A stretch of 64,000 nt of DNA from Patescibacteria group bacterium (GTDB taxonomy: Bacteria > Patescibacteriota > Patescibacteriia > UBA9934). The notes beneath the pieces were generated by a model. It was given only the letters and a program-made list of their open reading frames with translations. It was not told the DNA's origin and did no database searches. The position numbers and the translations under genes are program-made. This document shows positions 1-64,000 of the stretch, in pieces. How positions within the stretch are numbered: the first letter of the stretch is position 1; every line of letters begins with the position of its first letter. The stretch is from contig JBBTSM010000001.1 of the NCBI GenBank assembly GCA_038064675.1, positions 40,446-104,445 on the forward strand, written 5' to 3'.

Positions 1-831
1 CGTCGCGACACCGGCCCGGCCATGGGGTTCGCTGCCGCCGTTCTTTCGCTTCGCGACGCCGATGAGCCAATGATGTTCATTCCGGCGGATCATTACATTC
101 GCGATGTTGAACGATTTCTTACTGTTCTTCGGACTGCCGATGAGCTGGTTCGTGAGAAAGGTGTGCTCGTAGACATTGCGATTCCGCCAACCTTCCCATC
201 AACAGCGTTGGGATACACAAAGATTGGCACCACGATCGACAACCGCAACGGCGTTGCGATTTTTGCATTCGCCGGGCACACGGAAAAACCGCCGTACGAT
301 ATTGCCAAGAAGTACCTCGAAGACGGTTCGTACTTGTGGCACGCGAATTACTACACCTGGACGCCGGCAAAGTTCTTAGAGGCATTCCAAAAATACGCGC
401 CGGAGATGAGCGAAGGGCTTCTTGCATTGCGCGAAGCGTACGCAGGTGGCGATCTCGACCGCGTCACCGAGATCTACTCGATGCTTCCAGGGAAGTCGTT
501 CGACTACGCCATTGCAGAAAAGATTGATCACGATCAAGTACAGATTCTTCGCGGCGACTTCGGCTGGAGCGACATCGGCACGTGGGACGTTCTGCATGAT
601 CGGCTCTCTGATCAAGGTGGCAACGTCGTAAAGGGGAATGCGATCGTCAAGAATACAAATGGATCATTGGTGTACGCGTCCGGCGATCGTCTTGTTGCCG
701 CCTTCGGCTTGCAGGACGTCGTCATCGTGGACACTCCCGATGCGCTTTTGGTATGCAACAAGCGCTCAGCAGAACAGCTCAAAGACTTGCTTGCCGAGAT
801 TCGGGAGAAGACGGGGGACGTGTACTTGTAA
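1..831 (+). CDS. Mannose-1-phosphate guanylyltransferase (ManC/GDP-mannose pyrophosphorylase), C-terminal part; 5' end truncated by the window edge
   Basis: Reading frame is open to position 1. ManC-like motifs PADHYI..D and FGWSDIGTWDVL are present. The N-terminal GGxGTRL nucleotide-binding motif is absent, so the gene starts upstream of the window. Confidence 0.6.
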   Translation, partial: RRDTGPAMGFAAAVLSLRDADEPMMFIPADHYIRDVERFLTVLRTADELVREKGVLVDIAIPPTFPSTALGYTKIGTTIDNRNGVAIFAFAGHTEKPPYDIAKKYLEDGSYLWHANYYTWTPAKFLEAFQKYAPEMSEGLLALREAYAGGDLDRVTEIYSMLPGKSFDYAIAEKIDHDQVQILRGDFGWSDIGTWDVLHDRLSDQGGNVVKGNAIVKNTNGSLVYASGDRLVAAFGLQDVVIVDTPDALLVCNKRSAEQLKDLLAEIREKTGDVYL

Positions 832-847
832 TCCTGGTTCCAAGATT

Positions 848-890
848 CCCCTCCGTCATTGCGAGGAGGGTAATCCCGACGCGGCAATCT
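848..890 (+). repeat. Short intergenic repeat module (TCCGTCATTGCGAGGAGGGTAATCCCGACGCGGCAATC) beginning 17 nt after a stop codon
   Basis: Near-identical to 2087-2128. Shares the GGGTAATCCCGA(C/T)CGC core with 12609-12630 and 19155-19176. Confidence 0.7.
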
Positions 891-996
891 AGGTTTCTTC
901 AGTCATCCTGAGCGAAGCGAAGGATCTGAGCGTCGATAACCTACGAGAGATGCTTCACTCCGTTCAGCATGACGAAACGGTCTTATCTTCTCCACT

Positions 997-2073
997 ATGC
1001 CAACCTATTCCTGGGAACGCCGATCAATGAATCCATTTAAGGGAAAAGTGCAGCTGCTCGCCATCCTCATCGGTGGCGTCATCATCGTGGTTGGATTCTT
1101 TGCGGCCATGTTCGCTGGCCGAGCGTGGTTTGCGCACCCAGCGCCAGGGTTTGAAGGTGCATCCAACGCGAGTGTTTCTTTGGAGGTAAAGCCTGGTGAC
1201 AACTTCGGCGTCATCGCATCTGAGCTGAAGCAGGACGGCGTCATTGATTCTGCGCTTGCGCTTCGGTTCTACGCGCGCGTTTTTGATTCATCGACTATCT
1301 ATCCGGGAACGTACACGATTCTTCGCGATTCGAGTTATCAGGACATCCTGGCTGTTCTTCATCAGATCGAATCGAACGTCGTCCGCATCACGATCCCAGA
1401 AGGATTCTCGCTTGTCGATATGGGTGTGCGCATTCAGAAGTTCTTGCCGAGCATTACCACCGAAGCATGGAATGCTGCGGTCGGTACCAGCGGAACCGCA
1501 TCGGCAAACGCATTCATCGCGTCGTCGATGAAGCCGGAAGGAGTCGATCTTGAAGGATATCTTTTTCCAGACACGTACGAGTTCTCCAAAGACGCCACGG
1601 CGGATCAGATTGCGAACATCATGATCGATGCCATGAAACGTCATATCGATGATCTCGGTGCCCCTACTGGCGATGCCGTGGGCATGAGCACGCACGAGAT
1701 GCTCACGTTGGCCTCGATTGTAGAAAAGGAAGTTCGCACCGCAGAAACCATGAAGAATGTCGCAGATGTATTTTTGAAGCGCATCGCGATTGGCATGCCG
1801 TTGCAGTCCGATGCAACGATCAATTACATTATCGACGGCGACAATCCAAGCCCGTTGTATTCCGACCTCGAAGTGGAATCCCCGTACAACACATACAAGC
1901 ACGCAGGGCTTCCGCCGGGCCCAATCTCGGCCCCAGGCCTGAACGCCCTCACCGCCGTCTTCCACCCAACGTCGAATGACTACTACTACTTCCTCACCAC
2001 CGACGCTGGCGATATCTACTACGCGAAAACGTACGATCAACATTTAGCAAACAAGGCGAACCACCTCAAATAA
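997..2073 (+). CDS. mltG: Endolytic murein transglycosylase MltG (YceG-like); alternative start at 1027
   Basis: N-terminal TM helix. C-terminal YceG signature GLPPGPISAPG...YYYFLTTDAGDIYYAKTYDQH. Confidence 0.8.
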   Translation: MPTYSWERRSMNPFKGKVQLLAILIGGVIIVVGFFAAMFAGRAWFAHPAPGFEGASNASVSLEVKPGDNFGVIASELKQDGVIDSALALRFYARVFDSSTIYPGTYTILRDSSYQDILAVLHQIESNVVRITIPEGFSLVDMGVRIQKFLPSITTEAWNAAVGTSGTASANAFIASSMKPEGVDLEGYLFPDTYEFSKDATADQIANIMIDAMKRHIDDLGAPTGDAVGMSTHEMLTLASIVEKEVRTAETMKNVADVFLKRIAIGMPLQSDATINYIIDGDNPSPLYSDLEVESPYNTYKHAGLPPGPISAPGLNALTAVFHPTSNDYYYFLTTDAGDIYYAKTYDQHLANKANHLK

Positions 2074-2085
2074 TATCTCTTTCTA

Positions 2086-2185
2086 TTCCGTCATTGCGAG
2101 GAGGGTAATCCCGACGCGGCAATCCAGATGAGCCTAGATTGCCACGTCGAGCGATTACGCTCTCCTCGCAATGACGGAGGTGAAT
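2086..2185 (+). repeat. Long imperfect inverted repeat (about 40-bp arms, loop CAGATGAGCCTAG) built from the same repeat module; hairpin/MITE-like element that probably also terminates mltG
   Basis: Left arm CCGTCATTGCGAGGAGGGTAATCCCGACGCGGCAATC. Right arm is its near reverse complement, GATTGCCACGTCGAGCGATTACGCTCTCCTCGCAATGACGG. Confidence 0.7.
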
Positions 2186-2198
2186 TGAACTCAACTCT

Positions 2199-3116
2199 AT
2201 GTTCACAATGCTCTTCACGATCATCGGTCTCGCAGCCTTCGAAGTGGTTTCCAGTATCGACAACGCCGTCATTAACGCCGAGGTGTTGCAGACCATGAGT
2301 CCCAAAGCGCGACGGTGGTTTCTTATTTGGGGAATGCTCTTCGCCGTTGTTGCGGTTCGTGGCTTGCTCCCGTGGCTGATTGTGTGGGGCGTTATGCCGG
2401 ATCTTGGTCCGATCGGTGCTTTAATGTCGACGATGAGCAGCGATCCGTTGGTGCATCTTGCGGTGGAGAAGGCAGCGCCAGTGTTGTTTGCCGGGGGAGG
2501 CACGTTCTTGTTGTTCCTGTTCTTCCATTGGTTGTTCCTTGAAGAAAAGCACTTCGGCCTTCCGCACGAAAAGTTTTTCGCACGCCAAGGCCTGTGGTTC
2601 TACGCCGTCGTCTCTATTCTCTTGGCATTCATCGTGTGGACGTCACTCTCCATTGAGCCATTCATGGCATTCGGTGCCGTGATTGGATCAACCGCATTCT
2701 TTATTACCCACGGATTCAAAGACAACGCCGAGCGTGCAGAAAAAGAACTCCTCTCCGGCAACACCAAACGCAGCGACATCAGCAAGATTTTATATCTTGA
2801 AGCCATCGACACGACTTTTTCAATCGACGGCGTTCTGGGCGCCTTCGCCTTCACCCTCTCCGTCCCCCTCATCCTCATCGGCAACGGCATCGGCGCCCTG
2901 GTTGTGCGCCAACTCACCGTAAGCAACATCGAAACGATCAAAAAATACATCTACCTCAAAAACGGCGCGATGTACTCATTACTTATCCTGGGCATCATGA
3001 TGATGTGCGAAGCCTTCGGCATCCACCTCCCACAATGGGGAGCTCCATTGGCGACGGTACTGATCCTGGCGGCTGCGGTGGTGAAGAGTAGAAGGAAGAT
3101 GTTGGAAGCTGGGTAA
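2199..3116 (+). CDS. TerC/Alx-family integral membrane protein
   Basis: Multiple TM helices. SIDNAVINAEVL and FSIDGVLGAFAF motifs typical of the TerC family. Confidence 0.6.
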   Translation: MFTMLFTIIGLAAFEVVSSIDNAVINAEVLQTMSPKARRWFLIWGMLFAVVAVRGLLPWLIVWGVMPDLGPIGALMSTMSSDPLVHLAVEKAAPVLFAGGGTFLLFLFFHWLFLEEKHFGLPHEKFFARQGLWFYAVVSILLAFIVWTSLSIEPFMAFGAVIGSTAFFITHGFKDNAERAEKELLSGNTKRSDISKILYLEAIDTTFSIDGVLGAFAFTLSVPLILIGNGIGALVVRQLTVSNIETIKKYIYLKNGAMYSLLILGIMMMCEAFGIHLPQWGAPLATVLILAAAVVKSRRKMLEAG

Positions 3117-3225
3117 AGTTGGTTTTGACGTTTTAACTTATTGGGGATAGTTTTTTCAATTTTCGGCTGATATAGTAAGATCACTGCGCTATTAAAGTGT
3201 TAATTGGGCGTAAGCTTTGGCTCCC

Positions 3226-3984
3226 ATGACTTCTGATTCTATTGAGCTTCTCGGAAAACTTATTCTCGCTTTTCTTGCGTTATTTGGAGGAAAGGAGCTT
3301 TTTAATAAAATAATCTTTCAAAGGATCGAAAAGGGTGAGCGTATTGGTCGAGATAAGGTAGTTAACAATTACTACAATGTCTCGAGAGTCGGAGATCCTG
3401 ATCTGCTGCTAAGCGAATCGTCCGTCCCTTCGCGTGAACCGGTGTCTGGGGATGATGGTGACCTGGTCCCAGGTGCACTGAAAATTTTAGCAGATGCAGA
3501 CGGCTCTATCATTTTAGTATCGAGCGATATTGAAAAAGTGATCGACTTTTTTGAAAGGGTTTTTAAAGAGAACGGAAATTGGAGAAACGGTCACTGTTTG
3601 ATTATGGGCGCACTCTTTGCGCTAATTTCCCAGAGACATCGAAACCTTGAGTGGCAAGAACATTGCGCCAGCTCTCTCCGTGAACTTTTTCATCAGTGGA
3701 AGGGAAGTGAAGGTTTGATTGTTTCTGCTTTTACCAAAATAAGGCCAAAGGGGGCGAATAACTTTCCAACAGCAAAGAATGGTAGGGATCTGTATGCTAG
3801 GATGCGTTGGTACTATGAATTTTTCTCTTCGATATGTCATCATCACCATCCGGACGCTCTAGTGGCATTGAAATCCATTCGAGACGATAGGGAGATAAAA
3901 GATATATCCGACGATTTGTTTAACAAGACAGTGGCAATGTTTTTTTATGAGATGGTAGGATTCATTAGACTTACAGGAGTATGA
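3226..3984 (+). CDS. Hypothetical protein with an N-terminal hydrophobic helix; first gene of the AT-rich island
   Basis: ATG at 3226 (the track start at 3217 is TTG). No recognisable motifs. Its stop overlaps the next gene's start (ATGA at 3981-3984). GC is much lower than the flanks. Confidence 0.5.
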   Translation: MTSDSIELLGKLILAFLALFGGKELFNKIIFQRIEKGERIGRDKVVNNYYNVSRVGDPDLLLSESSVPSREPVSGDDGDLVPGALKILADADGSIILVSSDIEKVIDFFERVFKENGNWRNGHCLIMGALFALISQRHRNLEWQEHCASSLRELFHQWKGSEGLIVSAFTKIRPKGANNFPTAKNGRDLYARMRWYYEFFSSICHHHHPDALVALKSIRDDREIKDISDDLFNKTVAMFFYEMVGFIRLTGV

Positions 3985-6920
3985 AACAATTAGAATTACA
4001 TAACGCGATTGACGGGTTTTTCAGAAGCGATATCAAGCTAGCTAATCTTCAATTTGCGCAAAGTTTATTGCAGAATGAAGACTCGCGGCGTTATTTTTTC
4101 GACCAAGCCAATGAAGTATGGCTTCAATGGCTTTGGGATTTCGGATTTCTTGACGCGATTAAGGGAGGGGCGAATACCGCACCTAGAGGTGTATATCGGC
4201 TTCCCGAACTCGGCTACCTCGAGAAAATTTGTAAGATAAATCCGGTCGGAGTTTCAAAGATCATTGAATCGGTAGAGATTTCCGAAGACAATTGTAGTCC
4301 GGAAGTATTATTGAGTTTTTTAAGGATTATCGGGACTTTTCCGGTTGAACAAATTGTACCGCTCATCGATAAGATTCTATCGGAACGATGGGTTTATTTA
4401 ATGCGAGATTCAGATAGGTCGAGTTACGATTTTGAAGTGATTGTAAAAGTATTAGTGGAAAAGAAAGAGAGCGTTGGTTTGTTAAAGTTATCTCAAGCCC
4501 TTTTGACTTTAAAGGATGAGGACGATATACGAGCAAAAAACGGAGATTTTGGAAGAGACGATTTTTTCTGCGTCAAAGATATTGATGAGTCGGGTATTTT
4601 TAGTGCGCTTATTACTATTGATGAGCATTATTTAACTGCTGCACTTAAAGTTACTACGGATACCATGGCGGCTATCATTAAGATGTCAGAAGCAGATGAA
4701 GGGGGAGTCTTTGAGTATAAGGATGCATTTGGCTTATATGACGTTGATTTTTTTAATCTAGATTTTGAGGGTGGCCATACGGGCTCATATCGCGCGAATG
4801 AAAAAAACTTTGTTACAACTATAAAGGTTCTTGCCGAGAGTGAGATGAACAAGAAATCTACAGGCGACGAAGATAAGAGGTCTGTTCTTGATCTTATAGA
4901 TAATATTCCTTCGAGTCGTCTGGTGTGGAGATTGCGATTATTTGTGCTAGCGCAGCAACCTCTTTTGTTTAAGAGTGAACTTAAAGATTCGTTCTTTAGG
5001 TTGTTTGAAGGTAAAAATGATTACGATATAGAGGGTGGCGCAGAATACAAGCAAGCTTTAAAAATTTGTTTCCCCCTTTTAGACGAAGATGATCAACGGC
5101 TTTATGTTGCGAATGTCATAAATTATTTTGTAAAAAAAGCGAAAGATAATCCAGAACAGAAATGGCACAAACAAACCGGATATGAAATTCTTTCGACCGT
5201 TTTTGTTGATTTAAATGGAGCGGAGAAACAAAAGGCTGCAGAGGTTTTTGGAAAGGAATTAGATGCGGAATATGTTCCGGAGCCGTCAATCGGTCGAATG
5301 AGGTCCGGTACCGTCATATATCAAGCACCAGATGAATTAGAGAAATATACAATTAAAGAAATCATATCGAGATTAAAAACAAATTGGACGCCAGAAAGAT
5401 TATCTGAAGAGTTCAAGAGTGAAGATTATTTCCGGCCTAGAGGAGCCGAGGGGCTTTGCGAGTCTATAAAACAGGATGTAAAGAAGCGTACTGCTGACTA
5501 TCTCAATAATATTGAACTCTTCTTTGATCGTGAGAATATTCATCCTTCGTATATTCACTCATTGCTGCGCGGTATTGAAGAGATGCTCCGTAACGATCAG
5601 AGTCTTAGCTTTGAGCAAATCGAAAATGTATTTGGATTGTTCGGGCTGATAAAGATAAGTGGGGAGAGGGCGCCTTTTAAGGGTAGTGACGATAAGTCCT
5701 GGCTCGCAGATTGGATTGGGGTTCACAGTGTTGCTGTGGATGTTCTTCTTCACATTCTCAGAGATAAGACATACAGGGGGGAAAAGCATGAGGGTTCCCG
5801 TCCTTGGGTTCTTTCATTCCTTTCTTATCTCTTCACCGTTAATGGCAGCCCCTCAAGGGATGACGAAGGCCCTGAATCTAGTGAGCCGTATTCCGTCGCA
5901 ATCAATTCCGTACGAGGCAGGGCGTATGAGGCATTTGTTGTGTTGGTAGAGAACGACGGAAAGACACTAAGGGAAGATGTGAAGCCTGTATATCGAGCGA
6001 TACTTTGTGACGAATCCCTTGCGGTGAGGTTCGTCATTGGTCGCTATCTAGCCTCGTTTTATTTTCGTGACATTGATTTCGTTCGGGGTCTTTTTGCTGA
6101 AATCTTTCCTAAAGATGACTCAGAGAAAAAGGATATTTATCTCGCAAGTTGGGAGGGCTATCTTTCCAACGTTCTATACCAGAAGCTATTTATTGATCTC
6201 GGAAGCTTCTATGATCATGCGATAGCGCTGAGTCCCTCTGAATATACGAAGAGAAAATACTCAACCGGATTGGATGAGGCTCTAGGCGTGCATCTTGCGC
6301 TTGCATTTATCTACTTCGGGTTGGATATTGAAAATGATCCTTTGCTTGTTAAATTTTGGAGCATCGAGAATCCAAAAAGGCATCAGGAGTTTATATCGTT
6401 TATCGGTCGTACATGTTTGACTCAAGATGGTGCCGGGGACAGGTGGTTTAAAGAGAATAAGGTCGATAAAGAAAGACTGATAGCGTTTTGGAGCTGGGCG
6501 GTGGGGCATGTTACTGAGCCTGAAGCCTTGTCTGGTTTCGGTTTCTGGGTGAATCAGGATCACGAGATTCTGGATGACAGTTTTGTTGCAGAGAAGATGG
6601 CGGAGACACTCAAGAAATCAAATGGTGAAATAGATTGGGACTACGGTCTCTTGAGACGATTGCCGGCGCTTGCTGCAAAAAATAGTGATTCGACATTGGA
6701 GATCATTGAACATCTTCTGTTGGGTAACGATGGTAGGCTTAACCCAAATCGGCGTGTTCCATTCTTTAGTCTCGATGGAGAAATAAGAGAATCTCTTGGT
6801 GTAATTTATGACGGCAGTGATGCTGCAATGAAAGTAAGGGTTTCCGATCTGATTAGCAGACTTATTACAGAAGGTAGCAGCATGTTCTGGGGGTTGAAGG
6901 AGGTGATAAAGGAGGCTTAA
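3981..6920 (+). CDS. Large hypothetical protein (979 aa), predicted mostly alpha-helical, no recognisable catalytic motifs
   Basis: Long uninterrupted ORF with an AGGAG RBS at 3975-3979. Translationally coupled to the upstream gene. AT-rich codon usage unlike the surrounding genes. Confidence 0.6.
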   Translation: MKQLELHNAIDGFFRSDIKLANLQFAQSLLQNEDSRRYFFDQANEVWLQWLWDFGFLDAIKGGANTAPRGVYRLPELGYLEKICKINPVGVSKIIESVEISEDNCSPEVLLSFLRIIGTFPVEQIVPLIDKILSERWVYLMRDSDRSSYDFEVIVKVLVEKKESVGLLKLSQALLTLKDEDDIRAKNGDFGRDDFFCVKDIDESGIFSALITIDEHYLTAALKVTTDTMAAIIKMSEADEGGVFEYKDAFGLYDVDFFNLDFEGGHTGSYRANEKNFVTTIKVLAESEMNKKSTGDEDKRSVLDLIDNIPSSRLVWRLRLFVLAQQPLLFKSELKDSFFRLFEGKNDYDIEGGAEYKQALKICFPLLDEDDQRLYVANVINYFVKKAKDNPEQKWHKQTGYEILSTVFVDLNGAEKQKAAEVFGKELDAEYVPEPSIGRMRSGTVIYQAPDELEKYTIKEIISRLKTNWTPERLSEEFKSEDYFRPRGAEGLCESIKQDVKKRTADYLNNIELFFDRENIHPSYIHSLLRGIEEMLRNDQSLSFEQIENVFGLFGLIKISGERAPFKGSDDKSWLADWIGVHSVAVDVLLHILRDKTYRGEKHEGSRPWVLSFLSYLFTVNGSPSRDDEGPESSEPYSVAINSVRGRAYEAFVVLVENDGKTLREDVKPVYRAILCDESLAVRFVIGRYLASFYFRDIDFVRGLFAEIFPKDDSEKKDIYLASWEGYLSNVLYQKLFIDLGSFYDHAIALSPSEYTKRKYSTGLDEALGVHLALAFIYFGLDIENDPLLVKFWSIENPKRHQEFISFIGRTCLTQDGAGDRWFKENKVDKERLIAFWSWAVGHVTEPEALSGFGFWVNQDHEILDDSFVAEKMAETLKKSNGEIDWDYGLLRRLPALAAKNSDSTLEIIEHLLLGNDGRLNPNRRVPFFSLDGEIRESLGVIYDGSDAAMKVRVSDLISRLITEGSSMFWGLKEVIKEA

Positions 6921-7022
6921 TCGGAGGTTAAACCGGTCGCCCCTGCAGAGATGTAGAGCGATCAGTACCTATCCACCTTCCTCCTTGTCACCATACTGAA
7001 TGGGCTACATTATGAGGTATCT

Positions 7023-7379
7023 ATGGAAAGGAATATTGATTTAACGGGGGTCGCTAAGGATATCGTGGCGTTTCGGGATGAGAGAGATTGGAAGCAATTT
7101 CATAATTTGAAGGATTTGGCGATTTCGTTGGTGTTAGAAGCGGGGGAGGTACTTGAGCATTTTCAGTGGAAGAATGCGGAGGAAATGGCTGCACATGTGC
7201 AGTCGCATAAGGAGGATGTGGCGGATGAGCTTTCTGATACGCTGTATTGGATTTTGCTCATGGCAAATGATCTGAATATCGATCTTGTTGCTGCGTTGGA
7301 GAAGAAGATGGAAAAGAATCGCGCGAAGTATCCGGCGGATAAGGCGAAGGGGAACCATAAGAAATACACAGAACTTTAA
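7023..7379 (+). CDS. MazG-like nucleoside triphosphate pyrophosphohydrolase (small all-alpha NTP-PPase, COG1694-like)
   Basis: EAGEVLEHFQWK...ELSDTLYWILLMANDLNIDL matches the metal-binding EExxE/D helix pair of MazG-type NTP-PPases. Confidence 0.75.
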   Translation: MERNIDLTGVAKDIVAFRDERDWKQFHNLKDLAISLVLEAGEVLEHFQWKNAEEMAAHVQSHKEDVADELSDTLYWILLMANDLNIDLVAALEKKMEKNRAKYPADKAKGNHKKYTEL

Positions 7380-7381
7380 AT

Positions 7382-8938
7382 ATGTTAGACATTAAGACTT
7401 TTCCATTTTCAGAAAGCGGCATCCAGCAAATGCGAAAGTCGCCAAATGCAATCGATTGGCCGATTGTGTATTTGATTGAAAACGGGAAGGATTTATATGT
7501 TGGCGAGACAATTCACGCGAGCGCGCGAACAAAGCAGCATCTTGAAAACCCAGAACGTAAAACATTGAAAACGATTCATGTCATTTCTGATGATGAATTT
7601 AATAAATCAGCAACTCTAGATGCAGAATCTTCGCTCATAGAATACTTTGCGGCTGATGGAAAGTATTCTCTTCAGAATGGGAATGGTGGATTACAAAATC
7701 ACGACTATTTTGATCGTGAAAAATACCAAGCAAAGTTTGAGGTTCTTTGGGAGAAGTTGCGAGAAATGCATATTGCGCAACATAGTCTTTTTCATATCCG
7801 TAATACTGATCTTTTTAAATATTCTCCGTACAAAACGCTTACAGATGATCAATACTTCTTGGCAACGTATCTTCTCGCCGATCTGACTGCGGATGTTGAG
7901 CGGAGATATCTTATTCATGGTGGTCCTGGAACGGGGAAAACGATTCTTGCAATCTATATTGTTAAGCAGCTCGTCGAACAAGGAAAAAAGAATGTTGCAC
8001 TGGTCATTGCGATGACTTCGTTGCGGAATACGCTAAAGAAAGTTTTTCGAGCAGTTCCTGGCCTCCGGTCAGACATGGTCATTGGACCAAATGATGTAAC
8101 AAAGCGTCACTACGATACGTTGATTGTTGATGAAGCTCACAGGCTTCGTCGAAGGAGAAATATCCCAAATTATGCATCGTTTGATCAGACCAATAAGCGA
8201 TTTGGATTAGGTACTGAAGGAACAGAATTGGATTGGATTTCTCGTTCCGCAAAACAAGTCATTTTGTTTTTTGATGAAAATCAATCGGTTCGACCGTCAG
8301 ATATTCCTGTTGAAGTTATAAAGAGCTCAGCAGAGACGCATTTCCGTTTAAGCGCACAAATTCGAGTGCAGGGCGGAGAGGAGTACATACATTTTGTTGA
8401 TAATATTCTTGAGGTAAAGCCGGCGGAATATGTGCAGGTCGCAAAATATGATTTTCAAATTTTTGAAGATATTTCTGAGATGATTCGCGAGTTGAAAGAA
8501 AAGGAAAAGATTCACGGTCTTTGTCGATTGGTCGCTGGATATGCTTGGGAGTGGGTTTCTCGGGACGATGCTAAGACGCCGGATATCATAATTGGCAATA
8601 CGAAGCTTTTTTGGAATAGCACAATTCAGGACTGGGTAAACTCTCCAAATGCCATAAATGAAGTTGGATGCATCCACACAATTCAGGGATATGATTTAAA
8701 TTATGCGGGAGTGATCGTTGGACCAGAAGTAACGTTTGACGCATCACGTAATTGTATAGTGATTAAGAAAGAAGAATATCGTGATGCCAACGGGTATCGT
8801 GGAATCGTAGATCAAGAAGAATTAAAGCGATACATCATTAATATTTACAAAACATTATTGACTCGGGGGATTCTGGGAACGTATGTCTATATCGTTGACC
8901 CCGATCTTCGAAGGTACTTTCAATCCACCCTTCGATAA
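7382..8938 (+). CDS. GIY-YIG nuclease domain fused to a DUF2075-type (Schlafen-like) P-loop ATPase/helicase
   Basis: N-terminal VYLIENGKDLYVGET...R..H (GIY-YIG-like). Walker A GGPGTGKT and Walker B LIVDEAHRL. DUF2075-like C-terminal region. Starts 2 nt after the MazG-like stop. Confidence 0.7.
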   Translation: MLDIKTFPFSESGIQQMRKSPNAIDWPIVYLIENGKDLYVGETIHASARTKQHLENPERKTLKTIHVISDDEFNKSATLDAESSLIEYFAADGKYSLQNGNGGLQNHDYFDREKYQAKFEVLWEKLREMHIAQHSLFHIRNTDLFKYSPYKTLTDDQYFLATYLLADLTADVERRYLIHGGPGTGKTILAIYIVKQLVEQGKKNVALVIAMTSLRNTLKKVFRAVPGLRSDMVIGPNDVTKRHYDTLIVDEAHRLRRRRNIPNYASFDQTNKRFGLGTEGTELDWISRSAKQVILFFDENQSVRPSDIPVEVIKSSAETHFRLSAQIRVQGGEEYIHFVDNILEVKPAEYVQVAKYDFQIFEDISEMIRELKEKEKIHGLCRLVAGYAWEWVSRDDAKTPDIIIGNTKLFWNSTIQDWVNSPNAINEVGCIHTIQGYDLNYAGVIVGPEVTFDASRNCIVIKKEEYRDANGYRGIVDQEELKRYIINIYKTLLTRGILGTYVYIVDPDLRRYFQSTLR

Positions 8939-8953
8939 AACTATTTTTTTGAA

Positions 8954-9410
8954 TATGCCCATTGAAACCCCAAAATTGAATCCTGCAGAAGTGAAGGTTC
9001 CTGCTGTTGAGACAGAACCGGGTTCTCGGGTGATAACAATTGCCGTGCACGCAAGGGAGCAGAAAAAGCGAGAGGCGCTTGTGGAGGAAGGTGTTGTGAT
9101 TGTTGAGGAACCGGGAGCGTTGAGCCAGGAATTGGAGGATGCTCGGAGGGATCGTGAGGCGGCGGAAGCGAGGGAGCTTGCTCGGCGGGAAAAGTTTTTT
9201 GCGGATCTTGTTGCAAAGTTTCCGGAGCTGACGGATGTGCAGCGCAATGCGGTGCGTGCAACAATGGAACGGGAGAGCTCGCGAACGTGGTCTAATTATG
9301 ATGGCACGGATACCACGATTAAGCGTATTTCAATCGAGGGTGACGTGTTAACTATCGTGTTTGATATTGAGGAAATGGGTATGCGCATCGACGAAAAAGT
9401 TTGCTTCTAG
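8954..9410 (+). CDS. Hypothetical protein with a charged, coiled-coil-like middle region
   Basis: ORF with ATG at 8954. Its stop TAG is directly followed by the ATG of the next gene. Confidence 0.45.
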
Positions 9411-9965
9411 ATGCTTCACGCCGAGCATATCCCGTACGTTCTTCGTCGCAAGCGCTTTTCGCGGGTGCTGCGGTTTGCGGTACATGCGGATGGACGGTTG
9501 GTGGTTACAGCACCAGTTCTCATCGGGAAGCGCACCATCGAAAAGATGATTGCGGAGAAGAGGGAATGGATTTTGGAGAAACTCGAGATTGCAAGAAAGA
9601 ACGCGAAGCCGGTGGCGCCGAAGAGGACGAAGAAGGAGATCGCCGATGATAAAGATCGCGCATTGGCGTTGATTCGAGATCGGATCGAGCATTTCAACCT
9701 TGTGTATCGATTATCGTGGAAACGGATTGCAATACGGAATCAGAAGACGAGATGGGGGAGTTGTTCGCGGAAGGGGAATTTGAATTTCAATTATAAGATT
9801 GCATTGTTGCCGCCGCATCTTGCGGACTACATCATCGTTCACGAACTCTGCCACTTGGCGCAGATGAATCATTCGAAAAAGTTTTGGGAACTGGTTGCGC
9901 AGACCATTCCAGATTGGCGAGGTCGGCGAAATGAGATTCGGGAGCACGAGATTCGATTGCGATGA
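9411..9965 (+). CDS. DUF45/YgjP-family (SprT/WLM-like) zinc metallohydrolase
   Basis: HExxH motif IIVHELCHLAQMNHS near the C-terminus. The family is typically about 180 aa. Confidence 0.7.
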   Translation: MLHAEHIPYVLRRKRFSRVLRFAVHADGRLVVTAPVLIGKRTIEKMIAEKREWILEKLEIARKNAKPVAPKRTKKEIADDKDRALALIRDRIEHFNLVYRLSWKRIAIRNQKTRWGSCSRKGNLNFNYKIALLPPHLADYIIVHELCHLAQMNHSKKFWELVAQTIPDWRGRRNEIREHEIRLR

Positions 9966-10228
9966 GTATGCCAACATGGTTCGTATACATGGTGCGCTGT
10001 GGCGATGGGAGTCTCTATACGGGGATCGCTATTGATGTTGTAAAGCGAATCGCGTTGCACAACGCGGGGAAAGGGGCGAAGTACACCAGAGCAAGATTGC
10101 CCGTGGTGCTTGTGTGGAGTGCGGCAATGAAGAGCGCGACCGATGCGCGAAAGGCGGAGGTGGATGTGAAGCGATTGTCGAAGAAAGAAAAAGAACAATT
10201 AATAGGTTTGCACGTGCGCCGTGGCTAA
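9962..10228 (+). CDS. Small GIY-YIG nuclease family protein (YhbQ/COG2827-like)
   Basis: FVYMVRCGDGSLYTGIAIDVVKRIALHNAGKGAKYTR is a canonical GIY-YIG core. Overlaps the upstream gene at ATGA. Confidence 0.75.
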   Translation: MSMPTWFVYMVRCGDGSLYTGIAIDVVKRIALHNAGKGAKYTRARLPVVLVWSAAMKSATDARKAEVDVKRLSKKEKEQLIGLHVRRG

Positions 10229-12401
10229 GGTTCCCGTCCCCGATAATTTCGGATACACTTCCTTCGCTATGAAAGACTTTGTTCTCTCCAACCAGCACGC
10301 CTCGCCGAATCTTCATATTGACTATCAGGCGGAGTTGAATGAGGAGCAGTATCGCGTGGTTTCTGGCGGTGGTGGGCCGATGCTGGTACTTGCGGGTGCG
10401 GGGAGTGGAAAAACGAGAACCATTACCTATCGTGTGGCGTGGTTGCTCGAACACGGTACGCCAGTGGAGAACATGTTGTTGCTCACGTTTACGAACAAAG
10501 CGGCAAAAGAAATGATGGCGCGCGTGGAAGGATTGCTTCGCGCATATCCAACAGGATTGTGGTCTGGAACCTTTCACTCCATCGCAAACCGCATGTTGCG
10601 CATGTACGGCGCGTACACTGGCTTCGGGAGCGATTTTTCCATTTTGGACGAGGAAGATGCGAACGATTTGATGAAGATGTGTATCAAGGAGCTGAAGATC
10701 GACACGAAGGGGCGACGATTCCCGAGTGTTGGAGTGTTGCGCGGACTCTTGTCGTACGCCAACAACGCTCGTCGATCGCTTCAGTCGGTGCTGAACGACC
10801 GCGCAGAACATTTCGCGGGAATTCTTCACGAGGTGACGGCGGTTGCAGAGCGATACGCATCCGCAAAACGCACAGCGAAGGCGATGGACTTTGATGATCT
10901 CTTGCTCGAGCTCCTCAAGCTTCTTCGTGAAAACGAATCCGTTCGCACGCAATTGGCCAATCGTTTTCAATTCGTGCTCGTGGATGAGTTCCAGGACACG
11001 AACATTATTCAGTCCGACATCGTCGATCTTCTTTCGTCCGGCCATCGGAATCTTCTCGTTGTTGGCGACGACGCACAGAGTATTTACTCCTTCCGCGCCG
11101 CAGAAATTAGGAACATTCTTGATTTTCAGAAACGGTATCCGGATGCGCAATCGTATCGATTGGTGATGAATTATCGCTCCACGCCGGAGATTCTTGCGGT
11201 TGCGAACGCTGTCATCTCGAATAACAGCGAGCAGTTCGCGAAAGAACTGGTGTCGGCCAAGTCTTCTGGAGAAAAGCCAAACATTGTTCCGGCGAACGAT
11301 GCACGAGAAGAAGCGCAGTATGTTGTTGAACAGATTTTGAAGCTGATCGATGAGGGAATCGAGCTCCAGGGAATCGCGGTGCTGTTCCGTGCAGCGTTTC
11401 ACTCGCAAGCTCTGGAATTCGAGCTGATGAAGCGGGGGATTGCGTACGAATATCGTGGCGGAATGAAGTTTTTTGAACGCGCCCACATCAAGGATGCCGT
11501 TGCGCATCTTCGGCTGCTTCGAAACGGTCACGACCTTGTTGCATGGGCCAGAGCGCTGCAGATTCAACCTGGTCTTGGCATTACCACAAGCCAGAAGATT
11601 GCGGAAACGATGAGTCAGTACGACTCTGCCCGCGATGCCATTGAGGCGCCGATGAAACTTTCTCCTCGGGTACAGTCTGGATTTGCCGGAACACGATCGA
11701 TTCTCCGCATGATGTTTGCTGCACCGCTGCCGTCGGAGGCTGTGCGCGCATTTGCAAATCACGAATCGTACCGGCTGTATCTTGAAGCCGAATATCCGAA
11801 TGCGCGTGAACGGGTTGAAGACTTGGATCAGCTCGCGGTGTTTGCGGAGCAGTATCGCGATCTTGGTGCATTCTTAGACGCGATGACGTTGGCTGGCGAT
11901 TTCGCGGGAAGGATCGATGATGCGGAATCGGGAGCCCGTGAAGAGTCCGATCGAAACAAACTTATCTTGTCGACGATTCACCAGGCGAAGGGACTGGAGT
12001 GGGATGCGGTGTTCGTACTGCACTGTGCGCAAGGAACGTTCCCGAGTGATCGAAGCATGGGGCAGTCGCGGGAAATCGAAGAAGAGCGACGACTGTTCTA
12101 CGTTGCGGCGACGCGAGCGCGGTCGAAGCTATATTTCACGTATCCAATGACGACCGGGTATGAATCGGTTGAGCTTCGTCAGCAGTCCATGTTTCTTGAT
12201 GAGATTCCGTTCGGCATGGCGGAAACCGTGCGTTTACGTCGCGCAATGCCAGCTTGGAGCATGTCGTCGTCGTACAGTACGCCAACCTCGTCTCGCCATC
12301 GTGCGCACGACGAGTTTGAAGAGCCCACAATCGTTCTCGACGACATGGGGGAGAAAATGGTAAAAAAGAGTGCACCTGGTTCGTTTCTCGGCGATCATTA
12401 A
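10221..12401 (+). CDS. UvrD/PcrA-family SF1 DNA helicase (GTG start at 10221; alternative ATG at 10269)
   Basis: LNEEQYRVV...GPMLVLAGAGSGKT (Walker A), DEFQDT (Walker B) and typical UvrD motifs through VAATRAR. Confidence 0.9.
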   Translation: MAKVPVPDNFGYTSFAMKDFVLSNQHASPNLHIDYQAELNEEQYRVVSGGGGPMLVLAGAGSGKTRTITYRVAWLLEHGTPVENMLLLTFTNKAAKEMMARVEGLLRAYPTGLWSGTFHSIANRMLRMYGAYTGFGSDFSILDEEDANDLMKMCIKELKIDTKGRRFPSVGVLRGLLSYANNARRSLQSVLNDRAEHFAGILHEVTAVAERYASAKRTAKAMDFDDLLLELLKLLRENESVRTQLANRFQFVLVDEFQDTNIIQSDIVDLLSSGHRNLLVVGDDAQSIYSFRAAEIRNILDFQKRYPDAQSYRLVMNYRSTPEILAVANAVISNNSEQFAKELVSAKSSGEKPNIVPANDAREEAQYVVEQILKLIDEGIELQGIAVLFRAAFHSQALEFELMKRGIAYEYRGGMKFFERAHIKDAVAHLRLLRNGHDLVAWARALQIQPGLGITTSQKIAETMSQYDSARDAIEAPMKLSPRVQSGFAGTRSILRMMFAAPLPSEAVRAFANHESYRLYLEAEYPNARERVEDLDQLAVFAEQYRDLGAFLDAMTLAGDFAGRIDDAESGAREESDRNKLILSTIHQAKGLEWDAVFVLHCAQGTFPSDRSMGQSREIEEERRLFYVAATRARSKLYFTYPMTTGYESVELRQQSMFLDEIPFGMAETVRLRRAMPAWSMSSSYSTPTSSRHRAHDEFEEPTIVLDDMGEKMVKKSAPGSFLGDH

Positions 12402-12402
12402 T

Positions 12403-12659
12403 TTTTCCGTCATCCCCGCGTAGGCGGGGATCCAGTATCATTGCAAGCTGGTGGCTCGGATATACATTCTTTTGCACTCCGCGCGAATCCCCGACGCTGC
12501 AACGTCTCGTTTGCACTCGACTGCAGCTGAGGGGCGCGTGCTCGTTGGAAGAATGTATCCTCTCCACTGGCGCTCGCGATGTCAGTCTCACTCGCCCAAT
12601 TTGCTCAAGGGTAATCCCGATCGCCCAAGCGCAGCGATCGCTCATCTTTCCTCTCCACT
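12403..12659 (+). repeat. Modular intergenic repeat of about 257 bp, copy A: TTCCGTCAT + palindrome ATCCCCGCGTAGGCGGGGAT + conserved body + GGGTAATCCCGATCGCCC tail. It fills the whole uvrD / malic-enzyme spacer
   Basis: High identity along its full length to 18932-19202 and partly to 24052-24195. Confidence 0.85.
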
Positions 12660-13808
12660 ATGTCCAATCACGACTACGCACAGCGTTCGATGGATGCGCA
12701 TAAGCTTCATGCCGGGAAATGGGCTATTACAAGCGTGATGCCGCTCGAAACTGCGGACGATTTGAGTATTGCGTACACGCCTGGAGTTGCTGCGCCGTGT
12801 TTGGCAATTGCGGCGGATCCGTTGGCTGCATATGATTTGACGATGAAAGGGCGCGCTGTTGCTGTTGTATCCGACGGATCGTCCGTGCTCGGGCTTGGCA
12901 ACATTGGCCCGATGGCGGGATTGCCAGTAATGGAAGGGAAAGCGGTATTGTATAAAAAGTACGCAAACATTGATGCGGTGCCGATCGTCCTTGCAAGTCA
13001 GAATGCGGACGAAATTATCGAGGCCGTGCGCATGATTGCACCAACATTTGGTGGAATTCATTTGGAAGACATTGCCGCACCGGCATGTTTCGAAATTGAA
13101 CAGCGGTTGAGCGAGATGCTCGACATCCCAGTCATGCACGACGATCAGCACGCAACAGCAATCGTTGCGCTTGCGGGGTTGATGAACGCGGCGAAAGTTG
13201 TTGGTCGATCGTTGGAATCCATGAACGTTGTGGTGAACGGTGCCGGTGCCGCGGGAATCGCTATCACATATCTGTTTATCGATGCCGGGGTTGCCAATGT
13301 GATTCTCGTCGATTCTAAGGGCGTTATTGGTCATCATCGATCTGACCTTTCGGGCCAGAAAGCGATCCTCGTTGCATTAACAAACACATATGGAGTGCAG
13401 GGCGGGCTCGCAGAAGCAATGCAGGGAACAGACGTGTTTGTTGGCGTAAGCAAGCCGAATCTTGTCTCGCAAGACATGGTGAAGTCTATGGCGCCAAATC
13501 CAATCATCTTCGCGCTCGCAAATCCGGTTCCAGAAATTGCGTACGACGACGCGAAGGCTGCCGGTGCTGCTGTCATCGCCACCGGGCGTAGTGATTATCC
13601 AAATCAAATCAACAATGTCCTTGTGTATCCAGGATTGTTCCGCGGATTGCTCAATCGCCGAGCAAGTAAGCTGACGAGTGTCATGAAAATTGCTGCCGCA
13701 ACGGCGTTGGCGGGTATGGTTCCAGAACCAACGGCAGAGAATATCATTCCAAGGATTATTGAGACGAATCCAGCGGAGGCAATTGCGAAAGCCATCGAAA
13801 GCGTATGA
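12660..13808 (+). CDS. NAD(P)-dependent malic enzyme (short, prokaryotic type)
   Basis: Malic enzyme motifs DDQHATAIV and VVNGAGAAGIA (Rossmann). Confidence 0.9.
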   Translation: MSNHDYAQRSMDAHKLHAGKWAITSVMPLETADDLSIAYTPGVAAPCLAIAADPLAAYDLTMKGRAVAVVSDGSSVLGLGNIGPMAGLPVMEGKAVLYKKYANIDAVPIVLASQNADEIIEAVRMIAPTFGGIHLEDIAAPACFEIEQRLSEMLDIPVMHDDQHATAIVALAGLMNAAKVVGRSLESMNVVVNGAGAAGIAITYLFIDAGVANVILVDSKGVIGHHRSDLSGQKAILVALTNTYGVQGGLAEAMQGTDVFVGVSKPNLVSQDMVKSMAPNPIIFALANPVPEIAYDDAKAAGAAVIATGRSDYPNQINNVLVYPGLFRGLLNRRASKLTSVMKIAAATALAGMVPEPTAENIIPRIIETNPAEAIAKAIESV

Positions 13809-14341
13809 GACAGCAAAGCTTCAGGCATCGTGGTGCGAAAAGCTCCGGAATCGGGGGAAGTATTTTGCTGATTATCGCAGCAGTGGTTGGAGTATTTGTG
13901 GTGTATCAACTTATTCTGTGGTTCCGTTCGAGTAGTGCAAAGACGATCGCGAACGATGTGGTTACCGCGGCGGTTGATACGGTTGATGCAAAAGCATCTT
14001 TGACGACGTCACTTAACAGTACTGCAGTGCTGAAGGTATCCGATGGGTCGTCGGCTGGAACTGTTGTGCGTTCGGGAACGGTAGAGGTGCCGTCGTACAG
14101 TCTTGTAGCGAATCTTGTTGCCCTTGCTCCAGATACGATGTACGAGGCATGGCTTGTGAAGGATGGCCTTGCCGACGTGAAGAGTGTTGGAGCGTTGAAC
14201 CCACGTGCGGACGGAAGTTGGGCCGCAACATTTAGCGCGAAAGATCCGTTGGACTATCCAACGATCGTCATCATGCTCGAGCCGAATGATGGGGATGCTG
14301 AGCCATCGGGGAACCGTATTGCTGAAGGAAGATTTGAATAA
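13805..14341 (+). CDS. Single-pass membrane protein with an extracytoplasmic anti-sigma-K factor RskA-like C-terminal domain
   Basis: N-terminal TM helix. YEAWLVKDG...G.LNPRADGSWAATF pattern resembles the RskA C-terminal domain. No sigma factor gene is adjacent. Confidence 0.4.
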   Translation: MRQQSFRHRGAKSSGIGGSILLIIAAVVGVFVVYQLILWFRSSSAKTIANDVVTAAVDTVDAKASLTTSLNSTAVLKVSDGSSAGTVVRSGTVEVPSYSLVANLVALAPDTMYEAWLVKDGLADVKSVGALNPRADGSWAATFSAKDPLDYPTIVIMLEPNDGDAEPSGNRIAEGRFE

Positions 14342-14350
14342 TTACTGCCT

Positions 14351-15559
14351 ATGACTATCGGTGTTCTGGGGGCTGGATACGTGGGGCTGGCAACAGCAGC
14401 GAGTTTTGCAGCGCGTGGCTTTGCGGTGGTGTGCGCCGACATCGACGAGAAGAAGATCGCGAAACTTCAGATTGGCGAGCTTCCATTTTTTGAGGAGGGA
14501 ATGGGCGACGTGTTCGCGACGGCATCGACTCCCGTGACTTTTACTACCAATCTCGAGAGCGCGTGTCTGTGCGATATAGTCTTTTGCTGCGTGGGAACGC
14601 CGAGCGCAGCTGACGGATCGGCGGATCTTTCGTTTGTGCGATCGGTCGCAAAAACCTGCGCCGACATCGCGCCAAATGCAGTATTTGTTCTGAAGTCGAC
14701 GGTTCCTCCGGGAACGTCGAGGTCGATTTCAGAATTTGTAGACGGAAAACTGCGTATTGCGGCAAATCCAGAATTTTTACGCGAAGGAAACGCAGTGCAA
14801 GACGCGCTGAATCCAACACGAGTGGTCATTGGGGCTGATGACGAATCGGTTTCATTGATTCTTGCCGATCTGTACAAGGATGTTGGTGCACCAATTGTTT
14901 CCACAAACACGGTGACTGCCGAGATGATTAAGTACGCGTCGAATAGCTTCCTCGCGACGAAGATCAGTTTTATTAACGACATCGCGAACCTCTGCGATGT
15001 GATTGGTGCCGATGTGCAATCTGTTGCAACAGGCATGGGGCTCGACGATCGTATCGGTGCAAAGTTTTTGCAGCCTGGGCCTGGATACGGCGGGAGTTGT
15101 TTTCCTAAAGATGTGCGAGCACTGATGCATCTTGGACAATCGGTGAAGGTGCCACTGCGTATCCTTGAAGCAACAACTGCGATTAATGCGGATCGTCAGC
15201 GATTGCCGTACCGTCAGCTTGTCGAGCATCTTGTGGATTTGAAAGGAAAGCGTATCGCTGTGTGGGGGCTTGCGTTTAAGCCGGGTACCGATGATGTCCG
15301 CGACGCTCCTGCACTCGGATTGTTGCGCCGGTGTATGGCGGACGAGGCAGACCTCGTTGCTTTTGATCCATTGGTTCGATCGCTCCCATCAGAATTCGGT
15401 GAAGTCGAGATGGCATCAAGCGCAGCTGATTCGCTCCGTGGAGCTGATGCAGTGGTGATTATGACCGATTGGCCCGAATTTTCCGCCGTTGAGCGTGTCG
15501 AGATTCTGAAAACTCTGCGAGGGGACTGTGTAATCGACCCACGATACGTTCTTCGATGA
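14351..15559 (+). CDS. ugd: UDP-glucose 6-dehydrogenase
   Basis: IGVLGAGYVGL Rossmann motif. Catalytic GGSCFPKD motif. Confidence 0.9.
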   Translation: MTIGVLGAGYVGLATAASFAARGFAVVCADIDEKKIAKLQIGELPFFEEGMGDVFATASTPVTFTTNLESACLCDIVFCCVGTPSAADGSADLSFVRSVAKTCADIAPNAVFVLKSTVPPGTSRSISEFVDGKLRIAANPEFLREGNAVQDALNPTRVVIGADDESVSLILADLYKDVGAPIVSTNTVTAEMIKYASNSFLATKISFINDIANLCDVIGADVQSVATGMGLDDRIGAKFLQPGPGYGGSCFPKDVRALMHLGQSVKVPLRILEATTAINADRQRLPYRQLVEHLVDLKGKRIAVWGLAFKPGTDDVRDAPALGLLRRCMADEADLVAFDPLVRSLPSEFGEVEMASSAADSLRGADAVVIMTDWPEFSAVERVEILKTLRGDCVIDPRYVLR

Positions 15560-15565
15560 GGTATA

Positions 15566-16318
15566 ATGAGGTCGTCTATGGCGCTGCTTCGTAGGTCCTC
15601 TTCAAAATCCTCGGGAGACAAATGTCGTTTTCCATTAAGCGATCAAGAACGCGCCCAAAGCGAGCAGAGCGGGCTTGTTCCTCATGCATCAGAAATTACC
15701 TGGCGCGTGTTTCGGATCATGGCAGAAATTGTTGAAGGGTTTCAGCTGCTCACGCGAACTACGCGTGAGGTTTCCGTATTTGGCTCGTCGCGATGTGCGC
15801 CGTCGAGCCATTGGTACAAAGAGTCGTATGCACTCGGAGTATTGTTGGGAAAGAATGGTTTCACTGTTGTGACTGGCGGAGGCCCAGGCATCATGGAGGC
15901 GGCGAATAAGGGCGCTTTTGAAAACGGGGCGCAATCGGTAGGCTTGAATATTGAGCTTTCTCATGAGCAACGACTGAATCCGTACGTTACGCTTTCGCAC
16001 GGCTTTCATTACTTCTTTACGCGAAAAGTGATGCTTGTGGCGGCGGCGCAGGCGTATGTTGTGTTCCCTGGAGGTTTTGGAACATTGGATGAGCTTTTTG
16101 AGCTGTTAACATTGGTCCAAACGGGGAAATCGAGCAAAATGCCCATTGTGCTCGTGGGAAAGGATCATTGGGCGCCGCTGATTGCTTGGCTCGAGAGTAG
16201 CGTGTACGGTACGCAGGACGCTATTGATCCGGGCGACTTGCGCCTATTTACTGTGGTAGACTCCGCAAACGAAGCATTCGATATTGTTTCCAAATCCCCA
16301 GAGCGCCACCTATTCTAG
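15566..16318 (+). CDS. LOG-family protein (TIGR00730; cytokinin riboside 5'-monophosphate phosphoribohydrolase-like / lysine decarboxylase-like)
   Basis: GGGPGIMEAANKGA and PGGFGTLDELFE motifs. Long-type N-terminal extension WRVFRIMAEIVEGFQLL. Confidence 0.8.
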   Translation: MRSSMALLRRSSSKSSGDKCRFPLSDQERAQSEQSGLVPHASEITWRVFRIMAEIVEGFQLLTRTTREVSVFGSSRCAPSSHWYKESYALGVLLGKNGFTVVTGGGPGIMEAANKGAFENGAQSVGLNIELSHEQRLNPYVTLSHGFHYFFTRKVMLVAAAQAYVVFPGGFGTLDELFELLTLVQTGKSSKMPIVLVGKDHWAPLIAWLESSVYGTQDAIDPGDLRLFTVVDSANEAFDIVSKSPERHLF

Positions 16319-16324
16319 ACGATT

Positions 16325-17899
16325 ATGTACGAACGATTAGCGAAACTTGCGTCCGGTTTGAAGCATCGCGAAAGCGTTGTTGCTGCGGCAAATGGTGAAG
16401 AGACTATCGAGGTGAGCGTTCCTGCGTCTACCGCGGCATCCATTTACGAGAAAGTTCGCAATACACTCGATTATCAAGAGGAACATCTGCTTCGTCGTAA
16501 TGCTATTGAACGCATTCTTCGACGATACCGCGGGGGAGGGGAATCACCAGATCGTATGGCGAGTGAGTTGTTGAAGGAGCTTGTTTGGGCGAAGTACTTG
16601 CCGAACAAGACTATTCCATTATCGCTCGGGAACACGATCGCGATTATTTTGGGAAAGTACGAACCGTTGTTTGCGGCGGTTATGGCGGTAAAGGCGAATC
16701 GTGAGCGTTTAAATAATTGGCTTCTGGATGTTGTTGCAACAGAGGTGGAATACACCCTCGCGCCACCGATGGCCGACGAGGCAATGGCGAGTTTTATGTA
16801 TGAGGAGATGCGCTCGCGTATTGATTGGGATCCAAAATTTGGATTGAGCGACGAGACGAAGGATTTGCGATTGTATACCGCGATTCACCGCACGCTTTTA
16901 AAGAGTAATGCCGCGACGCTGCGATTCCGATTGCTCACGCTCTATTACCCAACATGGGCTGGCGCGCAAGCAACATCGGCGTTGAGCGACGAGCTTGCGG
17001 CGAACATCGTTCGTGTTATTGAAACGATCGAAACAGAAATTTTCCATCCACTTACGGATCGATTGTCTCGTGTGCTTCGTCGAAAGGCGGGGATTTTCCG
17101 CGTATTGCGTGATGCGTTTATTCACGCAAAGGATTCGTCGAAATTACTCAACGACGCGGGCGCACTCGATGACGCGGTGAAAGAATCGCTCCATCATCGT
17201 ACGGATGATTTCCGAATTCGTTTGCGCCGAACTGTTGTTCGAACGGTGCTCTTCTTGTTTATCACCAAGATGTTGCTCGCATTGGTGCTTGAAGTGCCTT
17301 ACGATTTGTTTATTGTGCAGGACGCATCGTGGTATCCGTTGTTGGTGAACATTACGTTCCATCCGCTTTTTCTTGCGTTGATCGGTTTGACAGTGACGAT
17401 CCCGGAGAAGAAGAACGTAGAAGACTACCAGGCTGCTGTTCGGGCCATCGCGGTTGGCGCGCAGCACCAGCTCCTCACGGTTCGGGTGAAGCGCGAAACG
17501 CGCGGTGCGTGGTTCAATGTCTTCTTGGTGCTGTACGCCCTGCTCTTTATTGTGGTGTTTGGCGTTATCGCGTCTATTCTTCGTGGATTCGGTTTTCATG
17601 CGTTATCGATCGGGCTTTTCGTGTTCTTCCTTTCTTTAGTCACGTTCTTCGGAATTCGTATTCGATCGTCCACCAAGGATGTGGTGGCTTCGGATGCACG
17701 AAACGGATTCATCGGCACCGCATTCGATATTGTGCTCTTGCCGATTGTTCGCGCTGGAGCATGGCTCTCGATTCGCGTGGCGAAGATTAACGTGTTCATC
17801 TATTTCTTCGACTTCATTGTGGAGGCTCCTCTGAAGGTTGCGATTGAGTTCGTCGAGAGCTGGCTGACGTTTGTGAGGGAAAAAAAGGAAGAGATTTAA
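16325..17899 (+). CDS. Hypothetical polytopic membrane protein (524 aa)
   Basis: Soluble N-terminal half followed by several TM helices. No recognisable motifs. Confidence 0.5.
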   Translation: MYERLAKLASGLKHRESVVAAANGEETIEVSVPASTAASIYEKVRNTLDYQEEHLLRRNAIERILRRYRGGGESPDRMASELLKELVWAKYLPNKTIPLSLGNTIAIILGKYEPLFAAVMAVKANRERLNNWLLDVVATEVEYTLAPPMADEAMASFMYEEMRSRIDWDPKFGLSDETKDLRLYTAIHRTLLKSNAATLRFRLLTLYYPTWAGAQATSALSDELAANIVRVIETIETEIFHPLTDRLSRVLRRKAGIFRVLRDAFIHAKDSSKLLNDAGALDDAVKESLHHRTDDFRIRLRRTVVRTVLFLFITKMLLALVLEVPYDLFIVQDASWYPLLVNITFHPLFLALIGLTVTIPEKKNVEDYQAAVRAIAVGAQHQLLTVRVKRETRGAWFNVFLVLYALLFIVVFGVIASILRGFGFHALSIGLFVFFLSLVTFFGIRIRSSTKDVVASDARNGFIGTAFDIVLLPIVRAGAWLSIRVAKINVFIYFFDFIVEAPLKVAIEFVESWLTFVREKKEEI

Positions 17900-17915
17900 G
17901 TGGTAGAATACAGGC

Positions 17916-18926
17916 ATGAACGAACGAAGGCATCGCGTGCGGGGGTTGCGCGAAGCTGTGGCATTTGCTGCGGTGTGTTTGGTGACGTTTGTGGCAATGA
18001 CGTGTATCGGTGTTGTTATTCTTTTTCGTCCTGGCGCAGACAAGCTTGGTGTGACGTTCTCGAGTTCGTATTCACAGGATTTGGATTTGGATCCCGAGGA
18101 GGTTTTTACGGCGCTCGTGAGCGACCTTGGTGCGAAACGTGTTCGCATTCCAGTGTATTGGAGCGATCAGGAAACTGCTCCCGGAGTGTACGATTTTTCT
18201 GCGCTGGATTCGTTGATGCGGATTGCTGATGCGCATGGGACAGAAGTGACGCTCGCTATTGGCATGAAGGTTCCACGGTGGCCGGAGTGTTACTTGCCAC
18301 TATTTGTGAACGGTATGAACGATGAGGAACTCAATGCAGCGGTGTATCGGTATGATCAGGCGTTGATTAGTTATGCAAAGACGTATCCTGCGTTGGCGCG
18401 TTGGCAGGTGGAAAATGAGCCATTGTTCCCATATGGCAATTGTCCAAGGCCGTCGCTTGAACGTCTCACACGCGAGGTTTCTTTAGTTCGTGCGCTCGAT
18501 ACCGCACATCCCGTTATGCTGACTGTGAGCGGCGAACAAGAGCCATGGCTTGATGTATCCAGCATCGCAGACACGATTGGGGTAAGTATGTATCGGTTTG
18601 CGTACAACGACGTGCTTGGCGCTGTCGCGTTTCCGTACGGCCCGCTGTACTACCGTGTTCACGCCATCATTACCAAGTTTTTCGCGAAGGATGTGATTAT
18701 TTCTGAGCTGCAAATGGAGCCGTGGTTTACCGACGATCCACAAAAGCCGGAATCGATGGTTGTTCCGTTTACCGTCGACGATTTCGTTGATCACATGGAT
18801 TTTGTGAAACGAACGGGAATCCACGAAGTGTTGCTTTGGGGTGCGGAGTGGTGGTATTACCAGAAGGTTCATGGTGATCCTTCGCTCTGGAATATTGCAA
18901 AACAGACGTTCTCTGAGTCGAAATAA
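17916..18926 (+). CDS. Membrane-anchored glycoside hydrolase, GH5/clan GH-A-like
   Basis: N-terminal TM helix. Acid/base motif VENEP. Nucleophile motif IISELQ (ITE-like). Confidence 0.6.
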   Translation: MNERRHRVRGLREAVAFAAVCLVTFVAMTCIGVVILFRPGADKLGVTFSSSYSQDLDLDPEEVFTALVSDLGAKRVRIPVYWSDQETAPGVYDFSALDSLMRIADAHGTEVTLAIGMKVPRWPECYLPLFVNGMNDEELNAAVYRYDQALISYAKTYPALARWQVENEPLFPYGNCPRPSLERLTREVSLVRALDTAHPVMLTVSGEQEPWLDVSSIADTIGVSMYRFAYNDVLGAVAFPYGPLYYRVHAIITKFFAKDVIISELQMEPWFTDDPQKPESMVVPFTVDDFVDHMDFVKRTGIHEVLLWGAEWWYYQKVHGDPSLWNIAKQTFSESK

Positions 18927-18931
18927 TATTC

Positions 18932-19202
18932 TTCCGTCATCACTTTTCCTTAGTCATCCCCGCGCAGGCGGGGATCCAGAATTCATCGCGAGCTGGTGGC
19001 TCGGGTACATGTTTCTTCACTGTGCGTGAACGCCATCACGCCGTAACGTCTCGCTTGCGCTCGACTACTGCTGGATGGGTGCACTGCTCGTCGCGAAACA
19101 CGCACCCTCGCCACTGGCGATCGCGATATTCATCTCACTCGCTCAATTCGCTCAAGGGTAATCCCGATCGCCCGCGCGTAGCGCTCGCTCATCCATCTTT
19201 CT
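18932..19202 (+). repeat. Modular intergenic repeat of about 270 bp, copy B (TTCCGTCAT ... GTCATCCCCGCGCAGGCGGGGATCCAG ... GGGTAATCCCGATCGCCC); fills the GH5 / trmH spacer
   Basis: Aligns with 12403-12659 along its length. Begins 6 nt after a stop and ends at the next start codon. Confidence 0.85.
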
Positions 19203-19880
19203 ATGCTCACACCAGCTCAAGAAAAACTCTTACAGCAGCTCACCACCAAGCGGGGCAGACGTGAGGCGGAAATGTTTGTGATTGAGGGAGAAAAGTTTGT
19301 TCGCGACGCTGGCGGACTGGTGGAGTTTACGTTTACGCCTGCCGATACCACGAGATTCGCGGAGTACGTTTCCACGGAAACGCCCCAGGCATTTGCTGCT
19401 GTTGCTCGTATTCCAAAAGTCACAATGAAACGGTTTGCGGAATCGGCAACAATTGTTGTGCTCGATGGCGTGCAGGATCCAGGAAATGTTGGAACCATTT
19501 TGCGTGCTGCGCTCGGATTTGGTGCGAGTGTTCTCCTTGTAGAGTCTGCGGAGGTGACGAATCCAAAGGTGGTGCGCGCATCGGCGAGTGCAATTTTGCG
19601 AACACCGTGGATGACCGTGGCCCGAGAAGACGCTGGTGCAATTATTGCATCATTTCACAGGCCAGTGTATCGGCTTGAGTTGCGCGACGGTGCGGTGCTG
19701 CCGGACGAAATTCGCATAGAGCCGTGCGTGGTTGTTGCGGGCAGCGAAGGGAAGGGAATTACGCTTCCTGTTGCGGGAACATCTGTAGCAATTCCACATA
19801 ATCCAGCGCTCGAATCGCTGAACGTTGGTGTTGCAACGTCAATTATTTTGTATGAACGCTCCAAGCAAATCACCGTTTAG
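19203..19880 (+). CDS. SpoU/TrmH-family RNA 2'-O-methyltransferase
   Basis: VLDGVQDPGNVGTILR, GSEGKG and ESLNV motifs of the SPOUT class. Confidence 0.8.
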   Translation: MLTPAQEKLLQQLTTKRGRREAEMFVIEGEKFVRDAGGLVEFTFTPADTTRFAEYVSTETPQAFAAVARIPKVTMKRFAESATIVVLDGVQDPGNVGTILRAALGFGASVLLVESAEVTNPKVVRASASAILRTPWMTVAREDAGAIIASFHRPVYRLELRDGAVLPDEIRIEPCVVVAGSEGKGITLPVAGTSVAIPHNPALESLNVGVATSIILYERSKQITV

Positions 19881-21057
19881 TGTTTTGCAGCAGCATGGCG
19901 CTGCGCGACGGGGCACCTTGAATACCATGCACGGCGTCGTAGAAACGCCGGTGTTTATGCCGATCGCCACGGCTGGTGCGTTAAAGACGTTGTTGCCAAG
20001 CGAGGTGACGAATCTTGGCGCGTCGATTATTTTGGGGAACACGTATCACCTTTTGCTTCGCCCGGGCGAAGAGGAATTGAAGAAGCTCGGCGGCGTTCGA
20101 TCATTTATGCATTGGGACGGTCCGTTGCTGACGGATAGTGGGGGATACCAAGTGTTTAGTTTGTCCAAGTTGAATAAGACAGACGACGATGGCGTAACGT
20201 TTCAGTCACATATCGACGGGAGTTCGCATCGGCTTACTGCGGAACGATCGATGGAAATTCAAGATGCAATTGGTTCGTCCATTCGCATGCAGTTCGACGA
20301 CGTCGCGGCAGGAAATTCGACTCGCGATCGGTACACGGAAGCGATGGAACGATCGCTCCGTTGGGCCGCGCGATCGAAGGCAAAATTTAATGAACTTGTT
20401 TCCACGACAACCCTCCCCCTTACGAAGGGGGAGTTGGAGGGGGTCCGACCATTACTCTTTGGCATCATCCAAGGTGGCACACACCTCGATCTTCGCGCGC
20501 GATCGCTTCAGGGCCTTACTGATATCGGCTTTGATGGATACGCGATTGGCGGACTTTCTGTTGGCGAATCGCGTGAGGACGCATTTCGTATTGTGCGATC
20601 GTTGGCAAAAGAAATGCCAACGGATCGGCCACGATATTTTATGGGCGGTGGAATGCCAGAAGAAATTGTTGCGTATGTTTCGTTTGGTGTGGACATGTTC
20701 GATTGTGTGTTGCCTACACGCAACGCTCGGCACGGATCGTTGTTTGTCTGGAAGGGAAATCCAAAGGATGCAGTTCGCGAGGCGTTTACTCGGGCAATGG
20801 ACGGCGCGGCAGATTTTCGTATCGCGGAAGCGTTGTACGAAAAGATCCAAATCACGAACGAACGATTTACTGCCGACGAAACACCGATTGATTTCTGGAA
20901 TGACGCTGAAACGTCAAAAACGTTTTCTCGGGCGTATCTGCGTCATCTTTTTAAAACCGGTGAAACGCTCGGACTTCGGCTGGCAACACTGCAAAATCTG
21001 GGCTTTTATCTGAGAATGATGGAGGAACTTCGTGAATGCACAGCGAATCCCTTGTGA
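19852..21057 (+). CDS. tgt: Queuine tRNA-ribosyltransferase carrying a roughly 15-aa in-frame insertion (TTLPLTKGELEGVRP)
   Basis: Aligns with E. coli Tgt from GVVETPVFMP through MFDCVLPTRNARHG. The insertion sits before the FGIIQGG block, where E. coli has only GNKNA. Confidence 0.9.
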   Translation: MNAPSKSPFSVLQQHGAARRGTLNTMHGVVETPVFMPIATAGALKTLLPSEVTNLGASIILGNTYHLLLRPGEEELKKLGGVRSFMHWDGPLLTDSGGYQVFSLSKLNKTDDDGVTFQSHIDGSSHRLTAERSMEIQDAIGSSIRMQFDDVAAGNSTRDRYTEAMERSLRWAARSKAKFNELVSTTTLPLTKGELEGVRPLLFGIIQGGTHLDLRARSLQGLTDIGFDGYAIGGLSVGESREDAFRIVRSLAKEMPTDRPRYFMGGGMPEEIVAYVSFGVDMFDCVLPTRNARHGSLFVWKGNPKDAVREAFTRAMDGAADFRIAEALYEKIQITNERFTADETPIDFWNDAETSKTFSRAYLRHLFKTGETLGLRLATLQNLGFYLRMMEELRECTANPL

Positions 21058-21089
21058 AAACTCTGAATTTTGCCTAGAATGCTCGCACT

Positions 21090-23087
21090 ATGAATCGTAC
21101 CGCGATTGGTGCATTTTTCCTTGTAGTGTTCGCTGTAGGCGCCGGTGTCCTGTCCTTTCCGAAAGAATGGAATGGTGCAATGGCTGCAATGAAGGACAAG
21201 GTAGGTTTTCACCTTCCGTATGTTCCGGAAAACGACTTTACCCTTGGTTTAGACCTGAAGGGCGGTGCACACTTGGTGTATGAGGCCGACATGTCGTCCA
21301 TCGACGAAGCTGAACGCGAAACCGCGCTTGGTGGAGTGCGCGATGTGGTGGAACGTCGTGTGAACGCATTCGGTGTTGCAGAACCAATTGTCCAAACGAA
21401 CATCGCCGACGGTCACTACCGTGTGTTGGTGGATCTTCCTGGCGTTACCGACGTGAAAGATGCAATTGCGCAGATTGGTGAAACGCCGGTGCTGGCCTTC
21501 CGTACGCCAATTACCGACGTGAGCACCACGCCAACTGCTGAACAGCAGCAGCAAATTGACGACGCGCAGAAGACTGAGCGTGTTGCTGCGCTTGCGGTGA
21601 TGGATCGCGCACTTGCCGGCGAAGACTTTGCAGCGCTCGCAAAAGAATATTCCATTGATGCAACCACTAAGGATATCGGCGGATATGTTGGGTTTGTTGT
21701 TGCCGACGACGCAGAATACGACGGGCTTGTGACACAGTTCGAAAAGGGCCGTACGAAGTTCGGTGTCGTCAATGGCTTGTACGAAGGCACAAGCACAATG
21801 CATATCGTGAAGTACATCAGCAAGAAAACAGAATCTGAGCCACGGATCTCACACATTCTCATTTGTTACGCTGGCGCTCCAAGCTGTACGCAGTCACGAA
21901 CAAAGGAAGAGGCACTCGCGCTTGCAACACAGCTTCAGGCAGAAGCAACAACAAAAAACTTTGCTGATTTGGCAAAAACGAATTCCGACGATGGTGGGAG
22001 CAAGGATGTTGGCGGAGACGTTGGATATGTTACGCGAGGCAAAATGGTGAAGCCATTTGAAGACGCCGCATATGCAACGCGCGATACCAAAATTTCCGCT
22101 GTGGTGGAATCAGAATATGGTTATCATATTTTGTATCGTGTCGGTTCCCGTCCATCACGTAGCTACGAAATTGCGCAGATCGAAATGCCTTGGACGACCG
22201 CATCTGACATTTTGACGGTGGATCCTTGGAAGAATACAGAACTTTCTGGAAAGGATGTGAAGCACGCATCGGTGGCGTTCGATCAGACTACTGGTGCGCC
22301 GTACATCGTGCTCGATTTCAATGAAAACGGTACGCAACTGTTCGGTGAACTCACAAAAGATAATGTTGGAAAAGTCATCGGCATTTTCTTGGACGGTCAG
22401 CCAATCACCACGCCTGTTGTTCAAGAGCCAATCTACGGCGGTCAGGCTTCTATCACTGGAAGCTTCACTATCGCTGAGGCGAAGCTGCTTGCACAGCGGT
22501 TGAACGCTGGAGCATTGCCAGTGCCAATTTCGGTGGTCAGCCAGCAGACTATTGGTCCAGCGCTTGGAACTGCATCGCTTGATCTGAGCGTGAAAGCGGG
22601 CCTCATCGGGTTCCTTCTTGTTGCGCTGTTCGTGATTGGATACTACCGCCTTCCTGGCGTGGTCGCCGTTGGTGCTCTTGGCGTATACGCCTTGATCAAC
22701 TTGGCGCTCTTCAAGATTCTCGGCGTTACCATCACCTTGTCTGGTATTGCTGGATTCATCTTCTCCCTGGGTATTGCGGTGGACGCGAACGTGCTCATCT
22801 TTGAGCGCCTGAAGGAAGAGCTTCGCAATGGTCGCGATCTCCCAACGGCAATGGAGGAAGCCTTCCGCCGTGCATGGCCTTCGATTCGCGACGGTAACGC
22901 AACGACGCTTATCGCGACCGGAATTCTGTACACGATGACATCTGGTTCGGTTCGTGGATTCGCGCTCACCTTGGCGCTTGGTGTGTTCGTGTCGTTGTTC
23001 TGCGCGTTCGTGGTGTCGCGCTTTGTTCTTCGTCGTCTTGCGCGTATGCCAAAACTGCGAAAGTCGTTCTTCTTCCTTGGTCTCTAA
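21090..23087 (+). CDS. secD: Protein translocase subunit SecD with two tandem parvulin-type PPIase domains inserted in the periplasmic P1 region
   Basis: N-terminal TM helix. P1-base motifs LGLDLKGGAHLVY and FLDGQPITTPVV. C-terminal 6-TM bundle. In between lie two PpiC-like domains (..FAALAKEYS.D...GGYVGF.., and HILICYAG...FADLAKTNSDDGGSKDVGGDVGYVTRGKMVKPFEDAAYA...EYGYHILYRV). Confidence 0.85.
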   Translation: MNRTAIGAFFLVVFAVGAGVLSFPKEWNGAMAAMKDKVGFHLPYVPENDFTLGLDLKGGAHLVYEADMSSIDEAERETALGGVRDVVERRVNAFGVAEPIVQTNIADGHYRVLVDLPGVTDVKDAIAQIGETPVLAFRTPITDVSTTPTAEQQQQIDDAQKTERVAALAVMDRALAGEDFAALAKEYSIDATTKDIGGYVGFVVADDAEYDGLVTQFEKGRTKFGVVNGLYEGTSTMHIVKYISKKTESEPRISHILICYAGAPSCTQSRTKEEALALATQLQAEATTKNFADLAKTNSDDGGSKDVGGDVGYVTRGKMVKPFEDAAYATRDTKISAVVESEYGYHILYRVGSRPSRSYEIAQIEMPWTTASDILTVDPWKNTELSGKDVKHASVAFDQTTGAPYIVLDFNENGTQLFGELTKDNVGKVIGIFLDGQPITTPVVQEPIYGGQASITGSFTIAEAKLLAQRLNAGALPVPISVVSQQTIGPALGTASLDLSVKAGLIGFLLVALFVIGYYRLPGVVAVGALGVYALINLALFKILGVTITLSGIAGFIFSLGIAVDANVLIFERLKEELRNGRDLPTAMEEAFRRAWPSIRDGNATTLIATGILYTMTSGSVRGFALTLALGVFVSLFCAFVVSRFVLRRLARMPKLRKSFFFLGL

Positions 23088-23091
23088 TCCT

Positions 23092-23994
23092 ATGAAACTC
23101 TCCTTAAACGTTATCGGCCGTTCAAAACTGTGGTTGGCGATCTCTGGCGGCATCATTGTTGCTGCGTTCATTGCGCTGTTCACATACGGACTGAATTTCG
23201 GCATTGATTTCACCGGTGGAAGCTTACTTCAGGTGAACGCGCCGACTGCAACGGTTGAGTTGTTGCGCGACGCAGTAACGACTGCGGGATTTGAGCCTGT
23301 GGTTCAGCAAGGTGAGGGTGACGCGTACTTTGTTCGTCTTGCACCAGTGACAGAAGAGCAACACCAAACTATTCTCACCGCGGTGAAATCGGTTTCTCCT
23401 GATGCAACGGAAATCCGTTTCGATACCGTTGGTCCGGTGATCGGCGGCGAGCTTGAGAATGCTTCGTTGAAGGCAACCGCATTGATGCTCCTTCTCATTA
23501 CACTCTACGTTGCTTGGGCATTCCGCAAAGTGACCCGTCCAGTTGCGTCGTGGAAATACGGCGTGGTTACGATGATCGCGGCGTTTCACGACGTGATTAT
23601 TCCGCTCGGCGTGTTCGCGATTCTTGGTCATTACTTTGGATACCAGGTGGATATGGCCTTCGTCGCGGCAGTGCTGACGATTCTCGGATACTCCATTAAC
23701 GACACCATCGTGGTTCTGGACCGAACGCGTGAGAACCTTATCCGTCATCGTCATGGCGATGCGTCGTTCGGCGACATTGTGAATAAGAGTGTTTTGGAAA
23801 CTATCGCGCGTTCATTGAACACCACATTCGCAACGCTGCTCCCACTTCTCGCGGTATTCATTGTTGGCGGATCAACCACTCGTCCATTCGTTCTCGCGCT
23901 CATCATCGGTATGCTTTCCGGAGCATATTCATCTATCTTCGTCGCAAGCCCACTGCTCGTGGAATGGGAGAAATGGAGAGCGCATCGGACCTAA
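23092..23994 (+). CDS. secF: Protein translocase subunit SecF
   Basis: Starts 5 nt after the secD stop. FGIDFTGGSLLQV and conserved SecF TM motifs. Confidence 0.9.
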   Translation: MKLSLNVIGRSKLWLAISGGIIVAAFIALFTYGLNFGIDFTGGSLLQVNAPTATVELLRDAVTTAGFEPVVQQGEGDAYFVRLAPVTEEQHQTILTAVKSVSPDATEIRFDTVGPVIGGELENASLKATALMLLLITLYVAWAFRKVTRPVASWKYGVVTMIAAFHDVIIPLGVFAILGHYFGYQVDMAFVAAVLTILGYSINDTIVVLDRTRENLIRHRHGDASFGDIVNKSVLETIARSLNTTFATLLPLLAVFIVGGSTTRPFVLALIIGMLSGAYSSIFVASPLLVEWEKWRAHRT

Positions 23995-24051
23995 AAATTC
24001 CTCAGAATCAAAGCGAGCTCGAAAGGGCTCGTTTTGATTTGGTAACCTTTA

Positions 24052-24195
24052 CATCGCGAGCTGGTGGCTCGGATACATTCTTCTGCACTCCGCGCGAATC
24101 CCCTACGCTGCGACGTCTCGCTGATGCTCGACTGCAGCTGTGGGGCGGCGTGCTCGTTGGAAGAATGTATCCTCACCACTGGCGTTCGCGATGAC
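24052..24195 (+). repeat. Modular intergenic repeat, partial copy C (central body only); downstream of secF
   Basis: CATCGCGAGCTGGTGGCTCGGATACATTCTT...GTGCTCGTTGGAAGAATGTATCCTC.CCACTGGCG.TCGCGATG is collinear with 12436-12590. Confidence 0.8.
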
Positions 24196-24374
24196 TCGGT
24201 TCGACTTGGAGCGGCGTGCTATAATTCAACGGACAGGACTTCCTTATTTGAGGCTAGTTTCGATGAACGAGGAGCAAAGATCGCGAGGCGTACTTCACGG
24301 TACGTTGAGCGATTTTGCGACGAAGTGAGTCGAAAATAGACCAAATGAGGAAGTGCTAAAGGACTTTATCGCCT

Positions 24375-25865
24375 ATGATTGGCATCGCCATCCACCTCCC
24401 AAACGCTGTCGTGCACTACCTGAATGTCACGCCTTTTCCTCTCATGATGACGCAGGCATTGCTGCTCGTGGGTTGGGTTCCAATTCTTGGCGTGATTATT
24501 TGGGGTTTAACGCACATCTGGTTGGATTTTAAGCAAGGAATTTACAGCAAGTCCTTAAAATGGGTGCTTCTTGAGGTGAATGTTCCGCAGGACGCGATCA
24601 ATACGCCAAAAGGCATGGAGAACTTCTTCATGAACCTTTCAGGTGTGAAATCTGGCATTACCTGGCGCGAAATTTGGCTGCTTGGAAAAGAGCAGGCGTC
24701 GTTTAGTTTTGAAATCGTCAGCAACGAAGGGCGCATTCAGTTCCTCATCCGCACGATTGATAAATACCGTGATTTGGTTGAAGCGGCATTGTACGCACAG
24801 TATCCAGAAGCACAGTTCACGGAAGTTCCTGACTACGTCATGCAAATTCCAAAGGAATATCCAAACAATGAATACGACGTGTTTGGCGGTGAATTGGCGT
24901 TGTCGAATAAGTCGTATTTTCCAATCCGTACGTTCGAAGATTTTGAGCATCAGGGTGAGAAAGATTTTCGATTCAAGGATCCATTGCTGCCAATCATCGA
25001 AATGATGGGGAAAATGCGAGAGAAAGAGCACTACTGGATCCAGTTTGTTATTCGTCCGCCAGAGGATCAGCATTGGACGAAAGATGGTATCGCCTACTTG
25101 AACAAGATGATGGGCAAGGAGGAGAAGCATAAGCCGGGGTTCATGGATTCTTTGTCGGAGAACGCGCTGTGGCTTCCAAAGGGTATCGCGTCGCAGTTGA
25201 TTGGTTTTGGTGGCGCTCCGGGCGACCATAAGGAAGAAAAGAAGGACGACTTCCGTATGTTCCGCATGACGCCGCAGGAACGATTGATGCTCGATGCTGT
25301 GGCAGAAAAGATTTCCAAAGTTGGCTGGAAAACAAAGATTCGTTACTTATATGCCGGTCCAAAAACTGCGTTCCGTAAGGGATTGATGGCGAGTTCTATG
25401 AAGGGCATGTGGGCAGTATTTACGAACCAGAATCTCAATGGATTAAGTTTGCACGGTCCTGCCGTGCCAAAGGACGATTACTTCTGGCAAGCATGGCAGA
25501 TGCCGCAGAAACAAAAGAACCTTGTTTCTCGATTCCAGCGTCGTAGTGGTGGCGAAGGTGGAAGTTGGCAAATGTTGAATACCGTGGAGCTCGCAACGCT
25601 CTTTCACTTCCCAGCGGCAGATGCGCGTACGCCGGTGCTTTCTACCACCGGAGCCCGTCGTGCTGAAGCGCCAAGTACATTGCAGGTCGCGATGCACGAC
25701 GAACCGCAGCTTCAGAATTGGAAGCTTCAGAATGCGGATGCCAAGGAAGAAGAGCGCGTCCAAAGTCTTCCTATTGCTCCGCTCAGCGTTCCAACGCCAG
25801 TGTCTCCTACTGAACATACGTTGCCGCATGAGCCCGACGATGTTCCGCCGAATCTCCCGATGTAA
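24375..25865 (+). CDS. Hypothetical membrane protein (two N-terminal TM helices plus a large soluble domain); probable partner of the downstream ATPase
   Basis: Its stop is 6 nt before the ATPase start. No recognisable motifs. Confidence 0.55.
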   Translation: MIGIAIHLPNAVVHYLNVTPFPLMMTQALLLVGWVPILGVIIWGLTHIWLDFKQGIYSKSLKWVLLEVNVPQDAINTPKGMENFFMNLSGVKSGITWREIWLLGKEQASFSFEIVSNEGRIQFLIRTIDKYRDLVEAALYAQYPEAQFTEVPDYVMQIPKEYPNNEYDVFGGELALSNKSYFPIRTFEDFEHQGEKDFRFKDPLLPIIEMMGKMREKEHYWIQFVIRPPEDQHWTKDGIAYLNKMMGKEEKHKPGFMDSLSENALWLPKGIASQLIGFGGAPGDHKEEKKDDFRMFRMTPQERLMLDAVAEKISKVGWKTKIRYLYAGPKTAFRKGLMASSMKGMWAVFTNQNLNGLSLHGPAVPKDDYFWQAWQMPQKQKNLVSRFQRRSGGEGGSWQMLNTVELATLFHFPAADARTPVLSTTGARRAEAPSTLQVAMHDEPQLQNWKLQNADAKEEERVQSLPIAPLSVPTPVSPTEHTLPHEPDDVPPNLPM

Positions 25866-25871
25866 TTCGCT

Positions 25872-27863
25872 ATGCGCTACGAACACGACCACGAGAAGGA
25901 CATTGTCTATTTTGGCCAAACCAACTTCCGCAATCAAATGCGGAGGTTTGGCATTAAAACCGATGATCGCCGTCGCCACATGTACATTGTGGGAAAAACG
26001 GGTATGGGAAAAACGGTACTTCTCGAAAACATGATTCTTGCGGATATTTACGCTGGCCACGGCTGTGCGTACATCGATCCGCACGGAGACACAGTTCAAA
26101 AGATTCTCGACTATATTCCATCGTGGCGCATTAACGACGTGGTGTATTTCAATCCAGCGGACGGTGATTTTCCTGTTGCGTTCAACATGTTGGAGAAAAC
26201 GGAGGGTTGGGAGAACGTAAAGGATTACAACGCAAAGGTCATGTATGGGCTTCTTTCGATTTTTAAGAAGGTGTGGGAGAACGTGTGGAGTGCCCGCATG
26301 GAATACATTCTGCAGTACACGATTCTTGCGTTGCTTGATACTCCAGGCACGACGCTGCTTGGTATCAACCGCATGCTGTCCGATAAGGAATATCGCACAG
26401 AGATCGTCCAAAACGTGAAGGATCCAATGGTTCAGGCATTTTGGTTGAAGGAATTTGCGCAGTACGACGTAAAATTTGCCGCAGAGGCTTCCGCGCCAAT
26501 TCAAAACAAGGTTGGTCAATTTCTCGCATCAACGATGATGCGAAACATTGTTGCGCAATCAAAATCGTCGTTCAACTTCCGCGAAGTGATGGATGGACAG
26601 AGGATTCTGCTCATCAACCTGTCGAAAGGTCAGATTGGTGAGGACGCGATGCGTATTCTTGGTGGTATGTTGATTACAAAAATCTACATGTCTGCCATGG
26701 AACGCGTGAATATTCGCGACGAAAACGAGCGCGTAGATTTTTATTTGTACGTTGATGAATTCCAGAACTTTGCCACGGAATCGTTTGCGGACATTTTGTC
26801 AGAAGCTCGAAAATATCGTCTCAATCTCATTATCGCCCATCAGTACATCGCTCAGCTTGATAGCATGACGTCTACCGCAGTTCGGGATGCGGTGTTCGGT
26901 AACGTCGGAACAATGATTACGTTCCGTATTGGTGCGAAGGATGCAGAATTCTTGGAAAGTGAGTTCATGCCTCGATTCACGCCAGAGGATCTTATCAACC
27001 TTGCAAAGTGGAATATCTATTTGAAACTGATGATTGATGGTGTGAGTAGCCAGCCGTTCTCTGCAGCGACGCTTCCGCCAATCGGTCAGCGAACGGGAAG
27101 TGAGGAAAAGGTCATCGAACAATCACGTGAACGATTTGGTGGAAATCGGAAGATGATTGAGGAACATGTGATGACATGGAGCGGATTTAATCCAGATCTC
27201 GATGTTGGCGAAGCGTTTGCAAAGGTTGCTGCAGAAAAGAAAGAAGCGAAGAAGGCCCGATTCGCTCACGAGTACACCTGTGCTCGTTGTGGAAAATTAT
27301 TTACGTTGCCAGTGGAGCTTGATAAGAGCCGTCCAATCTACTGCGACGATTGTCATGCCCTCATGGTGGAAGAGCGGAAGAAGAAGGGATCATCGAAGCC
27401 ACCGCAAGGAAAGCAATACCCACCTGAGCCACCGAAGATATCGGCGAGCGAAATGGTTGTTATTCCCACGCCTGGAGAGGCATTACTAGAATCGTTACCG
27501 CCGCGACCCGAGGCTCCGCCGGCTCCTGAGGCTCTCGTCGCCGATCGCACCGAACTCAAAAGTACACCGAACGACGGCCATACGCATAAGCTTGTTCCTG
27601 TCGTTCCTCCTGCGCCCCGACCACAGCCTGCGCCGTCGATTCCTCGGTCTGCAGCTTCGGCGCCAACCGTGCCTACTGCAGAGGGTCAGCCGGCAAAGAA
27701 AAAGCGTCGTCGAAAAAAGAAGTCGTCTGGACTTGGTTCATCGATGTCGCCAATCCCGGTGCCTGTGCCAAAGCCAGCACAAGATCCTGTTGCTGCGGCG
27801 ATGTCTGCCGGACCGGTTCCAACCCCTGTCGCTCCTGGCGAGCGAATCAGTTTCGATTCATAA
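25872..27863 (+). CDS. TraD/VirD4-like (type IV coupling protein family) P-loop ATPase with a C-terminal C4 zinc ribbon and a Pro/Ala-rich basic tail
   Basis: Walker A YIVGKTGMGKT. Walker B LYVDEFQNF. Zinc ribbon CARCGKLFTLPVELDKSRPIYCDDCH. KKKRRRKKK tail. Confidence 0.75.
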   Translation: MRYEHDHEKDIVYFGQTNFRNQMRRFGIKTDDRRRHMYIVGKTGMGKTVLLENMILADIYAGHGCAYIDPHGDTVQKILDYIPSWRINDVVYFNPADGDFPVAFNMLEKTEGWENVKDYNAKVMYGLLSIFKKVWENVWSARMEYILQYTILALLDTPGTTLLGINRMLSDKEYRTEIVQNVKDPMVQAFWLKEFAQYDVKFAAEASAPIQNKVGQFLASTMMRNIVAQSKSSFNFREVMDGQRILLINLSKGQIGEDAMRILGGMLITKIYMSAMERVNIRDENERVDFYLYVDEFQNFATESFADILSEARKYRLNLIIAHQYIAQLDSMTSTAVRDAVFGNVGTMITFRIGAKDAEFLESEFMPRFTPEDLINLAKWNIYLKLMIDGVSSQPFSAATLPPIGQRTGSEEKVIEQSRERFGGNRKMIEEHVMTWSGFNPDLDVGEAFAKVAAEKKEAKKARFAHEYTCARCGKLFTLPVELDKSRPIYCDDCHALMVEERKKKGSSKPPQGKQYPPEPPKISASEMVVIPTPGEALLESLPPRPEAPPAPEALVADRTELKSTPNDGHTHKLVPVVPPAPRPQPAPSIPRSAASAPTVPTAEGQPAKKKRRRKKKSSGLGSSMSPIPVPVPKPAQDPVAAAMSAGPVPTPVAPGERISFDS

Positions 27864-27872
27864 TTCTCTTGT

Positions 27873-28646
27873 ATGGCGGTGATTTCCGCACTCGTTCTTG
27901 GGCTTGTTGAGGGAATCACCGAGTTCTTGCCCGTGTCATCGACCGGTCATCTCATTCTCTTCAACGAATGGTTTTCGTTCGCGCCGGAGTTTACGAAGAT
28001 GTTCGATATTGTGATTCAGCTTGGGGCGATTCTTGCGGTGCTCGTGGTTTTTTCGAAGCGGGTACTTCCTCGAACGCCATCGAATCTGAAACTCTGGAAA
28101 CGGTTTACGGTCTCGGTAATTCCAGCGCTTGTTATTGGAGCTTTGTTCGGATCAGCGATCCAGAAGGCACTGTTCAATCCAACGGTTGTTGCGATTGCGC
28201 TTATTGTTGGCGGCGTATTTTTGCTGGTCGCTGAGCGCTTTCGTCCAAAGCAGACAATTACTGATCTTGGACAGATGAGTTACGGAAAAGCGTTTGCGAT
28301 TGGTTGTATTCAGTGCTTCGCCTTCATTCCGGGAACTTCGCGATCTGCCGCGACCATCATTGGCGCGATGTTTCTTGGAGCTTCAAGAACCGCGGCAACG
28401 GAATACTCGTTTTTTCTTGCGGTGCCGACCATTGCGGCAGCATCGGCGTATTCTTTATTGAAGACTCCAGTCACGCTGAGCGGAAATGATTTCGCCATAC
28501 TCACGATCGGATTCGTGACTGCATTCGCCTCCGCTCTCGTCGTTATTCGATTATTTCTCCAATATATTCGGAATAAAACATTCGCTCCGTTCGCATATTA
28601 CCGAATTGTGCTTGGCATCGTCGTCCTGATCTTCTTTGCCCGATAG
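27873..28646 (+). CDS. uppP: Undecaprenyl-diphosphate phosphatase
   Basis: UppP/BacA signature EFLPVSSTGHLIL and polytopic membrane topology. Confidence 0.9.
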   Translation: MAVISALVLGLVEGITEFLPVSSTGHLILFNEWFSFAPEFTKMFDIVIQLGAILAVLVVFSKRVLPRTPSNLKLWKRFTVSVIPALVIGALFGSAIQKALFNPTVVAIALIVGGVFLLVAERFRPKQTITDLGQMSYGKAFAIGCIQCFAFIPGTSRSAATIIGAMFLGASRTAATEYSFFLAVPTIAAASAYSLLKTPVTLSGNDFAILTIGFVTAFASALVVIRLFLQYIRNKTFAPFAYYRIVLGIVVLIFFAR

Positions 28647-28672
28647 TTCATTTTCGAGTACCGTAGCCGCGT

Positions 28673-29533
28673 ATGTCTACCCCCGTTGTTCGCGAATCTG
28701 CAGTCTGGAGCGATATCGCGCTCTTGGATTCTGGAAATTTTGAAAAGTGCGAACGCTACGGCGATATTGTGATGGTACGTCCAGAACCGCAGGCGCTGTG
28801 GGATGTTGGGAATCCTTCAGTGTGGCAGTCTGCGCATTTGGCGTATAAGCGCCAAGGCCGCGAAGGGGAATGGACTATTCATAAATCCGTTCCAGAATCG
28901 TGGAACGTTTCGTGGGAAAATCTTACGTTCCGCATTCGTCCAACGTCGTTTAAGCACACGGGGCTTTTTCCAGAACAGGCGAGCAACTGGAAGTGGATTC
29001 GTGAGAACGTGAAGCCCGGAATGACGGTGTTGAATCTTTTTGGGTACACCGGTGGTGCAACATTGGCCGCGGCAAGCGTCGGCGCTGACGTAACGCATTG
29101 TGATGCGAGCAAGCCGGTGGTAACGTGGGGCAAGGAGAATGCCGAGCTCTCTGGACTCGGTGCTGCACCGATTCGATGGATCGTCGACGATGTACAAAAG
29201 TTCGTTTCGCGTGAGATTCGAAGAGGAAATTTTTACGACGTCATCATGCTTGACCCGCCGGCATTTGGTCGCGGGCCAGAAGGGGAGCTTTGGCAGTTTG
29301 AAGAGCATCTGCCAGCGTTGCTTGCAGACTGTGCGAAGTTATTGAAGCCAGAATCCGGGATGCTTTTGCTTAATGCGTATTCTCTGGGGTTCCCAGCGTT
29401 AGCTCTCGAAAATCTCGTTCGCACGACGATGCCGTTTGTGAAGAATATTGCCGCGGTCGAATTAACTTTAAAAGAAGAATCTCCTCGTGCCTTCGAGCTT
29501 CCAACCGGAATTGTTATTCGTGCAACGTGGTAA
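28673..29533 (+). CDS. Class I SAM-dependent (rRNA) methyltransferase, RlmI/COG1092-like
   Basis: SAM-binding motif LFGYTGGATLAAA, acidic loop DAS and catalytic-region motif DPPAFG. Confidence 0.7.
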   Translation: MSTPVVRESAVWSDIALLDSGNFEKCERYGDIVMVRPEPQALWDVGNPSVWQSAHLAYKRQGREGEWTIHKSVPESWNVSWENLTFRIRPTSFKHTGLFPEQASNWKWIRENVKPGMTVLNLFGYTGGATLAAASVGADVTHCDASKPVVTWGKENAELSGLGAAPIRWIVDDVQKFVSREIRRGNFYDVIMLDPPAFGRGPEGELWQFEEHLPALLADCAKLLKPESGMLLLNAYSLGFPALALENLVRTTMPFVKNIAAVELTLKEESPRAFELPTGIVIRATW

Positions 29534-29589
29534 GGCGATGTTGATAATCGATGGCCCGGAATCAATCGTTTTGATACGATCAAAGGACT

Positions 29590-30033
29590 ATGACCGACGA
29601 CGAAAAAATCCAGCTTGGCGCGGTGCTCGAAATCGTCCAGTCCATGCAGAAGACCATGGTCGCAATGCAGGATGATATTGGGGCAATTCAGGGCGTTATG
29701 GCCACGAAGGATGATCTCAAGAATTTCGCCACGAAAGATGACCTTAAGAATTTTGCTACGAAAGGCGACCTTAAGAATTTTGCCACGAAGGATGACGTTA
29801 CTGATATTCGGGGCGATATTGCGGCCATTAAGGAAGATGTTGAGTTCCTTAAAGACAGTGTGGCTACGAAGGATGATCTCGGCAGTCTCAAATCCGAGGT
29901 TTTCGAACACATCGATGGCTTTGCGCAGCAGAACCAGAAGTTCGATATCGAGTTGGTTGCGGCAAGGTCCCAGTTCAATCGGGTAGAAGAACGTGTGGAG
30001 GTTTTAGAATTGAAAGCGGGGATTGGGGCGTAA
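29590..30033 (+). CDS. Small coiled-coil protein with 9-aa tandem repeats (ATKDDLKNF x3+)
   Basis: ORF with three and a half perfect 27-bp DNA repeats at 29701-29808. Confidence 0.5.
   Translation: MTDDEKIQLGAVLEIVQSMQKTMVAMQDDIGAIQGVMATKDDLKNFATKDDLKNFATKGDLKNFATKDDVTDIRGDIAAIKEDVEFLKDSVATKDDLGSLKSEVFEHIDGFAQQNQKFDIELVAARSQFNRVEERVEVLELKAGIGA
29701..29808 (+). repeat. 27-bp in-frame tandem repeat (3.5 units)
   Basis: GCCACGAAGGATGATCTCAAGAATTTC / GCCACGAAAGATGACCTTAAGAATTTT / GCTACGAAAGGCGACCTTAAGAATTTT / partial unit. Confidence 0.9.
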
Positions 30034-30610
30034 TATGAATAATGACATCGTTTTAGACATCGAAACACAGAACACGTTTGAGGAAGTTGGCGGATATTTT
30101 ACCGATAAGCTCAAGGTTTCCATTGTTGTTGCGTATTACTACGCCACGGATACGTACGAATCGTATTTGGAGCACGAGCTCCCGTTGATGTTTAAGAATC
30201 TGGAAACCGGCGGGAGAATTATCGGCTACAACTCGATCGGTTTCGATATGCCGGTGTTGAATAATTATTATGCTGGCGATCTTTTGAAATTACCCCAGCT
30301 CGATATTTTGAAGGAGATCGAAAAGTCTCTTGGGTACCGTATTAAGCTTGACGACGTTGCCGCTGCCACGATCGGAACCCGGAAATCGAGTCATGGTCTA
30401 CAGGCTGTTGCGTGGTGGAAAGAGGGGAAGATCGAGGAAATCCGTGAATATTGTCAGCAAGATGTGAAAGTCACAAAAGAGGTATACGAATTCGGCCTGA
30501 AAAATGGATATGTTTTGTTCGATGACCGATCTGGCGAGCGTCGGCTAATTCCGGTGAATTTCACGCCGGTTCCAGAGAAGACCGTCGTGAACCTCACCAT
30601 GGGTTTCTAG
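30023..30610 (+). CDS. RNase H-like / DnaQ-type 3'-5' exonuclease domain protein
   Basis: LDIETQNTFEE (Exo I-like DxE) and YNSIGFDMPVL (Exo II-like) motifs. Overlaps the upstream gene by 11 nt. Confidence 0.5.
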   Translation: MGRNMNNDIVLDIETQNTFEEVGGYFTDKLKVSIVVAYYYATDTYESYLEHELPLMFKNLETGGRIIGYNSIGFDMPVLNNYYAGDLLKLPQLDILKEIEKSLGYRIKLDDVAAATIGTRKSSHGLQAVAWWKEGKIEEIREYCQQDVKVTKEVYEFGLKNGYVLFDDRSGERRLIPVNFTPVPEKTVVNLTMGF

Positions 30611-30642
30611 GAAGTTATCCCCGTGGATATGTTCTCTTGACC

Positions 30643-30686
30643 GCGCTCCGGAACACTCCGGAGCGTGTTTTTTCTTTGTTTTTTTT
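30643..30686 (+). terminator. Rho-independent terminator (GCGCTCCGGA-ACAC-TCCGGAGCG followed by a T-run)
   Basis: GC hairpin followed by TTTTTTCTTTGTTTTTTTT. Confidence 0.8.
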
Positions 30687-30744
30687 GGGTGCAGAATTTA
30701 CAACGGCGTTATCCACTTTTTCTGCGGAGTGCTGAACTGCGTAC

Positions 30745-30790
30745 CACTAGATGTAGTGCTATACTCGCCAATGCACCACAAGCGATTGTG
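30745..30790 (+). promoter_or_regulatory. Two palindromic NrdR-box-like operators (CACTAGATGTAGTG and CACAAGCGATTGTG, centres 32 bp apart) flanking a TATACT -10 element upstream of nrdJ
   Basis: Both are 14-bp palindromes with CAC..GTG ends, resembling the NrdR consensus acaCwAtATaTwGtgt. The spacing equals three helical turns. Confidence 0.45.
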
Positions 30791-30898
30791 TTGCGTCGTC
30801 GATAGGAGGAATCCACCCAGATTCTTCTTCTGGGATTTTTTGTCTCAAATTCGCGACCAATTGTATTTCATTTATTTAGTTCAACGCCGAACGCTTCT

Positions 30899-33800
30899 AT
30901 GTCAGCATCTATTGTGAAGGAGGGCGCAGTGAAAACGAACGACGCGGATGTCACATCTGCCGTCTACGGCTACATGACGTCGGTGAAGGAAGTGATTAAA
31001 CGCGATGGAACGCATGCGGCGTTTTCTTCGGAGAAGCTCGAGCGTTCAGTGATCCAATCATTGATCGCGGCAGGATTTAAAGAAAAAGATCTTCCACGCT
31101 ACGTGAATCGTATTACTGGAAATATTCTTTCCCGTATCCAGCGACGATTCGATGGCCATACCACGCCAACGTCGGGAATTATTCGAGAAATGGTCGCGGT
31201 CGCTCTTATCGACAATAACCTCGTGCACGTTGCTCGCATCTACTTGTCCTATCGAAAATCTGATGTCGTTGTTGCTGCTGAGCAGTACGGAAAGGGTATC
31301 TCGATGGATCGGTATTTCACCAAGGAAGGTGTTCACCCATACGATCTTTTGAAATGGGAAAAGCGCACCGCAAGTATCACGAATGAAAAGGGGGCAGTTG
31401 TTTTTGAACAAAAGGATATTGAAGTGCCAAGCACGTGGAGTCAAACATCAGTGAACATCGTTGCGCAGAAGTATTTCCGCGGAAAAGTCGGTACACCGGA
31501 GCGCGAAACGTCCATGAAGCAGCTCATGAGCCGCGTTGCCGTCACGATGGCGAACTGGGGTCGTAAGGACGGCTATTTTGCAACGAAGAATGATGCACAG
31601 GTGTTTGAGGATGAATTGACCTGGATTTTGGTAAATCAAATGGCGGCATTTAACTCGCCAGTGTGGTTTAACGTTGGTATCAATCCGCATCCGCAGTGTT
31701 CAGCGTGTTTCATCAACAGTGTTGAGGATGACATGCGTTCGATTCTTCATCTCACCGCCACAGAGAGCATGTTGTTCAAGCAAGGCTCTGGAACCGGATC
31801 AAACCTTTCGAACCTCCGTTCCACACAGGAATATCTTGGTGGAAGCAATGGCCGATCATCAGGTCCAGTGAGCTTTATGAAGGGTCTCGATTCCTTCGCG
31901 GGTATTGTGAAGTCTGGCGGAAAGACCCGCCGTGCCGCAAAAATGGTGATTTTGAACGTCGGCCACCCAGACATCATGACGTTCATTGAGTGTAAAGCAA
32001 AAGAGGAGCGCAAGGCTTGGACGTTGGTAGATGCTGGCTACGATAGTGGCATGGACGGCGAAGCATATGGATCTATCTACTTCCAGAACGCAAACAACTC
32101 GGTGCGTGTGACGGATGACTTTATGCGTGCGGTGGAAATGGATGGTGAATGGGTAACGCACGAGGTAACGACGGGCAAGCCATCTTTGACGTACAAGGCA
32201 CGTGATGTGATGCGCAGTATGGCGGAATGTGCATGGCAGTGCGGCGATCCTGGTATTCAGTACGATACGACGAGCAACCGCTGGCACACGTCAAAGAACA
32301 CGGGCCGCATCAACGCGAGCAACCCATGTTCCGAATACATGTTCTTGGACGACACCGCATGTAACTTGTCGTCGCTCAACTTGATGAAGTTCCGCAAGGA
32401 AGTGAATGGCGTCATGGAATTTGATGTCCCTTCTTTCATTCGTGCAGCAAAGGTGATGATCACGGCGATGGAAATTACGGTCGGAAATTCGAGCTACCCA
32501 ACGCCATCCATTGAGCAGAATAGCCACGACTTCCGCCCACTCGGCATTGGTTTCGCAAACCTTGGTGCGCTCTTGATGAGCCGCGGCGTTGCGTACGATT
32601 CTGACGAAGGTCGCAACATCGCTGGTGGAATTATGTCGTTGCTTTCGGGCTGTACGTACGAACAGAGCGCACATATTGCAGAGAAGATTGGCGCGTTTAC
32701 CGGCTTCGAGCTGAACAAAGAGCCATGTATGGAAGTGATGCGCATGCATCGCGACGCAACATACGCGATGAATCTTGAGGCATTGCCGGCAGACATTGCT
32801 GCTGCTGCGCGAACCGCGTGGGACAACGTTGTTACAGAAGGCGACAAGCACGGTTTGCGCAATGCACAGATTTCCGTGCTCGCGCCAACAGGAACCATCG
32901 CGTTTTTAATGGACTGTGATACCACAGGAATTGAACCAGACATCGCCATCGTCAAATACAAGTGGTTAGTGGGTGGCGGTATGCTCAAGATGGTGAACCA
33001 GACGGTTCCAGAAGCATTGACGCGTTTGAACTACAGTGCAGACGAGCGCAAGGCGATCCTCGAATTTATCGACAAGCAAGACACCATCGAAGGCGCACCA
33101 TTCGTAAAACCTGAGCATCTCCCTGTCTTTGATTGCGCGTTTAAGGCGAAGAACGGTGTTCGTTCGATTCACTATATGGGCCATCTTCGTATGATGGCTG
33201 CCGTGCAGCCGTTTATTTCTGGCGCAATCAGCAAAACGGTAAACATGCCAAACGAGGCAACGGTTGAAGAGATTGAAAGGGTGTACATGGAAGGCTGGAA
33301 GATGGGCTTGAAAGCGATCGCCATTTATCGCGATGGCAGCAAGCGTCAGCAGGCGCTCACCACAAGTAAGGAAAAGGATTCGGGAAAGATGAACGCGGAT
33401 TTGAAGGCTGAGGGCAAAGGGCAAGGGGCAGAGGTTTCAACGGTGAAAGTTGCTCCGATTGCGGAAAACGTAAACGCACCACGTCGTCGTCGCTTGCCAG
33501 ATGAGCGTCGTGCAATTAACCACAAGTTCTTGGTTGGTGGGCACAAGGGATTCATTACGGTTGGGTTGTACGACGACGGCACGCCAGGCGAGATGTTCAT
33601 TACCATGGCGAAGGAAGGATCCGTGATCAGCGGTTTGATGGATGCATTCGCGACATCCATCTCCATCGGTTTGCAGTACGGTGTGCCAATTCAGGTGCTC
33701 GTAAACAAGTTCGTACACATGCGCTTTGAGCCATCCGGATTCACGAACAATCCAAACATTCGCATCGCAAAATCCATCGTGGACTACATCTTCCGCTGGA

Positions 33801-34129
33801 TGGCACTCAAGTTCCTTTCGCCACAGGAGCAGATCGCTGTCGGCATCAACGTCGTTCCAGCAATCGGCGATTCCATCGTTGCCGATCGCGCAACGGATTC
33901 TGCGGTATCTCCAGCACAGGCCACGGAGCTCCAGCCAACCATCTTCGCTACAGCTTCAGACGCAAACCCAGCGATGACTCCTGGCACAGCGCCACAGAAA
34001 TCATCCCTCACCTCCACCTTCAACAACACCGCCGACGCTCCAGCCTGCGACACCTGCGGCAACATCATGGTGCGCAACGCAGCGTGCTACAAATGCTTGA
34101 ACTGCGGCAGCACGAGCGGATGCTCCTGA
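30899..34129 (+). CDS. nrdJ: Class II (adenosylcobalamin-dependent) ribonucleotide reductase with an N-terminal ATP-cone and a C-terminal zinc ribbon
   Basis: ATP-cone VIKRDGTHAAFSSEKL. Active-site block NPCSEYMFLDD. C-terminal CDTCGNIMVRNAACYKCLNCG. Start codon uncertain (ATG at 30899 or 30974). Confidence 0.85.
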   Translation: MSASIVKEGAVKTNDADVTSAVYGYMTSVKEVIKRDGTHAAFSSEKLERSVIQSLIAAGFKEKDLPRYVNRITGNILSRIQRRFDGHTTPTSGIIREMVAVALIDNNLVHVARIYLSYRKSDVVVAAEQYGKGISMDRYFTKEGVHPYDLLKWEKRTASITNEKGAVVFEQKDIEVPSTWSQTSVNIVAQKYFRGKVGTPERETSMKQLMSRVAVTMANWGRKDGYFATKNDAQVFEDELTWILVNQMAAFNSPVWFNVGINPHPQCSACFINSVEDDMRSILHLTATESMLFKQGSGTGSNLSNLRSTQEYLGGSNGRSSGPVSFMKGLDSFAGIVKSGGKTRRAAKMVILNVGHPDIMTFIECKAKEERKAWTLVDAGYDSGMDGEAYGSIYFQNANNSVRVTDDFMRAVEMDGEWVTHEVTTGKPSLTYKARDVMRSMAECAWQCGDPGIQYDTTSNRWHTSKNTGRINASNPCSEYMFLDDTACNLSSLNLMKFRKEVNGVMEFDVPSFIRAAKVMITAMEITVGNSSYPTPSIEQNSHDFRPLGIGFANLGALLMSRGVAYDSDEGRNIAGGIMSLLSGCTYEQSAHIAEKIGAFTGFELNKEPCMEVMRMHRDATYAMNLEALPADIAAAARTAWDNVVTEGDKHGLRNAQISVLAPTGTIAFLMDCDTTGIEPDIAIVKYKWLVGGGMLKMVNQTVPEALTRLNYSADERKAILEFIDKQDTIEGAPFVKPEHLPVFDCAFKAKNGVRSIHYMGHLRMMAAVQPFISGAISKTVNMPNEATVEEIERVYMEGWKMGLKAIAIYRDGSKRQQALTTSKEKDSGKMNADLKAEGKGQGAEVSTVKVAPIAENVNAPRRRRLPDERRAINHKFLVGGHKGFITVGLYDDGTPGEMFITMAKEGSVISGLMDAFATSISIGLQYGVPIQVLVNKFVHMRFEPSGFTNNPNIRIAKSIVDYIFRWMALKFLSPQEQIAVGINVVPAIGDSIVADRATDSAVSPAQATELQPTIFATASDANPAMTPGTAPQKSSLTSTFNNTADAPACDTCGNIMVRNAACYKCLNCGSTSGCS

Positions 34130-34135
34130 TTGGTT

Positions 34136-34546
34136 ATGTTGCCCGTTGCACAAAAAGCGTTGCTCATTGATGAGGACGGAAGAGTCCTTGTTCTGAAGAG
34201 CACCGATCCAGACGGATATGGAAATCATTGGGATTTTCCGGGAGGACGAATGGAAGAAGGTGAATCGCCACTCGAAACGCTTGATCGAGAAATTCAGGAA
34301 GAGGTCGGAATGAAAATCGACGTGAATGCGGCAAAGCTTTTTCACGTCGGTTGGTACAAGGGATTCGGCGATCGAGCACAGGAAAATGTTTACAAAACAT
34401 TTTGGATAGTTCCAGTTTCGAATGTGAGCGCTACATTGTCCTGGGAACACCAACAATTTTTCTGGTTTCAAATTGCTGATCTCCCAGACGATTTCGTAGG
34501 CCCGTATCGTGCGATCGTTGATCGATATCAGAAGTCGATATCTTAA
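34136..34546 (+). CDS. NUDIX hydrolase
   Basis: Nudix box GGRMEEGESPLETLDREIQEEVG. The track start at 34130 is TTG; ATG lies at 34136. Confidence 0.8.
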   Translation: MLPVAQKALLIDEDGRVLVLKSTDPDGYGNHWDFPGGRMEEGESPLETLDREIQEEVGMKIDVNAAKLFHVGWYKGFGDRAQENVYKTFWIVPVSNVSATLSWEHQQFFWFQIADLPDDFVGPYRAIVDRYQKSIS

Positions 34547-34597
34547 AATAACAACGAACCAGCCCCGCGAAGGGCTGGTTCGTCTTGTGTTGTTTTT

Positions 34598-35179
34598 ATG
34601 CCCGATAAACCAATCCTCGACGAACGTATTAAAGGCCGGCAAGGCTACGGGCTCATTCAGCTCATTCATGGTCATGGGAAGGGAAAAACGACGGCGGCGT
34701 TGGGGCAGGCCGTGAGGTGTGCAGGGGCGGGGAAGAGGGTGTTGATTGTGTATTTTGATAAGGGAGGGACGACGCATTATTCGGAACGGGCGATTATCGA
34801 TCTGATCGATGGCATCGATTATGTCGCCACTGGTCGCGATCGGATCGATCCGGTGACGAATCGATTTGATTTTTCTATCAACGATCTCGATCGGAGCGAG
34901 GCGGAGCGGGGAATCGATCTCGCGAAGGCGGCGATGATGTCTGGAGAGTACGACTTGGTGATTCTCGATGAAATCAATTCCACGCAGAACCTTGGGATGC
35001 TTTCGGTGGAATCGGTGCTCGACGCGTTGCGATCCAAGGGCGAGAATGTGGAGGTGATTTTGACGGGGCGCAACCCTGCGCAAGAGTTTCTCGATGCCGC
35101 GCATCTTGTTACAGAAATGCAATTACAAAGGCATTATTTCTATTCTGGTGTTTCAGCAAGGGAGGGATTAGATTTCTAA
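34598..35179 (+). CDS. cobO: Cob(I)alamin/cob(I)yrinic acid a,c-diamide adenosyltransferase (CobO/CobA/BtuR family)
   Basis: IQLIHGHGKGKTTAALGQAVRCAGAGKRVLIVYFDKGG is the characteristic P-loop block of CobA/BtuR. Confidence 0.8.
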   Translation: MPDKPILDERIKGRQGYGLIQLIHGHGKGKTTAALGQAVRCAGAGKRVLIVYFDKGGTTHYSERAIIDLIDGIDYVATGRDRIDPVTNRFDFSINDLDRSEAERGIDLAKAAMMSGEYDLVILDEINSTQNLGMLSVESVLDALRSKGENVEVILTGRNPAQEFLDAAHLVTEMQLQRHYFYSGVSAREGLDF

Positions 35180-35725
35180 TTGGCTGAAAATGGGAATTTC
35201 GTGTATGTTCTTTTTCTGTTGTGGATACGTGTACCCTCGGGTTCTCTAGAGCCGGGTATACTGATCCCGACCATTGTTGCCATCATCAAATTTTTTATGA
35301 CCATTGCTGAGATTGTTGCCGCGCTTCAAGAAGGAAATGACGTTATTGTTCGCGACAAAACCTTTCATACGCGTTCTTTGGAGACGGTGATTCTTGATTC
35401 CGGCGAGAATGTGTTTTGGGCATACGGCGATGCGGGAATTTGGCTTTCGGTAGATCCAGGTGGGGAAGAGATTATGCAGTTCGAGGATATTAATGAAGAG
35501 TTGGAGCCTGAAGACGATGTGGTGGTGTACGGGGGAAACGACTTTGAATTCTCATACGAAGGTTCTGCAACATTGAAAGACGATGACACTGCCGCGATGT
35601 ACACCTTCCGCGAATTTGAAAGCGCCGACGGCCGACGGATCCGCCTTACCACAGACGAGGGAAATGGCGACACGACGGTATCGTCTGGCGCGGTGGTTAC
35701 AGAAGAGGAAATTCAGGAGGCATAA
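35180..35725 (+). CDS. Hypothetical acidic protein (true start possibly at the internal Met near 35297)
   Basis: ORF only. Asp/Glu-rich C-terminal half. Confidence 0.35.
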   Translation: MAENGNFVYVLFLLWIRVPSGSLEPGILIPTIVAIIKFFMTIAEIVAALQEGNDVIVRDKTFHTRSLETVILDSGENVFWAYGDAGIWLSVDPGGEEIMQFEDINEELEPEDDVVVYGGNDFEFSYEGSATLKDDDTAAMYTFREFESADGRRIRLTTDEGNGDTTVSSGAVVTEEEIQEA

Positions 35726-35770
35726 ACAGAACAAGGACGCTTCGGCGTCCTTTTTTGTTATACTTCCCTT

Positions 35771-37744
35771 ATGGTCACTCTCCGTGAACGCGATGGTGGA
35801 ACATATGGGAAACGCCTCCGAATGTTGCGAGGTGTTCTTTTTGCTGTCTTTGGCGTGATTTGGATCCGATTATTCGTGCTTCAGGTGGTTTCTGCCCAGT
35901 TTTATCAAGACATCGCCAACGGGAAATATTCGCTGTACGAAGAGCTGGTTCCAGAACGCGGCAAGATCACCGTTCACGATTTTGATGATTCTACGCCATA
36001 CGACGTGGCAACGAACGAGCCTCGAGCGGTAGTGACTGCGGATCCTCGAAAAATCACGGACGCGACCGACGCGGGTAAACGCATCGCGCAGGCGTTGGGA
36101 TGGGAAGGTGTAGACGAATACGATCGCTACGCGCTGATCGCGAGCCTTGAGGCTCAAGGAAAACAGGACGAAGCCGACTCGCTCCGATCATTGACGGCAT
36201 GTGCTCCCCTTACGAAGGCGCTCGACGAGCCTGAGTTGGGCGAGGAGAGCGTAGTTGGAGGGGGTGTCGACTCCGATGTTGCCGATGTCACTCCGACCCC
36301 ACCCCCCGAACCCGTCGCGGAGTCCGATGAATGCCTTCAGGAAGACGCGAACGTCAAAAAGATTACTGATCTTATCGCGCGTCTTGGAAAGCACGACGAT
36401 CCATATGAGCCGGTCGCCGAGGGTGTCGATGCAGAATCGCTTGATCGGTTGTTGGCTCTGAACATCGACGGCATTTCATATGTCCTCAAGGATTCGCGAT
36501 CGTATCCAGAAAAGGGATTCGGTGGCCATGTACTCGGATTTGTGGGAAAGGACGATTCGGATAACCCAGTGGGGAATTATGGGCTGGAGGGATACTTTAA
36601 TGATTTTCTTTCAGGAAAGCCGGGGGAGATTTCATCTCAGCTCGCGAGTAGAGCATATACCCCAGCGATTGACGGTGGTTCGTTAATGCTGACGATTGAT
36701 CGCACGGTGCAGTACACCGCATGCAAGATGCTTCGCGACGGTGTGCAGCAATATCATGCCGATACCGGCGTGCTCGTTATTGTGGAGCCATCTACGGGAA
36801 GAATCCTCGCGATGTGCGGCAGTCCAGATTTTGACCCAGCAGAGTATTCGAAAGTCGGAAGCATTTCTGATTTTAATAACCAGGCAGTTTTTACGCCGTA
36901 CGAACCGGGATCGATTTTTAAACCGTTTACGCTTGCGGCAGGTATTGATACGGGCGCAATTACGCCAAATACAATTTTCGACGATCCTGGATTTGTAAAA
37001 CTTGATGACCGAACCATTCGCAACGCGCTCCAGAAGTCGTATGGAAAGATTACGATGACCCAGGGTCTTGAAGAATCGGTGAACACCGCAATGGTGTATG
37101 CCATGCAGCGCACCGGAAAAGACACGTTTACGCAGTACGTCAAAAACTTTGGATTTGGAACGCTCACAGGTATCACGCTGAACACAGAAGTTTCAGGAAC
37201 CGTTGCGTTGCTCGATGAACCAGGAATTGTGTATGCCGGCACCGCGAGTTTCGGGCAAGGCATCACAGCAACTCCACTACAGGTTGTGATGGGCTATGCC
37301 GCAATCGCGAACGGCGGAGCGTTGATGGTTCCACAAATTGTGGATCAGATGGAATATTCCGACGGCACCATTGATAAAAAACTGCCAGTAAAAATTCGTC
37401 AGGTTATCGACGCAAAGACTGCGGCCACGGTTGGGGGAATGCTCGTGTCTGTGGTGGAGAATGGCCATGGAAAGCGCGCATCGGTTCCGGGATATTGGAT
37501 TGCAGGTAAAACGGGAACCGCGCAGATTGCTGAAAACGGTGGATATTCAGAGACTGCGTTTAATGGATCGTTTGCAGGATTTGGTCCTGTTGAAGATCCA
37601 AAATTTGCGATGATCGTAAAGCTTTCCAATCCAAAGACCGTCTCCAACCTTGGTGTAGCATGGGGCGAGGCAACTGCCGCTCCAGTGTTTGGTGAAATCG
37701 CAAAGTTCCTTATGCAGTACTACCGCATTCCACCGACGAGGTAG
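35771..37744 (+). CDS. Penicillin-binding protein (class B transpeptidase, PBP2/FtsI-like) with an in-frame repeat-element insertion
   Basis: N-terminal TM helix. SxxK (GSIFKPF), SxN (ESVNTA) and KTGT (AGKTGTAQ) motifs. Insertion APLTKALDEPELGEESVVGGGVDSD... at 36204-36266. Confidence 0.85.
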   Translation: MVTLRERDGGTYGKRLRMLRGVLFAVFGVIWIRLFVLQVVSAQFYQDIANGKYSLYEELVPERGKITVHDFDDSTPYDVATNEPRAVVTADPRKITDATDAGKRIAQALGWEGVDEYDRYALIASLEAQGKQDEADSLRSLTACAPLTKALDEPELGEESVVGGGVDSDVADVTPTPPPEPVAESDECLQEDANVKKITDLIARLGKHDDPYEPVAEGVDAESLDRLLALNIDGISYVLKDSRSYPEKGFGGHVLGFVGKDDSDNPVGNYGLEGYFNDFLSGKPGEISSQLASRAYTPAIDGGSLMLTIDRTVQYTACKMLRDGVQQYHADTGVLVIVEPSTGRILAMCGSPDFDPAEYSKVGSISDFNNQAVFTPYEPGSIFKPFTLAAGIDTGAITPNTIFDDPGFVKLDDRTIRNALQKSYGKITMTQGLEESVNTAMVYAMQRTGKDTFTQYVKNFGFGTLTGITLNTEVSGTVALLDEPGIVYAGTASFGQGITATPLQVVMGYAAIANGGALMVPQIVDQMEYSDGTIDKKLPVKIRQVIDAKTAATVGGMLVSVVENGHGKRASVPGYWIAGKTGTAQIAENGGYSETAFNGSFAGFGPVEDPKFAMIVKLSNPKTVSNLGVAWGEATAAPVFGEIAKFLMQYYRIPPTR

Positions 37745-37756
37745 TCCGTGACAAAG

Positions 37757-37920
37757 CCCTCCCCTTACGAAGGCGCTCGACGAGCTGAAGCGGGTGAGGA
37801 GAGTGAGTTAGGAGGGGTCTGATCGTGAAGTGACCTTGGATGGATGTGATGAGAACGGCAGGAGTGACGCATTATCGGCGACGCTCGTCGAGCCTGAGTT
37901 GGGCGAGGAGGGTGAGGGGT
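37757..37920 (+). repeat. Two intergenic copies of the CCCTCCCCTTACGAAGG / CGCTCG(A/T)CGAGC CTGAGTTGGGCGAGGAG repeat unit also found inside the PBP gene
   Basis: 37757-37820 and 37878-37920 match 36204-36266. Confidence 0.8.
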
Positions 37921-38294
37921 ATTCGATTTCAAACAGGGTGTTTTGTTAACGCAACTCATTTGCGTTAAGAAAACGCTGGTCGATTGTAGCGATCTGCGTG
38001 GTCGGCGATAATGCCAGTTACGATCATTGATCGTGTATTTCTGAAATCGATTTCATTGTTTCTCGATTTCCGGCTCAGATCACATTGTGTTGCTCAGTTT
38101 TAAAGCCTCAAAATTCGAGGGTATCGATTCCTGCCGCAGTACCTCGCACTCCCGGAGTTCACGAGCCCCCTCCTTCTCCCCCATCCCCATCCGGGGACAA
38201 GTAAATGGGGGAGGGCTATCACCATCCCGTCACAACCCCTCAAAGGGTCAGTTGAGGTTCACTTTTCCCCCATTTTCCCCTACACTGCCTGCAT

Positions 38295-39584
38295 ATGAAA
38301 CCCATCGTTATTCGCGTCCTTCGATACTTAGCCAAGCGGCAAATCGCTCAGTTTCACCCAATGGTGATTGCGGTCACGGGAAGCGTGGGGAAGACGAGCA
38401 CCAAGAATGCGATTGCGATTGCGCTGGGTGCAGCATTCGATGTGCGAACGGCGAATAAAAACTACAACAACGAGTTTGGTGTGCCATTGGCGATTATGGG
38501 GGAGATGAGCCCGGGCAAGAATGTGTGGGAGTGGCTGAAGCTTTTTGTACGTCAGTACAACGTGAAGAAATTTCCAACGCATCTTGTTTTGGAATACGGC
38601 GCCGATCGCCCTGGCGACATTCAAGCGTCGTGTGATATTGCCAAGCCGGATGTTGCGGTGATTACGGCAATCTCACCGGTGCATGCATCAAACTACACGA
38701 ACTTCGGCGCGCTTGCGGACGAGAAGGCAACGCTCGGTGACAATGTGAAAGAAGACGGATTGGTCATTTTGAATGCGGACGATCAGACGGTGAACCTCAT
38801 GCGCGATCGCTTCACAGCAACAACGGCAACGTACGGAAAGTCGGGCCGACAGGCGAACATCAAAGATATTTACGTGAAGACGGTACTTAATGACCATTAT
38901 GTGCTGAATGATGTCGCAGTACTGACGAAGGCAGCAATCGAGATTGATGGCGAAACGGTGGACTTGAAGCTTCCGAATTGTTTGGGCGACACGCCGGTGT
39001 TCGCGTGTGCTGCAGCGCTTCTCGTTGCTAAGCATTGCGACGTTCCGTTGAAGAAGGCTGCGAAAGCGCTGAATGAGTCGTTTGCTCCCGCACCTGGGCG
39101 CCTTCGACCGCTTGCCGGGGTGAAAGGCTCGTTGATCCTCGACGATACATACAACGCTGCTCCAGCATCTACCATCGCCGCACTCGACGCTCTCACATTG
39201 TTTACGGCGGATCGACCGGGAAGCCGGCGAATCGCCGCGCTGGGAAAGATGGCAGAGCTTGGGCAATATTCCGAAGCCGAGCATGCAGCAGTCGGTCGTC
39301 GAGTTTCTGAAGTTGCTGATATCTTTGTTGCTACTGGAAGTGAAATGCAGGGTGCCGCCGATGAAGCTGAGCGCATGGGAATGAAGCTGTCGTCAGTAGT
39401 TCGTGTGCACGACGCAGTGGAGGCTGGCCGATGGCTTGATGCGAATGTGAAAGAAGGCGATATCGTCCTCGTGAAAGGCTCCCAAAGTGCGCGCATGGAA
39501 AAAGCGACAAAAGATATCGTCGCAGAGCCGTTGCGCGCATCGGAGCTTTTGGTGCGACAAGAAAAGTATTGGCTGAAGAATTAG
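38295..39584 (+). CDS. murF: Mur ligase family protein, MurF-like (UDP-MurNAc-tripeptide--D-Ala-D-Ala ligase)
   Basis: ATP-binding VIAVTGSVGKTSTK. Mur ligase middle and C-terminal motifs. Confidence 0.8.
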   Translation: MKPIVIRVLRYLAKRQIAQFHPMVIAVTGSVGKTSTKNAIAIALGAAFDVRTANKNYNNEFGVPLAIMGEMSPGKNVWEWLKLFVRQYNVKKFPTHLVLEYGADRPGDIQASCDIAKPDVAVITAISPVHASNYTNFGALADEKATLGDNVKEDGLVILNADDQTVNLMRDRFTATTATYGKSGRQANIKDIYVKTVLNDHYVLNDVAVLTKAAIEIDGETVDLKLPNCLGDTPVFACAAALLVAKHCDVPLKKAAKALNESFAPAPGRLRPLAGVKGSLILDDTYNAAPASTIAALDALTLFTADRPGSRRIAALGKMAELGQYSEAEHAAVGRRVSEVADIFVATGSEMQGAADEAERMGMKLSSVVRVHDAVEAGRWLDANVKEGDIVLVKGSQSARMEKATKDIVAEPLRASELLVRQEKYWLKN

Positions 39585-39586
39585 CT

Positions 39587-40183
39587 ATGCAACTCACGAC
39601 CGACATTGATCTTGTTATTTCCACGCTGAAATCCGGCGGTGTCGTTGTGTATCCAACGGAAACAACGTATGGAATTGGTTGCGATGCAACGAACGTTGCG
39701 GCGGTTGATAGGATTTTTGCGATAAAGGGACGCCCGCAGGCAAAGGGTGTCACTGCGTTGTTGCCAAAGAACGAATGGGGTGATCGAATCGGTTTAGTGT
39801 GGCCACCGGCCCTTCGAGAGCTCGCAGAGAAGCACTGGCCTGGCGCACTGAACGTTGTGTTGCCGGCGGCTGCTCCGTCGGAGATTGTTCCAGCGTATCT
39901 TACGAACGGCACGCTCGCTGTTCGTCGATCGAGTCATCCTGTCGCGAACGCTCTTGTCGATGCACTTGGTGTTCCGTTGGTTTCGACCAGCGCGAATATT
40001 TCGGGAGAGCCGGAGTTATATAGTGCGAAGGAGATCTTTGATCGGTTCAGCGGAGAAGCTATTCAACCGGACGTTATTTTCGATGCTGGTGAATTACCAA
40101 AACGCGCGCCGTCCACATTGATTGTTTGGGACGACGCGCGTGGTGTTGTGGTGTTGCGGCAAGGAGAAATACAGGTATTTTAA
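39587..40183 (+). CDS. tsaC: L-threonylcarbamoyladenylate synthase (YrdC/TsaC family)
   Basis: VVVYPTETTYGIGCDATN and SANISGEP motifs. ATG at 39587 (the track start at 39569 is TTG inside murF). Confidence 0.85.
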   Translation: MQLTTDIDLVISTLKSGGVVVYPTETTYGIGCDATNVAAVDRIFAIKGRPQAKGVTALLPKNEWGDRIGLVWPPALRELAEKHWPGALNVVLPAAAPSEIVPAYLTNGTLAVRRSSHPVANALVDALGVPLVSTSANISGEPELYSAKEIFDRFSGEAIQPDVIFDAGELPKRAPSTLIVWDDARGVVVLRQGEIQVF

Positions 40184-40689
40184 TCATTATAGAGAAGCCC
40201 GGTGATCTTTGATCCGCTTCCCCAAATTCTGTTGAATGTTTCTTCGCGATGATCTTTTGACGACGTGTTTTGTATGGTTGTTTCTGGGTTGAGTATCAGT
40301 TGTCGAAGGTTCGATCGCGTTCCAATATATATCTCACTGAGTCCGGTGATAAATTGACCGGCCGTTGGATCGATGATGATATCGGTGTCGGGCGTGAGAC
40401 CTTTTACAACAAGATACGCATGATTCGGGTGATATTCACTCGTTGTATCATCGGAAGTTGCCAATCGAATTCCGGGAATTTTTTCAACAAGCAACGAGCC
40501 GACTTCGTTGGCTATTGTTGCACAGTGCGCGCGCGTTCTGCATTCTTTTATCCGTTCTGCCGCAAATGCACTCAAATGTTCCCTAGATTGATCTACTGCC
40601 GAGCGCACGTTTTCAACTTCATAGTGCTTCACTTCTGGCGTGAGTGGTCGATTCTCAGAAAAATCCCATGTTGGAAAGTCTTTGTTCAT
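40180..40689 (-). CDS. Hypothetical protein (169 aa)
   Basis: ORF convergent with tsaC. No recognisable motifs. Confidence 0.45.
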   Translation of the reverse strand: MNKDFPTWDFSENRPLTPEVKHYEVENVRSAVDQSREHLSAFAAERIKECRTRAHCATIANEVGSLLVEKIPGIRLATSDDTTSEYHPNHAYLVVKGLTPDTDIIIDPTAGQFITGLSEIYIGTRSNLRQLILNPETTIQNTSSKDHREETFNRIWGSGSKITGLLYND

Positions 40690-40727
40690 AGAATACGTAG
40701 CTTGTGTGTAATTATACAGCTACCGCA

Positions 40728-42551
40728 TCAATCCACGGTTACGGCTTTTGCGAGGTTGCGAGGACGATCTGGGTTGATGCCCTTGAGAACGGCGAGTTCG
40801 TAGGCGAGGATTTGCATCGGGATGTTCGCAACAAGTCCAGTGAGGGCACCGTTTTTTGGAACAATGATCGTTTCTGTTGCCACACGTTCTGCGAGTTTTG
40901 GATTGTCCGTGATGATAATCGTTCGCGCGCCGCGAGCTCGTACTTCTTCTGCTGCCGTTCGCATCAGCTGGCCGTGTTGGTCGTCGAAAATGCACAGAAT
41001 GACTGGCGTGTTTTCTTCGATGAGCGCGAATGGTCCGTGCTTGAGCGCGCCGCCAGCGTAGCCTTCAGCGTGAAGATAGGTGATCTCTTTGATCTTGAGT
41101 GCTCCTTCGCGAGCGATACTCTCGCACGGCCCTTTGCCGAGGACGAAACAGTGTTCAGCATCCACGAGTGTCTTGGCGATCTCCTTACACGCCTCGCGAG
41201 TGTTCAGCGCGATTTTTACGAGCGTTGGCAGGCGACGAAGTTCGTCAATGAGATACTTGCGTCGCTCAACCTCTGTTCCTCGATGCATGCTAAACCATGC
41301 GGCGATCATTTCGAGTGCGACGACTTGCGTGCTGAAGGCTTTTGTTGACGCAACCGCGTGTTCGCGACCAGCGTTGAGGTACACTCCGCATTTTGTACTC
41401 CGTGCAATCAACGAACCGACCGCATTCACCACGGAGAATGTTGGTACGCCGCGATCTTGAGCGATGACGAGCGCACGATGGGTGTCCTTGGTTTCGCCCG
41501 ATTGTGAAATGACGAGAAGGCCTGCGCCGTGCGGAGCAAAGTGATGCTCAGTGATCTCTGAGGCATCGACCACTTGAACTGTGTCGAACGCCTTGATGGC
41601 ACGCATGCCCAGTGCGCCGTACATTCCGGCGTGGAGCGATGTTCCGCATGCGGCGATGACAAGATGCTTAATACCGAGAAGCGTTTCTTTGTTGCGCTCC
41701 AATCCACCAAGTTTAATATCAAAATCCGTTGGAATACGTGCGCCGTGGTTGAGGGTTCGTGCCAACGCATCCGGCTGTTCCATGATTTCTTTGATGGTCC
41801 AGTGTTCGAATGGAGCGGGGGAGAGCTCGATGACTTCTTCTGGTGCGAGCTCGACTCTTGAGGTATCGAGCGTGGTGCCTTCGGGGGTGATGAGGGCGAA
41901 CTCGCCATTTTGGAGCGCGATGAATTCGCGGGTGTGATTATTGAACGCCGATGGTTCGCTTGCAACATACATCGTTCCTTTGCCAACGCCGACGACGAGG
42001 GGGCTGCCGTTTCGAGCCGCAAGAATCGTGTTCGGCATCAGTGGCGATACAACCGCGACCCCCCACGTGCCTTCCAGTTTGGCGAGCGCGTGTTTCATTG
42101 CAACGTCCAGCGGTTCTCCATCGTCCAGGTACTTTCCGATGAGCTGTGCGATAACCTCCGTATCAGTTTGCGATTTGAAAATAATTCCCGTCGCCTCAAG
42201 ATCGGCTTTGAGCTTGTGTGCGTTTTCGATGATGCCGTTATGAACAAGCGTGAGGCGATTCTTCATGTCCGAATGCGGATGGGCATTTGCGTCGGTTTTT
42301 CCGCCATGGGTTGCCCAGCGGGTATGGCCGATGCCGAAACGATTCCCCACATGGTCGGGCAAATGTTCCCGAAGTCGAGCGATGGCATCTGGGGCAACGC
42401 CGCTCGCAAACTTCGTCGTAACGATAATGCCATTGTCGGAAACCGTGGCCACACCAGCAGAATCGTATCCGCGACTCTCCAGGATCGAAAGCCCGTCAAC
42501 GATTATGCTGACACTATCTGTATCGCCTACAACCCCGATAATTCCACACAT
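40728..42551 (-). CDS. glmS: Glutamine--fructose-6-phosphate aminotransferase (isomerising)
   Basis: Start set at MCGIIG (catalytic N-terminal Cys). Two SIS domains. C-terminal ...PRNLAKAVTVD. Confidence 0.95.
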   Translation of the reverse strand: MCGIIGVVGDTDSVSIIVDGLSILESRGYDSAGVATVSDNGIIVTTKFASGVAPDAIARLREHLPDHVGNRFGIGHTRWATHGGKTDANAHPHSDMKNRLTLVHNGIIENAHKLKADLEATGIIFKSQTDTEVIAQLIGKYLDDGEPLDVAMKHALAKLEGTWGVAVVSPLMPNTILAARNGSPLVVGVGKGTMYVASEPSAFNNHTREFIALQNGEFALITPEGTTLDTSRVELAPEEVIELSPAPFEHWTIKEIMEQPDALARTLNHGARIPTDFDIKLGGLERNKETLLGIKHLVIAACGTSLHAGMYGALGMRAIKAFDTVQVVDASEITEHHFAPHGAGLLVISQSGETKDTHRALVIAQDRGVPTFSVVNAVGSLIARSTKCGVYLNAGREHAVASTKAFSTQVVALEMIAAWFSMHRGTEVERRKYLIDELRRLPTLVKIALNTREACKEIAKTLVDAEHCFVLGKGPCESIAREGALKIKEITYLHAEGYAGGALKHGPFALIEENTPVILCIFDDQHGQLMRTAAEEVRARGARTIIITDNPKLAERVATETIIVPKNGALTGLVANIPMQILAYELAVLKGINPDRPRNLAKAVTVD

Positions 42552-42689
42552 ACTCTTTTGTTTATGGATAGAACGATCACCTGACAATAGTCCCGTCGAA
42601 AATGTAGAGCAAGTCTGTCTGAGGATAAGTTGACGGACGTAATTGGTTGAACATAAAGCGATTCGTCGTGTGCCGAGCGTGCTAAAATT

Positions 42690-42995
42690 TTGGATATGAT
42701 GAATGATGAATTGCGGATTCAGGTTGACGAGGCGGTAGAGGCACGACTTCCGAGGGATTTCTACAGGGTTTTTGAGCGATTAGAGCCGAACCTTTCCAGC
42801 CTTACGCCAGCCGACGCCGGGCGGCTGCGCGAAGCAACGTCTCGAATGTTTAACATGACAACAGTCGGCTTGGACGAGCACGATCGGGCCACGATGGGCC
42901 GGCTTCGGCGATGGTGGGAGCAGCCGAATGAAGGGAACAGGGAAATAAAACGCGGATTTTCAGCAGTGATTGCGGGACTTTTTGGCAGAAGGTAG
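42690..42995 (+). CDS. Hypothetical protein (101 aa)
   Basis: ORF only. Confidence 0.4.
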   Translation: MDMMNDELRIQVDEAVEARLPRDFYRVFERLEPNLSSLTPADAGRLREATSRMFNMTTVGLDEHDRATMGRLRRWWEQPNEGNREIKRGFSAVIAGLFGRR

Positions 42996-43026
42996 AGAAG
43001 GGTCGTTTCTATTGAAAAAGCAGAAT

Positions 43027-43494
43027 ATGGCTACCTACACCAACATGGAGATGGAGCTTTGGCGGGAGCTGCAAGACTTTGCGGAAAAAGCGTCTGGCGA
43101 AAGAAAAACACGCGTAGCTGCTTGTTTGGTTTGGCCAAGCGGACGAAAAGTTTTTGGTGCGAACCGTCTCTTGGATGGTCACGGCCTGACCGAGCAAGAG
43201 ATTACAGACCGAGTGAGACCCAAGTTTTATGACGCCATGAAGTGTGGCGAGCCAGATGCAATCGACAAGGCCATAGAGTTGGGGCTGGATCTTGGAGATG
43301 CAAAGCTCTACTCTCTCTTGTTTCCATGTCCGCGCTGCGCAGAAAAGATCGCGAAGACCGGTATTAGAACCATTGTCGCTCTTCATCATCGGACAAACCA
43401 TAACGGCAATTTTGATAACCCTTTAGAAGATTCTCGGAAAATGTTTGATAGCGTTGGTATACAGTACGACATCGGCGAGCCTGATGGGCGATAG
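43027..43494 (+). CDS. Cytidine/deoxycytidylate deaminase-like zinc-binding protein (divergent)
   Basis: PCPRCAEKIAKTGIRTIV matches the PCxxCA...GI..VV zinc-ligand block of CDA-fold deaminases. No clean HAE motif was seen. Confidence 0.45.
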   Translation: MATYTNMEMELWRELQDFAEKASGERKTRVAACLVWPSGRKVFGANRLLDGHGLTEQEITDRVRPKFYDAMKCGEPDAIDKAIELGLDLGDAKLYSLLFPCPRCAEKIAKTGIRTIVALHHRTNHNGNFDNPLEDSRKMFDSVGIQYDIGEPDGR

Positions 43495-43515
43495 AGAATA
43501 ACACTCACATAAGAA

Positions 43516-43540
43516 AAACCACCTCGCTATGAGGTGGTTT
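43516..43540. terminator. Bidirectional rho-independent terminator (AACCACCTC-loop-GAGGTGGTT flanked by A- and T-runs)
   Basis: Perfect 9-bp stem. Serves the + strand gene and the - strand tRNA. Confidence 0.8.
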
Positions 43541-43543
43541 TTC

Positions 43544-43618
43544 TGGTGACTCCACGGAGAATCGAACTCCGATTAGAGGCTTGAGAAGCCCCTGTCCTAA
43601 CCGTTAGACGATGGAGCC
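43544..43618 (-). tRNA. tRNA-Glu (anticodon CTC), CCA encoded
   Basis: Reverse complement folds as a cloverleaf: acceptor GGCTCCA/TGGAGTC, anticodon loop TTCTCAA, T-loop GTTCGATTC, 3' ACCA. Confidence 0.9.
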
Positions 43619-43750
43619 GAAAATTGCAGGAGGAGCGTATCAAAAAACACAGAGTATGGCAACGAACCGCCCCAACAACAAACCCCGCGCTGAGAACAAC
43701 GGTCATCCTCAGCGTGAGGGTCGTTGTCTCGCACGGGGCGAGAACTGCGG

Positions 43751-44353
43751 TCACGGCTTCATCCGTCGTTGCACACGGCTGATGAGGAAGATCATGCCCG
43801 AGGTGGTAGGGATCGTCCGGGCGAGGTAGATCCACGAATATGTGTCGTCACGCACCCACGCGGGGTACAGGGCGCACAAATTCGCGGACAGCACGCAGCA
43901 CCAGAAGAAGATCGGTTCCGTCACACGCTCGGCATTCCACAGCCGTCGAGCGGTCGCGAAGTACGCGATGAGGCCGATGCACTGAACGAGGATATAGGAG
44001 ATGAGGGCGTTCTTGGTGATGAACCAGAACACGACCACTCCTGCGCCTCCCGCAAGGCACAGTCGCTGCACGCGGTCGAAGGCTACTGTGAGGGTGCCAC
44101 GCCGCCTGTTGAGCTGGATGATGTGGTACAGAATGTACACGACGTTCAGCGTACCCGTCGGGACGGCGATGTTGCCCGTCCACGATTTGCTTGGACTTTG
44201 CCAGTACATCCAGCACGAGAGGGTCATCATGACCATCATGAGCACCCACGCCGCGGGCACGGGGTTGGTCTCCTTGTTCTGAGCGCGGCGAACGTAGTCC
44301 ACCGCAGAAATCAGCATGAGCATTGCTGTTACCAGCACGGCTGCTTCGTACAC
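43751..44353 (-). CDS. Hypothetical polytopic membrane protein, strongly GC3-biased
   Basis: Four to five TM helices. Codon usage distinct from neighbouring genes. Followed by a large hairpin terminator at 43672-43735. Confidence 0.55.
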   Translation of the reverse strand: MYEAAVLVTAMLMLISAVDYVRRAQNKETNPVPAAWVLMMVMMTLSCWMYWQSPSKSWTGNIAVPTGTLNVVYILYHIIQLNRRRGTLTVAFDRVQRLCLAGGAGVVVFWFITKNALISYILVQCIGLIAYFATARRLWNAERVTEPIFFWCCVLSANLCALYPAWVRDDTYSWIYLARTIPTTSGMIFLISRVQRRMKP

Positions 44354-44529
44354 GGTGAAACTCCTTGAAAGAACCGGCTTGCCCTGCCGATAGGGTTGTC
44401 TTGCGACACGTCAAAGTAGCATCTAGACGCTGCCTTGTCCATGTTGATTCCAATAAAACAACAAACCCCGTGCTGAGAACGACAGCGTTCCCAGTAGAGG
44501 GGGCTTGTCGTCTCGCGCGGGGCGAGGAG

Positions 44530-44892
44530 TCACAAGTTGACGATGTTCGGACGGACCTTCTCCAGATCTGCGTGCTCGATGAAGAGGATGCTGGCGGGAG
44601 CCATACCCATCTTGTAGAGCGCGATCCCACGATCGGATTCCGAGCAGAGCATGGGATAGCCGCCAAACAGACACGGACGAACGGTGACTCCGTTTCCGCC
44701 CTGGTAGTAGACGGCATCCTCACACACCTCCTTGGAGGGTTGGGCCATCACCGAGGTCCGCCAGTTGGTGTCCGTGACATTGGCGCAGGCCATCTCGATC
44801 TGCTGGTCGAGCACCGGGTCGTCGCCCTTGGTGTAGCCACAGCCGAGAGCGAAGAAGAACATGAAGACCGCGAAGGCGACGAGAATACGCAT
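44530..44892 (-). CDS. Small Cys-rich lipoprotein (lipobox LGC), GC3-biased
   Basis: Signal peptide MRILVAFAVFMFFFALGCGY. Six cysteines. Paralogous terminator hairpin at 44466-44525. Confidence 0.5.
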   Translation of the reverse strand: MRILVAFAVFMFFFALGCGYTKGDDPVLDQQIEMACANVTDTNWRTSVMAQPSKEVCEDAVYYQGGNGVTVRPCLFGGYPMLCSESDRGIALYKMGMAPASILFIEHADLEKVRPNIVNL

Positions 44893-45143
44893 GGGAGTGA
44901 TCCGGGTGCGGGGTGAAGTCTTGGAGCTTTTGAGCCTTGCGACGAAGCAGAATAACACAAAACCGCCATTTTGTCCATATGTCTAGCGGCGGTTTCTGAA
45001 CTTTTTTGGCTATGTTGGAACAACAACCTCTCCGAAGTTAAACCGAAGCAGGGCTAGCTTTTCGTTCACCAAAAACATCACCCAGCAATGGGTGGTCTTT
45101 TTGTGGAGTTTGTCGCGAGGGCACATGGCGTATACTTAGTGAT

Positions 45144-46178
45144 ATGTCGGTATTCTTTTTCCTTATCTTTTGCGTGTCGCTTCCCGCGTTTTTGGTGGGA
45201 ATGATTGTTCCGGCGGTGTTTAGTAGGTTCTTCAAAGAAGGTGTAACGCGGGGAAAAATCGCCAAACTGTTGGGTGCGATCATGTTCGGTTCGTTGTTTG
45301 CAAGCATCGCGATGGCTACGCCAATTGCGCCATCGACGTCGGATGATGGGGCTTACGACGTAGCAGTGGTCGAAGACACGGTGCCGAACATTGATGCTGA
45401 TGTTTTGGATGCGGAAAACGGCGTTGTTGAGGATGGGAATTCATCGAGAGTTCGTGCGACTGTAGTGAGCGTTGTTGACGGAGATACCGTAAAGGTCGAT
45501 ATCGCCGGTATTCGCGAGACGATTCGGATCATCGGCATCAACACGCCGGAGACGGTGGATCCGCGTAAGCCGGTGGAATGTTTTGGAAAGGAGGCGTCGG
45601 CGAGAGCGAAGGAATTGCTTACAAGCCAGACGATCGAACTCGAGGCCGATGCCACACAGGGTGAACAAGATAAATACGGACGATTGTTGCGCTACGTTTT
45701 TCTGCCGGATGGATCGAATTTCGGGAAGACGATGATCACTGAAGGGTTTGCGTACGAGTACACGTATTCCACGCCGTACAGTTATCAGCAGGAATACAAG
45801 GACGCGCAGGCTGATGCCACAAAGAACGAGCGTGGACTCTGGGCGAGTGGGGCGTGTAATGACGGATCCGAGACATTGGATACTCCGACGTCGACCGTGG
45901 AGCCGACATCCACATCGAATTCGACAGTTGCGCCAGCGGTAGAAGCTCCCGTTACGCCGTCAGAGCCGAGCGCTGCTTCGAATCCCGCCGATTCTGTGCC
46001 GTCGACGCCTCCGAGTTCGAGCTGTTCGTGTTCTTCCAACACCTACAACTGTTCGGATTTTTCTACGCATGCCGCCGCTCAGGCCGTCTACGATTGTTGC
46101 ATGGCACAGGTTGGTTCCGATATTCATCGTTTGGATGGGAATGATAACGATGGGCTCGCGTGTGAAAGTTTGAGGTGA
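45144..46178 (+). CDS. Secreted thermonuclease (SNase/micrococcal nuclease homologue) with an S/T/P-rich linker and a C-terminal Excalibur calcium-binding domain
   Basis: SNase motifs VVDGDTVKV...IRIIGINTPE...KYGRLLRYVF...GLWAS. Excalibur DGNDNDGLACE. Confidence 0.85.
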   Translation: MSVFFFLIFCVSLPAFLVGMIVPAVFSRFFKEGVTRGKIAKLLGAIMFGSLFASIAMATPIAPSTSDDGAYDVAVVEDTVPNIDADVLDAENGVVEDGNSSRVRATVVSVVDGDTVKVDIAGIRETIRIIGINTPETVDPRKPVECFGKEASARAKELLTSQTIELEADATQGEQDKYGRLLRYVFLPDGSNFGKTMITEGFAYEYTYSTPYSYQQEYKDAQADATKNERGLWASGACNDGSETLDTPTSTVEPTSTSNSTVAPAVEAPVTPSEPSAASNPADSVPSTPPSSSCSCSSNTYNCSDFSTHAAAQAVYDCCMAQVGSDIHRLDGNDNDGLACESLR

Positions 46179-46184
46179 AGCACA

Positions 46185-47075
46185 TTACTCACCCGAGAGC
46201 GTTTCGTCTTTTGCCCATCCCGTCCGCTCTTCACGAGGCAATCGGGTGATGGAGTACGAAATTGGTTCATCTGGATCCACGGTTCTGGCAATCCATGGCG
46301 TCTTTATTGCTTCCTTAATGAAATCGGTGATTGATCCGTCTTTGGTGTACGGAGGATTCGTGTTTGGAATCGCGAGCTCTTCAAAGGTATCGATGCCGCC
46401 GGATGCAATGCAGCCGTTGGAAAGTGTGACAGCGAAACTCATTGTAAGTTCGGCTGCGTCTTCCGGCACGGCAACAATTGACCCGAATGGGTGAACGTAG
46501 CCGTGAGCATTCGGTGGAATAGTAAACGTGGATCCTGGCGTGAGGTCGTGAAGGTACGATCCCCAGTCATTCGAATTCGTCCCATCGGTAAGGAGCTGCA
46601 CGCCGTTGATGTCGGATGTGAGAATGGTGCGAGTAGTGCTTGTGCGATCTGCGGATTCCGATCGGTAGCTGAGTTCGAGACGGGTAATTGTTGCGCTGCA
46701 TGCTGCATCGCTTACATTTGCAATCGCCAACCATGCCGCCGCAGCAGGATTCGTTTCTGAATATCCCGTCCATTGCTGTGTGCCACACTCGTCCGGCGCA
46801 TGTGTCGGTTTCGCTTTCCCGCAGTTTGGCGCAACCACTTTTGCAATTTCCGATGATGTCGATTGTGATTCGATCTGGTTTACATTGACGGGAAGATCGG
46901 GACTTCCGGAAACAACGATTTCGGTGGATGTTTCGCTAGCCATCTGTATTGTATTTGAAAACATCTTTTCCGCGGAAATGCCAAAACCCGCAAATACTAA
47001 ACTCGCCGCAGCAATGTGCAGATGATAGCGTTTCTTGGTTTTGACCCGACGAGTATGTTTCCCGGACGTCCTCAT
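46185..47075 (-). CDS. Hypothetical secreted/anchored protein
   Basis: Basic N-terminus plus a hydrophobic helix. Start set at MRTSGKH. Confidence 0.45.
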   Translation of the reverse strand: MRTSGKHTRRVKTKKRYHLHIAAASLVFAGFGISAEKMFSNTIQMASETSTEIVVSGSPDLPVNVNQIESQSTSSEIAKVVAPNCGKAKPTHAPDECGTQQWTGYSETNPAAAAWLAIANVSDAACSATITRLELSYRSESADRTSTTRTILTSDINGVQLLTDGTNSNDWGSYLHDLTPGSTFTIPPNAHGYVHPFGSIVAVPEDAAELTMSFAVTLSNGCIASGGIDTFEELAIPNTNPPYTKDGSITDFIKEAIKTPWIARTVDPDEPISYSITRLPREERTGWAKDETLSGE

Positions 47076-47094
47076 ACGCCTCAACTCTATCATC

Positions 47095-47634
47095 TCACCG
47101 AAAAAGGTCGATAATCTTTGTCCCCAATGCATTCGCGACAACGGCAACGGCAGATGTTATGGCGGTGATGACGAGAAAAATGAATGCGACAAGCGGATCT
47201 TTGTGGAGTGAAAGCGCTAAAAGCGCGGTGCTGCCGTAGGTAATCGTTGCGAGTCCTATGAGCGCGAAGAGAGATTTTTGTGCCGTCCACTTCCATTGAA
47301 TGTTGAATTTCCAATGGATGAGCGGTTCAATGAGGCTCATTACTACACAGAACACCGTGTAGGCAACGAGAAACGGTTGAATGAGGTTGATCTGAACGGA
47401 AACGTGAAGGTTTGGGAGCGCGGATGCGATGGCCGCAAAGAGACGATTTCCGAGGTCTGGATTCCACGAGAGTGCAAGGCCAAGTATCGCCACGAACGCC
47501 AAACACACACCGAACAATTGCAAAATAATCGCTGGCACCGTCAAAAACCACACGCCGTATCCCACAACGGCCCTTGCAATGAAGAACACGGGCGAACTGC
47601 GTTGGGCTTGTTGCATATGGGGGAAGTATAGCAA
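47095..47634 (-). CDS. Hypothetical membrane protein (five TM helices)
   Basis: Hydrophobic ORF. Confidence 0.45.
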   Translation of the reverse strand: MLYFPHMQQAQRSSPVFFIARAVVGYGVWFLTVPAIILQLFGVCLAFVAILGLALSWNPDLGNRLFAAIASALPNLHVSVQINLIQPFLVAYTVFCVVMSLIEPLIHWKFNIQWKWTAQKSLFALIGLATITYGSTALLALSLHKDPLVAFIFLVITAITSAVAVVANALGTKIIDLFR

Positions 47635-47692
47635 GACAGACGTTTTGTTTTTGTGTACATTAGGAGAATCACACTCGAATATCTTTCGCTAT

Positions 47693-48721
47693 ATGAAATG
47701 CCATTTCTTCAATGACTATTCTGAAGGTGCGCATCCGCGAATTCTCGAGGCTTTGCAGCGTTGTAATGATTCTCAAGAGACGGGATACGGCGAAGACTCG
47801 TTTTCACTGCAGGCTGCGTTGATCCTAAAATCGAAGATGGGTACTGCCGACGTGGACGTTCATTTCCTTTCTGCTGGCACGCAGGCGAATTTCATTGCGA
47901 TGGCGGCGATGTTGCGACCGTACGAATCGGTGATCGCTGCGGATTCGGGACATATCGCCGTGCATGAGGCTGGTGCGGTCGAATCGACCGGACACAAGAT
48001 CAATACTATCGCGGTCGCTCAGGGGAAGCTCACACCGAAAGACATTCAAGGCGTTGTTGATTCGCATACCGACGAACACATGGTAAAACCGCGAGTCGTG
48101 TTTATTTCGCAGGCCACCGAGGTCGGAACGATCTACGCAAAGGCCGAGCTTGAGGTAATATCGAACGTGTGTAAGAAGAATGATTTGTATCTTTACGTTG
48201 ATGGCGCACGTTTAGGATCGGCGCTGATGAGTGAGAGATCCGATGTGACAATCTCTGACATCGCGCAATTCGCTGATATGTTTTACATCGGTGGTACAAA
48301 GAACGGTGCGTTGCTTGGCGAAGCAATGGTGATTGTGAATCCGGTGCTGAAAAAAGATTTTCGATACTTCCTCAAGCAACGCGGCGCACTTTTGGCGAAG
48401 GGCCGAGTTCTTGGTGTGCAATTCGTCGAGCTCTTCATCGACGACTTGTATTTCGATCTTGCGAAACACGCGAATGCAATGGCAAAAAAATTGAGTGATG
48501 GTATCGTGGCGTTGGGGCATTCCTTCTTGGCGGATTCTTCGACCAATCAGATTTTCCCAATTCTGCCGAATGCACTTATTGAGAAGATGAAGGTTGATTA
48601 TGGATTTTACGTTTGGGGGAAGATCGATGCAGACCATTCGTCCATCCGTCTCGTTGCATCCTGGGCCACGAAAGAGTCTGCAGTTGATGAATTCCTTACT
48701 GATCTCCGTACCAGATCGTAG
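47693..48721 (+). CDS. Low-specificity L-threonine aldolase (PLP-dependent)
   Basis: FNDYSEGAHPRILEAL N-terminus and GGTKNG PLP-lysine block. Start at MKCHFF. Confidence 0.85.
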   Translation: MKCHFFNDYSEGAHPRILEALQRCNDSQETGYGEDSFSLQAALILKSKMGTADVDVHFLSAGTQANFIAMAAMLRPYESVIAADSGHIAVHEAGAVESTGHKINTIAVAQGKLTPKDIQGVVDSHTDEHMVKPRVVFISQATEVGTIYAKAELEVISNVCKKNDLYLYVDGARLGSALMSERSDVTISDIAQFADMFYIGGTKNGALLGEAMVIVNPVLKKDFRYFLKQRGALLAKGRVLGVQFVELFIDDLYFDLAKHANAMAKKLSDGIVALGHSFLADSSTNQIFPILPNALIEKMKVDYGFYVWGKIDADHSSIRLVASWATKESAVDEFLTDLRTRS

Positions 48722-48747
48722 TAGATGATCTGGTATACTCATGCTAT

Positions 48748-49089
48748 ATGTTTGGACTCCTTCAGCCAGCGTTTCGATATGATCCGACTCTTCTTTCCAA
48801 AACAGAGCCAGGGAATAAACGTTGGCGTTATGAGGGGAAGACGGTGGTGTTTGGACCTGAATATGCGGCGGGAATTTTAGACGAGGAACGAATGCTTTTA
48901 CGAACAGACCGGTCGGCCGAGGGAGCGGGACTTGCGTCAGGGATGCTTGGCATAACGGCGCATGAACTTCGTGAAACATTTCCAGAAGCAGTTCGTGATG
49001 CAAAGGTATTTCAATACACTGAAGAAAAAATCGACGAGATTTTTCGCAAGGCCCCGCTGCGTGAGTCGCAGATGCCAAAGATCCGATGA
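48748..49089 (+). CDS. Hypothetical protein (113 aa)
   Basis: ORF only. Confidence 0.4.
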   Translation: MFGLLQPAFRYDPTLLSKTEPGNKRWRYEGKTVVFGPEYAAGILDEERMLLRTDRSAEGAGLASGMLGITAHELRETFPEAVRDAKVFQYTEEKIDEIFRKAPLRESQMPKIR

Positions 49090-49195
49090 TTTTATTTCAG
49101 GTCTATTATGTAGAAATCGGGACAATTTCAGATGTTTGATATACTTCACACAAGGAAATGATCTGATCTTTTGATTCGTTTTTATCGATGTATGT

Positions 49196-50278
49196 ATGCC
49201 GAAATTTGAACAATTAATGGGCGCAATGAAAAATACGGATTCTGAAGGTTCAGACGCGAGGATGGTGCCCGAGGGCCCGCACTGGGGACTTCCTCGTGAT
49301 GTTGATATCGATCACGAGGATCTTCGAGAGGAAGAAATCGAACGGCGTCGAGAGTTTTTGGGCGCAGCATGGGAAGAGATTTTGAGCTCAATAAACGGAC
49401 CAAAAAAAGGAATCGAACAAGGCCGGTTGGAGGAAATTTTGGATGCTGCATCGGGCCTCTCTTTGGAAAAGAAGGAAGTGGCCGGTGGGGTGAACGATTT
49501 GTTGTTCACTCTCCGAAATTTGCTCAGCGAAGACGACGAAACTCGTGGACTTGGTGAAATCCGGATTGCATGCCATACGCACCTTTGGGAAGTGGATAAT
49601 GAATCGTCGAGCAATTTTTCGCGATCCGTAATCTTGATGGCGTTCGATCATTTTCAGGAAGCATACGAGAACTATCTTTTCACGGGAACGTTTCGCAAAG
49701 AGGGGGAGGATTATTATGTGCGCGAGCTTGTCGAAGAGTTTGTGCGCACGAATGGTGCAGCTGTTCTCGAAACTCGTGAGGACGCGATATATGTTCAAGC
49801 GGTGTATGCGGCGATTCGAGCCATGGGATATGTTGGTATTCAGCCAGAGACATTGCTCAAGAAGAAAACTCCAACAATTGAGGTACGAACGGATATTTCC
49901 GGGGTTTCGGACGAACAACTTCTTCAAAAAATTCAGCGCGCACCAATGTTCAGTCGAGATGGATCCGATCGTGTGCTTGGAATGGATCAGGGCCACGACG
50001 TTTTGGGAATCGTTTTATATAGTGAACAACGCCCAACGTTGCTTCCAGCCTTTGCTGACGCGTTAGCCGCGGTTAAACAGTCAGGAAGGCTTACGAATGA
50101 AGCAAGAAAAGCAAAGAGCCTTGGCGAATTAATGCGCCTCTCACGAGGAAAACTGTATTTCAATAATGGAATTACGAGCGGTCGATACTGGCGCTATGCA
50201 TATCAAACATCGGAGAGAATTGATGCTCCATGGGAAGAGGCTATTATCGGATGGCACGACAATGACGGCGACGAATAG
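49196..50278 (+). CDS. Hypothetical protein (360 aa)
   Basis: ORF only. Confidence 0.5.
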   Translation: MPKFEQLMGAMKNTDSEGSDARMVPEGPHWGLPRDVDIDHEDLREEEIERRREFLGAAWEEILSSINGPKKGIEQGRLEEILDAASGLSLEKKEVAGGVNDLLFTLRNLLSEDDETRGLGEIRIACHTHLWEVDNESSSNFSRSVILMAFDHFQEAYENYLFTGTFRKEGEDYYVRELVEEFVRTNGAAVLETREDAIYVQAVYAAIRAMGYVGIQPETLLKKKTPTIEVRTDISGVSDEQLLQKIQRAPMFSRDGSDRVLGMDQGHDVLGIVLYSEQRPTLLPAFADALAAVKQSGRLTNEARKAKSLGELMRLSRGKLYFNNGITSGRYWRYAYQTSERIDAPWEEAIIGWHDNDGDE

Positions 50279-50301
50279 CGAATATAGATTCCCAATTGGT
50301 T

Positions 50302-51966
50302 ATGATCAACTCCCTCTTTCTCGAAATCGCGGCGGTCATGATGACTGCGGGGTTGTTTTCGCTCATCGCGTATAAGTTAAGGCAGCCGTTGATTATCGCG
50401 TACATCGCCACGGGAATCGTGGTGGGGCCGGGGTTGTTCAATCTTGCGCATTCGGTGGATGTGTTCGAAACGATGTCGAGTATTGGTATTGCGTTCCTGC
50501 TGTTCATCGTTGGATTAAATCTCAACTGGCGCAACGTCAAAGATGTTGGTCGCGTTGCGCTTATCGCCGGATCGGCACAGGTCATTATCACATCCATCAT
50601 CGGCACAAGCATCGCGCTTGCGCTCAGCGTTCCGTTGCCAACGGCGATTTTTCTTGGTGTCGCATTCTCCTTCTCGTCCACAATCATCATCGTAAAGCTG
50701 CTCACGGATAAGGAGGATCTCGACCGCTTGTACGGCCGCATTGCCGTGGGAATGCTCATCGTTCAAGACATTATCGCAATGCTCATCCTTCTCGTTCTTT
50801 CTGCGATGCACGACGGACAAGACTTGCGCGCGATTCTTACCTTCTCGCTGGGCAAGGGGCTGGTGACGATGTTTGTATTGTGGTTGCTTGCAAAGCTCGT
50901 CGTGCCAAAAGTGTTTTCCTATGCTGCAAAAAGTCAGGAGTTGCTGTTCTTGATTGCACTCGGGTGGTGTTTTGCTGTTGCAAGCGCGCTGCAGTATTTC
51001 GGGTTCGGTATCGAGAGCGGTGCGTTGCTTGCCGGTGTTTCACTTGCAGGAACAGGATTTCAGCATGAGATTGAAGCGAAGATTCGCTCTCTGCGCGATT
51101 TCTTCCTCATCATTTTCTTCATTGTTCTTGGTACGCACCTTACGCTTGGTGCATTTGATCATGTGATCATTCCGGCGCTGGTGCTGAGCGCATATGTGCT
51201 GATCGGTAATCCGCTCATTGCACAATTCATCATGCGATTCATGGGCTACCATTCGCGCACTGCGTTTCTTGCCGGAACCACCGTGGCGCAGATTAGCGAG
51301 TTCTCATTCATCATGCTCGCAGCCGGAATCGCTGGCGGGTTTGTGTTGCCAGAAGCAATGACGCTCGCCACGATCGTTGGACTCATCACTATTGCAGGGT
51401 CGTCCTATCTCGTCGCATATAACGAAAGTATTTATGAAAAGCTTTCCGTATTCTTTCCGTCGAAGAAACACGAACACGACGACGTGAAGCACACGGGAAG
51501 TGATGTTGTGCTTCTTGGGTACGATCGGATGGGCCTTGAGATCCTTCCGAAAATTGAGGAGATGACGGACGAATATCGCATCATCGATTTCAATCCTGCC
51601 GTGGTTGAACGCTTACTTGTAGACGGCAAGCCGGTGATGTACGGCGATGTGGGCAGTGAAGATGTGCTGATGATGGCGCATGTAGATAAGGCGAAACTCG
51701 TCATTTCAACGATTCCCGACATGAGCGTGAACGATGCGATTCTCGATTTCTTCCGTCATCGTCATAGCAAAGCATCGATTGTCGTTACCGTGAAGTCGTC
51801 GCAAGATGCCAAGCGATGCTATGATTTAGGTGCAACGTTTGTGATTGTGCCGAGTATTCTTTCCGGTGAACGATTTGGCGAGTTTTTGGCGAAACGGAAG
51901 GAAAAGAAGACGGCATGGAGTACGTTGGCAAAAACGTACATGCACTGGGTAAGTGATCGTGGATAA
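50302..51966 (+). CDS. Kef-type cation:proton antiporter (CPA2) with a C-terminal RCK/TrkA-N domain
   Basis: Roughly 12 TM helices, then a Rossmann motif VVLLGYDRMG. Confidence 0.85.
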   Translation: MINSLFLEIAAVMMTAGLFSLIAYKLRQPLIIAYIATGIVVGPGLFNLAHSVDVFETMSSIGIAFLLFIVGLNLNWRNVKDVGRVALIAGSAQVIITSIIGTSIALALSVPLPTAIFLGVAFSFSSTIIIVKLLTDKEDLDRLYGRIAVGMLIVQDIIAMLILLVLSAMHDGQDLRAILTFSLGKGLVTMFVLWLLAKLVVPKVFSYAAKSQELLFLIALGWCFAVASALQYFGFGIESGALLAGVSLAGTGFQHEIEAKIRSLRDFFLIIFFIVLGTHLTLGAFDHVIIPALVLSAYVLIGNPLIAQFIMRFMGYHSRTAFLAGTTVAQISEFSFIMLAAGIAGGFVLPEAMTLATIVGLITIAGSSYLVAYNESIYEKLSVFFPSKKHEHDDVKHTGSDVVLLGYDRMGLEILPKIEEMTDEYRIIDFNPAVVERLLVDGKPVMYGDVGSEDVLMMAHVDKAKLVISTIPDMSVNDAILDFFRHRHSKASIVVTVKSSQDAKRCYDLGATFVIVPSILSGERFGEFLAKRKEKKTAWSTLAKTYMHWVSDRG

Positions 51967-51975
51967 TATTTTTCT

Positions 51976-52809
51976 ATGGTGATGATGAAATTTGAAGGTC
52001 CATCCATTGGCGTTCACCACGACACCGCACCGCCGCTCGTGTTGCAGAAACCTCGCATGAGTATGAGTGATCGTTTTGCTGCACGGATTGCCGAACAGGG
52101 CGGATCCAAGGACGTTGTTGATGCATCGGTGAATACTGCCGAGGACGACCGTGTTGCTGAGCAGATCCGCGCGATCAATGAAAAGACAGCGGTGGCGAGC
52201 ATGTCATCTGCGGAATCGATTCCAGTTGCAGCGGTCGAGGTTCCGGTTGAGGCTGCGCCAGAAGCTGCGGTGGAGGCTGCTCCTGAGAAGAGCGCCGAGC
52301 AGCTCGCAGCGGAAGATAAAGCGATGCGTGAAAAAGCGATGGTACGTGCTGCAGAGATTCGTCGAGCGAAGATTACGAAGATTCAAACGCAGGAAAAGCT
52401 TGTAACGGCGCGATCGGTGCTCATGAAGATGGCTGACGCTGTTCCGATGGTAACGAAGATGGAACGGCCACCAATGCCGAGCATCGATCAGATGCAGAAG
52501 ATTGAGATTCCGGGATTCGGCGAAGCGATGGTGCTTTCGGTGGATCCAGATTCGCAGGTGATGTATTTCGCCACACCGGCTGAGCGAAGTAAGGTTGATG
52601 CGATGCTCGTGAAAGACGAAGGAATGAGTTCCATGAAGGCGGCGAATTTCGAAAATGTGATTGCCGTCACTCCAGATCAGGCCCGGCAGTACATCGCGGC
52701 GGCAAATGCAAAGCGACAATTTTTCACCAGTGAAGGAACGATCCCTTCGGAGGAAGTTGCAGCAAATACTCCAAATCACCTTGAAAACCGATACAGCGTT
52801 GCGGCATAG
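51976..52809 (+). CDS. Hypothetical Ala/Glu-rich protein
   Basis: ORF only. Confidence 0.45.
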   Translation: MVMMKFEGPSIGVHHDTAPPLVLQKPRMSMSDRFAARIAEQGGSKDVVDASVNTAEDDRVAEQIRAINEKTAVASMSSAESIPVAAVEVPVEAAPEAAVEAAPEKSAEQLAAEDKAMREKAMVRAAEIRRAKITKIQTQEKLVTARSVLMKMADAVPMVTKMERPPMPSIDQMQKIEIPGFGEAMVLSVDPDSQVMYFATPAERSKVDAMLVKDEGMSSMKAANFENVIAVTPDQARQYIAAANAKRQFFTSEGTIPSEEVAANTPNHLENRYSVAA

Positions 52810-52835
52810 GGTGAACAAGAAACACACGGCTGGCG

Positions 52836-52864
52836 TTGACCATTCGTGTGTTTTGGCCTATACT
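52836..52864 (+). promoter_or_regulatory. Sigma-70-type promoter (TTGACC-17-TATACT)
   Basis: Near-consensus hexamers with 17-bp spacing. AGGAGG RBS at 52877-52882. Confidence 0.6.
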
Positions 52865-52886
52865 CGCATTCCATTCAGGAGGCAGC

Positions 52887-53429
52887 ATGAGTGCTGCAAA
52901 ATTTCGTGTCGAACGCGCATCCGTGCCGATTGAACCGCTCAGCCCTGTTGTTCGGGCGGTGTCGTACCCTCCGGACTGCACCATCTGGGTGCCCGACGTG
53001 ATGGACGGCATTGTTCACTACAACATGGGTGCTCGGAAACCCAAGGAGCGAGGAAGGCGCTGGACTCGGAAGATCGTTCTCCGGCCGGAACAGGGGCAGA
53101 ATACTGAGGCATCGCGTCATGGGGGGAAAAAACACAATCGGGTGGCGACGTTTTTCTTTTTTCAGGGGGAGGTGCTCCGGATCGCTATGGTGAATTCCAA
53201 CGATCCGCAGTGTCGATTCCGGGATCACGGCCCTCGTTCGGTGCTTTCTCTGCACAACGATGACCTCGTTACGAGGATGACGGTGATGGCCGACAACATT
53301 CTTACTCGGGGCATCCCGAGTTTGGATGGCACGGTGGTGGTCGTCACCTGGAACCAGCTTCGCCAGATGGAACGCTTCCGCCACGTGGCTGTAGTGCCGA
53401 ACCTCACCATCACCTGGCCGTCCGCTTGA
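52887..53429 (+). CDS. Orphan hypothetical protein (180 aa) with atypical CGG-rich codon usage; a protein-coding call is uncertain
   Basis: Strong promoter, RBS and ATG, with a hairpin terminator at 53450-53479. No recognisable motifs. Confidence 0.35.
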   Translation: MSAAKFRVERASVPIEPLSPVVRAVSYPPDCTIWVPDVMDGIVHYNMGARKPKERGRRWTRKIVLRPEQGQNTEASRHGGKKHNRVATFFFFQGEVLRIAMVNSNDPQCRFRDHGPRSVLSLHNDDLVTRMTVMADNILTRGIPSLDGTVVVVTWNQLRQMERFRHVAVVPNLTITWPSA

Positions 53430-53449
53430 TGCGGCGCTGCCGCTACGCG

Positions 53450-53479
53450 CACCTCGAACCCTGACGTGGGATCGAGGTG
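53450..53479 (+). terminator. Hairpin (CACCTCGAACCC-TGACGT-GGGATCGAGGTG) followed by TTGCCGTTTCTGG
   Basis: 12-bp stem with one mismatch. Confidence 0.5.
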
Positions 53480-53779
53480 TTGCCGTTTCTGGGGAAAAAG
53501 AAACTGATCTTGGAATGGGTTGTGACGGAGCGACAGCGAGACTGACAGTATTCGTGGCCCGGCATGCTGGATTTTCGAATTGGCGAGTGTCAAGTCCGCT
53601 TTACACTCTTTTGATAGAAAACCCCAATGAAAATGCGTATGGATGTGTAAAGACCTCTTTACACTCGTGGATCGGGAAATCGAGCATGCCCTCCTCGCCG
53701 ATGATGCCGGTTCATCGCAATTCCTATCACAACCCACTAAAAGATCAGTTCAGGGCTCACCCCTGGGGACAAATTTCTT

Positions 53780-53820
53780 TTGACACTTTTTTGTTAGCAC
53801 TCTATACTACCGAGTGCTAA
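53780..53820 (+). promoter_or_regulatory. hrcA promoter (TTGACA-17-TATACT) overlapping a perfect CIRCE operator (TTAGCACTC-N9-GAGTGCTAA at 53794-53820)
   Basis: Exact CIRCE consensus with a 9-nt spacer containing the -10 hexamer, 20 nt upstream of hrcA. Confidence 0.9.
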
Positions 53821-53839
53821 TTGAGCGTTCTCAGGCCCT

Positions 53840-54535
53840 ATGAACACGCGTCAATCTCATATTTTACAGCTCGTGGTGGACGAATACGTCCGGACGGCTG
53901 AGCCAGTCAGTTCCCAGGCTCTTTGCGCTGGGTTCGATCTGGATTGTTCTCCGGCCACGGTCCGAAACGACATGATGGCGCTGGAAGAAGAAGGGCATTT
54001 GTATCAACCCCACACGTCATCTGGCAGAGTTCCCACGGAAGAAGGCTATCGGTACTACCTAGCCAACGTGGTGCAAGCCAAGCAGCCGAAGGTCGCTACC
54101 GAGCTCCGAAGCGCGATGGAGGAGATTCGATCGCTTGAATCGAAAATCCAATTCCTCGGGCGCCGACTTGCCGATCTTTCCGGGGATGCCGTCATCGTCA
54201 CCAATGAACATCAAACGTCGGCCCTCGGCGTGGCAAACCTTCTGCGAAAGCCGGATTTCAAGGAGGACAACATGCTCCTCGCGTTGGCCGAAGACATCGA
54301 GCGCCTTGAGCGCGATGCCACCAGCGTGATGAACGTTGCCCCGAGCGAGGTCCGAATCCTTCTCGGCGAAGAAAGCCCCATGGGCAAACGCCTCGCCACC
54401 GTCATCGTCCGCCACCAGTTACCAAACGGCGAAATCGGCGTCCTCAGTATCGTAGGTCCTCTGCGAATGAACTACGCAAGAAACGTTGCTCTCCTTTCCG
54501 AAGCAAAAAGAATTTTAGAAGAAAATGATTTGTAA
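53840..54535 (+). CDS. hrcA: Heat-inducible transcription repressor HrcA (short form)
   Basis: N-terminal wHTH ILQLVVDEYVRTAEPVSSQAL. Sits in the CIRCE/dnaK operon context. Confidence 0.85.
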   Translation: MNTRQSHILQLVVDEYVRTAEPVSSQALCAGFDLDCSPATVRNDMMALEEEGHLYQPHTSSGRVPTEEGYRYYLANVVQAKQPKVATELRSAMEEIRSLESKIQFLGRRLADLSGDAVIVTNEHQTSALGVANLLRKPDFKEDNMLLALAEDIERLERDATSVMNVAPSEVRILLGEESPMGKRLATVIVRHQLPNGEIGVLSIVGPLRMNYARNVALLSEAKRILEENDL

Positions 54536-54538
54536 ATT

Positions 54539-55114
54539 ATGACGGACGAAGAATTGAAAGACGAAGAGGGCAAAGGGCAGGGGGCAGAGGAATCCGTCAT
54601 CCCAAATGACTCTGGTCATCCCCGCGCAGGCGGGGATCCATCATCGGACCTCGAAGCTCTCCAGCAGAAATGCGCCGAATACCTTCACGGCTGGAAGCGT
54701 GCCCTCGCAGACTACGAAAATCTGCAAAAGCAAAACTCCAGCGCTCGTGACGACGACCGCCGACGCGTTCGATCGAATTTGGCGGAGGATCTGCTCCCCG
54801 TCGTCGACAACTTCGGCTACGTCACCAAGCACGTCCCCGACATCACCGCTTGTCCCGACGACTTTAAGAAAAAGTTCGACACCTGGTTCCAAGGCATCGG
54901 CCACATCGAACGCCAATTCGCGGAAGCGATGAAGAACATGGGAGTTGAGGCGATCCCAAGTGTCGGAACCATCTTCGACCCAAACCTCCACGAAAGTGGT
55001 GGCTCACGATCGGAGCCTGGAAAGAAAGAACACGAGATCATCGAGGAACTCATCAAAGGCTGGAAGATCGGTGACGTCGTGTTGCGACCTGCAAAAGTAA
55101 TCGTTAATGAATAA
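54539..55114 (+). CDS. grpE: Nucleotide exchange factor GrpE (N-terminal region contains a palindromic repeat unit in frame)
   Basis: Coiled-coil plus a C-terminal beta domain. Lies upstream of dnaK. Confidence 0.85.
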
Positions 55115-55118
55115 TTCT

Positions 55119-57023
55119 ATGTCAAAGATCCTCGGAATCGATTTAGGGACAACAAACTCGTGTGTGGCAATTATGGAAGGCGGACAGCCGAAGGTGTTGG
55201 AGAATAAGGAGGGAATGCGAACCACGCCATCCATTATCGCGGTTGCGAAGAATGGGGAGCGACTTGTTGGACAGCCAGCAAAGCGACAGGCGGTGACGAA
55301 CCCGAAGAATACGTTGTACTCGATTAAGCGATTGATCGGTCGACGGTTTAGTGATGAGGAAGTTCAGCGCGATATTAAGTTGATGCCGTTTGCGATTGTT
55401 GCTCGCGGCGAGGGAATCGCGATCAAGATGGGCGATAAGGATTTTTCGCCACAAGAAATCGCGGCGATGGTGCTTGGAAAATTGAAAGCAGATGCAGAAG
55501 AGAAGCTCGGTGAGAAGGTTTCCGAGGCTGTCATTACTGTTCCTGCGTACTTCGACGACGCGCAGCGTCAGGCAACCAAGGATGCTGGTGAAATCGCCGG
55601 TCTCAAGGTGCTTCGCATTATCAACGAGCCAACGGCTGCTGCGCTTGCGTACGGTTTTGATAAGAAAGTTGGACAGAAAATCGTTGTGTACGATCTTGGT
55701 GGAGGAACGTTCGATGTGTCCGTGCTCGACGTGAGCGAAGGAACCGTTGAGGTGCTCGCAACCAACGGCGATACGCATCTTGGAGGCGATGACTTCGATC
55801 TGACGATCATGAAGTGGATTCTTGATGAGTTTAAGAAGCTCGAAGGAATTGATCTTTCTGGTGACGCACTCGCAATGCAGCGTATTAAGGACGCGGCAGA
55901 GCGCGCAAAGATTGAGTTGTCGACTGCGCAGACCACCGAAATCAACCAGCCGTTTATTACGTCTGGTGCTGAAGGGCCGAAGCACTTGGTGATGAGCCTT
56001 TCACGCGCAAAGCTGGAGGAACTTGTTGGCGGACTCGTCGATAAAACGATGGAGCCAGTGAAGAAAGCGCTTGCAGATGCAAAGATGGATGCAAAGAGCA
56101 TCGGCGAAATCGTTATGGTCGGTGGTATGACTCGCATGCCACTCGTCCTTACAAAGGTTGAAGCATTCTTTGGCAAGAAGCCAAACGTAACGGTGAATCC
56201 AGATGAAGTGGTTGCTGTCGGAGCTGCGGTTCAGGCTGGTGTGATGCAAGGCGATGTGAAGGATGTGCTTCTTCTCGATGTTGCACCGCTCTCCCTTGGA
56301 ATCGAAACCATGGGAAGCGTGTTCACGAAACTCATCGATCGCAACACCACCATCCCGACCAGCAAGTCGCAGGTGTTCTCGACCGCGGCAGATAATCAGC
56401 CAGCCGTCACGATTCGCGTTGGCCAGGGTGAGCGCCCAATGTTTAACGACAACAAAGTGCTTGGTCAGTTCGATCTTTCCGGCATTCCACCAGCACCACG
56501 TGGCGTTCCGCAGATTGAAGTGAAGTTCGATATTGATGCGAACGGCATTCTGCACGTGTCGGCGACCGACAAGGCAAGCGGAAAAGCGCAGACGATCACG
56601 ATCACCTCATCGAGCGGTCTCTCGAAAGAGGAAATCGAAAAGATGAAGGCGGATGCAGAAAGTCACGCTACCGAGGATAAGCAGAAGCAGGAGTTGATCG
56701 AGGCGCGTAACATCGCTGATACCATGGTATACACCGTGGAGAAGATGCTCGTCGATAATAAAGAGAAAGTTTCTGAAGAAGACAAGAAAATTCTCGAGGA
56801 AAAGATGGAAGCCGTGAAGAAGGTAAAGGACACGGACGATCTTGCAGCGATCAAAGCTGCTGGAGACGATCTTTCGAAAGAGGCTCAGCGTGTTGGTGGT
56901 GCGATGTACGCGAAGGACGACGCTGCGAAGAATGCAGAAGCTGGTGCAGCACCAGAAGCAGAATCGACGGCGAAAGATGCAGAATTCACGGAGAAGAAAG
57001 ATGACGATGCAGCACAAAGCTAA
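55119..57023 (+). CDS. dnaK: Chaperone DnaK (Hsp70)
   Basis: [25 protein letters not shown] and the C-terminal lid. Start set at MSKIL. Confidence 0.97.
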
Positions 57024-57034
57024 GTTGTAATTCC

Positions 57035-57056
57035 AGGCGGGGTTTGTGCCCCGCCT
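57035..57056 (+). terminator. Rho-independent terminator after dnaK (GGCGGGG-TTTGTG-CCCCGCC + TTTC)
   Basis: GC-rich hairpin 12 nt after the stop. Confidence 0.7.
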
Positions 57057-57066
57057 TTCGGCTGAT

Positions 57067-57549
57067 ATGACGGAGGTTTACACAAAAATTCTCGCACTTC
57101 TTGATTCACGAAACGTGAAATACGAGACTGAGCATCACGAAACCACCATTACTAGCCAAGATGCCGCGAGAATTCGCAACGTTTCCTTGCATGCCGGAGC
57201 AAAAGCGTTGGTGATTCGGGGCAATAAGACGAAGCAGTATTGGTTGTTCGTTATGCCGGCGGATTTGCGCCTGAGTAGTGCGAAAGTCACGGCGATTATT
57301 GGCGAGAAGTTCAGTTTTGCACCAGAGCCAGAGGCGGTGACAGGCTGTGTTCGTGGAAGCGTTCCGCCGCTTGGATCGATGATCGGCCTGAAGACGTATT
57401 GCGACAAGCGCCTGGCAGAGAACGAGATTATTCACTTCAACGCCGGGAGTCTGACAGATTCGGTCACAATGCAGTACACTGACTATCTCGCAATCGAGAA
57501 ACCGGAGTTAGTCGATATTACTGAGACTGCTGCCGATAACGCAATATGA
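57067..57549 (+). CDS. ybaK: YbaK/ProX-family aminoacyl-tRNA deacylase
   Basis: HAGAKALVIRG and GSVPPLG motifs of the YbaK/EbsC editing domain. Confidence 0.75.
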   Translation: MTEVYTKILALLDSRNVKYETEHHETTITSQDAARIRNVSLHAGAKALVIRGNKTKQYWLFVMPADLRLSSAKVTAIIGEKFSFAPEPEAVTGCVRGSVPPLGSMIGLKTYCDKRLAENEIIHFNAGSLTDSVTMQYTDYLAIEKPELVDITETAADNAI

Positions 57550-57572
57550 ACTCCGCAAGATCCTGAACGCGT

Positions 57573-58055
57573 GTGAAGGATCTCGACCGTGCCCACATGG
57601 AACCATCGAAACATCTGATAGAGGCCCTTCGCATTCGCTCAGGGTCTGTTGCCTACCTAACTTCCTCTATGACCACGAACAAAGAATACGCACTGCTCTG
57701 CGAGTTCGCGACACAATCCACAAACGGATTGAACAGCTTCATGCACGTGTTTGACCGCACGATGTTCCCAGCAGGCGAATCGCCGGTGCTTCGCGGATTC
57801 CTTGCCATGCGGCTGACGCATCTTCCAGAGGCTTCGAACGTCGAGGTGTACGTCACCGATGGATCGAATACGTTGGTGGAAAAAGGAACAATGTTTAAGC
57901 AACAGATCAAAGGACCGAACGCGAACCTTCTTGTCCGCATTGGGGGCATGACGGTACCAAAGGCGGGGGAGTATCGCATCTGGTCGCGCGTGGATGGATC
58001 GGAGCCGTTGGAGCTGTGTACGTGGTATGCGGAAGAGAAAGCGAAAGTCGCGTAA
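57573..58055 (+). CDS. Hypothetical protein (160 aa)
   Basis: ORF only. Confidence 0.4.
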   Translation: MKDLDRAHMEPSKHLIEALRIRSGSVAYLTSSMTTNKEYALLCEFATQSTNGLNSFMHVFDRTMFPAGESPVLRGFLAMRLTHLPEASNVEVYVTDGSNTLVEKGTMFKQQIKGPNANLLVRIGGMTVPKAGEYRIWSRVDGSEPLELCTWYAEEKAKVA

Positions 58056-58071
58056 CCCTCGAAGCCTTTTT

Positions 58072-58260
58072 ATGAAAATCCTCGATCGCATTAGGCTCAT
58101 GTTTGTGAAAGACGGCTCGCCCGACGAAAAGCGTCCGGACGACATGACATCCAAAAAGATGTCGGAAGCGATGTGCGCAATCGGCGACAAATGTTGCCAG
58201 GCGCCATCGGCGGAATCGAAATCCTGTTGCGGCGAGGATTGCGACTGTGATTGCAAATAA
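58072..58260 (+). CDS. Small Cys-rich (metallothionein-like / metal-binding) protein
   Basis: 62 aa with 10 Cys, including CC, CCGEDCDCDC. Confidence 0.4.
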   Translation: MKILDRIRLMFVKDGSPDEKRPDDMTSKKMSEAMCAIGDKCCQAPSAESKSCCGEDCDCDCK

Positions 58261-58429
58261 TATGGGAGAGCGTTGGCGAAAATTTACATCAGGAACACTG
58301 AAAACCATGCTCGCAGGTTTTTTGTACGTTCTCACTCTTCCTGCGGTGCGGAATTGGTTGATGAACTTACTGCTCGGCAAACGAAAAGCGAATCAGAAAG
58401 TGATCGACGTTGAGGCGAAGAAGGAATAA
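58247..58429 (+). CDS. Small membrane protein (60 aa)
   Basis: ORF with one TM helix. Confidence 0.3.
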   Translation: MIANNMGERWRKFTSGTLKTMLAGFLYVLTLPAVRNWLMNLLLGKRKANQKVIDVEAKKE

Positions 58430-58436
58430 GGCGATT

Positions 58437-59513
58437 ATGGCTGGTAAAGATTTCTACAAAGTTCTCGGAGTTGAAAAGTCTGCATCGCAAGACGATATTA
58501 AGCGTGCGTTTCGAAAACTGGCGCATGAGCACCATCCGGATAAGGGTGGAAAGGAAGAGAAGTTTAAGGAAATTAACGAGGCGTATCAAGCATTGGGCGA
58601 TGAGCAGAAGCGCGCGCAGTACGATCAATTTGGTTCCGCAGCGTTCGATGGAAGTGGCGGAGGAAATCCGTTTGGTGGTGGTAATCCATTCGGCGGAGGC
58701 GGAGGATTTGATTTTAGTGGTGCGGGGTTCGAGGATCTCGGCGACATTCTTGGTGGAATGTTTGGTGGCGGTGGCCGTCAGCAACGCGAGCCAAAGGGGG
58801 GGGATCTTGAGATTGGTATTCGGTTGAAATTTTCAGAAGCTGTGTTCGGTGTGGAGAAAGAAATTCCACTGACGAAGCATTCAAAATGTCCGCGATGCGC
58901 GGGAACGGCGGCAGAGCCTGGAACGAAAATGAAAACGTGTACGACGTGCGACGGAAAAGGATTCCGGGTAGTAATGCAGCGCACCATGCTTGGCGCGATG
59001 CAGATGAAAGCGGCGTGTGCGGAGTGCCACGGTCGCGGTGAGAAGCCGGAGAAGGATTGTACGGAGTGTCATGGCAAAGGCGCAGTTCACGGTCGAACAA
59101 CAGTTCGTTTCGATATCCCAGCTGGCGTGGACGACGGCATGAGCGTTCGCGTTCGTGGTGAAGGCGAAAGTATTGGTGCGCAAGGCGAGTCGGGAGATTT
59201 GTATCTGCGCCTTCGTGTTGAACCGGATCCGCGATTCAAGCGCGATGGGTTTACGATTTATGTCACAAAGAACATCGGCTTTACGCAGGCTGCGCTCGGC
59301 GACACGGTAGATGTTGATACGGTTGATGGAAAGGTTGAGGTGAAGATTCCACAGGGAACGCAGAGTGGTGATGAGCTTCGATTGCGAGGAAAAGGCGTGC
59401 CGAATAACCGTGGTCGTGGGGATCAGATTGTGATTGTGAAAGTGATTACGCCAACGAAGCTTGATAAGCGAATGCAAGAGTTGTTGAAGGAGATGAACTT
59501 GCGAGAAAAATAG
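58437..59513 (+). CDS. dnaJ: Chaperone DnaJ (J domain, G/F region, zinc-finger CxxCxGxG repeats, C-terminal domains)
   Basis: DFYKVLGV...HPDK J domain, four CxxCxG motifs, and an AAGGAA RBS. Confidence 0.95.
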   Translation: MAGKDFYKVLGVEKSASQDDIKRAFRKLAHEHHPDKGGKEEKFKEINEAYQALGDEQKRAQYDQFGSAAFDGSGGGNPFGGGNPFGGGGGFDFSGAGFEDLGDILGGMFGGGGRQQREPKGGDLEIGIRLKFSEAVFGVEKEIPLTKHSKCPRCAGTAAEPGTKMKTCTTCDGKGFRVVMQRTMLGAMQMKAACAECHGRGEKPEKDCTECHGKGAVHGRTTVRFDIPAGVDDGMSVRVRGEGESIGAQGESGDLYLRLRVEPDPRFKRDGFTIYVTKNIGFTQAALGDTVDVDTVDGKVEVKIPQGTQSGDELRLRGKGVPNNRGRGDQIVIVKVITPTKLDKRMQELLKEMNLREK

Positions 59514-59520
59514 AACGCGG

Positions 59521-60027
59521 GTGATGCGATATACTGTTCGCAGTATGTCTTTTGATTACTCCTCGTTGTTCGTGTTCGATGCAATGATCGCCGCGGGTGT
59601 TATCGCGGCCTCCTTCCTTTTTGTCTATACGATCGGTCGGTATTCCATTGTGCCGACGATTGCTGCACTTGGTATGGGTGCGACGTTTGCAGCACTCGCC
59701 CCGTTTGTGGGGCGCGTTCCCGGAATAAGCGCTTGGCCAGCGTATCAGCAGCACATTCTCATCTTTGCGCTCATGACGATCGCTGCATGTTTTGTTTTTC
59801 GAAGACATTCATACTTCGAGCCAAGCGCTATGCCGAGCAAGATTGAACTCGCAATGTGCGCAGTGCTTATTGCCGGATTCATTCTGGCGGTTCTTGGATC
59901 GTTTCTCCCTGCCGATGTGGTTACGGCACTCTCGCCGCATATGAAGCTTCTTTTCGTCGATGACATTCAAAGAACGTTGTGGTTGGTTGCTCCGGTGGCC
60001 GTTTTTGCTTTCATGAAGGGGCGATAA
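59521..60027 (+). CDS. Hypothetical membrane protein (five TM helices)
   Basis: Hydrophobic ORF. Confidence 0.45.
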   Translation: MMRYTVRSMSFDYSSLFVFDAMIAAGVIAASFLFVYTIGRYSIVPTIAALGMGATFAALAPFVGRVPGISAWPAYQQHILIFALMTIAACFVFRRHSYFEPSAMPSKIELAMCAVLIAGFILAVLGSFLPADVVTALSPHMKLLFVDDIQRTLWLVAPVAVFAFMKGR

Positions 60028-60084
60028 AAACCATCCTCAGGGCGGCTCGCCGAGCGGCGATTTCCAGGCTACAATCGGGGCACT

Positions 60085-61731
60085 ATGGCCGAAACGCTTT
60101 ACCGAAAATACCGTCCACAGTGCTTTGCGGATGTTGCGGAACAGGAGCACGTTTTACGAACAATTCAGCAGCAGTTGGCAAAGAATACGGTTGCACATGC
60201 GTATCTGTTTTCTGGTCCACGCGGGACGGGAAAAACGACTATCGCCCGATTGCTCGCGAAGGCGCTCAACTGCGAGAACCGCAAGGCGGGGGAGTCGGAG
60301 CCGTGTAACACGTGTTCCTCGTGTACCGACTTTGCGTCGGGCAGATTCATGTCGTGCATCGAGATCGACGCCGCATCGCAAACTGGCGTCGACAATGTTC
60401 GCGATAACATCATCGAGAACGCGCGCTTCGCTCCAAGCCGCGGGTCGTTCAAGGTATTTATTCTCGACGAAGTTCACATGCTTTCCGGTTCGTCATTCAA
60501 CGCGTTATTGAAGACGCTCGAAGAACCGCCGGCACATGCTATTTTCATTCTCGCAACAACCGAGCTTCATAAAATCCCCGCAACCATCGCGTCACGCTGC
60601 CAGCGTTTCGAGTTTCATCGCGTGCCGCCAGTAGTGATGATGCCGCGCCTGAAGAAGATTTCGGAAGCCGAGGGCTTCACGATCGACGACGATGTTCTTG
60701 CGCAGATTGCTCGCTTGAGTGAGGGCTGTTTGCGCGACGCAGAAAGTTTGCTCGGGCAAGTGCTCGCGCTGGGTGAAAAGAACGTCACACTCGCGGTGGC
60801 CTCGTTGGTATTGCCGATGACGAATATTGCCGTTGTTACCGATATCGTCGATGCAGTTGCGGTGAATGATGCGCAAAAGGCGCTGAAAATTGTCGGAACA
60901 TTTGTTGCTGACGGGGGTTCGATAAAACATCTCATCGAAGAGCTTCTTGAATACGTTCGTACGGTGATGTTCGCCGCATTCGGCGACACCACGATGGATG
61001 CGTACGACACGAAGACCGTTGAGCGATTGCGCGCAGCGGGATCGGTATTCGGAGTTTCTCGATCTCAAATGTTCCTCGACGCGCTGTTGTCCGCAAGAAC
61101 GCGATCGAGCTTGCCGGCAATCCCGCAGATCCCACTTGAGATTGCGATTTTGGATGTGTGTTCACCTCCCCCCGACCCCCTCCTTCGAAAGGAGGGGGAG
61201 AGGTCGGCGACATCGCTCCCCCTTACGAAGGGGGAGTCGGAGGGGGTGAAGAGAGCGATTGCCGCTCCCGCCGCCCGAGTGATTCCTGTCCTTCCTCCGT
61301 CACGTGTCATCGAAGAGCCAGCCACCCCAGACGCACCGATTCGATACGACTTTGCACCAATTCAGCAAATGGAATCTGTTGTTGCGGATCAGCCGTCGGG
61401 ATTAGCAGAAGCGCCAATCTTTCCCCTCGAGGAAATCGTGAACAAATGGGAACGGTGTATCGCGATCATCGCAGAAGACAACGTGGCACTTCCGCTCGTT
61501 CTTCGTGGCGCTGTTCCGGTGAAGGTTGAAGGATCGGTGGTGACGATTTCCTGTGCGTACGCGTTTCACGCCGATGCATTGAAAGAAGCAAAAGCAAGAA
61601 CGCTCGTTGAAGATGCGATTGAAAAAGTATTGCAACAGCGCGTAACAATCGTTTCCGTTCATGTTCCCGTAAAAGAAACGAGCGACGCAGTAACAGACTT
61701 CGTCAGTCAGCTCGGCGGGTCTCTTGCATAA
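60085..61731 (+). CDS. dnaX: DNA polymerase III subunit gamma/tau, with two palindromic repeat units inserted in frame in the linker after domain III
   Basis: AHAYLFSGPRGTGKTT, zinc module CxxC...C, ILDEVHMLS and SRCQRF motifs. Insertion SPPPDPLLRKEGERSATSLPLTKGESEGV at 61165-61248. Confidence 0.9.
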   Translation: MAETLYRKYRPQCFADVAEQEHVLRTIQQQLAKNTVAHAYLFSGPRGTGKTTIARLLAKALNCENRKAGESEPCNTCSSCTDFASGRFMSCIEIDAASQTGVDNVRDNIIENARFAPSRGSFKVFILDEVHMLSGSSFNALLKTLEEPPAHAIFILATTELHKIPATIASRCQRFEFHRVPPVVMMPRLKKISEAEGFTIDDDVLAQIARLSEGCLRDAESLLGQVLALGEKNVTLAVASLVLPMTNIAVVTDIVDAVAVNDAQKALKIVGTFVADGGSIKHLIEELLEYVRTVMFAAFGDTTMDAYDTKTVERLRAAGSVFGVSRSQMFLDALLSARTRSSLPAIPQIPLEIAILDVCSPPPDPLLRKEGERSATSLPLTKGESEGVKRAIAAPAARVIPVLPPSRVIEEPATPDAPIRYDFAPIQQMESVVADQPSGLAEAPIFPLEEIVNKWERCIAIIAEDNVALPLVLRGAVPVKVEGSVVTISCAYAFHADALKEAKARTLVEDAIEKVLQQRVTIVSVHVPVKETSDAVTDFVSQLGGSLA

Positions 61732-61735
61732 TCGA

Positions 61736-62104
61736 TTACGCGAGGTGGGTCTGTGACTCGAAGTATGCGCGAGCTCGATTCACGTCGTCTGCAACTTTCT
61801 TGCGCATGGCTTCTTCGCCGGTCCAGGGAACGAGTTCCGAGAGTTTTGATCGGACATCCACACTCAATCGTGTGCCATAAAGGTCGCTGGTGAAGTCGAA
61901 GAGATGCACTTCGAATTTTCCACGCCGGTCAGCATCGAAGCAGATGAGTGCTTCAAAATGCTCGTCGCCCCACGTCGCATAGCCGGCATACACGCCAGGG
62001 GCAAGATCTGGACGTTCAAGCAGCGAAAGATTCGCGGTAGGGATTCCATATCCCTCACCGGCAAATCCATCACCATGAATGACATTTCCCGTGAGCATTG
62101 CCAT
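61736..62104 (-). CDS. Monofunctional riboflavin kinase
   Basis: GYGIPTANL, GVYA and EVHLFDF..DLYG motifs of the RibF C-terminal kinase domain. Start uncertain (62104, 62098 or 62125). Confidence 0.75.
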   Translation of the reverse strand: MAMLTGNVIHGDGFAGEGYGIPTANLSLLERPDLAPGVYAGYATWGDEHFEALICFDADRRGKFEVHLFDFTSDLYGTRLSVDVRSKLSELVPWTGEEAMRKKVADDVNRARAYFESQTHLA

Positions 62105-62133
62105 AGTGAATTCACTGTAGCACAAACAAAAAT

Positions 62134-62151
62134 ACCCGGAAATGACCGGGT
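62134..62151 (-). terminator. Hairpin ACCCGG-AAATGA-CCGGGT with a T-run on the minus strand
   Basis: Lies downstream of the 62164-63114 minus-strand gene. Confidence 0.55.
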
Positions 62152-62163
62152 ATTCTTGTAAAA

Positions 62164-63114
62164 CTAGTGTGACGCGGACTCTCCTGAGGAGTCGCTGGAT
62201 CCGCCCGAGCTATCACTATCCGATGAATCTTCGCTGTCGGTTGATGAATCTTCTGTTTGCGTGTCTTCAGTAACCGTGTCTTGATTTTTTGAGTCTCCAT
62301 TGTCTTCTATTTCATCTGTATTGTCGTCTTGCGTAGCGGTGTCGTTCGCTTCTTCTGAAGCGTCGTCGACTTCTGCGACGTCTGGCACCTCGGTATGATC
62401 TTCTTCCTTTACATGTTTTGGACGAAGGTCGTCGATAATGCCCTGAAGAACATCGATTGCTGCTTGATTGTCCACCTTCGTGAGTGCGAGTGCGACACCG
62501 AGACGCTTTTCAATGTCGTCAACCTGCAACGCATGTTCCTTGAGAACTTTTTCCTTGTCTGCATCTAATGCGGCATCAATTTCCGTTGCCGATCCGTCTT
62601 GTTCTTCGCGGAATAGGTTGCCATCTGAATCTTCGAGAACGGTTCCTTCTGGAATCTCTCCGTCTTCAAGCGGAGCGCCAACGGTAAAACTGGACCAGAA
62701 TGCCTCAGAAACATCATCAACGCGGCTGCTCCAGTCGTCGCCGTAGAGGTTCTTTGCGGTATCTTCGTCGGGAATTTCTCGGAGGACACCGTCACTTTCA
62801 ACGGCATACACCGAAGGATCGCTTGGAATTTTTACCAAACGTGTTCCCGCTTGATACACTAGGCGATCGCCGATAGGAAACGATGCAAGGTCGTCGCATG
62901 AAATCGTCTTCACGGTGCTGAAATCTGAATACCAACTGAGATACATTTTCTCGTTCGGGAACACGTACCGATCCCCGTCGTCGGCGATGTAGTACACCGA
63001 TGAGAAATCCGGACACTTCACCAAATCATTTGCTCCAGCGGCAAACGCGCGATGTGCGGGGAATGAGGACGAAAGGAGTGCCGCGAGTGCGACGAAGGAA
63101 AGGACTTTGTTCAT
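62164..63114 (-). CDS. Secreted acidic protein with an Asp/Ser/Glu-rich C-terminal tail
   Basis: Signal peptide MNKVLSFVALAALLSSSFPAHRAFA. Low-complexity SDSEDSSDSDSS tail. Confidence 0.5.
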   Translation of the reverse strand: MNKVLSFVALAALLSSSFPAHRAFAAGANDLVKCPDFSSVYYIADDGDRYVFPNEKMYLSWYSDFSTVKTISCDDLASFPIGDRLVYQAGTRLVKIPSDPSVYAVESDGVLREIPDEDTAKNLYGDDWSSRVDDVSEAFWSSFTVGAPLEDGEIPEGTVLEDSDGNLFREEQDGSATEIDAALDADKEKVLKEHALQVDDIEKRLGVALALTKVDNQAAIDVLQGIIDDLRPKHVKEEDHTEVPDVAEVDDASEEANDTATQDDNTDEIEDNGDSKNQDTVTEDTQTEDSSTDSEDSSDSDSSGGSSDSSGESASH

Positions 63115-63128
63115 ATGCATGAAGTATA

Positions 63129-63929
63129 TCATTTTTCTCTGTAGATTCTTGCGGAGCCGTCGAGAAGCGTGAGATCGATCGATTGGGTAATCATCGACTC
63201 CTCGTTGTGCTCTGCTCGTTCAATTGCGCCCAGAACTGGCATGACAATCTGCGAATGACCAATGAGTGTGTCGGTGGATCCGTTGGGGAACGTCATCACG
63301 CCGGCGGCGTTGCAATACACGAGCGCAGCGTTCGTTTCCACCGACCTCGCAATACACAGCGCGTCGAGCAACTGTTCTTCTGATCGTGGATTGTATTCTG
63401 CCATCGATTCCGCAATTTCGCGATACCAGTAGCTCGGACAGTAAACGATTTGTACGCCTTGTTTCCTTATCCGTTCGAAGATTTCTGGGAACAGCACGTC
63501 CCAACAAATGACGATTCCGGCGCGACCGAACCGCGTTTCGAATACGGGAGCGTCGGTTCCTGGATTAAGGAATCGATACTCGGCGGGGTAAAGATGATTC
63601 TTGCGGTAGGTCCCGAGAACATTACCTTCAAAGTCGATGTAATAACTCGTGTTGAAGTTTCCTTCCTCCGTTTTCTCCATTACTGATCCTGTCACGATAT
63701 CGATCGCGTACTTTTTTGCCAACGATCGGAACCGATCACGAACCGTACGATCGGTATCGAGCTTCGTCAGATCACCAAAGATTGATGCGGTGATGCAGTC
63801 TTCTGGAAAGACAACAACATCTGCTAAATCGGATTTTGCACGTTGGATGAATTCTTCGATGCGTGTGAAGTTTGCTTCGGTGTCGAGGTGCGTAATACGA
63901 AATTGAACAACGGCAATACGTGGATGCAT
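63129..63929 (-). CDS. Carbon-nitrogen hydrolase (nitrilase superfamily) protein
   Basis: Catalytic triad context FPED (Glu), a Lys block, and GIVICWD (Cys). Confidence 0.8.
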   Translation of the reverse strand: MHPRIAVVQFRITHLDTEANFTRIEEFIQRAKSDLADVVVFPEDCITASIFGDLTKLDTDRTVRDRFRSLAKKYAIDIVTGSVMEKTEEGNFNTSYYIDFEGNVLGTYRKNHLYPAEYRFLNPGTDAPVFETRFGRAGIVICWDVLFPEIFERIRKQGVQIVYCPSYWYREIAESMAEYNPRSEEQLLDALCIARSVETNAALVYCNAAGVMTFPNGSTDTLIGHSQIVMPVLGAIERAEHNEESMITQSIDLTLLDGSARIYREK

Positions 63930-64000
63930 AAAAATGGTTAAGAAATAAAACCTATTTCTTAACGCATCTTCGGTGGTTCAAAAATCGTTTGGCTAATCAT

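Follow-up and report, generated by a model that had tools for sequence, protein, structure and literature searches.

A hairpin-plus-tail unit is inserted in frame in tgt

The window, that is, the whole analysed stretch of 64,000 nt from a Patescibacteria group bacterium, carries on its plus strand a tgt gene for queuine tRNA-ribosyltransferase (ORF 19852-21057; PF01702; E = 4e-103 against Z. mobilis TGT). This gene contains a singlet unit of 32 nt, CTCCCCCTTACGAAGGGGGAGTTGGAGGGGGT (20413-20444, plus strand), which is composed of a C-arm CTCCCCCTT (20413-20421), the loop ACG (20422-20424), a G-arm AAGGGGGAG (20425-20433) that is followed by TT, and a G-rich tail GGAGGGGGT (20436-20444). Upon folding as single-stranded DNA, either strand of the unit forms a perfect 9-bp stem. 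The first-pass annotation, which was made from the sequence alone, had described a palindromic repeat at 20411-20446 inserted in frame in tgt. The letters agree, the core unit can be narrowed down to the 32 nt given above, folding confirmed the stem, and the ORF reads through the unit, translating it as LPLTKGELEG(V).

The repetition of the unit in the window exceeds chance. Two copies of the 21-nt hairpin core are present on the plus strand (at 20413 and 61216), and the core was found in none of 100 dinucleotide-preserving shuffles of the window (0/100), and the 13-mer CCCCTTACGAAGG has four exact matches in the window (20416, 36206, 37761 and 61219), compared with a chance level of 0.7 that was calculated for matches with up to two mismatches (<=2). 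The motif HIP1 (GCGATCGC) was also considered and is not enriched (6 observed versus 3.5 expected).

Tgt orthologues with 88-92% identity, encoded on syntenic contigs, lack exactly the ten amino acids LPLTKGELEG (30 nt), and a net gap of 30 nt is present at the tgt site in the relatives L003-L007. An ancestral peptide, which would have spoken against an insertion, is thus not what the orthologues reveal, and the comparison shows that the tgt copy is a recent gain in this lineage by a net in-frame insertion of 30 nt. The insertion boundaries cannot be fixed to a single base, and no target-site duplication was seen at the tgt site. The catalytic motifs of Tgt are intact despite the insert. In an AlphaFold model (pLDDT 86.5) the insert lies in a coil (residues 186-200) between a helix (158-185) and a strand (201-206), and pLDDT drops below 50 for residues 189-194. 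The corresponding loop of Z. mobilis TGT is short, and in another lineage the same loop is occupied by a different palindrome of about 75 nt. The insert adds ten mostly hydrophilic residues to the flexible coil that joins the helix and the barrel strand in the model.

Further copies in dnaX, a penicillin-binding protein gene and intergenic DNA

The dnaX gene for the clamp-loader gamma/tau subunit (60085-61731, plus strand) contains a forward unit (61216-61247, plus strand) that is identical to the tgt unit at 31 of 32 positions and is translated as LPLTKGESEG(V). A reverse-oriented partner unit precedes it (61164-61198, plus strand) and is made up of a C-tail ACCTCCCCCC, GA, and the hairpin CCCCCTCCTT-CGA-AAGGAGGGGG. 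Together with a 17-nt spacer the two units form a 'tails-out' doublet of 84 nt, which folds at -28.8 kcal/mol (z = -3.8) and is located just after domain III in a variable linker. Both units are missing from the nearest DnaX relatives (90% identity).

The gene for a penicillin-binding protein 2 (PBP2/FtsI-type; 35771-37744, plus strand) contains a two-hairpin variant (36204-36265, plus strand) consisting of CTCCCCTTACGAAGG, a 35-nt second stem region and GTTGGAGGGGGT, which lies in a hypervariable acidic linker within the PBP_dimer region. The nearest PBP relative (L199, 92% identity) has an unrelated stretch of 59 nt at this site. The PBP copy is a replacement of the hypervariable acidic linker (net +3 nt) and not a clean insertion. 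A similar variant follows in intergenic DNA (37757-37819, plus strand; CCCTCCCCTTACGAAGG, a 33-nt middle and GTTAGGAGGGGTC). In both the PBP and the intergenic copy, approximately 35 nt that can form a second stem lie between the left part (..CCCCTTACGAAGG) and the right part (GTTGGAGGGGGT / TTAGGAGGGG). At 37882-37919 (plus strand) there is a separate copy of this middle segment (CGCTCGTCGAGCCTGAGTTGGGCGAGGAG...), which has a G-rich end and was recognised by comparison with 36219-36251. The two intergenic features lie in a lineage-specific block of about 340 nt (37747-38085, plus strand; the right limit is approximate), which is entirely missing from L199 in an alignment with the window. A nested insertion, with the middle segment as another mobile unit inside the first, was considered but rejected as the simplest reading, since many members of the family have an additional hairpin between G-arm and tail (L128, L141, L124, L196, L030, L112).

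The data show that the doublet in the DnaX linker and the copies in the PBP linker and the spacer were gained independently. The recurrence in dnaX, the PBP gene and intergenic DNA had been noticed before, and all four sets of positions proved accurate. The proposal that an alignment of orthologues would reveal the extra residues to be lineage-specific was borne out for Tgt and DnaX, but in PBP2 a replacement was found, and the idea that the insertions occupy surface loops is supported for Tgt by the low-confidence coil of the model, while the DnaX and PBP sites are variable linkers for which there is no model. The copy number in this genome is low, with five units in 74 kb, and no further units occur in the 10 kb past the window end. 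All copies in the window lie on the plus strand, which is gene-rich; their orientation could instead point to a strand-specific mechanism that involves single-stranded DNA.

The family is found in about ten phylum-level groups

A pattern scan for the general form of the family (C-rich arm, TTNNNAA loop region, G-rich arm, 2-4 nt, second G-rich 'tail') returned more than 109 genome blocks from about ten phylum-level groups among the matches listed, namely Patescibacteria, Planctomycetota (including the isolate Aquisphaera insulae), Cellvibrio, Dehalococcoidia, cyanobacteria, Armatimonadota, Poribacteria, Spirochaetes, SAR324 and Ignavibacteria. The hairpin-plus-tail family is not lineage-restricted, and its units are near-identical in sequence across phyla. 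In many genomes it is present in multiple copies, and doublets occur in both relative orientations, often inverted. Perfect singlets are also common, and the singlets in tgt, LigA, LepA and SecA show no trace of a partner. In-frame units were found in UvrA, SecA, LigA, LepA, PheT, Nth, CCA-adding enzyme, ArgS, transketolase, a radical-SAM protein and a Mur ligase. The host genes of the variant GGGGGAGT[CT]GGAGGGGG exhibit a frame bias, as it is read as PLTKGE[LS]EG in 13 cases, as PPYEGGVGGG in three, and lies on the opposite strand in one. Peptides of the types 'PLTKGE..', 'PPYEGG..' and 'SPFVRG..', which are present in many annotations, derive from C-rich/G-rich hairpins.

The possibility that the element is missing elsewhere, which would have refuted the first-pass annotation, is ruled out by the multi-copy occurrence in many genomes, often in frame in conserved genes, and the behaviour as a mobile palindromic element is supported by this spread together with the absence of copies from close relatives. 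The suggestion that in-frame insertion is tolerated or selected for fits the reading-frame bias, but a benefit has not been demonstrated. No Rfam family was found at the units, neither in the window at gathering thresholds nor at seven unit-bearing loci at E<=1. A literature search gave no match to the exact unit string, and nothing relevant was found on palindromic in-frame insertions in the Candidate Phyla Radiation. Viral contigs contained no match to the unit pattern, and DUF559 relatives are rare in them (13 loci, often at contig ends); therefore, a phage vector is not supported.

The units are terminal inverted repeats of DUF559 cassettes in other genomes

DUF559 is a large protein family that, to our knowledge, has no assigned role, and we know of no nuclease or transposition activity for the subfamily concerned here. 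Among the matches listed, it is the only gene family that is enriched beside the units across taxa, and a PF04480 gene directly abuts units in 6 of the 109 unit-bearing blocks. The flanks of DUF559 genes were surveyed at 80 loci, which had been chosen by the DUF559 protein alone, and hairpins within 150 nt were counted. They were present on both sides at 56/80 loci and on one side at 23/80, whereas only 1 of 39 control ORFs of the same loci had hairpins on both sides (Fisher p = 2e-13 versus DUF559 genes). The hairpin density is about 9 per kb in the DNA adjoining a DUF559 gene versus about 0.5 per kb elsewhere. Left and right flank of a given DUF559 gene are mutual inverted repeats, more so than flanks of different loci. 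One flank (L080) is identical to the tgt unit at 31 of 32 positions, and an Andersenbacteria genome has two unit types that both flank a DUF559 gene and compose the dispersed doublets. Analogous flanks were found at DUF559 genes of cultured cyanobacteria and Deinococcus.

In these other genomes the cassettes are about 0.45-0.6 kb long, with the hairpins outermost, the tails innermost and a single gene for a DUF559 (Vsr-like PD-(D/E)XK) protein between them. The cassette proteins match PF04480 with E values of 1e-35 to 1e-37, and D54, E65, D67 and H71 are invariant in the DUF559 protein alignment (A2). Taken together, the results show that the units are terminal inverted repeats of DUF559 cassettes in other genomes. 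An enrichment of DUF559 among genes flanked by inverted repeats has been reported before (PMC9881135). No DUF559 gene was found in the window or the 10 kb past its end, nor in the approximately 90 kb of sequence from close relatives; therefore, a partner enzyme in this genome is unproven.

Relation to known repeats and selfish nuclease genes

In-frame insertions of REP-like and Rickettsia palindromic elements (RPEs) are already known; what is new here is a variant with a candidate enzyme. The first-pass annotation had proposed an analogy to RPEs, which holds for the behaviour, as both are palindromic repeats that lie in frame in conserved genes, are absent from orthologues and are tolerated in loops. 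A relationship in sequence and size is not upheld. RPEs (Ogata et al. 2000, cited in PMC3733652) are about 100-150 bp long, confined to Rickettsia and not known to have an associated enzyme, whereas the present unit has 30-32 nt (84 nt for the doublet) and occurs in about ten phylum-level groups, the host here being a groundwater Patescibacteria MAG; a sequence similarity is not evident, judging from size and composition without an alignment.

Intragenic REPs of the GTAG/CGTC super-families are palindromes of 20-40 nt that occur as singlets and inverted dimers, and some of them contribute 10-30 residues in frame to uvrA, DNA ligase, dnaE and similar genes (Di Nocera et al. 2013, PMC3733652). 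The hairpin-plus-tail unit likewise resides in UvrA and LigA, and it meets the REP criteria of size and copy number (imperfect palindrome of 20-40 nt, multi-copy, often inverted doublets). However, it has no GTAG/CGTC tag outside the stem, has an additional G-rich tail after the hairpin and is near-identical across phyla, and a link to RAYT was not found. REPIN-RAYT systems (Bertels and Rainey 2011, PMC3116915) likewise comprise dispersed inverted doublets that fold into a larger hairpin and a single gene flanked by repeats, but the gene flanked by the present units encodes a PD-(D/E)XK DUF559 nuclease and not an HUH tyrosine transposase, and perfect singlets are common.

Bacterial MITEs (for example, Correia/NEMIS and Nezha; reviewed in PMC10969869) are short and non-coding, derive from a gene-bearing element with which they have the terminal inverted repeats in common, and are in some cases inserted in frame. 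The criterion of common terminal inverted repeats is met in other genomes and has not been shown for the genome of the window. The units differ from MITEs in that they are far shorter than is typical (70-300 bp), the putative autonomous element, at only about 0.5 kb, lacks a gene for any known transposase, and a target-site duplication was not seen. Finally, Vsr/DUF559-type nucleases include the homing endonuclease I-Bth0305I (PMC3424549, PMC3239194), and DUF559 and the Vsr-like (EDxHD) homing endonucleases belong to one nuclease fold clade (PMC3424549). The Vsr-like nuclease genes are small, selfish and mobile (I-Bth0305I, PMC3239194; free-standing Vsr-like genes in fractured genes, PMC2677866), a likeness that is inferred for DUF559 genes. 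The known members reside in group I introns or are located between split inteins, have long unique targets and are not known to be bracketed by dispersed hairpins.

Origin and possible mobilisation of the units

The explanation that we favour, with a probability of roughly 55%, is that the tgt unit is the solo end of a family of miniature mobile elements that is probably mobilised by DUF559 nucleases, the mobilisation being inferred. The hairpin-plus-tail family would then be a miniature, non-autonomous mobile element, and a DUF559 nuclease would cut at or near the structured unit ends. In essential genes, only those insertions may survive that have lengths in multiples of three, a benign frame and a tolerant loop as target. 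Several observations do not fit this explanation well. If DUF559 genes did no more than home into repeats that were already there, repeat flanks would be just as expected, classical MITE biology does not predict singlets without a partner (tgt, LigA, LepA, SecA), a target-site duplication was not seen and the copy number is low.

The first of these points leads to a different order of events, in which the units are repeated target sites and the DUF559 genes are free-standing homing genes that are copied by repair into cut doublets and left between half-sites, while the units spread otherwise, by template switching at hairpins or by recombination. The gene does lie between a forward and a reverse unit, like a homing gene inside a split target, 'tails-in' doublets with a short spacer exist and would represent empty sites, target-site duplications were not seen, and Vsr-like homing endonucleases are documented (PMC3239194, PMC2677866). 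However, identical 32-nt singlets at unrelated coding sites remain unexplained by homing, whole doublets flank both sides of some cassettes (L142, L177), and no pair of occupied and empty alleles of a cassette site was found, so that we regard this order of events as unlikely. In the best-defined cassettes, no direct repeat was seen beyond the terminal inverted repeats.

Somewhat less probable still is that the units are REPs/REPINs and that a RAYT, which is an IS200/IS605-like HUH tyrosine transposase, is encoded once elsewhere in the genome and mobilises them via single-stranded DNA, with the DUF559 link being secondary. Imperfect palindromes of 30 nt in multiple copies, often as inverted doublets, the precedent of intragenic REPs in uvrA, ligase and other genes (PMC3733652) and the lack of a target-site duplication would all be in accordance with it, and all four window copies and most coding copies lie on the strand of the host gene, as strand-specific insertion predicts. 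Yet the conserved GTAG/CGTC tag is missing at the unit end, where the junctions are GTTG, GTCG, TTAG, CTAG or CTGG and GTAG is seen only in some cases. REP families are mostly restricted to a lineage, which is at odds with near-identity across phyla, and DUF559 is the sole gene family enriched near units across taxa among the matches listed. A tblastn search of 1.3 Mb of unit-bearing DNA gave no IS200/RAYT-like match, a weak test in view of the approximate IS200 TnpA query, and neither the window nor the Pfam-labelled genes of L001 and L197, which do not cover the whole genome, yielded a RAYT gene. An RNA or DNA signal of use to the host (a 5' stem-loop with a strong Shine-Dalgarno-like GGAGG, or a terminator/stabiliser) that is kept by selection in intergenic DNA, with coding copies as accidental by-products, can be largely dismissed, since in spite of the G-tail GGAGGGG 4-10 nt ahead of the ATG of several DUF559 genes (L081, L039) and of T-rich runs after Cellvibrio copies, no Rfam family matches, copies lie inside genes and at any distance from them in either orientation, and the units come and go between close relatives, which indicates turnover and not conservation.

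The reading of the units as ends of a mobile element family can be extended to a bolder hypothesis, for which we would not claim even odds: DUF559 would be the nuclease of an unrecognised class of ultra-small cassettes (about 0.5 kb) with hairpin-bearing terminal inverted repeats in at least ten bacterial phyla, and the cassette ends of 30 nt would proliferate alone as singlets or doublets and thereby rewrite loops and linkers of essential proteins. If this is true, the 30-nt cassette ends are among the smallest mobile DNA units known, and loops and linkers of Tgt, DnaX, PBP2, SecA, LigA, LepA, UvrA and aminoacyl-tRNA synthetases have repeatedly been rewritten, especially in gene-dense Patescibacteria.

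The results tie a familiar but unexplained C-rich/G-rich hairpin motif to a concrete candidate enzyme, and a role of DUF559 as a mobility nuclease can be tested directly in hosts that are in culture, for example, Picosynechococcus PCC 7002 or Deinococcus. For annotators and structure predictors, caution is advisable, as such peptide segments are repeat-derived. Reduced, gene-dense genomes of Patescibacteria still acquire selfish repeats, which are absorbed into protein loops; in this way, essential enzymes gain peptide insertions that are specific to a lineage.

Results

Palindromic insertions in tgt, dnaX, a PBP gene and intergenic DNA

The window lies on a 149.6-kb contig of a Patescibacteria (CPR) genome from groundwater of the Hainich, well H41, with nearly all genes on the + strand and a GC content of about 51%; the assembly GCA_964357295.1 (NCBI) encodes the same Tgt protein. 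The sequence that the first-pass annotation gave for positions 20411-20446, within tgt, was confirmed by direct reading. The 32-nt unit found there (20413-20444) consists of a hairpin core, CTCCCCCTT-ACG-AAGGGGGAG, which can fold into a fully paired 9-bp stem on both strands, and, 3' of it, TT plus another G-rich segment, GGAGGGGGT. Two copies of the 21-nt core are present in the window, versus none in 100 shuffles, and the complete 32-mer recurs in dnaX (61216-61247) with one mismatch. The 13-mer CCCCTTACGAAGG has further exact matches at 36206, in the copy in the PBP gene (36204-36265), and at 37761, in the intergenic copy (37757-37819), in both cases with GTTGGAGGGGGT or TTAGGAGGGG about 35 nt further 3'. 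In dnaX, an inverted partner unit (61164-61198) reads ACCTCCCCCC-GA-CCCCCTCCTT-CGA-AAGGAGGGGG, and the 84-nt doublet is predicted to adopt a three-way fold (-28.8 kcal/mol, z = -3.8).

Tgt has 401 residues in this genome versus 391-392 in homologues with 88-92% identity, which lack exactly LPLTKGELEG and are encoded on contigs with the conserved gene order SpoU methylase, tgt, secD, secF. At the DNA level, three relatives (loci L005-L007) align with a clean 30-nt gap at the unit. The placement of the insert in a loop, as proposed at first, is supported by the alignment with Zymomonas mobilis TGT (E 4e-103), in which a short loop connects the RWAKRSRDAF helix to the LFGIQQG strand at this position, and by an AlphaFold2 model (mean pLDDT 86.5), in which residues 186-200 form a coil that joins helix 158-185 to strand 201-206, with pLDDT values below 50 for residues 189-194. 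In another CPR lineage (Tgt P0027, L220:501-1736), this loop holds a roughly 75-nt imperfect palindrome (..CGGCAGTCGGGAAGG..CCATCCCGACGTCCGACTGCCG..) that differs from the unit, and thus the loop is a tolerant site.

Several additional features of these loci should be noted. In the relative with Tgt P0004 (L003:10001-11179), the insertion site reads NKGVEGDRP, and the underlying DNA, AAAGGAGTGGAAGGAGAC, has a faint similarity to the unit's right half, which reflects either decay of a former copy or coincidence. At L005:9100-9165, and also in L006 and L007, a C5/G5 hairpin, ACCTGTCCCCCGGAGGGGGAAGG, lies within the loop of a GTCATCCCCGCG...CGGGGATCC hairpin, which looks like one palindrome nested in another. 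Two regions of Tgt (residues about 303-331 and 345-355) stand out in the window and in all its CPR relatives: the protein has an additional helical stretch of about 29 residues, and it is without the zinc-site cysteines found in Z. mobilis TGT, whose 'sechcavcq' is aligned with 'fwndaetsk'. PpiC-type rotamase domains (PF13616, PF00639) are fused within the neighbouring SecD (21090-23087), as in the relatives.

At the position of SPPPDPLLRKEGERSATSLPLTKGESEGV in DnaX of the window, the three nearest relatives (90% identity) show a simple linker rich in Ala and Pro. In relatives further removed, other peptides derived from repeats occur nearby (SLPLTKGEKEGV, LPLTKGKSEGV, SLPPFMEGVGG), which indicates that the linker has been struck repeatedly and independently. 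In the PBP gene, the closest relative, L199 (92% identity), has 59 unrelated nt at the site of the 62-nt unit, others have sequences encoding PPYEGGVG, PPFEGGDGGG or PPSQGGVGGGV there, and the intergenic block that holds the fourth copy (37747 to about 38085) is wholly missing from L199. All four sites are therefore lineage-specific, and the orthologue alignments of Tgt and DnaX bear out the earlier proposal that the extra residues are lineage-specific insertions; in PBP, the unit replaces a variable linker sequence (net +3 nt).

The window also contains repeats of other kinds. A second intergenic family of about 240 nt, unrelated to the unit, is present at 12409-12646, 18953-19193 and 24052-24193; it begins with the hairpin GTCATCCCCGCGCAGGCGGGGATCCAG, which stands alone at 54615-54644. 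At the uvrD/malic-enzyme junction, L003 has a 14-nt gap instead of this repeat, and downstream of the PBP gene, L199 has the repeat in place of the unit block of the window. A 41-nt repeat, TCCGTCATTGCGAGGAGGGTAATCCCGACGCGGCAATC, at 852-892 and 2087-2127, inverted at 2162-2185, brackets an mltG/yceG-like gene (997-2073), and tandem 27-nt (9-aa) repeats with a consensus of about ATKDDLKNF occupy 29662-29889 in a small ORF without a Pfam match.

Distribution of the unit and its coding copies

The pattern CCCCTTACGAAGG-N(5-35)-TNGGAGGGG, searched for in one genome of each GTDB species, matched at least 109 genome blocks, in agreement with the expectation of further copies elsewhere; by our own estimate, which assumes uniform base composition, about 8 matches would arise by chance. 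Nearly all listed matches have the full unit architecture, including the stem-closing bases that the pattern leaves unspecified. According to the database records, many matches are from Patescibacteria (Andersen-, Uhr-, Jackson-, Doudna- and Buchananbacteria, Saccharibacteria, Hainich bins), and others are from Planctomycetota (including at least 16 blocks in the cultured Aquisphaera insulae JC669), Cellvibrio (at least 17 blocks in one MAG), Dehalococcoidia, a cyanobacterium, Chthonomonadales, Poribacteria, a spirochaete, SAR324 and Ignavibacteria. Copies within one genome have longer flanks in common and are mostly inverted doublets, either 'tails-in' (forward, spacer, reverse; Aquisphaera, Dehalococcoidia) or 'tails-out' (Andersenbacteria, Cellvibrio, the dnaX doublet and a Moraxella osloensis plasmid spacer). 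The loops of partner units differ (TTCGTAA, TTGGCAA, TCCACAA), and therefore the scan sampled one loop type only. In A. insulae (L017, L033, L045, L075, L083, L086, L092, L096, L107), the doublet is part of a larger repeat, which spans at least 290 nt and hardly varies from copy to copy.

Among the 114 listed matches, 45 fall within long ORFs; hosts confirmed by Pfam are UvrA (L017), SecA (L038), NAD-dependent DNA ligase (L043), LepA (L044), PheT (L095), an HhH-GPD glycosylase (L110), the CCA-adding enzyme (L052), ArgS (L032), transketolase (L077), a radical-SAM protein (L082) and a Mur ligase (L071). Five of the six frames of the variant GGGGGAGT[CT]GGAGGGGG are open, yet the listed genes that host it use PLTKGE[LS]EG in 13 cases, PPYEGGVGGG in three, the opposite strand in one and the basic, Trp-containing frame SPLRRGSWRG in no case. 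This skew points to filtering of coding copies by the peptide that they encode, possibly together with a strand bias.

DUF559 genes bounded by units

Clustering of the ORFs of the at least 109 unit-bearing blocks retrieved among the listed blocks only one family common to unrelated taxa besides a housekeeping gene, a protein of about 115 residues in six blocks that matches PF04480 (DUF559; E about 1e-35). In all six, units adjoin the gene directly on both sides: a forward unit lies 4-50 nt 5' of the ATG, its GGAGGGG tail positioned like a Shine-Dalgarno motif, and a further unit, reverse or forward, is found at the stop codon. The upstream unit of L080, CTCCCCCTTACGAAGGGGGAGTTAGAGGGGGT, is identical to the tgt unit at 31 of 32 positions.

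In an independent sample of 80 loci from JGI metagenomes, selected by the DUF559 protein alone, a C-arm/G-arm hairpin was present within 150 nt on both sides of the gene in 56 cases, on one side in 23 and on neither in one, versus both sides for 1 of 39 control ORFs of the same loci (Fisher p = 2e-13). The 100 nt next to the gene contained 9.2 hairpins per kb on one side and 8.7 on the other, versus about 0.5 per kb beyond 400 nt. The two flanks of one gene are mutual inverted repeats of up to 100 nt (L153), with the tail innermost and the hairpin outermost, and match scores of at least 36 were reached by 29/64 same-gene flanks versus 5/64 flanks from different loci. No target-site duplication was seen at the cassettes. 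In one Andersenbacteria genome, the same two unit types flank the DUF559 gene and form dispersed doublets, and analogous flanks occur at DUF559 genes of the cultured Picosynechococcus PCC 7002, Pseudanabaena ABRG5-3 and Deinococcus NW-56.

Discussion

The results demonstrate that the units were gained recently, repeatedly and lineage-specifically in coding and non-coding DNA, that the Tgt unit is located in a loop, that the family of singlets and doublets spans phyla, and that DUF559 cassettes are bounded by units as matched inverted repeats. It can be inferred that the DUF559 nuclease would act on the unit ends and mobilize cassettes, doublets and single ends, and that selection would then retain only insertions of a multiple of three in a benign frame. 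DUF559 genes are enriched among inverted-repeat-flanked genes in a published screen (PMC9881135), and the Vsr/DUF559 clade already includes a proven homing endonuclease (PMC3424549, PMC3239194); the papers on DUF559 that were consulted do not describe such a repeat cassette, and none of the papers found to mention DUF559 names it in its title or abstract.

The main weakness of mobilization by DUF559 is that no DUF559 gene was found in the 74 kb examined of the window's genome, nor in the relatives' loci. A second weakness is that DUF559 genes might simply home into pre-existing repeats, for which flanking repeats are equally expected. A RAYT-type single-stranded-DNA mechanism, as for REP/REPIN elements, is not excluded and would fit the strand bias of the units, but they lack the defining GTAG/CGTC tag, and no HUH gene was detected in 1.3 Mb of unit-bearing DNA, albeit in a weak test with an approximate IS200 TnpA query.

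The main interpretation of the first-pass annotation, a palindromic element inserted in frame in tgt, holds. Its analogy with Rickettsia palindromic elements (RPE) is apt for the behaviour, i.e. in-frame insertion, but does not extend to family membership, for which the size is wrong. The intragenic REPs of Di Nocera et al., which also strike uvrA and ligase genes (PMC3733652), behave similarly, but the unit has no GTAG or CGTC tag. As the unit additionally has a tail module and a different associated gene, it belongs to neither group. The family behaves like MITEs, with an unusually small nuclease cassette as the putative autonomous partner. In-frame palindromic insertion is already known as a type of event, and the tgt case is one more example; what is new is that nearly identical units occur in different phyla and that DUF559 cassettes have them as terminal repeats, which provides an enzyme candidate that is testable.

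Follow-up and report, generated by a model that had tools for sequence, protein, structure and literature searches.

A conserved DUF8128-ATPase gene pair in Patescibacteria as a candidate split coupling protein of type IV secretion systems

Gene organization and sequence features

The window analyzed here is a 64-kb stretch (64,000 nucleotides) of a Patescibacteria (Uhrbacteria) chromosome, which contains a pair of genes on the same strand, designated A and B. Their boundaries, sizes and 6-nt spacing (TAA TTCGCT ATG) agree with a preliminary description of this region. Their features are as follows (positions are those of the window).

24375..25865, + strand: ORF A, bitopic membrane protein of family DUF8128 (PF26449), 496 aa
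24441..24524, + strand: single transmembrane (TM) helix of A, aa 23-50 (hydropathy and AF2)
24549..25682, + strand: cytoplasmic DUF8128 domain of A, aa ~59-436, alpha/beta, with a predicted fold like the VirB4 N-terminal domain
25587-25682, + strand: conserved motif ELATLFHFPAADARTPVLSTTGARRAEAPSTL closing the DUF8128 domain of A
25683..25862, + strand: disordered Pro-rich C-terminal extension of A with terminus PPNLPM (pLDDT mostly <50)
25872..27863, + strand: ORF B, soluble T4CP-like ATPase of the VirD4/VirB4 clade, 663 aa
25959..27071, + strand: nucleotide-binding domain of B with helical insert, aa ~30-400
25992-26015, + strand: Walker A of B
26742-26771, + strand: Walker B of B
26802-26822, + strand: EARKYRL motif of B
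27279..27356, + strand: CxxC-x17-CxxC zinc ribbon of B, aa 470-495
27360..27860, + strand: disordered Pro/Lys-rich tail of B (low pLDDT, composition)
27696-27722, + strand: basic patch KKKRRRKKK in the tail of B, residues 609-617
27834-27860, + strand: terminal motif PGERISFDS of B

The upstream gene had been described simply as encoding a membrane protein, which holds for its one TM helix but not for the protein in general: A contains just one hydrophobic segment (aa 23-50, KD19 maximum 2.19), the other ~440 residues are soluble, and a polytopic membrane or channel protein is ruled out by the single TM helix. The AF2 model shows a long helix spanning residues 21-60, and the large domain is assigned to the cytoplasm because the Lys-rich flank of the TM helix is on its C-terminal side. 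PF26449 is precomputed on all 120 listed homologues of A, including 97%-identical ones, and a scan of A itself against a local Pfam library returned no family. DUF8128 comprises 2,493 clusters at 50% identity (E<=1e-3). Near the C-terminus of A, positions P491, N493, L494, and P495 are nearly invariant among homologues.

Structure comparison suggests that the conserved 380-aa cytoplasmic domain of A resembles the N-terminal domain (NTD) of VirB4, a likeness that depends on a moderately confident AlphaFold model (pLDDT 74), for which the top 13 Foldseek matches are all TrwK (probability 0.93-1.00). A PDB profile search with A provided no sequence-level link to solved structures (best E 1.4, an unrelated protein), and hhalign comparisons of the DUF8128 profile with VirB4-like proteins of Embleya, haloarchaea, and pGO1 (TrsE) and with TrsD, TrsJ, and TrsK all gave E values of at least 0.2 (0.22 for pGO1 TrsD). 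As the VirB4-type sequence-profile comparisons are all null, the resemblance appears to be at the fold level only.

B contains an intact Walker A (G41KTGMGKT48, inside RRRHMYIVGKTGMGKT) and Walker B (Y291LYVDEFQNF300) and a RecA-like domain with an all-alpha insert, as expected of type IV coupling proteins (T4CPs), and a family alignment of 43 sequences shows no variation at G41, K42, T43, G44, G46, K47, D295, and E296. It exceeds the curated cut-offs of the three Pfam families of VirD4/TraG/TraD-type T4CPs tested (PF10412, PF02534, and PF12696), namely TrwB_AAD_bind (42.5 bits, cut-off 20.5), T4SS-DNA_transf (34.3 bits, cut-off 20.1), and TraG-D_C (31.7 bits, cut-off 22). Its NCBIfam matches are TraD and the VirD4-like CD1115 family (E 1e-9 to 1e-14), whereas VirB4 models score far below their cut-offs (TIGR00929 VirB4_CagE, 14.1 bits versus 643; VirB4_plasma, 16.2 versus 590). 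Neither family model score nor closest fold places B in FtsK/SpoIIIE, and HerA membership, judged by a DUF87/HerA model above cut-off, a HAS-barrel, and a NurA partner, was likewise not found. B is a VirD4/VirB4-clade ATPase, neither FtsK nor HerA. Unlike typical T4CPs, it lacks an N-terminal TM domain on its own polypeptide (best 19-residue Kyte-Doolittle window 1.06); the TM helix is on A.

The zinc ribbon of B (C470ARCGKLFTLPVELDKSRPIYCDDCH495) matches Pfam zf_Tbcl_2 (27.8 bits, cut-off 27), falls below the 36-bit cut-off of TIGR04272 (CxxC-x17-CxxC, 27.8 bits), and weakly resembles the ribbons of RNA polymerase RpoP/ABC10-alpha; all four Cys residues are invariant in the family alignment. 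Residues 501-663 include 36 Pro and 15 Lys, and the terminal motif recurs as PG[EQ]R[IV]xF in distant relatives. The two Walker motifs, the missing N-terminal TM segments, the C-terminal ribbon, and, as a sequence feature, the basic Pro-rich tail had all been noted in the preliminary description and are confirmed here.

Genomic context

Scanning the 51 larger ORFs of the window against Pfam and NCBIfam revealed no T4SS, relaxase, or pilus families, as had been reported for the vicinity of the pair, and 10 of these ORFs had no significant family match. The neighbors of A and B are all housekeeping genes (SecDF, Tgt, UppP, and RNR), and the methyltransferases nearby are of SpoU and PF10672 types. 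Apart from one tRNA, no Rfam family was detected in the window, and promoter-like and terminator-like sites around the pair showed no excess over chance.

In 64 of 82 loci, with identity of A down to 33%, secD and secF lie immediately upstream of the pair, which might indicate that the module works with SecDF in exporting proteins or handling membrane proteins. However, this arrangement is absent from loci labelled Moraniibacteria or Saccharibacteria and from all non-Patescibacterial homologues, and several loci have a sigma-70-like gene between secF and A. Since the wider neighborhood is also syntenic, simple gene-order conservation explains the SecDF adjacency, and a Sec-linked function is very improbable.

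B also matches mad8 in PADLOC (E 3e-16), and we therefore considered an anti-phage defence ATPase of HerA, DptH, or MADS type. This appears even more remote: A has no PADLOC match, the MADS partner genes are missing, no nuclease or other effector partner was found, no restriction or DNA-modification family is present among the scanned neighbors, and the gene is highly conserved, in a housekeeping context, in nearly all genomes of the phylum. A phage origin is unsupported, as a scan of IMG/VR viral contigs with two peptide patterns yielded no relatives.

Pairing and fusion of A and B

Across Patescibacteria, 78 of 79 informative loci have B immediately after A; they come from records labelled Uhrbacteria, Moraniibacteria, and Saccharibacteria, with identity of A down to 26%. 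Moreover, both parts are found on one polypeptide in Dojkabacteria-like lineages, Actinobacteria, and Bacillaceae. Two of our loci (L081 and L082) encode them in a single ORF, whose product is 797 aa long in L082 and whose fusion junction there is the NLP motif of the A C-terminus. PF26449 is assigned to each of the 120 listed homologues of the L082 protein, 119 of which combine it with a T4CP-type or DUF87 ATPase family in one polypeptide. The fused relatives have a VirB4-like length of 750-1000 aa, also match AAA_10 and DUF87, show no further TM segment between the DUF8128 domain and the ATPase, and lack the zinc ribbon, which is present in all 56 complete split-form B proteins and missing from the L082 protein.

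Gene order and fusion thus point to A and B as one unit. The preliminary description had proposed a split coupling protein with the upstream protein as its membrane anchor, a proposal that would have been refuted by clustering of the ATPase with FtsK or HerA or by poor conservation of the upstream gene; B belongs to the VirD4/VirB4 clade and the pairing is conserved. The pairing and the fused forms favor the split itself, but A appears to be more than an anchor in view of its 380-aa domain.

Relatives outside Patescibacteria

T4CPs of Embleya and Streptomyces possess an N-terminal TM segment followed by a DUF8128-like domain, which was missed by plain hmmsearch with a narrow, Uhrbacteria-only profile and found by a 261-sequence profile with hhalign (Prob 96%, E 2.2e-9, 313 columns; in controls, the reversed sequence gave E 0.41 and each unrelated ORF tested E of at least 0.14). 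The Embleya gene is flanked by PrgI and VirB4-like genes on one side and by Replic_Relax and NlpC/P60 genes on the other. On plasmids of Haloterrigena and Haladaptatus, the DUF8128-like domain is encoded by a gene of its own (E 2e-11 and 7e-13, respectively), located between a large upstream gene (annotated as 'conjugal transfer protein' in the former and 'hypothetical' in the latter) and a B-like ATPase gene. DUF8128-like genes were also detected in Priestia and Pontibacillus (E 9e-23 and 7e-24), the latter near a Mbov_0395 pilin-like (conjugal-transfer) gene and a DUF87 gene. Thus, DUF8128-ATPase modules adjoin VirB4- and PrgI-type genes on haloarchaeal and actinobacterial plasmids, and those of Embleya and Haloterrigena are linked to T4SS genes. 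An orphan ATPase of Sulfitobacter (37% identity) has no DUF8128 partner and gives no functional clue.

These modules of monoderm and archaeal T4SS clusters, for which we found no experimental study in the literature searched, correspond to A and B in having two parts in identical order, and occur in both fused (e.g. WP_331738717 on Embleya plasmid NZ_CP108778) and split versions (e.g. WP_204749458 and WP_204749459 on Haloterrigena pHTS138). Homology to A lies in DUF8128 (E 2e-9 to 7e-24), and their ATPases share 28-31% identity with B across >90% of the motor (E 2e-41 to 1e-61). However, the plasmid and chromid modules adjoin VirB4, PrgI, relaxase-like, and cell-wall hydrolase genes, whereas the pair in the window stands alone among housekeeping genes, and B, unlike its plasmid relatives, additionally has the zinc ribbon and basic tail.

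Comparison with known ATPases

In classical VirD4-type coupling proteins (TrwB of R388, DotL, and Cag-beta), whose partners are relaxases or effector adaptors, a pair of N-terminal TM helices is part of the same polypeptide and DUF8128 is absent; B resembles their sequences only around the P-loop and Walker B (phmmer E ~6e-5). A conceptually similar arrangement is TraJ-TraI of pIP501, in which a soluble coupling ATPase has a separately encoded membrane partner: TraJ, a T4CP devoid of TM segments, depends on a small membrane protein for its recruitment (class iii of Llosa & Alkorta; PMC12857230, PMC7431656). Compared by description, TraI differs from A: it is small, is predicted to contain two TM domains, and has no sizeable cytoplasmic domain. 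EccE and EccC of type VII secretion show much weaker similarity and belong to another ATPase clade and another secretion system.

With respect to VirB4 (TrwK of R388 and the C-terminal domain of Thermoanaerobacter VirB4), A would correspond to the N-terminal and B to the C-terminal domain. Such an apparently full VirB4 domain order, together with the VirB4-like size and the AAA_10 and DUF87 matches of the fused relatives, might suggest a VirB4-type paralogue that energizes T4SS or pilus assembly rather than substrate coupling. On the other hand, A has no sequence match to VirB4 N-domains, TrsE, or TrsD, B scores as TraD/CD1115 and far under the VirB4 cut-offs, and a separate VirB4-like gene adjoins the module in actinobacterial and haloarchaeal clusters, so the module fills the slot of the second ATPase, the T4CP. 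We consider an assembly ATPase quite unlikely.

Possible role in Patescibacterial T4SSs

Most Patescibacteria carry a chromosomal T4SS of MPF-FATA type, nested in the MPF-FATA class, and relaxases are almost absent from them (PMC12102498). T4CP homologues number 5,713 and are present in 2,918 of 3,035 genomes, only 148 of them near virB4, and VirB4 is found in 2,417 genomes (PMC12102498). Considering the pairing, the fused forms, and the plasmid modules adjacent to VirB4 and PrgI genes, A and B may represent a split chromosomal coupling protein of monoderm T4SS type; that they are two halves of one membrane-anchored, T4CP-kind ATPase which serves T4SS coupling in trans is, in our view, the probable explanation. 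The TM helix of A would tether the VirB4-NTD-like DUF8128 domain to the membrane, and B, whose VirD4/VirB4-type P-loop domain keeps its catalytic motifs intact, would be the motor, presumably hexameric by analogy with TrwB and VirB4. A is expected to bind B, with the split falling in the linker after the conserved '...ARRAEAP..NLP' motif, and the complex would be located on the cytoplasmic side of the membrane, serving in trans as motor and substrate receptor of an MPF-FATA-type T4SS encoded elsewhere on the chromosome. Its substrate may be something other than a relaxase-bound plasmid, and the zinc ribbon and basic disordered tail gained by B are probably a substrate- or adaptor-binding platform. 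This reading is weakened by the lack of T4SS genes in the window, by the scarcity of relaxases in the phylum, and by the transposon data from Southlakia given below.

Alternatively, the pair could be an autonomous translocase that moves DNA or RNA across or along the cytoplasmic membrane without a T4SS, for uptake, export, or segregation, with the nucleic acid gripped by the ribbon and basic tail. In nearly all genomes the module is not linked to virB4, and T4CP homologues are present in a larger number of genomes than VirB4, which leaves room for a T4SS-independent role. The ribbon and the KKKRRRKKK tail are invariant in split forms, and a cultivated member takes up host RNA without known machinery (bioRxiv 10.64898/2026.06.21.733656). 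In addition, Tn-seq of Southlakia epibionticum (Saccharimonadia) found the T4SS and a different TraM-recognition ATPase (SEML1_0142) essential and SEML1_0293, flagged as a T4SS DNA-binding-domain protein, non-essential. SEML1_0293 (921 aa) carries PF10412, PF12696, and PF01935 from residue ~402, as in the fused forms, and lies downstream of a sigma-factor gene, like loci L066 and L071-L080; from these domain coordinates and synteny, it is probably a fused orthologue of A and B. However, each A subunit provides a single TM helix, the module includes no recognisable channel protein, non-Patescibacterial homologues with informative context are all within T4SS clusters, and the ribbon is missing from fused forms, which means that the core function cannot be nucleic-acid binding through the ribbon. 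We regard an autonomous translocase as unlikely. The preliminary description had judged uptake, export, or segregation likelier than conjugation, which is not supported here: because homologous modules lie inside T4SS clusters and T4SSs are encoded elsewhere in most Patescibacteria, an in-trans coupling role is at least as likely.

An ancestral T4SS coupling protein might also have been exapted in Patescibacteria as a T4SS-independent, chromosomally fixed two-part nucleic-acid motor at the membrane, which seems unlikely. Such a motor would handle, for example, import of host-derived RNA or DNA, or export, with the ribbon and tail as nucleic-acid grip. As a corollary, the DUF8128 clade would preserve the ancestral full-length architecture of VirB4 and VirD4, because its N-domain is predicted to have a VirB4-like fold.

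Under the favored reading of a split T4SS coupling protein, A and B are a widespread, as yet uncharacterised form of an established machine, which makes them an advance in annotation and evolution rather than a new machine type. A large part of bacterial diversity belongs to Patescibacteria, nearly all of which retain one or two 'orphan' T4CP-like ATPases (PMC12102498); one of these would now be given a partner and an origin. DUF8128 (~2,500 clusters at 50% identity) may be the missing N-terminal half of a coupling protein, in a two-part module that is also part of T4SS clusters in Actinobacteria, Bacillaceae, and haloarchaea. The complex of A and B offers a testable target for macromolecule exchange between epibiont and host. 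Judging from the domain order of the module, some coupling proteins might have the complete architecture of VirB4, a point relevant to the evolution of the two T4SS ATPases.

A membrane protein gene paired with a T4CP-like ATPase gene

Re-reading of the region reproduced exactly the two ORFs of the preliminary description and the 6-nt gap between them, both on the + strand:

24375-25865, + strand, membrane protein A with DUF8128 (PF26449), 496 aa
25872-27863, + strand, ATPase B, resembling type IV secretion coupling proteins (T4CPs), 663 aa

The window is part of a Candidatus Uhrbacteria (Patescibacteria) chromosome; identical or 96%-identical proteins occur in records that carry the label Patescibacteria group or Candidatus Uhrbacteria. 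Neighboring genes that could be assigned to a family have housekeeping roles: family scans identified a SpoU methyltransferase and SecD-SecF on the 5' side of A, and UppP, a SAM methyltransferase and an RNase H-like protein on the 3' side of B. Judging from their translations, we take a further upstream ORF to be Tgt and the downstream ORF at 30899-34129 (1076 aa) to be a class II-type ribonucleotide reductase; the C-terminus of the latter is a Cys-rich ribbon (CDTCGNIMVRNAACYKCLNCGSTSGCS). No type IV secretion system (T4SS), relaxase or pilus family was detected among the 51 larger ORFs scanned in the 64-kb window, in line with the preliminary description of the vicinity of the pair, and 10 of these ORFs have no significant family match. 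A Sec-linked role of A and B was considered as one alternative to a coupling function.

Scanning species-representative genomes with a profile of A yielded 79 loci labelled Uhrbacteria, Moraniibacteria, Parcubacteria or Saccharibacteria, many of them being obviously mislabelled 'uncultured Gammaproteobacteria' MAGs, and three further loci were added (82 in all). A B homologue lies directly 3' of A in 78 of the 79 loci with enough sequence downstream of A to be informative, even where identity has dropped to 26% (A) and 46% (B). The sole exception is a Parcubacteria MAG (L080), in which A (2057-3301) terminates exactly at a conserved 'AEAPANLPV' motif and no ATPase follows the DUF8128 gene; the next ORFs, read from translations, are presumably MltG/YceG-like and MnmA-like. 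In two other loci (L081 and L082) the A and B parts are encoded in a single frame. In L082 the product has 797 aa and comprises a TM helix, DUF8128, '...LEIPANLPV' and '...RRRHMYLIGKTGTGKS...YLYVDEFQNF', in this order. Its best 120 homologues (649-1007 aa), whose named carriers are Dojkabacteria (WS6) and Doudnabacteria, all have PF26449, and in 119 the same chain also matches a T4CP-type or DUF87 ATPase family. The fusion junction is the conserved end of DUF8128 ('ARRAEAP..L/NLP'), and thus the split between the two genes falls in a linker. The pairing of A and B and the ancestry of the module are demonstrated; the idea of a split coupling protein proved right, given this pairing, the fused forms and the T4CP family of B.

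The ATPase belongs to the VirB4/VirD4 branch

All features previously described for B were found in its sequence, including Walker A (G41KTGMGKT48), Walker B (Y291LYVDEFQNF300), the missing TM segment (top KD19 window 1.06), a CxxC-x17-CxxC zinc ribbon (residues 470-495) and a Pro/Lys-rich tail of 167 residues with a KKKRRRKKK patch. Because its catalytic residues are invariant throughout the family, B is probably an active ATPase. It scores above the curated Pfam cut-offs for three T4CP families (TrwB_AAD_bind, T4SS-DNA_transf and TraG-D_C), and in NCBIfam it is matched best by TraD and VirD4-like models. Sequence similarity to T4CPs of solved structure is low (DotL, 5e-5; TrwB, the T4CP of R388, 6.5e-5) and confined to the surroundings of the P-loop and Walker B. 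A 43-sequence alignment served to build an AlphaFold model (mean pLDDT 63; good in the 50-320 core, poor in 325-400, disordered in the tail).

Fold comparison of B (scores)
VirB4 C-terminal domain (4ag5): 19.1
DptH C-domain: 19.0
TrwB: 18.5
DotL: 17.9
Cag-beta: 15.4
HerA: 13.8
TcpA: 9.4
FtsK: 9.1

Within the HerA-FtsK superfamily, family-model and fold-comparison scores place B on the VirB4/VirD4 branch. The preliminary description had named a robust FtsK or HerA identity as a result that would speak against it; this identity was rejected, since B scores under the cut-offs of both the FtsK_SpoIIIE and HerA/DUF87 models and its fold is closer to VirB4/TrwB than to HerA/FtsK. A defence ATPase, considered in view of a match of B to mad8, is an unlikely alternative.

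Membrane protein A and DUF8128

A has only one hydrophobic stretch (aa 23-50), and from the Lys residues directly after it, the other ~440 residues are expected to lie in the cytoplasm. PF26449 is present on 120/120 listed homologues of A, and searching 1.84 billion cluster representatives with a profile gave 2,493 DUF8128 clusters (E<=1e-3); the name DUF8128 is unmentioned in the literature searched. The AlphaFold model of A (pLDDT 74, pTM 0.65) consists of a long helix (21-60), an alpha/beta region to about residue 410 and a disordered C-terminus. The top 13 Foldseek matches are all chains of TrwK, the VirB4 of R388 (probability 0.93-1.00, with global TM-scores of only about 0.3), and matches other than VirB4 in the fold search all score <=6.3. 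P-loop proteins are absent from the list of the fold search, so the matched part must be the N-terminal domain of VirB4. The modelled cytoplasmic domain of A thus resembles this domain at the fold level; no sequence-level relation of A or DUF8128 to VirB4-type proteins or TrsD was shown. A VirB4-type assembly ATPase is a further alternative for the pair.

Relatives outside Patescibacteria

A tblastn search of plasmids with B residues 1-450 returned 600 records. On the Embleya (Actinobacteria) plasmid NZ_CP108778, the hit corresponds to the C-terminal half of a T4CP of 812 aa, whose gene has PrgI (VirB3-like) and a VirB4-like ATPase to one side and Replic_Relax and NlpC/P60 genes to the other. 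The N-terminal 400 residues of this T4CP start with a TM segment and then RRRR, and they are homologues of DUF8128: alignment of a 261-sequence DUF8128 profile with three actinobacterial N-domains spans 313 columns (hhalign Prob 96.2%, E 2.2e-9) and shows the shared motif ELAxLxHxP..DA.P.L..GAR. As controls, a reversed sequence gave E 0.41, and none of about 45 unrelated ORFs of these loci scored better than E 0.14. Haloterrigena and Haladaptatus plasmids have a separate DUF8128-like 'hypothetical' gene (350-399 aa; E 2.3e-11 and 6.6e-13) between the B-like ATPase and a large upstream gene annotated as 'conjugal transfer protein' in the former and 'hypothetical' in the latter. DUF8128-like genes are also present on Priestia and Pontibacillus megaplasmids (E 9.4e-23 and 6.6e-24), the Pontibacillus one near an Mbov_0395 pilin-like conjugal-transfer gene and a DUF87 ATPase. 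From these homologues and their contexts, the DUF8128-ATPase module occupies the coupling-protein position in T4SS clusters of monoderm bacteria and archaea, as their second ATPase, in agreement with the nesting of Patescibacterial T4SSs in the MPF-FATA class (PMC12102498).

The closest plasmid relative of B (37% identity, E 9e-87) is an orphan 395-aa ATPase of the alphaproteobacterium Sulfitobacter mediterraneus (NZ_CP081110, 6986-8173), which adjoins transposases and has no DUF8128 partner; it is possible that it arrived by cross-phylum transfer.

Possible function and relation to T4SS

A-B is a monoderm-type T4CP that is fixed on the chromosome and divided over two genes, with DUF8128 as its N-terminal half, and not a new type of system. 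The existing T4CP classification includes TM-less T4CPs perhaps paired with another membrane protein, such as pIP501 TraJ with TraI (PMC7431656, PMC12857230). In the literature searched, we found no description of a partnership between a T4CP-like ATPase and DUF8128, of DUF8128-ATPase fusions, of DUF8128 homology to actinobacterial, Bacillaceae and haloarchaeal T4CP N-domains, or of its VirB4-NTD-like fold.

In the mechanism with the best support, A would hold a B hexamer at the cytoplasmic face of the membrane, and B would hydrolyse ATP and hand a substrate over to a channel for translocation; the simplest candidate for this channel is the T4SS that the phylum itself encodes at another place in the genome. 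Every complete split-form B protein (56/56) has the zinc ribbon, which neither the fused L082 protein nor the Pfam lists of fused forms contain; a PG[EQ]R[IV]xF motif recurs at the end of the tail. Classical T4CP C-terminal extensions bind substrates or adaptors (TraD-TraM, DotL-IcmSW), and by analogy a docking role of these lineage-specific additions is plausible; nucleic-acid binding is possible.

Among 3,035 Patescibacteria genomes, Quinonero-Coronel et al. found VirD4-like T4CP homologues in 2,918 (5,713 homologues in total, of which only 148 are near virB4), VirB4 in 2,417 and almost no relaxases, and they allowed exaptation as a possibility (PMC12102498). Several observations argue against a T4SS-linked role: the module is physically apart from virB4, more genomes have T4CP homologues than VirB4, and in Southlakia epibionticum (Saccharimonadia) the T4SS is essential, as is another ATPase (SEML1_0142), whereas SEML1_0293 is non-essential. 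SEML1_0293 (921 aa) has T4CP domains from residue ~402 and lies downstream of an essential sigma-factor gene (SEML1_0294). From domain coordinates like those of the fused forms, and from gene order (in L066 and L071-L080, a sigma-70-like/HARE-HTH gene immediately precedes A), we infer that it is a fused A-B orthologue. An autonomous nucleic-acid translocase is a further alternative. The boldest reading, a nucleic-acid motor working independently of the T4SS in bacteria that live on host macromolecules, appears improbable.

Other features of the region

The SecD (21090-23087) has a PpiC-type peptidyl-prolyl isomerase (Rotamase) domain (aa ~238-350) inserted between its P1 subdomains, also seen in related loci L001-L003. 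The 380-nt gap between SecF and A (23995-24374) has neither an Rfam match nor a promoter-like site above chance; it corresponds in position to the sigma-70-like/HARE-HTH gene of the more distant loci and may be a trace of its loss. A 147-aa ORF (29590-30033) without family match encodes near-perfect tandem peptide repeats (KDDLKNFATKDDLKNFATKGDLKNFATKDD), and a 178-aa ORF (13805-14341) weakly matches an anti-sigma factor (NF052375, 36 bits vs a cut-off of 100). GC content falls to 0.41-0.46 at ~4000-10000, compared with about 0.52 elsewhere in the window, in a stretch containing:

3981-6920, 979-aa ORF without family match
7382-8938, Schlafen-group-3/DUF2075-type helicase
9411-9965, YgjP-like metallopeptidase, with a UvrD helicase next

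This stretch is possibly an acquired island, perhaps with a role in defence.

Follow-up and report, generated by a model that had tools for sequence, protein, structure and literature searches.

The PBP-murF locus and its repeats

The window analysed here, a stretch of 64,000 nt from a groundwater Patescibacteria genome, contains a gene for a class B penicillin-binding protein (PBP) followed, across a 550-nt spacer, by a MurF-like Mur ligase gene. A protein 100% identical to the PBP carries the name penicillin-binding protein 2, Patescibacteria group bacterium. The features of this region are listed below, with H, M and L denoting the repeat types described in the following sections.

35771..37744, + strand: class B penicillin-binding protein (FtsI/PBP2-like), 657 aa; Pfam PBP_dimer 61-288, Transpeptidase 333-644
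36200..36334, + strand: hypervariable PBP loop Cys144-Cys188, permissive site holding copy A (ortholog alignment, AlphaFold2)
36204..36266, + strand: copy A, composite H+M, translated as residues 145-166; H left arm 36204-36218, M 36219-36251, H right arm 36252-36266
37757..37820, + strand: copy B, full-length diverged H+M, non-coding, abutting L; M' module 37774-37805
37826..38253, + strand: L element, long copy of ~430 nt, non-coding, with ~24-bp inverted ends; most of the PBP-murF spacer
37882..37914, + strand: copy C, M alone, nested in the 5' part of L
38166..38215, - strand: reverse-oriented H-like hairpin (CCCCCTCCTTCTCCCCCAT...ATGGGGGAGGG) nested in the 3' part of L
38295..39584, + strand: Mur ligase (MurF-like), downstream of the PBP gene; Pfam Mur_ligase_M, Mur_ligase_C

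The initial annotation had placed a composite repeat unit at 36204-36266, in frame in the PBP gene, and both points hold: our reading of the sequence agrees, the unit lies in frame in the ORF at 35771-37744 with its PBP_dimer and Transpeptidase domains, and it consists of a 33-nt module, M, inside a hairpin element, H. The peptide predicted from the ORF for copy A is APLTKALDEPELGEESVVGGGV (PBP residues 145-166), and only one frame of copy A on the + strand is free of stops. The predicted translation of the PBP-gene repeat reads PLTKALDEPELGEESVVGGG.

The similarity between the copies is significant when scored formally. Smith-Waterman comparison of copy A with the 550-nt PBP-murF spacer gave a score of 42, which corresponds to copy B, and, with B masked, a score of 28, which corresponds to copy C, against a mean of 10.0 (sd 1.5, maximum 18) over 1000 dinucleotide-preserving shuffles. 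Positions 36204-36230 are identical to 37759-37785 (27/27), positions 36219-36247 match 37882-37910 at 28/29, the BLAST E-values of the repeat matches inside the window are 2.8e-10 and 4.3e-9, and 100 shuffled versions of the window never matched the 27-mer at 36204-36230. The alignment of A and B spans the whole length (61 columns with two one-base gaps), whereas A and C have only the inner 29-33 nt in common. The claim of two further copies in the spacer is thus correct insofar as B and C are both related to copy A, but C is the inner 33-nt module only and cannot be counted as a third copy of the same unit; it belongs to a larger repeat, L, which has inverted ends and is also found elsewhere. 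The repeat sequence of the window is also present in two further public assemblies of the same organism (ENA ERZ1292628 and NCBI GCA_964357295.1) and is therefore not an artefact of a single-contig assembly. The 63-base repeat of the PBP gene is a genuine copy of a small, hairpin-forming dispersed family in this genome.

A hypervariable loop of the PBP

Copy A had been assigned to a linker between the dimerisation and transpeptidase domains; the loop that holds it instead lies within the PBP_dimer (pedestal) region (Pfam 61-288), between Cys144 and Cys188, and its surroundings are, as also described, rich in Asp and Pro, forming a variable, acidic, proline-rich stretch. The alignment of PBP orthologs that had been proposed shows the loop to be hypervariable, with contents that differ between relatives and no alignable columns between the conserved 'ACAP' and 'S-x-x-C' motifs; Cys144 and Cys188 are both present in 26/32 orthologs, and the loop is probably closed by a disulfide between them. 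The AlphaFold2 model of the PBP predicts the loop of copy A to be disordered, with pLDDT < 50 and no secondary structure for residues 147-183, between predicted helices 132-139 and 186-205.

The loop contains H+M in its first half in the window, H with a different inner module in ortholog L005, and a short H with another loop sequence in L006, so placed that these elements occupy three different positions and two frames; nothing recognisable as an element was found in the loop of the 92%-identical ortholog L001. The PBP element takes the place of a stretch of similar length, with no net addition, an arrangement that gives no evidence of simple cut-and-paste insertion at this site.

The hairpin element H and the nested module M

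The element H is a hairpin of ~33-45 nt, CTCCCCCTT-ACG-AAGGGGGAG-TYGGAGGGGGT, whose core, CTCCCCCTT-ACG-AAGGGGGAG, forms a 9-bp stem with a 3-nt loop. The module M, CGCTCGACGAGCCTGAGTTGGGCGAGGAGAGYG (33 nt), lies between AAGG and GAGTYGGAGGGGG of H and brings the total of H+M to ~63 nt, with the C-rich and G-rich arms pairing around M. The composite character of the unit is thus the nesting of two repeats, not a local duplication. In ~160 kb of related sequence and two pattern scans, and among the matches listed, we counted seven copies of M and at least ten copies of H type. M is 28-33/33 identical across six loci from at least three different assemblies, with differing flanks, and the M of the MurD gene in L128 is identical (33/33) to that of the L element in L076. 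The M' module of copy B is more diverged, at 24-27/33 to the other M copies.

As RNA, M folds into a hairpin that is interrupted at two places by GA/GA internal loops (z = -2.8, -14.2 kcal/mol, 61% of the ensemble), and copy A as a whole into one long (coaxial) stem-loop (-31.6 kcal/mol, z = -3.8). Folding with DNA parameters gives z ~0 for the composite copies, a difference attributable to their G-U pairs and GA loops; the idea that these copies are unstructured was rejected, the RNA parameters giving a significant single stem-loop. Across the six M sequences 98% of the stem cells are paired, and all three variable stem pairs remain paired, changing only to pairs that are wobble-compatible on the analysed strand; no two-sided compensatory change was seen among these six sequences, too few for shuffling to give an informative control. 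The sequence around M is less conserved than M itself. Scans of viral sequences with M, H and a conserved segment of L gave no match.

In-frame copies in other genes

The repeat is not a peculiarity of the PBP locus, as the initial annotation might suggest: elements occur in the Tgt and DnaX genes of the window, in MurD and PilB genes, and in other PBP orthologs.

20405..20444, + strand: short H, in frame in tRNA-guanine transglycosylase (Tgt), ..TLPLTKGELEGV..
61164..61250, + strand: doublet of H-type hairpins, in frame in DnaX, ..PPPDPLLRKEGERSATSLPLTKGESEGV..

Compared with the solved structures of Zymomonas TGT, the copy in Tgt forms a loop insertion of 11 residues, and the DnaX doublet folds as DNA at -32 kcal/mol (z = -5.6). 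H+M is found in a MurD gene on a different contig of this groundwater site, in a second MurD gene from another metagenome and, in antisense orientation, in a PilB-type ATPase gene of a Ca. Uhrbacteria MAG. A loose pattern scan of genome contigs (GCTCGWCGAGCN{5,8}GGGNGAGGAG) gave, among the matches listed, nearly only chance hits in high-G+C genomes and two real ones, both in one Ca. Uhrbacteria MAG. A regular-expression count of H signatures in 240 fetched homologs proved too strict, missing known cases, and alignments were relied on.

Among 19 aligned MurD orthologs the site is empty in nine, filled by H in one frame in four and in another frame in one, filled by H+M in two, and occupied by divergent inserts in three. 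Placement of the MurD insert on PDB structures by phmmer was wrong, reflecting local similarity, and the ortholog alignment was used instead. H adds exactly 33 nt to the length of the empty allele, and in the H+M alleles M lies between AAGG and GAGTCGGAGGGG, at the position where the short H reads GG. The empty site already has GGAAGGGGGAAG, similar to the G arm of H, which could reflect microhomology-driven copying rather than transposition; no clear target-site duplication was seen around H at this site.

In Tgt, DnaX and MurD P0123 the short H encodes LPLTKGExEGV, and in MurD P0124-P0126 the close variants LPLNKGESEGV and PPLMNGEKEGV; a second frame of H is used in L005, L006 and MurD P0127. 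The PBP and MurD share the same composite peptide because stop codons close the other two sense frames.

Copies B and C and the L element of the spacer

Copy B begins 12 nt past the PBP stop codon and is absent both from the homologous L-element locus L076 and from the PBP-murF spacer of the 92%-identical L001. The L element next to it aligns over ~430 nt with positions 1675-2099 of L076 (79% mean column identity by MAFFT, 73% by BLAST), a locus of another genome in which the element precedes a RelA/SpoT gene (relA). A BLAST search with the L076 element matches both ends of a further, shorter copy in the window.

53502..53750, - strand: L element, short copy of 249 nt, without M and without H, intergenic, upstream of hrcA

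The inverted ends of this copy, AACTGATCTTTTAGTGGGTTGTGA / AACTGATCTTGGAATGGGTTGTGA, match at 21/24, and it lacks exactly the segment of copy C, at the junction of ATCGGCG with AGGAGGG. L elements thus measure ~250-430 nt, with three copies in ~162 kb of related sequence. GGCG flanks M in the L element, an arrangement that is also compatible with alignment ambiguity. At the position where the window copy has the reverse-oriented H-like hairpin, L076 has ACCCCCTCCAACTCCCCCTTGGCAGGGGGAGGG, which is H in reverse complement but with a different loop. The consensus fold of two L sequences includes nine two-sided pair changes.

The spacer itself differs between relatives: it measures 550 nt, with B and L, in the window, 214 nt in L001, where it holds a different repeat family, and 168 nt in L006, where two copies of a third type of repeat face each other in inverted arrangement, in both cases without L. 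An interpretation of the ~430-nt block as a conserved PBP-murF spacer was rejected, the block lying upstream of relA in L076 and being absent from the L001 and L006 spacers. Rejected likewise was the possibility that copy C is part of a known RNA (tmRNA, RNase P): Rfam gave chance-level matches only on 37600-38400, ARAGORN found no tmRNA in the spacer and, at the gathering score, the only Rfam 15 matches in the window, L076, L049 and L128 were a tRNA and a group I intron, both located elsewhere.

Relationship to known repeat systems

Palindromic repeats read in frame are known from Rickettsia (PMC10969869), and REPs within genes from several species (PMC3733652). By the description of Ogata et al. 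(2000) as relayed in PMC10969869 and PMC3733652, the Rickettsia palindromic elements (RPEs) measure ~100-150 bp, are confined to Rickettsia and fall into ten sequence families. As far as that relayed description goes, the elements described here are, like RPEs, palindromic, not coding by themselves, present in spacers and, in many cases, in frame in unrelated housekeeping genes (here PBP, Tgt, DnaX, MurD and PilB), where they are translated as extra peptide segments if the fold allows. Unlike RPEs so described, they are much shorter (H 33-45 nt, H+M ~63 nt), G+C-rich, nested, and found in Patescibacteria, with no apparent relatedness in sequence to RPEs.

With REPs and REPINs (PMC3733652; PMC3116915), for which a tyrosine (IS200-like) transposase acting on single-strand hairpins is the proposed mobiliser, H shares the format of a 20-40 nt imperfect palindrome that is dispersed, sometimes intragenic and sometimes arranged in inverted doublets, as in DnaX. 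Unlike REPs, H has no GTAG or CGTC tag beside it in Tgt, DnaX, MurD or PBP, and most H and H+M copies seen lie inside ORFs, whereas REPs are predominantly extragenic. The region examined yielded no RAYT gene: none of the called genes from ~9.8 kb of the window to 7.7 kb past its end (~62 kb) has a transposase or RAYT-like Pfam match. An internal GTAG occurs in copy A only, and separate CGTC-tagged repeats of another family lie in the window at 12409, 18953 and 54615.

The L element resembles bacterial MITEs, for which in-frame fusions with host ORFs are known (PMC10969869), in being small (~250-430 nt), dispersed and without coding capacity, in its ~24-bp terminal inverted repeats and in its presence or absence at orthologous spacers. 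Neither a target-site duplication nor a parent insertion sequence sharing its ends was identified for L; the pair-preserving changes between the two L copies could point to a structured RNA instead. The small dispersed repeats (SDRs) of cyanobacteria (Elhai et al. 2008, cited in PMC3116915) reportedly measure tens of nt and nest in other repeats to give mosaic or composite units. The present elements differ in lineage and sequence from SDRs so described. The nearest parallels are RPEs and intragenic REPs/MITEs, and the situation would be the Rickettsia-like one of selfish DNA in genes, not a new kind of system.

Origin and maintenance of the elements

We consider it likely that H, M and L are G+C-rich, hairpin-forming interspersed repeats of an Uhrbacteria-like Patescibacteria lineage that behave as non-autonomous selfish DNA, copy A being one member. 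The family would comprise three layers, namely the H hairpin, the M mini-hairpin nested in H or L, and L with its inverted ends. Copies would come and go at orthologous sites among close relatives; the MurD site, the PBP loop and the PBP-murF spacer are all polymorphic for presence and absence. They would survive only where they do little harm, that is, in spacers or, where they are read in frame, in linkers and surface loops of proteins, and the loops described above do tolerate them. In the PBP, H+M would simply be translated, as 22 extra or replaced residues in the first half of the disordered loop. We infer that the elements are mobile; the likeliest modes of movement would be hairpin-guided transposition of single strands with a transposase provided in trans, or short-patch recombination between copies, although no target-site duplication could be defined.

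The conservation of M and its kept pairing would also fit a selected function. We regard it as unlikely that M or the composite stem-loop has a function, as an RNA or single-stranded-DNA hairpin, and is kept by selection in several cell-envelope genes, where it could serve as a protein-binding site, as an mRNA stability or translation-pausing signal, or as a pairing partner of an L-derived RNA. Such a role agrees with the well-defined hairpins of M (z = -2.8) and copy A (z = -3.8), the 98% pairing of the M stem with only wobble-compatible variation, the 28-33/33 identity over six loci despite varying flanks, the nine two-sided pair changes between the two L copies and the location of several M copies in or beside peptidoglycan genes (PBP, MurD, upstream of murF). 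However, this last enrichment is biased because the search started at a PBP; moreover, the PilB copy is antisense to its host mRNA, the element is missing altogether from close PBP and MurD orthologs, no Rfam family corresponds to it, and M lacks two-sided compensatory changes in a set of six sequences for which shuffle controls are uninformative. It is quite unlikely, too, that M and L are more than junk, with L an undescribed structured RNA of ~250-430 nt of Uhrbacteria-like Patescibacteria and M a 33-nt tandem-GA hairpin module that would either be an RNA-protein recognition unit or rank among the smallest known DNA units able to move independently. Were M or L functional, the occurrence of M in PBP and MurD mRNAs and upstream of murF would suggest common post-transcriptional control of cell-envelope genes.

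A purely local event, in which the stretch in the PBP and the spacer copies derive from one another by duplication or gene conversion, in either direction and with no wider family, appears very improbable. Copies A, B and C do lie within 1.7 kb, A equals B over its left 27 nt and matches C at 28/29 in the middle, and the replacement of a similar-length segment in the PBP is what a conversion patch would produce; yet the modules are also found upstream of relA and inside the genes for Tgt, DnaX, MurD, PilB and further PBP orthologs. Local conversion may be the source of copy A itself, but would leave the family unexplained. We likewise give very little credence to selection at the peptide level, with PLTKALDEPELGEES(V/G)xGGG a functional motif exchanged among proteins and the DNA similarity a by-product. 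The PBP and two MurD orthologs share the frame and nearly the same peptide, and the short H is read as LPLTKGExEGV in three proteins with near variants in P0124-P0126; against this, copies B, C and that of L076 are non-coding, the PilB copy is antisense, L005, L006 and MurD P0127 read H in another frame, the shared composite frame is forced by stops in the other two, and the hosts are unrelated enzymes, some extracytoplasmic and some cytoplasmic, that carry the element at disordered or loop sites.

Implications

If the elements are indeed selfish repeats, the phenomenon of selfish DNA inside genes known from Rickettsia would also be at work in the streamlined genomes of Patescibacteria, where the repeats reach essential cell-wall and replication genes (PBP, MurD, DnaX, Tgt). 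In practice, such repeats may produce spurious 'motifs', inflated loops in protein alignments and structure predictions, and broken assemblies. At the same time, they would flag permissive sites in host proteins, and the same loops, filled repeatedly by different variants in relatives, may offer a natural experiment on the tolerance of proteins to insertions and on the movement of tiny repeats.

A composite repeat within and beside the PBP gene

The open reading frame at 35771-37744 encodes a class B penicillin-binding protein (PBP; PBP_dimer 61-288, Transpeptidase 333-644, Pfam). The composite unit that the initial annotation placed in this gene is indeed in frame there, and consists of a hairpin element of ~33-45 nt (H) and a 33-nt module (M). 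Two further copies had been noted in the 550-nt PBP-murF spacer; the first is a full composite, whereas the second is only M, nested in the 5′ part of a larger element with inverted ends (L, ~250-430 nt).

36204-36266: copy A, H+M, CTCCCCTTACGAAGG-CGCTCGACGAGCCTGAGTTGGGCGAGGAGAGCG-TAGTTGGAGGGGGTG
37757-37820: copy B, full H+M with a diverged M (24-27/33)
37882-37914: copy C, M alone

Gapped local alignment of copy A to the spacer scored 42 for copy B and 28 for copy C, against a mean of 10.0 (sd 1.5, maximum 18) in 1000 dinucleotide-preserving shuffles; 36204-36230 matches 37759-37785 at 27/27 positions and 36219-36247 matches 37882-37910 at 28/29. Thus, the repeat is real, and it reaches further than was initially seen. 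Copy B begins 12 nt past the PBP stop codon and adjoins L. A Patescibacteria MAG from Hainich groundwater (ENA ERZ1292628; NCBI GCA_964357295.1) encodes a 100% identical PBP and has identical linker and spacer sequences.

Nesting and dispersal

Comparison of the window with itself recovered shorter relatives of copy A at 20405-20444 and 61208-61247, which correspond to H (CGACAWCSCTCCCCCTTACGAAGGGGGAGTYGGAGGGGGT), whose 9-bp/3-nt hairpin precedes a second G-rich arm; in copy A, M stands inside H, between AAGG and (T)AGTTGGAGGGGG. This nesting is seen directly in orthologous MurD alleles: locus L132 has the empty allele, ...GAGCGCAAGGGAAGGGGGAAGATTGTTGGC; L133 carries H as CTCCCCCTTACGAAGGGGGAGCCGGAGGGGGTC and exceeds the empty allele by exactly 33 nt; and in the H+M alleles, L128 and L134, AAGG is separated from the distal G arm by CGCTCGACGAGCCTGAGT(T/C)GGG(C/T)GAGGAGAGT(G/C). 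Of the 19 MurD orthologs in the alignment, nine have an empty site, four hold H in one frame and one holds it in another, two hold H+M, and the remaining three have divergent inserts. The MurD orthologs P0121-P0171 are also mosaic, with C-terminal halves of two kinds (FCTTPAAALAAIEVFQDRL vs ISTTPQSALAAIDVFEKDL) variously joined to the N-terminal half, which suggests frequent recombination between related populations.

M, which has inverted termini (CGCTC/GAGCG for copy A), agrees between six loci at 28-33 of its 33 positions despite differing flanks. The H of the PBP ortholog P0006 (locus L005, 10528-10570) consists of GCTCCCCCTTACGAAGGGGGAGT, a different inner module, AGGCTTGTCGTCCGAAGCCTTGGCGAAGGACGAA, and GGGGGTG, the stretch being read as PPYEGGVGLSSEALAKDEGGV; given this second nested module, H appears to accommodate other mini-insertions repeatedly. 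Cyanobacterial SDRs display comparable nesting of very small repeats.

The H/H+M family is dispersed, mostly in frame within genes:

tRNA-guanine transglycosylase (TGT), window: H, ..TLPLTKGELEGV.., which adds 11 residues compared with solved TGT structures
DnaX, variable part, window: H-type doublet, ..PPPDPLLRKEGERSATSLPLTKGESEGV..
MurD just before the P-loop, 284-kb Hainich contig: H+M, ..LPLLTKALDEPELGEESGAGG..
MurD of another metagenome (P0129): H+M
PilB-type ATPase, N-terminal low-complexity part, Ca. Uhrbacteria MAG (L049): H+M, antisense

A variable loop as the host site

PBP orthologs could not be aligned over the stretch that separates the conserved 'ACAP' and 'S-x-x-C' motifs, and its length varies. 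Cys144 and Cys188, which co-occur in 26 of 32 PBP sequences, bound this hypervariable loop (36200-36334, residues 144-188), and in the AlphaFold2 model helices 132-139 and 186-205 flank a segment, residues 147-183, that has pLDDT < 50 and lacks secondary structure. We infer that residues 144-188 form an exposed loop of the extracytoplasmic pedestal domain, probably closed by a disulfide; the co-conserved cysteines suggest a surface loop of this kind specific to this Patescibacteria clade. In the three orthologs compared at the DNA level the loop has been filled independently: that of L006 carries TCTCCCCCTTCACAAGGGGGAGTCGGAGGGGGTG, read as SPPSQGGVGGGV, and the elements of L005 and L006 differ from copy A in position and frame. 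In L001, the nearest ortholog (92% protein identity), the element is missing and an unrelated stretch of nearly equal length is present, beyond which the two loops re-align (..VDSDVADV..PEPV.ESDEC); this indicates that in the PBP the element was substituted for part of the loop and not merely added.

The L element and neighboring repeats

37826-38253, plus strand: long L copy, aligned over ~430 nt with L076 1675-2099 (Ca. Uhrbacteria MAG)
53502-53750, minus strand: second copy, 249 nt, upstream of hrcA

The long copies have a mean column identity of 79% (MAFFT; 73% by BLAST). In L076, L lies upstream of a RelA/SpoT gene, with no PBP adjacent and no copy B. All three copies share inverted ends of ~24 bp, AACTGATCTTGGAGTGGGTTGTGA; the short copy lacks exactly M (ATCGGCG|AGGAGGG at the junction) and also the reversed H-like hairpin near the 3′ end of both long copies (38166-38215 in the window). 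No Rfam family matched L. L is non-coding and conserved between two genomes in differing contexts; it may represent either a MITE or a structured RNA not yet described. Beside the short copy, directly upstream of hrcA (53840-54535), is a CIRCE-type inverted repeat, TTAGCACTC-N9-GAGTGCTAA (53794-53820), and the L076 contig also bears a group I intron above the Rfam gathering score (5928-6148, minus strand).

The PBP-murF spacer holds differing repeats in different relatives: copy B and L in the window, a ~200-nt repeat family in L001 (214 nt; about 3700-3790), and an inverted pair of GTCATCCCCGCGCAGGCGGGGAT hairpins in L006 (168 nt). The ~200-nt family also occupies three window spacers (12439-12646, UvrD/malic enzyme; 18984-19193, before SpoU; 24052-24193, after SecF), each copy preceded by a CGTC-tagged hairpin. 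The latter belongs to a separate REP-like family, (C)GTCATCCCCGCGYAGGCGGGGATCC (window 12409-12438, 18953-18982, 54615-54644), present as a REPIN-like inverted doublet in the L006 PBP-murF spacer (11972-12039). Elsewhere, GTCATTGCGAGGAGGGTAATCCCGACGCGGCAATC repeats lie at 852-892 and 2087-2177, the latter a ~90-nt, nearly perfect hairpin, with a GTCATCCTGAGCGAAGCGAAGGATCT unit nearby (903-930); GCGAGGAGAGCGTA of copy A recurs at 2156-2169 (minus strand), which hints at mosaic relations between repeat families. Five in-register, tandem or near-tandem 27-nt repeats at 29701-29889 (GCCACGAAGGATGATCTCAAGAATTTC) probably constitute a 9-residue coding repeat.

Selection, spread and relation to known repeats

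Stops close two of the three frames of copy A on the sense strand (TGA from CCTGAGTT, TAG from GCGTAGTT), leaving PLTKALDEPELGEESVVGGG as the only open one, and this accounts for the peptide shared by PBP and MurD. Selection for the peptide itself is a conceivable alternative, against which stand the non-coding copies, the antisense copy and the reading of H in a second frame. The main rival, to which we assign a low probability, is that M and L are under selection for a structural role as RNA or DNA. Under RNA parameters, M forms a well-defined hairpin (-14.2 kcal/mol, z = -2.8) that contains two GA/GA internal loops, and copy A a single coaxial stem-loop in which the C arm of H pairs with the distal G arm and encloses M (-31.6 kcal/mol, z = -3.8). 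When DNA parameters are used, the composite copies do not fold more stably than their shuffled counterparts (z about 0, +0.7 and -1.0). Six M sequences pair in 98% of stem cells; their three variable stem positions show only wobble-compatible changes and no two-sided compensatory change, the controls for six sequences being uninformative. Between the two long L copies, the consensus fold has nine two-sided pair changes, which could reflect a structured RNA or a palindromic DNA element, between which two sequences cannot distinguish. The likely reading, in our view, is that of a nested selfish repeat which the loop tolerates.

With respect to the mode of spread, no transposase family was matched among genes called between ~9.8 kb of the window and 7.7 kb past its end, and no target duplication is definable. 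Short-patch recombination or template switching would fit at least as well as transposition, given the G-run already present in the empty MurD site and the equal-length replacement in PBP. Single-strand, hairpin-guided spread, as proposed for REPs/REPINs (PMC3116915), would be compatible with the strand-specific hairpins.

The repeats resemble element types already known: palindromic repeats in frame characterize the RPEs of Rickettsia and in-frame MITE fusions are on record (PMC10969869), and intragenic REPs occur in several bacteria, some within replication genes (PMC3733652). H nevertheless falls outside the described families, since it has no GTAG/CGTC tag such as marks the REP superfamilies, is, in contrast to REPs, mostly intragenic, and is far smaller than RPEs. 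A limited literature search, weak as evidence of absence, found no report of such repeats in Patescibacteria. What the comparisons show is a repeat family that is nested, dispersed and site-polymorphic, and whose copies are maintained in frame where the host site is permissive.

Follow-up and report, generated by a model that had tools for sequence, protein, structure and literature searches.

The palindromic unit that lies in frame within grpE in the stretch of Patescibacteria DNA analyzed here (64 kb at its full length, hereafter the window) is very probably a CGTC-1-type repetitive extragenic palindrome (REP), a member of the family that includes dRS3 of Neisseria and RPE-6 of Rickettsia conorii. 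With this assignment a false CRISPR lead is disposed of, and the element takes its place in a repeat family already described, of which in-frame intragenic copies, many of them at protein N-termini, are known as well (PMC3733652). What goes beyond the known picture is that the core of the repeat is frozen within a fast-evolving grpE gene and that the GrpE tail is a hotspot for hairpins.

The complete grpE unit comprises 27 nt (54614 to 54640, + strand) and, following the anatomy given for CGTC-1 REPs (PMC3733652), is divided into the tag GGTC (54614-54617), the 5′ arm ATCCCCGC (54618-54625), the loop GCAG (54626-54629), the 3′ arm GCGGGGAT (54630-54637) and the tail CCA (54638-54640). The earlier note on this DNA had described a palindrome with an 8-bp stem and a GCAG loop at 54615-54640, and the letters at these positions, the 26-mer GTCATCCCCGCGCAGGCGGGGATCCA of the + strand within grpE, agree with that description. 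It had also reported an identical unit at 18953-18979 and a unit with one substitution at 12407-12434. The identity and the substitution (in the loop, GCAG to GTAG) both hold, but the ranges were one and two bases off, respectively: the exact copy occupies 18953-18978 and the substituted copy 12409-12434. These three are the only matches in the window with three or fewer mismatches to the 26-mer, as compared with 0.00 expected from 100 dinucleotide shuffles. The 8-bp stem, ATCCCCGC/GCGGGGAT, with its 4-nt loop is perfect in all three copies, and the RNA hairpin of the grpE copy has a predicted folding energy of −17.7 kcal/mol.

Both of the other copies are intergenic CGTC-1 REPs on the + strand. 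The first (12408..12435) reads CGTC/ATCCCCGC/GTAG/GCGGGGAT/CCAG and starts 6 nt past the end (stop codon at 12399-12401) of a gene for a UvrD-like helicase; the second (18952..18979) reads AGTC/ATCCCCGC/GCAG/GCGGGGAT/CCAG and starts 25 nt past the stop of the ORF at 17916-18926. The two copies are positioned just past stop codons, as is typical of REPs, and their hairpin probably acts there on the 3′ end of the transcript. They are not intrinsic terminators, since no T-run follows the hairpins; a terminator scan called none of the three copies, and a T-run is missing behind the grpE copy as well. The three copies, all on the same strand, are spaced 6.5 and 35.7 kb apart, and the 64-kb window holds neither an array nor any REP dimer or inverted doublet among them, which bears out the earlier description of each copy as solitary. 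The density is low, with three REPs per 64 kb in the window and none or one in two 20-kb regions of relatives, and contrasts with that of classic genomes rich in REPs; the relative L253 carries three further copies past dnaK, two of which form a divergent pair with a spacing of 68 nt.

CGTC-tagged REPs were defined by Di Nocera, De Gregorio and Rocco in 2013, who equated CGTC-1 with Neisseria dRS3 and R. conorii RPE-6 (PMC3733652). Units of family 1 have an unpaired CGTC tag (often TGTC, and CCTC too), an 8-bp stem in which the first pairs are A-T and then T-A, a 4-nt loop and a CCA tail, and they are mostly extragenic, near the 3′ ends of ORFs, and often arranged as dimers (PMC3733652). The dRS3 sequence, ATTCCC-N8-GGGAAT, is the border repeat of the Neisseria intergenic mosaic elements (NIMEs) and the sequence into which Nf prophages integrate (PMC1797815), and ATTCCCGCGCAGGCGGGAATC, which occurs 241 times in N. 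meningitidis, has been presented as a REP/REPIN master sequence (Bertels and Rainey, bioRxiv 10.1101/2021.07.10.451892). The window copies have each part of this anatomy. Their tags are CGTC (12408-12411), AGTC (18952-18955) and GGTC (54614-54617), with GTC invariant; the first two stem pairs are A-T and T-A in all three; the loop is 4 nt long, GCAG twice and GTAG once; and CCA follows the stem in every copy, with G as the next base in both intergenic ones. The GGTC tag of the grpE copy is unusual, the other orthologues having AGTC or AGCC.

The same architecture was seen when IMG/VR viral contigs were scanned with YCCCGCGNAGGCGGGRATCC alone specified. Among the 146 unique matches listed, the unspecified 5′ flank was conserved as GTCAT (92-99%), and position −6 was C in 57% and T in 36%, the tags being CGTC in 75, TGTC in 51, GGTC in three and AGTC in two. 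On the 3′ side of ATCC, the same matches had A at +1 (86%) and G at +2 (79%), with random sequence farther out. Their stem closing pair covaries (T-A in 112, C-G in 33, T-G in one, C-A in none), and the second base of their loop is free (GCAG in 65, GAAG in 64, GGAG in nine, GTAG in eight). The family unit comprises a 4-nt 5′ tag, (C/T)GTC, a stem of 8 bp opening with AT, the 4-nt loop GNAG and a CCA tail. When one genome per species was scanned for the C-variant 26-mer, any second loop base being allowed (GTCATCCCCGCGNAGGCGGGGATCCA), at least 120 matches were obtained; the 26-mer is carried by cultivable bacteria such as Sphingomonas or Lysobacter, and the matches listed belong to Alpha-, Beta-, Gamma- and Deltaproteobacteria, Planctomycetota, Chloroflexota, Gemmatimonadota, Cloacimonadota, Omnitrophota and Rhodothermota. 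The hairpin family is near-identical across bacterial phyla, and CGTC-1, in essentially the same 26-29-nt sequence, reaches a reduced-genome lineage of Patescibacteria and several phyla beyond the five of 2013. Elsewhere in the family, 60 convergent pairs were counted among 357 copies, with a spacing of 44-94 nt being common. Rfam at gathering thresholds reported only one tRNA in the 64-kb window, permissive Rfam searches gave only chance-level matches, and a full-text literature search for the peptides encoded by the repeat yielded no match. In AT-rich viral contigs (L033, L038, L067, L069, L071, L092, L093 and L102), the T-variant unit is often followed, after 5-25 nt, by a Shine-Dalgarno sequence and ATG; the CCAGGAGG tail runs into the ribosome-binding site at these loci, which hints at a role at the 5′ ends of downstream cistrons.

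The host gene, grpE (54539..55114, + strand), encodes a protein of 191 aa in which the Pfam GrpE domain (9.7e-33) spans residues 35-190; among its matches that bear a name, the closest are patescibacterial. The gene lies between hrcA (53840-54535, upstream) and dnaK (55107-57023, downstream). The unit had been placed in frame in the GrpE N-terminus, and this was confirmed: it corresponds to codons 26-34 (G26-H-P-R-A-G-G-D-P34), directly before the Pfam domain, in a tail that is highly variable in both length and sequence among 120 homologues. Its 27 nt make up nine codons, and all three forward frames are without a stop. Because the MTDE start is kept in GrpE homologues, the unit is translated; a translation start downstream of the unit is unlikely, given this conservation and the fact that the next in-frame ATG is found only at codon 132. 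Just upstream of hrcA, at 53780-53820, a strong sigma-70-like promoter (TTGACA-17-TATACT, matching at 11 of 12 positions) and a perfect CIRCE operator, TTAGCACTC-N9-GAGTGCTAA, overlap each other, and the hrcA-grpE-dnaK operon is therefore under classical HrcA/CIRCE control. A reading of the grpE hairpin itself as a CIRCE operator was rejected, the real CIRCE being the one upstream of hrcA.

The intragenic position of this REP allows the neutral rate to be measured beside the repeat. We aligned 33 GrpE homologues, used DNA from 11 orthologues together with metagenome loci, and viewed presence of the unit across 120 homologues. The motif HPR[A/E/V]GGDP with homologous flanks was found in eight carriers, namely the window and seven other orthologues that share the site (P0001, P0002, P0005, P0007, P0075, L253 and L254). 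The unit is missing from most of the 120 homologues, and P0008, with 86% core identity, is also without the hairpin. Counted from the start, the His of HPR is encoded by codon 24 in P0075, codon 27 in the window and codon 53 in P0005, and lies far later in L253. In the seven full-length carriers, only one of 39 columns of four-fold sites in the grpE core is invariant, with a pairwise divergence of 0.36-0.70, whereas the four-fold codons of the hairpin (CCC CGC GGC GGG CCA) are invariant at five of five. Within the 21-nt core, CCCCGC-GNAG-GCGGGG-ATCCA, variation is confined to the loop N, where C, A or T gives Ala, Glu or Val, and this base is also the one that varies in the REP family as a whole. 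The tag region, in contrast to the core, drifts synonymously among the carriers (GGT CAT, AGT CAT, AGC CAC).

An invariant core next to a drifting tag speaks for an old insertion whose core is constrained as nucleic acid, and against selection at the protein level. Self-correction within the palindrome is not the whole explanation, because the unpaired tail is conserved as well. The strong synonymous conservation is also a poor fit to an insertion that is purely neutral and tolerated. Set against the almost saturated four-fold sites of grpE, the frozen core of the repeat argues that CGTC REPs are actively maintained and are not decaying relics.

The sequence of events was probably as follows. 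The unit would have entered grpE once, in the ancestor of a sub-clade, and would have survived because it preserved the reading frame (27 nt, three open forward frames) and because the hypervariable tail tolerates insertions. The stem-loop-tail core has probably been kept unchanged since then by a force that acts on the nucleotides and not on the protein, be it a factor that maintains the REP family and recognizes the hairpin as DNA or RNA, or repeated homogenization. A more specific proposal, which we regard as possible but doubtful, is that purifying selection acts directly on the 21-nt core of the grpE REP as a nucleic-acid element and that the GrpE tail is a landing pad at which unrelated hairpin families are repeatedly swapped. 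If this is true, purifying selection on the core implies a conserved hairpin-recognizing factor or a role at the RNA level, and an essential chaperone gene would serve as a natural reporter for the upkeep and movement of the pan-bacterial, transposase-less CGTC REPs.

The GrpE tail carries more than one kind of hairpin. Four close relatives (P0003, P0004, P0006 and P0009) have a different hairpin, of the form CCCCCTCCTTTCGAAGGAGGGGG (type B), at the site where the CGTC-1 unit (type A) is found, and this marks the tail as a hotspot of hairpin turnover. P0003, of type B, nests with the window, P0001 and P0002, all of type A, with 100% bootstrap, and the deeper P0005 and P0007 are again of type A. 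Hairpin type is thus at odds with the gene tree, which calls for two or more replacements, or else for recombination confined to the tail. In L261 (2460-2546), the GrpE tail is very short and keeps GAG GAT CCA TCA, the REP tail and its flank, with the stem-loop gone; this remnant is apparently the deletion scar of a hairpin. No clean empty site that would give the borders of the insertion was found, since the tail is too variable and L261 is a deletion scar. With at least two unrelated hairpin families at one GrpE site in very close relatives, together with a scar of loss, the site is a tractable system of gain, loss and replacement. Peptides typical of further palindromic repeats (IGGGPIPR, GVGSRESGV, PPFMEG) are seen in the GrpE tails of the wider clade, and in the grpE tail of P0002 (L005, 796-826) the sequence AGTCATCCTGAGCATAGCGAAGGATCTCC, upstream of the CGTC-1 unit, looks like a member of another GTCAT-headed hairpin family.

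The type B family is present in the window as well, at 20405-20444 and 61208-61247. These positions fall within stretches of tgt (20405-20444) and dnaX (61170-61247) where a second palindromic family, CTCCCCCTTACGAAGGGGGAG and CCCCCTCCTTCGAAAGGAGGGGG, was observed. Its copy in tgt is in frame (LPLTKGELEGV), as are two copies in the linker of dnaX (SPPPDPLLRKEGERS, LPLTKGESEGV); the 91%-identical orthologue in L001 is without the dnaX inserts. Taken together, the inserts in grpE, tgt and dnaX indicate that in-frame hairpin inserts are recurrent in the source genome.

One could envision that the hairpin is instead a selected cis-acting element of the hrcA-grpE-dnaK heat-shock operon, an RNA or DNA structure early in grpE that affects mRNA processing, stability or translation and for which any stable hairpin would suffice. 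The synonymous invariance of the core in a near-saturated gene, the presence of another stable hairpin at the same position in close relatives with a type that does not track the gene tree, and the otherwise classical regulation of the operon from a sigma-70-like promoter and a perfect CIRCE would all be accommodated by this explanation. Nevertheless, we consider it improbable. Most homologues, including P0008, manage without the hairpin, and L261 has lost it; the distance of the hairpin from the start codon varies from codon 24 to codon 53 and is greater still in L253; and in-frame hairpin repeats are also found in dnaX and tgt of the same genome. Moreover, in unrelated contexts across phyla the unit shows the same degree of conservation, so that the constraint belongs to the family and not to grpE.

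Our best guess as to the spread of CGTC REPs is that they may be mobilized in trans, as single-stranded hairpins, by an HUH/Y1 (RAYT-like) transposase. The 2013 survey recorded no dedicated transposase and no RAYT flanked by CGTC units (PMC3733652), and Bertels and Rainey (bioRxiv 10.1101/2021.07.10.451892) classed the Neisseria repeat as a REPIN of a Group 2 RAYT. Pfam scans of the 53 ORFs of the 64-kb window detected no transposase domain. A tblastn search with E. coli RayT and a scan for the HUH...Y motif found nothing credible in the 2 Mb around about 355 family members, which is a weak test, covering at most ~8-15 kb per copy. A genome typically holds about one RAYT, so that a search limited to such short flanks is uninformative.

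The view that the unit is no mobile or structural repeat of its own, and is retained because an integrating element attaches to it or targets it, is highly improbable; an example of such an element would be an IS110/Piv-type recombinase of the kind associated with Neisseria filamentous prophages. Nf prophages do integrate into dRS3 by means of a phage-encoded transposase (PMC1797815), and six viral loci among our matches carry IS110-like ORFs, which in L008, L064 and L066 are no more than a few hundred nt from the motif. Neither the window nor any of the 120 C-variant genome loci listed, however, yielded an IS110-like gene; a target-site role leaves the multiplication of the unit and its siting after stop codons unexplained; and a target site inside an essential gene would be lethal. 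IS110/Piv was rejected as a general explanation, the association being confined to the six Nf-prophage-like viral loci.

That the unit is an orphan or degenerate repeat of CRISPR type I-E, left over from an array or acting as a Cas6e decoy, has a negligible probability. The I-E-like architecture pointed out in the earlier note is real as far as the stem is concerned, but CRISPR is the wrong reference class, because all of the features fit a CGTC-1 REP. The repeat of E. coli K-12, GAGTTCCCCGCGCCAGCGGGGATAAACCG, taken from the genome, has a 7-bp stem, TCCCCGC/GCGGGGA, and a 4-nt loop, so that the stem and the loop length are shared, and in our own alignment 20 of 28 bases are identical to the unit. 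Rfam also gives a faint match to CRISPR-DR28, the best among its CRISPR models; its score of 17.6 bits against a gathering score of 35, with E = 6.5, is nevertheless at chance level. The I-E 3′ handle, ATAAACCG, is missing, with CCATCATC following the stem where E. coli has AAACCG; the conserved flanks (the YGTC tag and the CCAG tail) belong to CGTC REPs; the loop sequence is also unlike that of I-E repeats; and the T-A variant, commoner in the family, departs from the I-E stem. Nowhere in the 64-kb window is there an array with unique spacers of ~32 nt, and neither Pfam scans of its 53 ORFs nor a PADLOC scan of ten detected a Cas domain.

A CRISPR-like array in L133 (Rhodopseudomonas pentothenatexigens), the one regular array encountered outside the window, was rejected as such. 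Six C-variant units lie 309-314 nt apart at 5846-7310, with one 195-nt gap that holds Ns, and each 310-nt unit contains one REP and an inverted variant partner. The array is a tandem duplication of the 310-nt unit, with copies 81-85% identical and no unique spacers.

Upstream of the full unit in grpE is a half-unit, CGTCATCCC (54595..54603, + strand), that consists of the tag and the start of the 5′ arm; the GTCAT of this half-unit (54596) precedes that of the full unit (54615) by 19 nt. A similar half-head, CGTCATCAC, at 18935-18943 precedes the REP copy at 18952..18979. In ~25 of 355 family members (~7%), from many unrelated phyla, such a half-unit (GTCATYCCCGC) precedes the full unit by 16-22 nt, and among the same members none was ever seen downstream at that spacing. 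Examples are found in L014, L022, L088, L137, L143 and L187. The half-unit could be a footprint of the mechanism by which the unit is inserted or duplicated, or it could offer the 3′ arm an alternative partner for pairing.

Several other repeats were observed in the window. Both intergenic REP copies run on into a rod-like repeat of ~150 nt, a long imperfect rod found at 12436-12592, 18981-19139 and 24049-24204 in copies that are 74-89% identical. It lies directly behind a CGTC-1 REP in two of the three cases, the third being without a REP; 6-7 compensatory pair changes occur among the three copies, no Rfam match was obtained, and the repeat may be a MITE or a structured RNA. Two of the rods are followed by a module of 55-60 nt (12593-12650 and 19140-19193, 89% identical) that ends in the hairpin CGATCGC-N9-GCGATCG and contains GGGTAATCCCGA, a sequence also present in a repeat at 852-892. 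The latter belongs to another CGTC-tagged repeat, CCGTCATTGCGAGGAGGGTAATCCCGACGCGGCAATCYAG, which is located past stop codons at 852-892, 2087-2127 and 2134-2178 (the last on the − strand) and forms one convergent doublet, between the YceG and TerC genes; L001 has the same doublet between grpE and dnaK (10605-10645 and 10658-10702, the second on the − strand). Tandem repeats of 27 nt (29662-29889, five copies, 70-85% identical), just past a methyltransferase gene, probably encode a 9-residue repeat. The stretch from 3981 to 9965 is low in GC (0.41-0.46 versus ~0.52 elsewhere) and is possibly a defence island; its genes encode a protein of 979 aa whose Dsr1-like match is weak, as well as a Schlafen/Nhi/AbiO-like helicase and a YgjP-like metallopeptidase.

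Among known systems, type I-E CRISPR repeats are alike in the 7-bp TCCCCGC/GCGGGGA stem and the tetraloop, but the array, the spacers, the cas genes and the 3′ handle are absent here. The RAYT-mobilized REPs and REPINs with a GTAG tag resemble the unit in being short GC-rich hairpins with a conserved unpaired 5′ tetranucleotide, and convergent doublets are common elsewhere in the CGTC-1 family. Their tag, however, is GTAG and not CGTC, and they form lineage-specific populations, whereas the present family is near-identical across phyla.

The Rickettsia palindromic elements (RPE-1 and others) are known as "selfish DNA in protein-coding genes". Like them, the grpE unit is a palindrome that is in frame in a housekeeping gene, free of stops, translated, and missing from orthologues (P0008, P0010-P0042 and others), and the placement is again at a surface or linker, with grpE, dnaX and tgt carrying the inserts here. 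The difference is one of size and host: RPE-1 units are ~100-150 bp long and reside in an obligate intracellular alphaproteobacterium, as opposed to 27 nt in another type of host.

The CGTC-1 REPs differ from the window copies in that the latter are of the C-G variant (ATCCCC...GGGGAT), few in number and singlets instead of dimers or clusters, and in that they belong to a Patescibacteria host, a phylum outside the five listed in 2013, with a GGTC tag in grpE. The tag, the AT-initiated 8-bp stem, the 4-nt loop and the CCA tail are shared; the two intergenic copies are just past stop codons; in-frame intragenic sites, often near N-termini, are documented for the family; and the association with other repeat modules, a REP followed by a rod repeat, recalls the Neisseria NIME mosaics. 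Finally, the T-A variant recovered in our scans fits the dRS3 sequence, ATTCCC-N8-GGGAAT, exactly.
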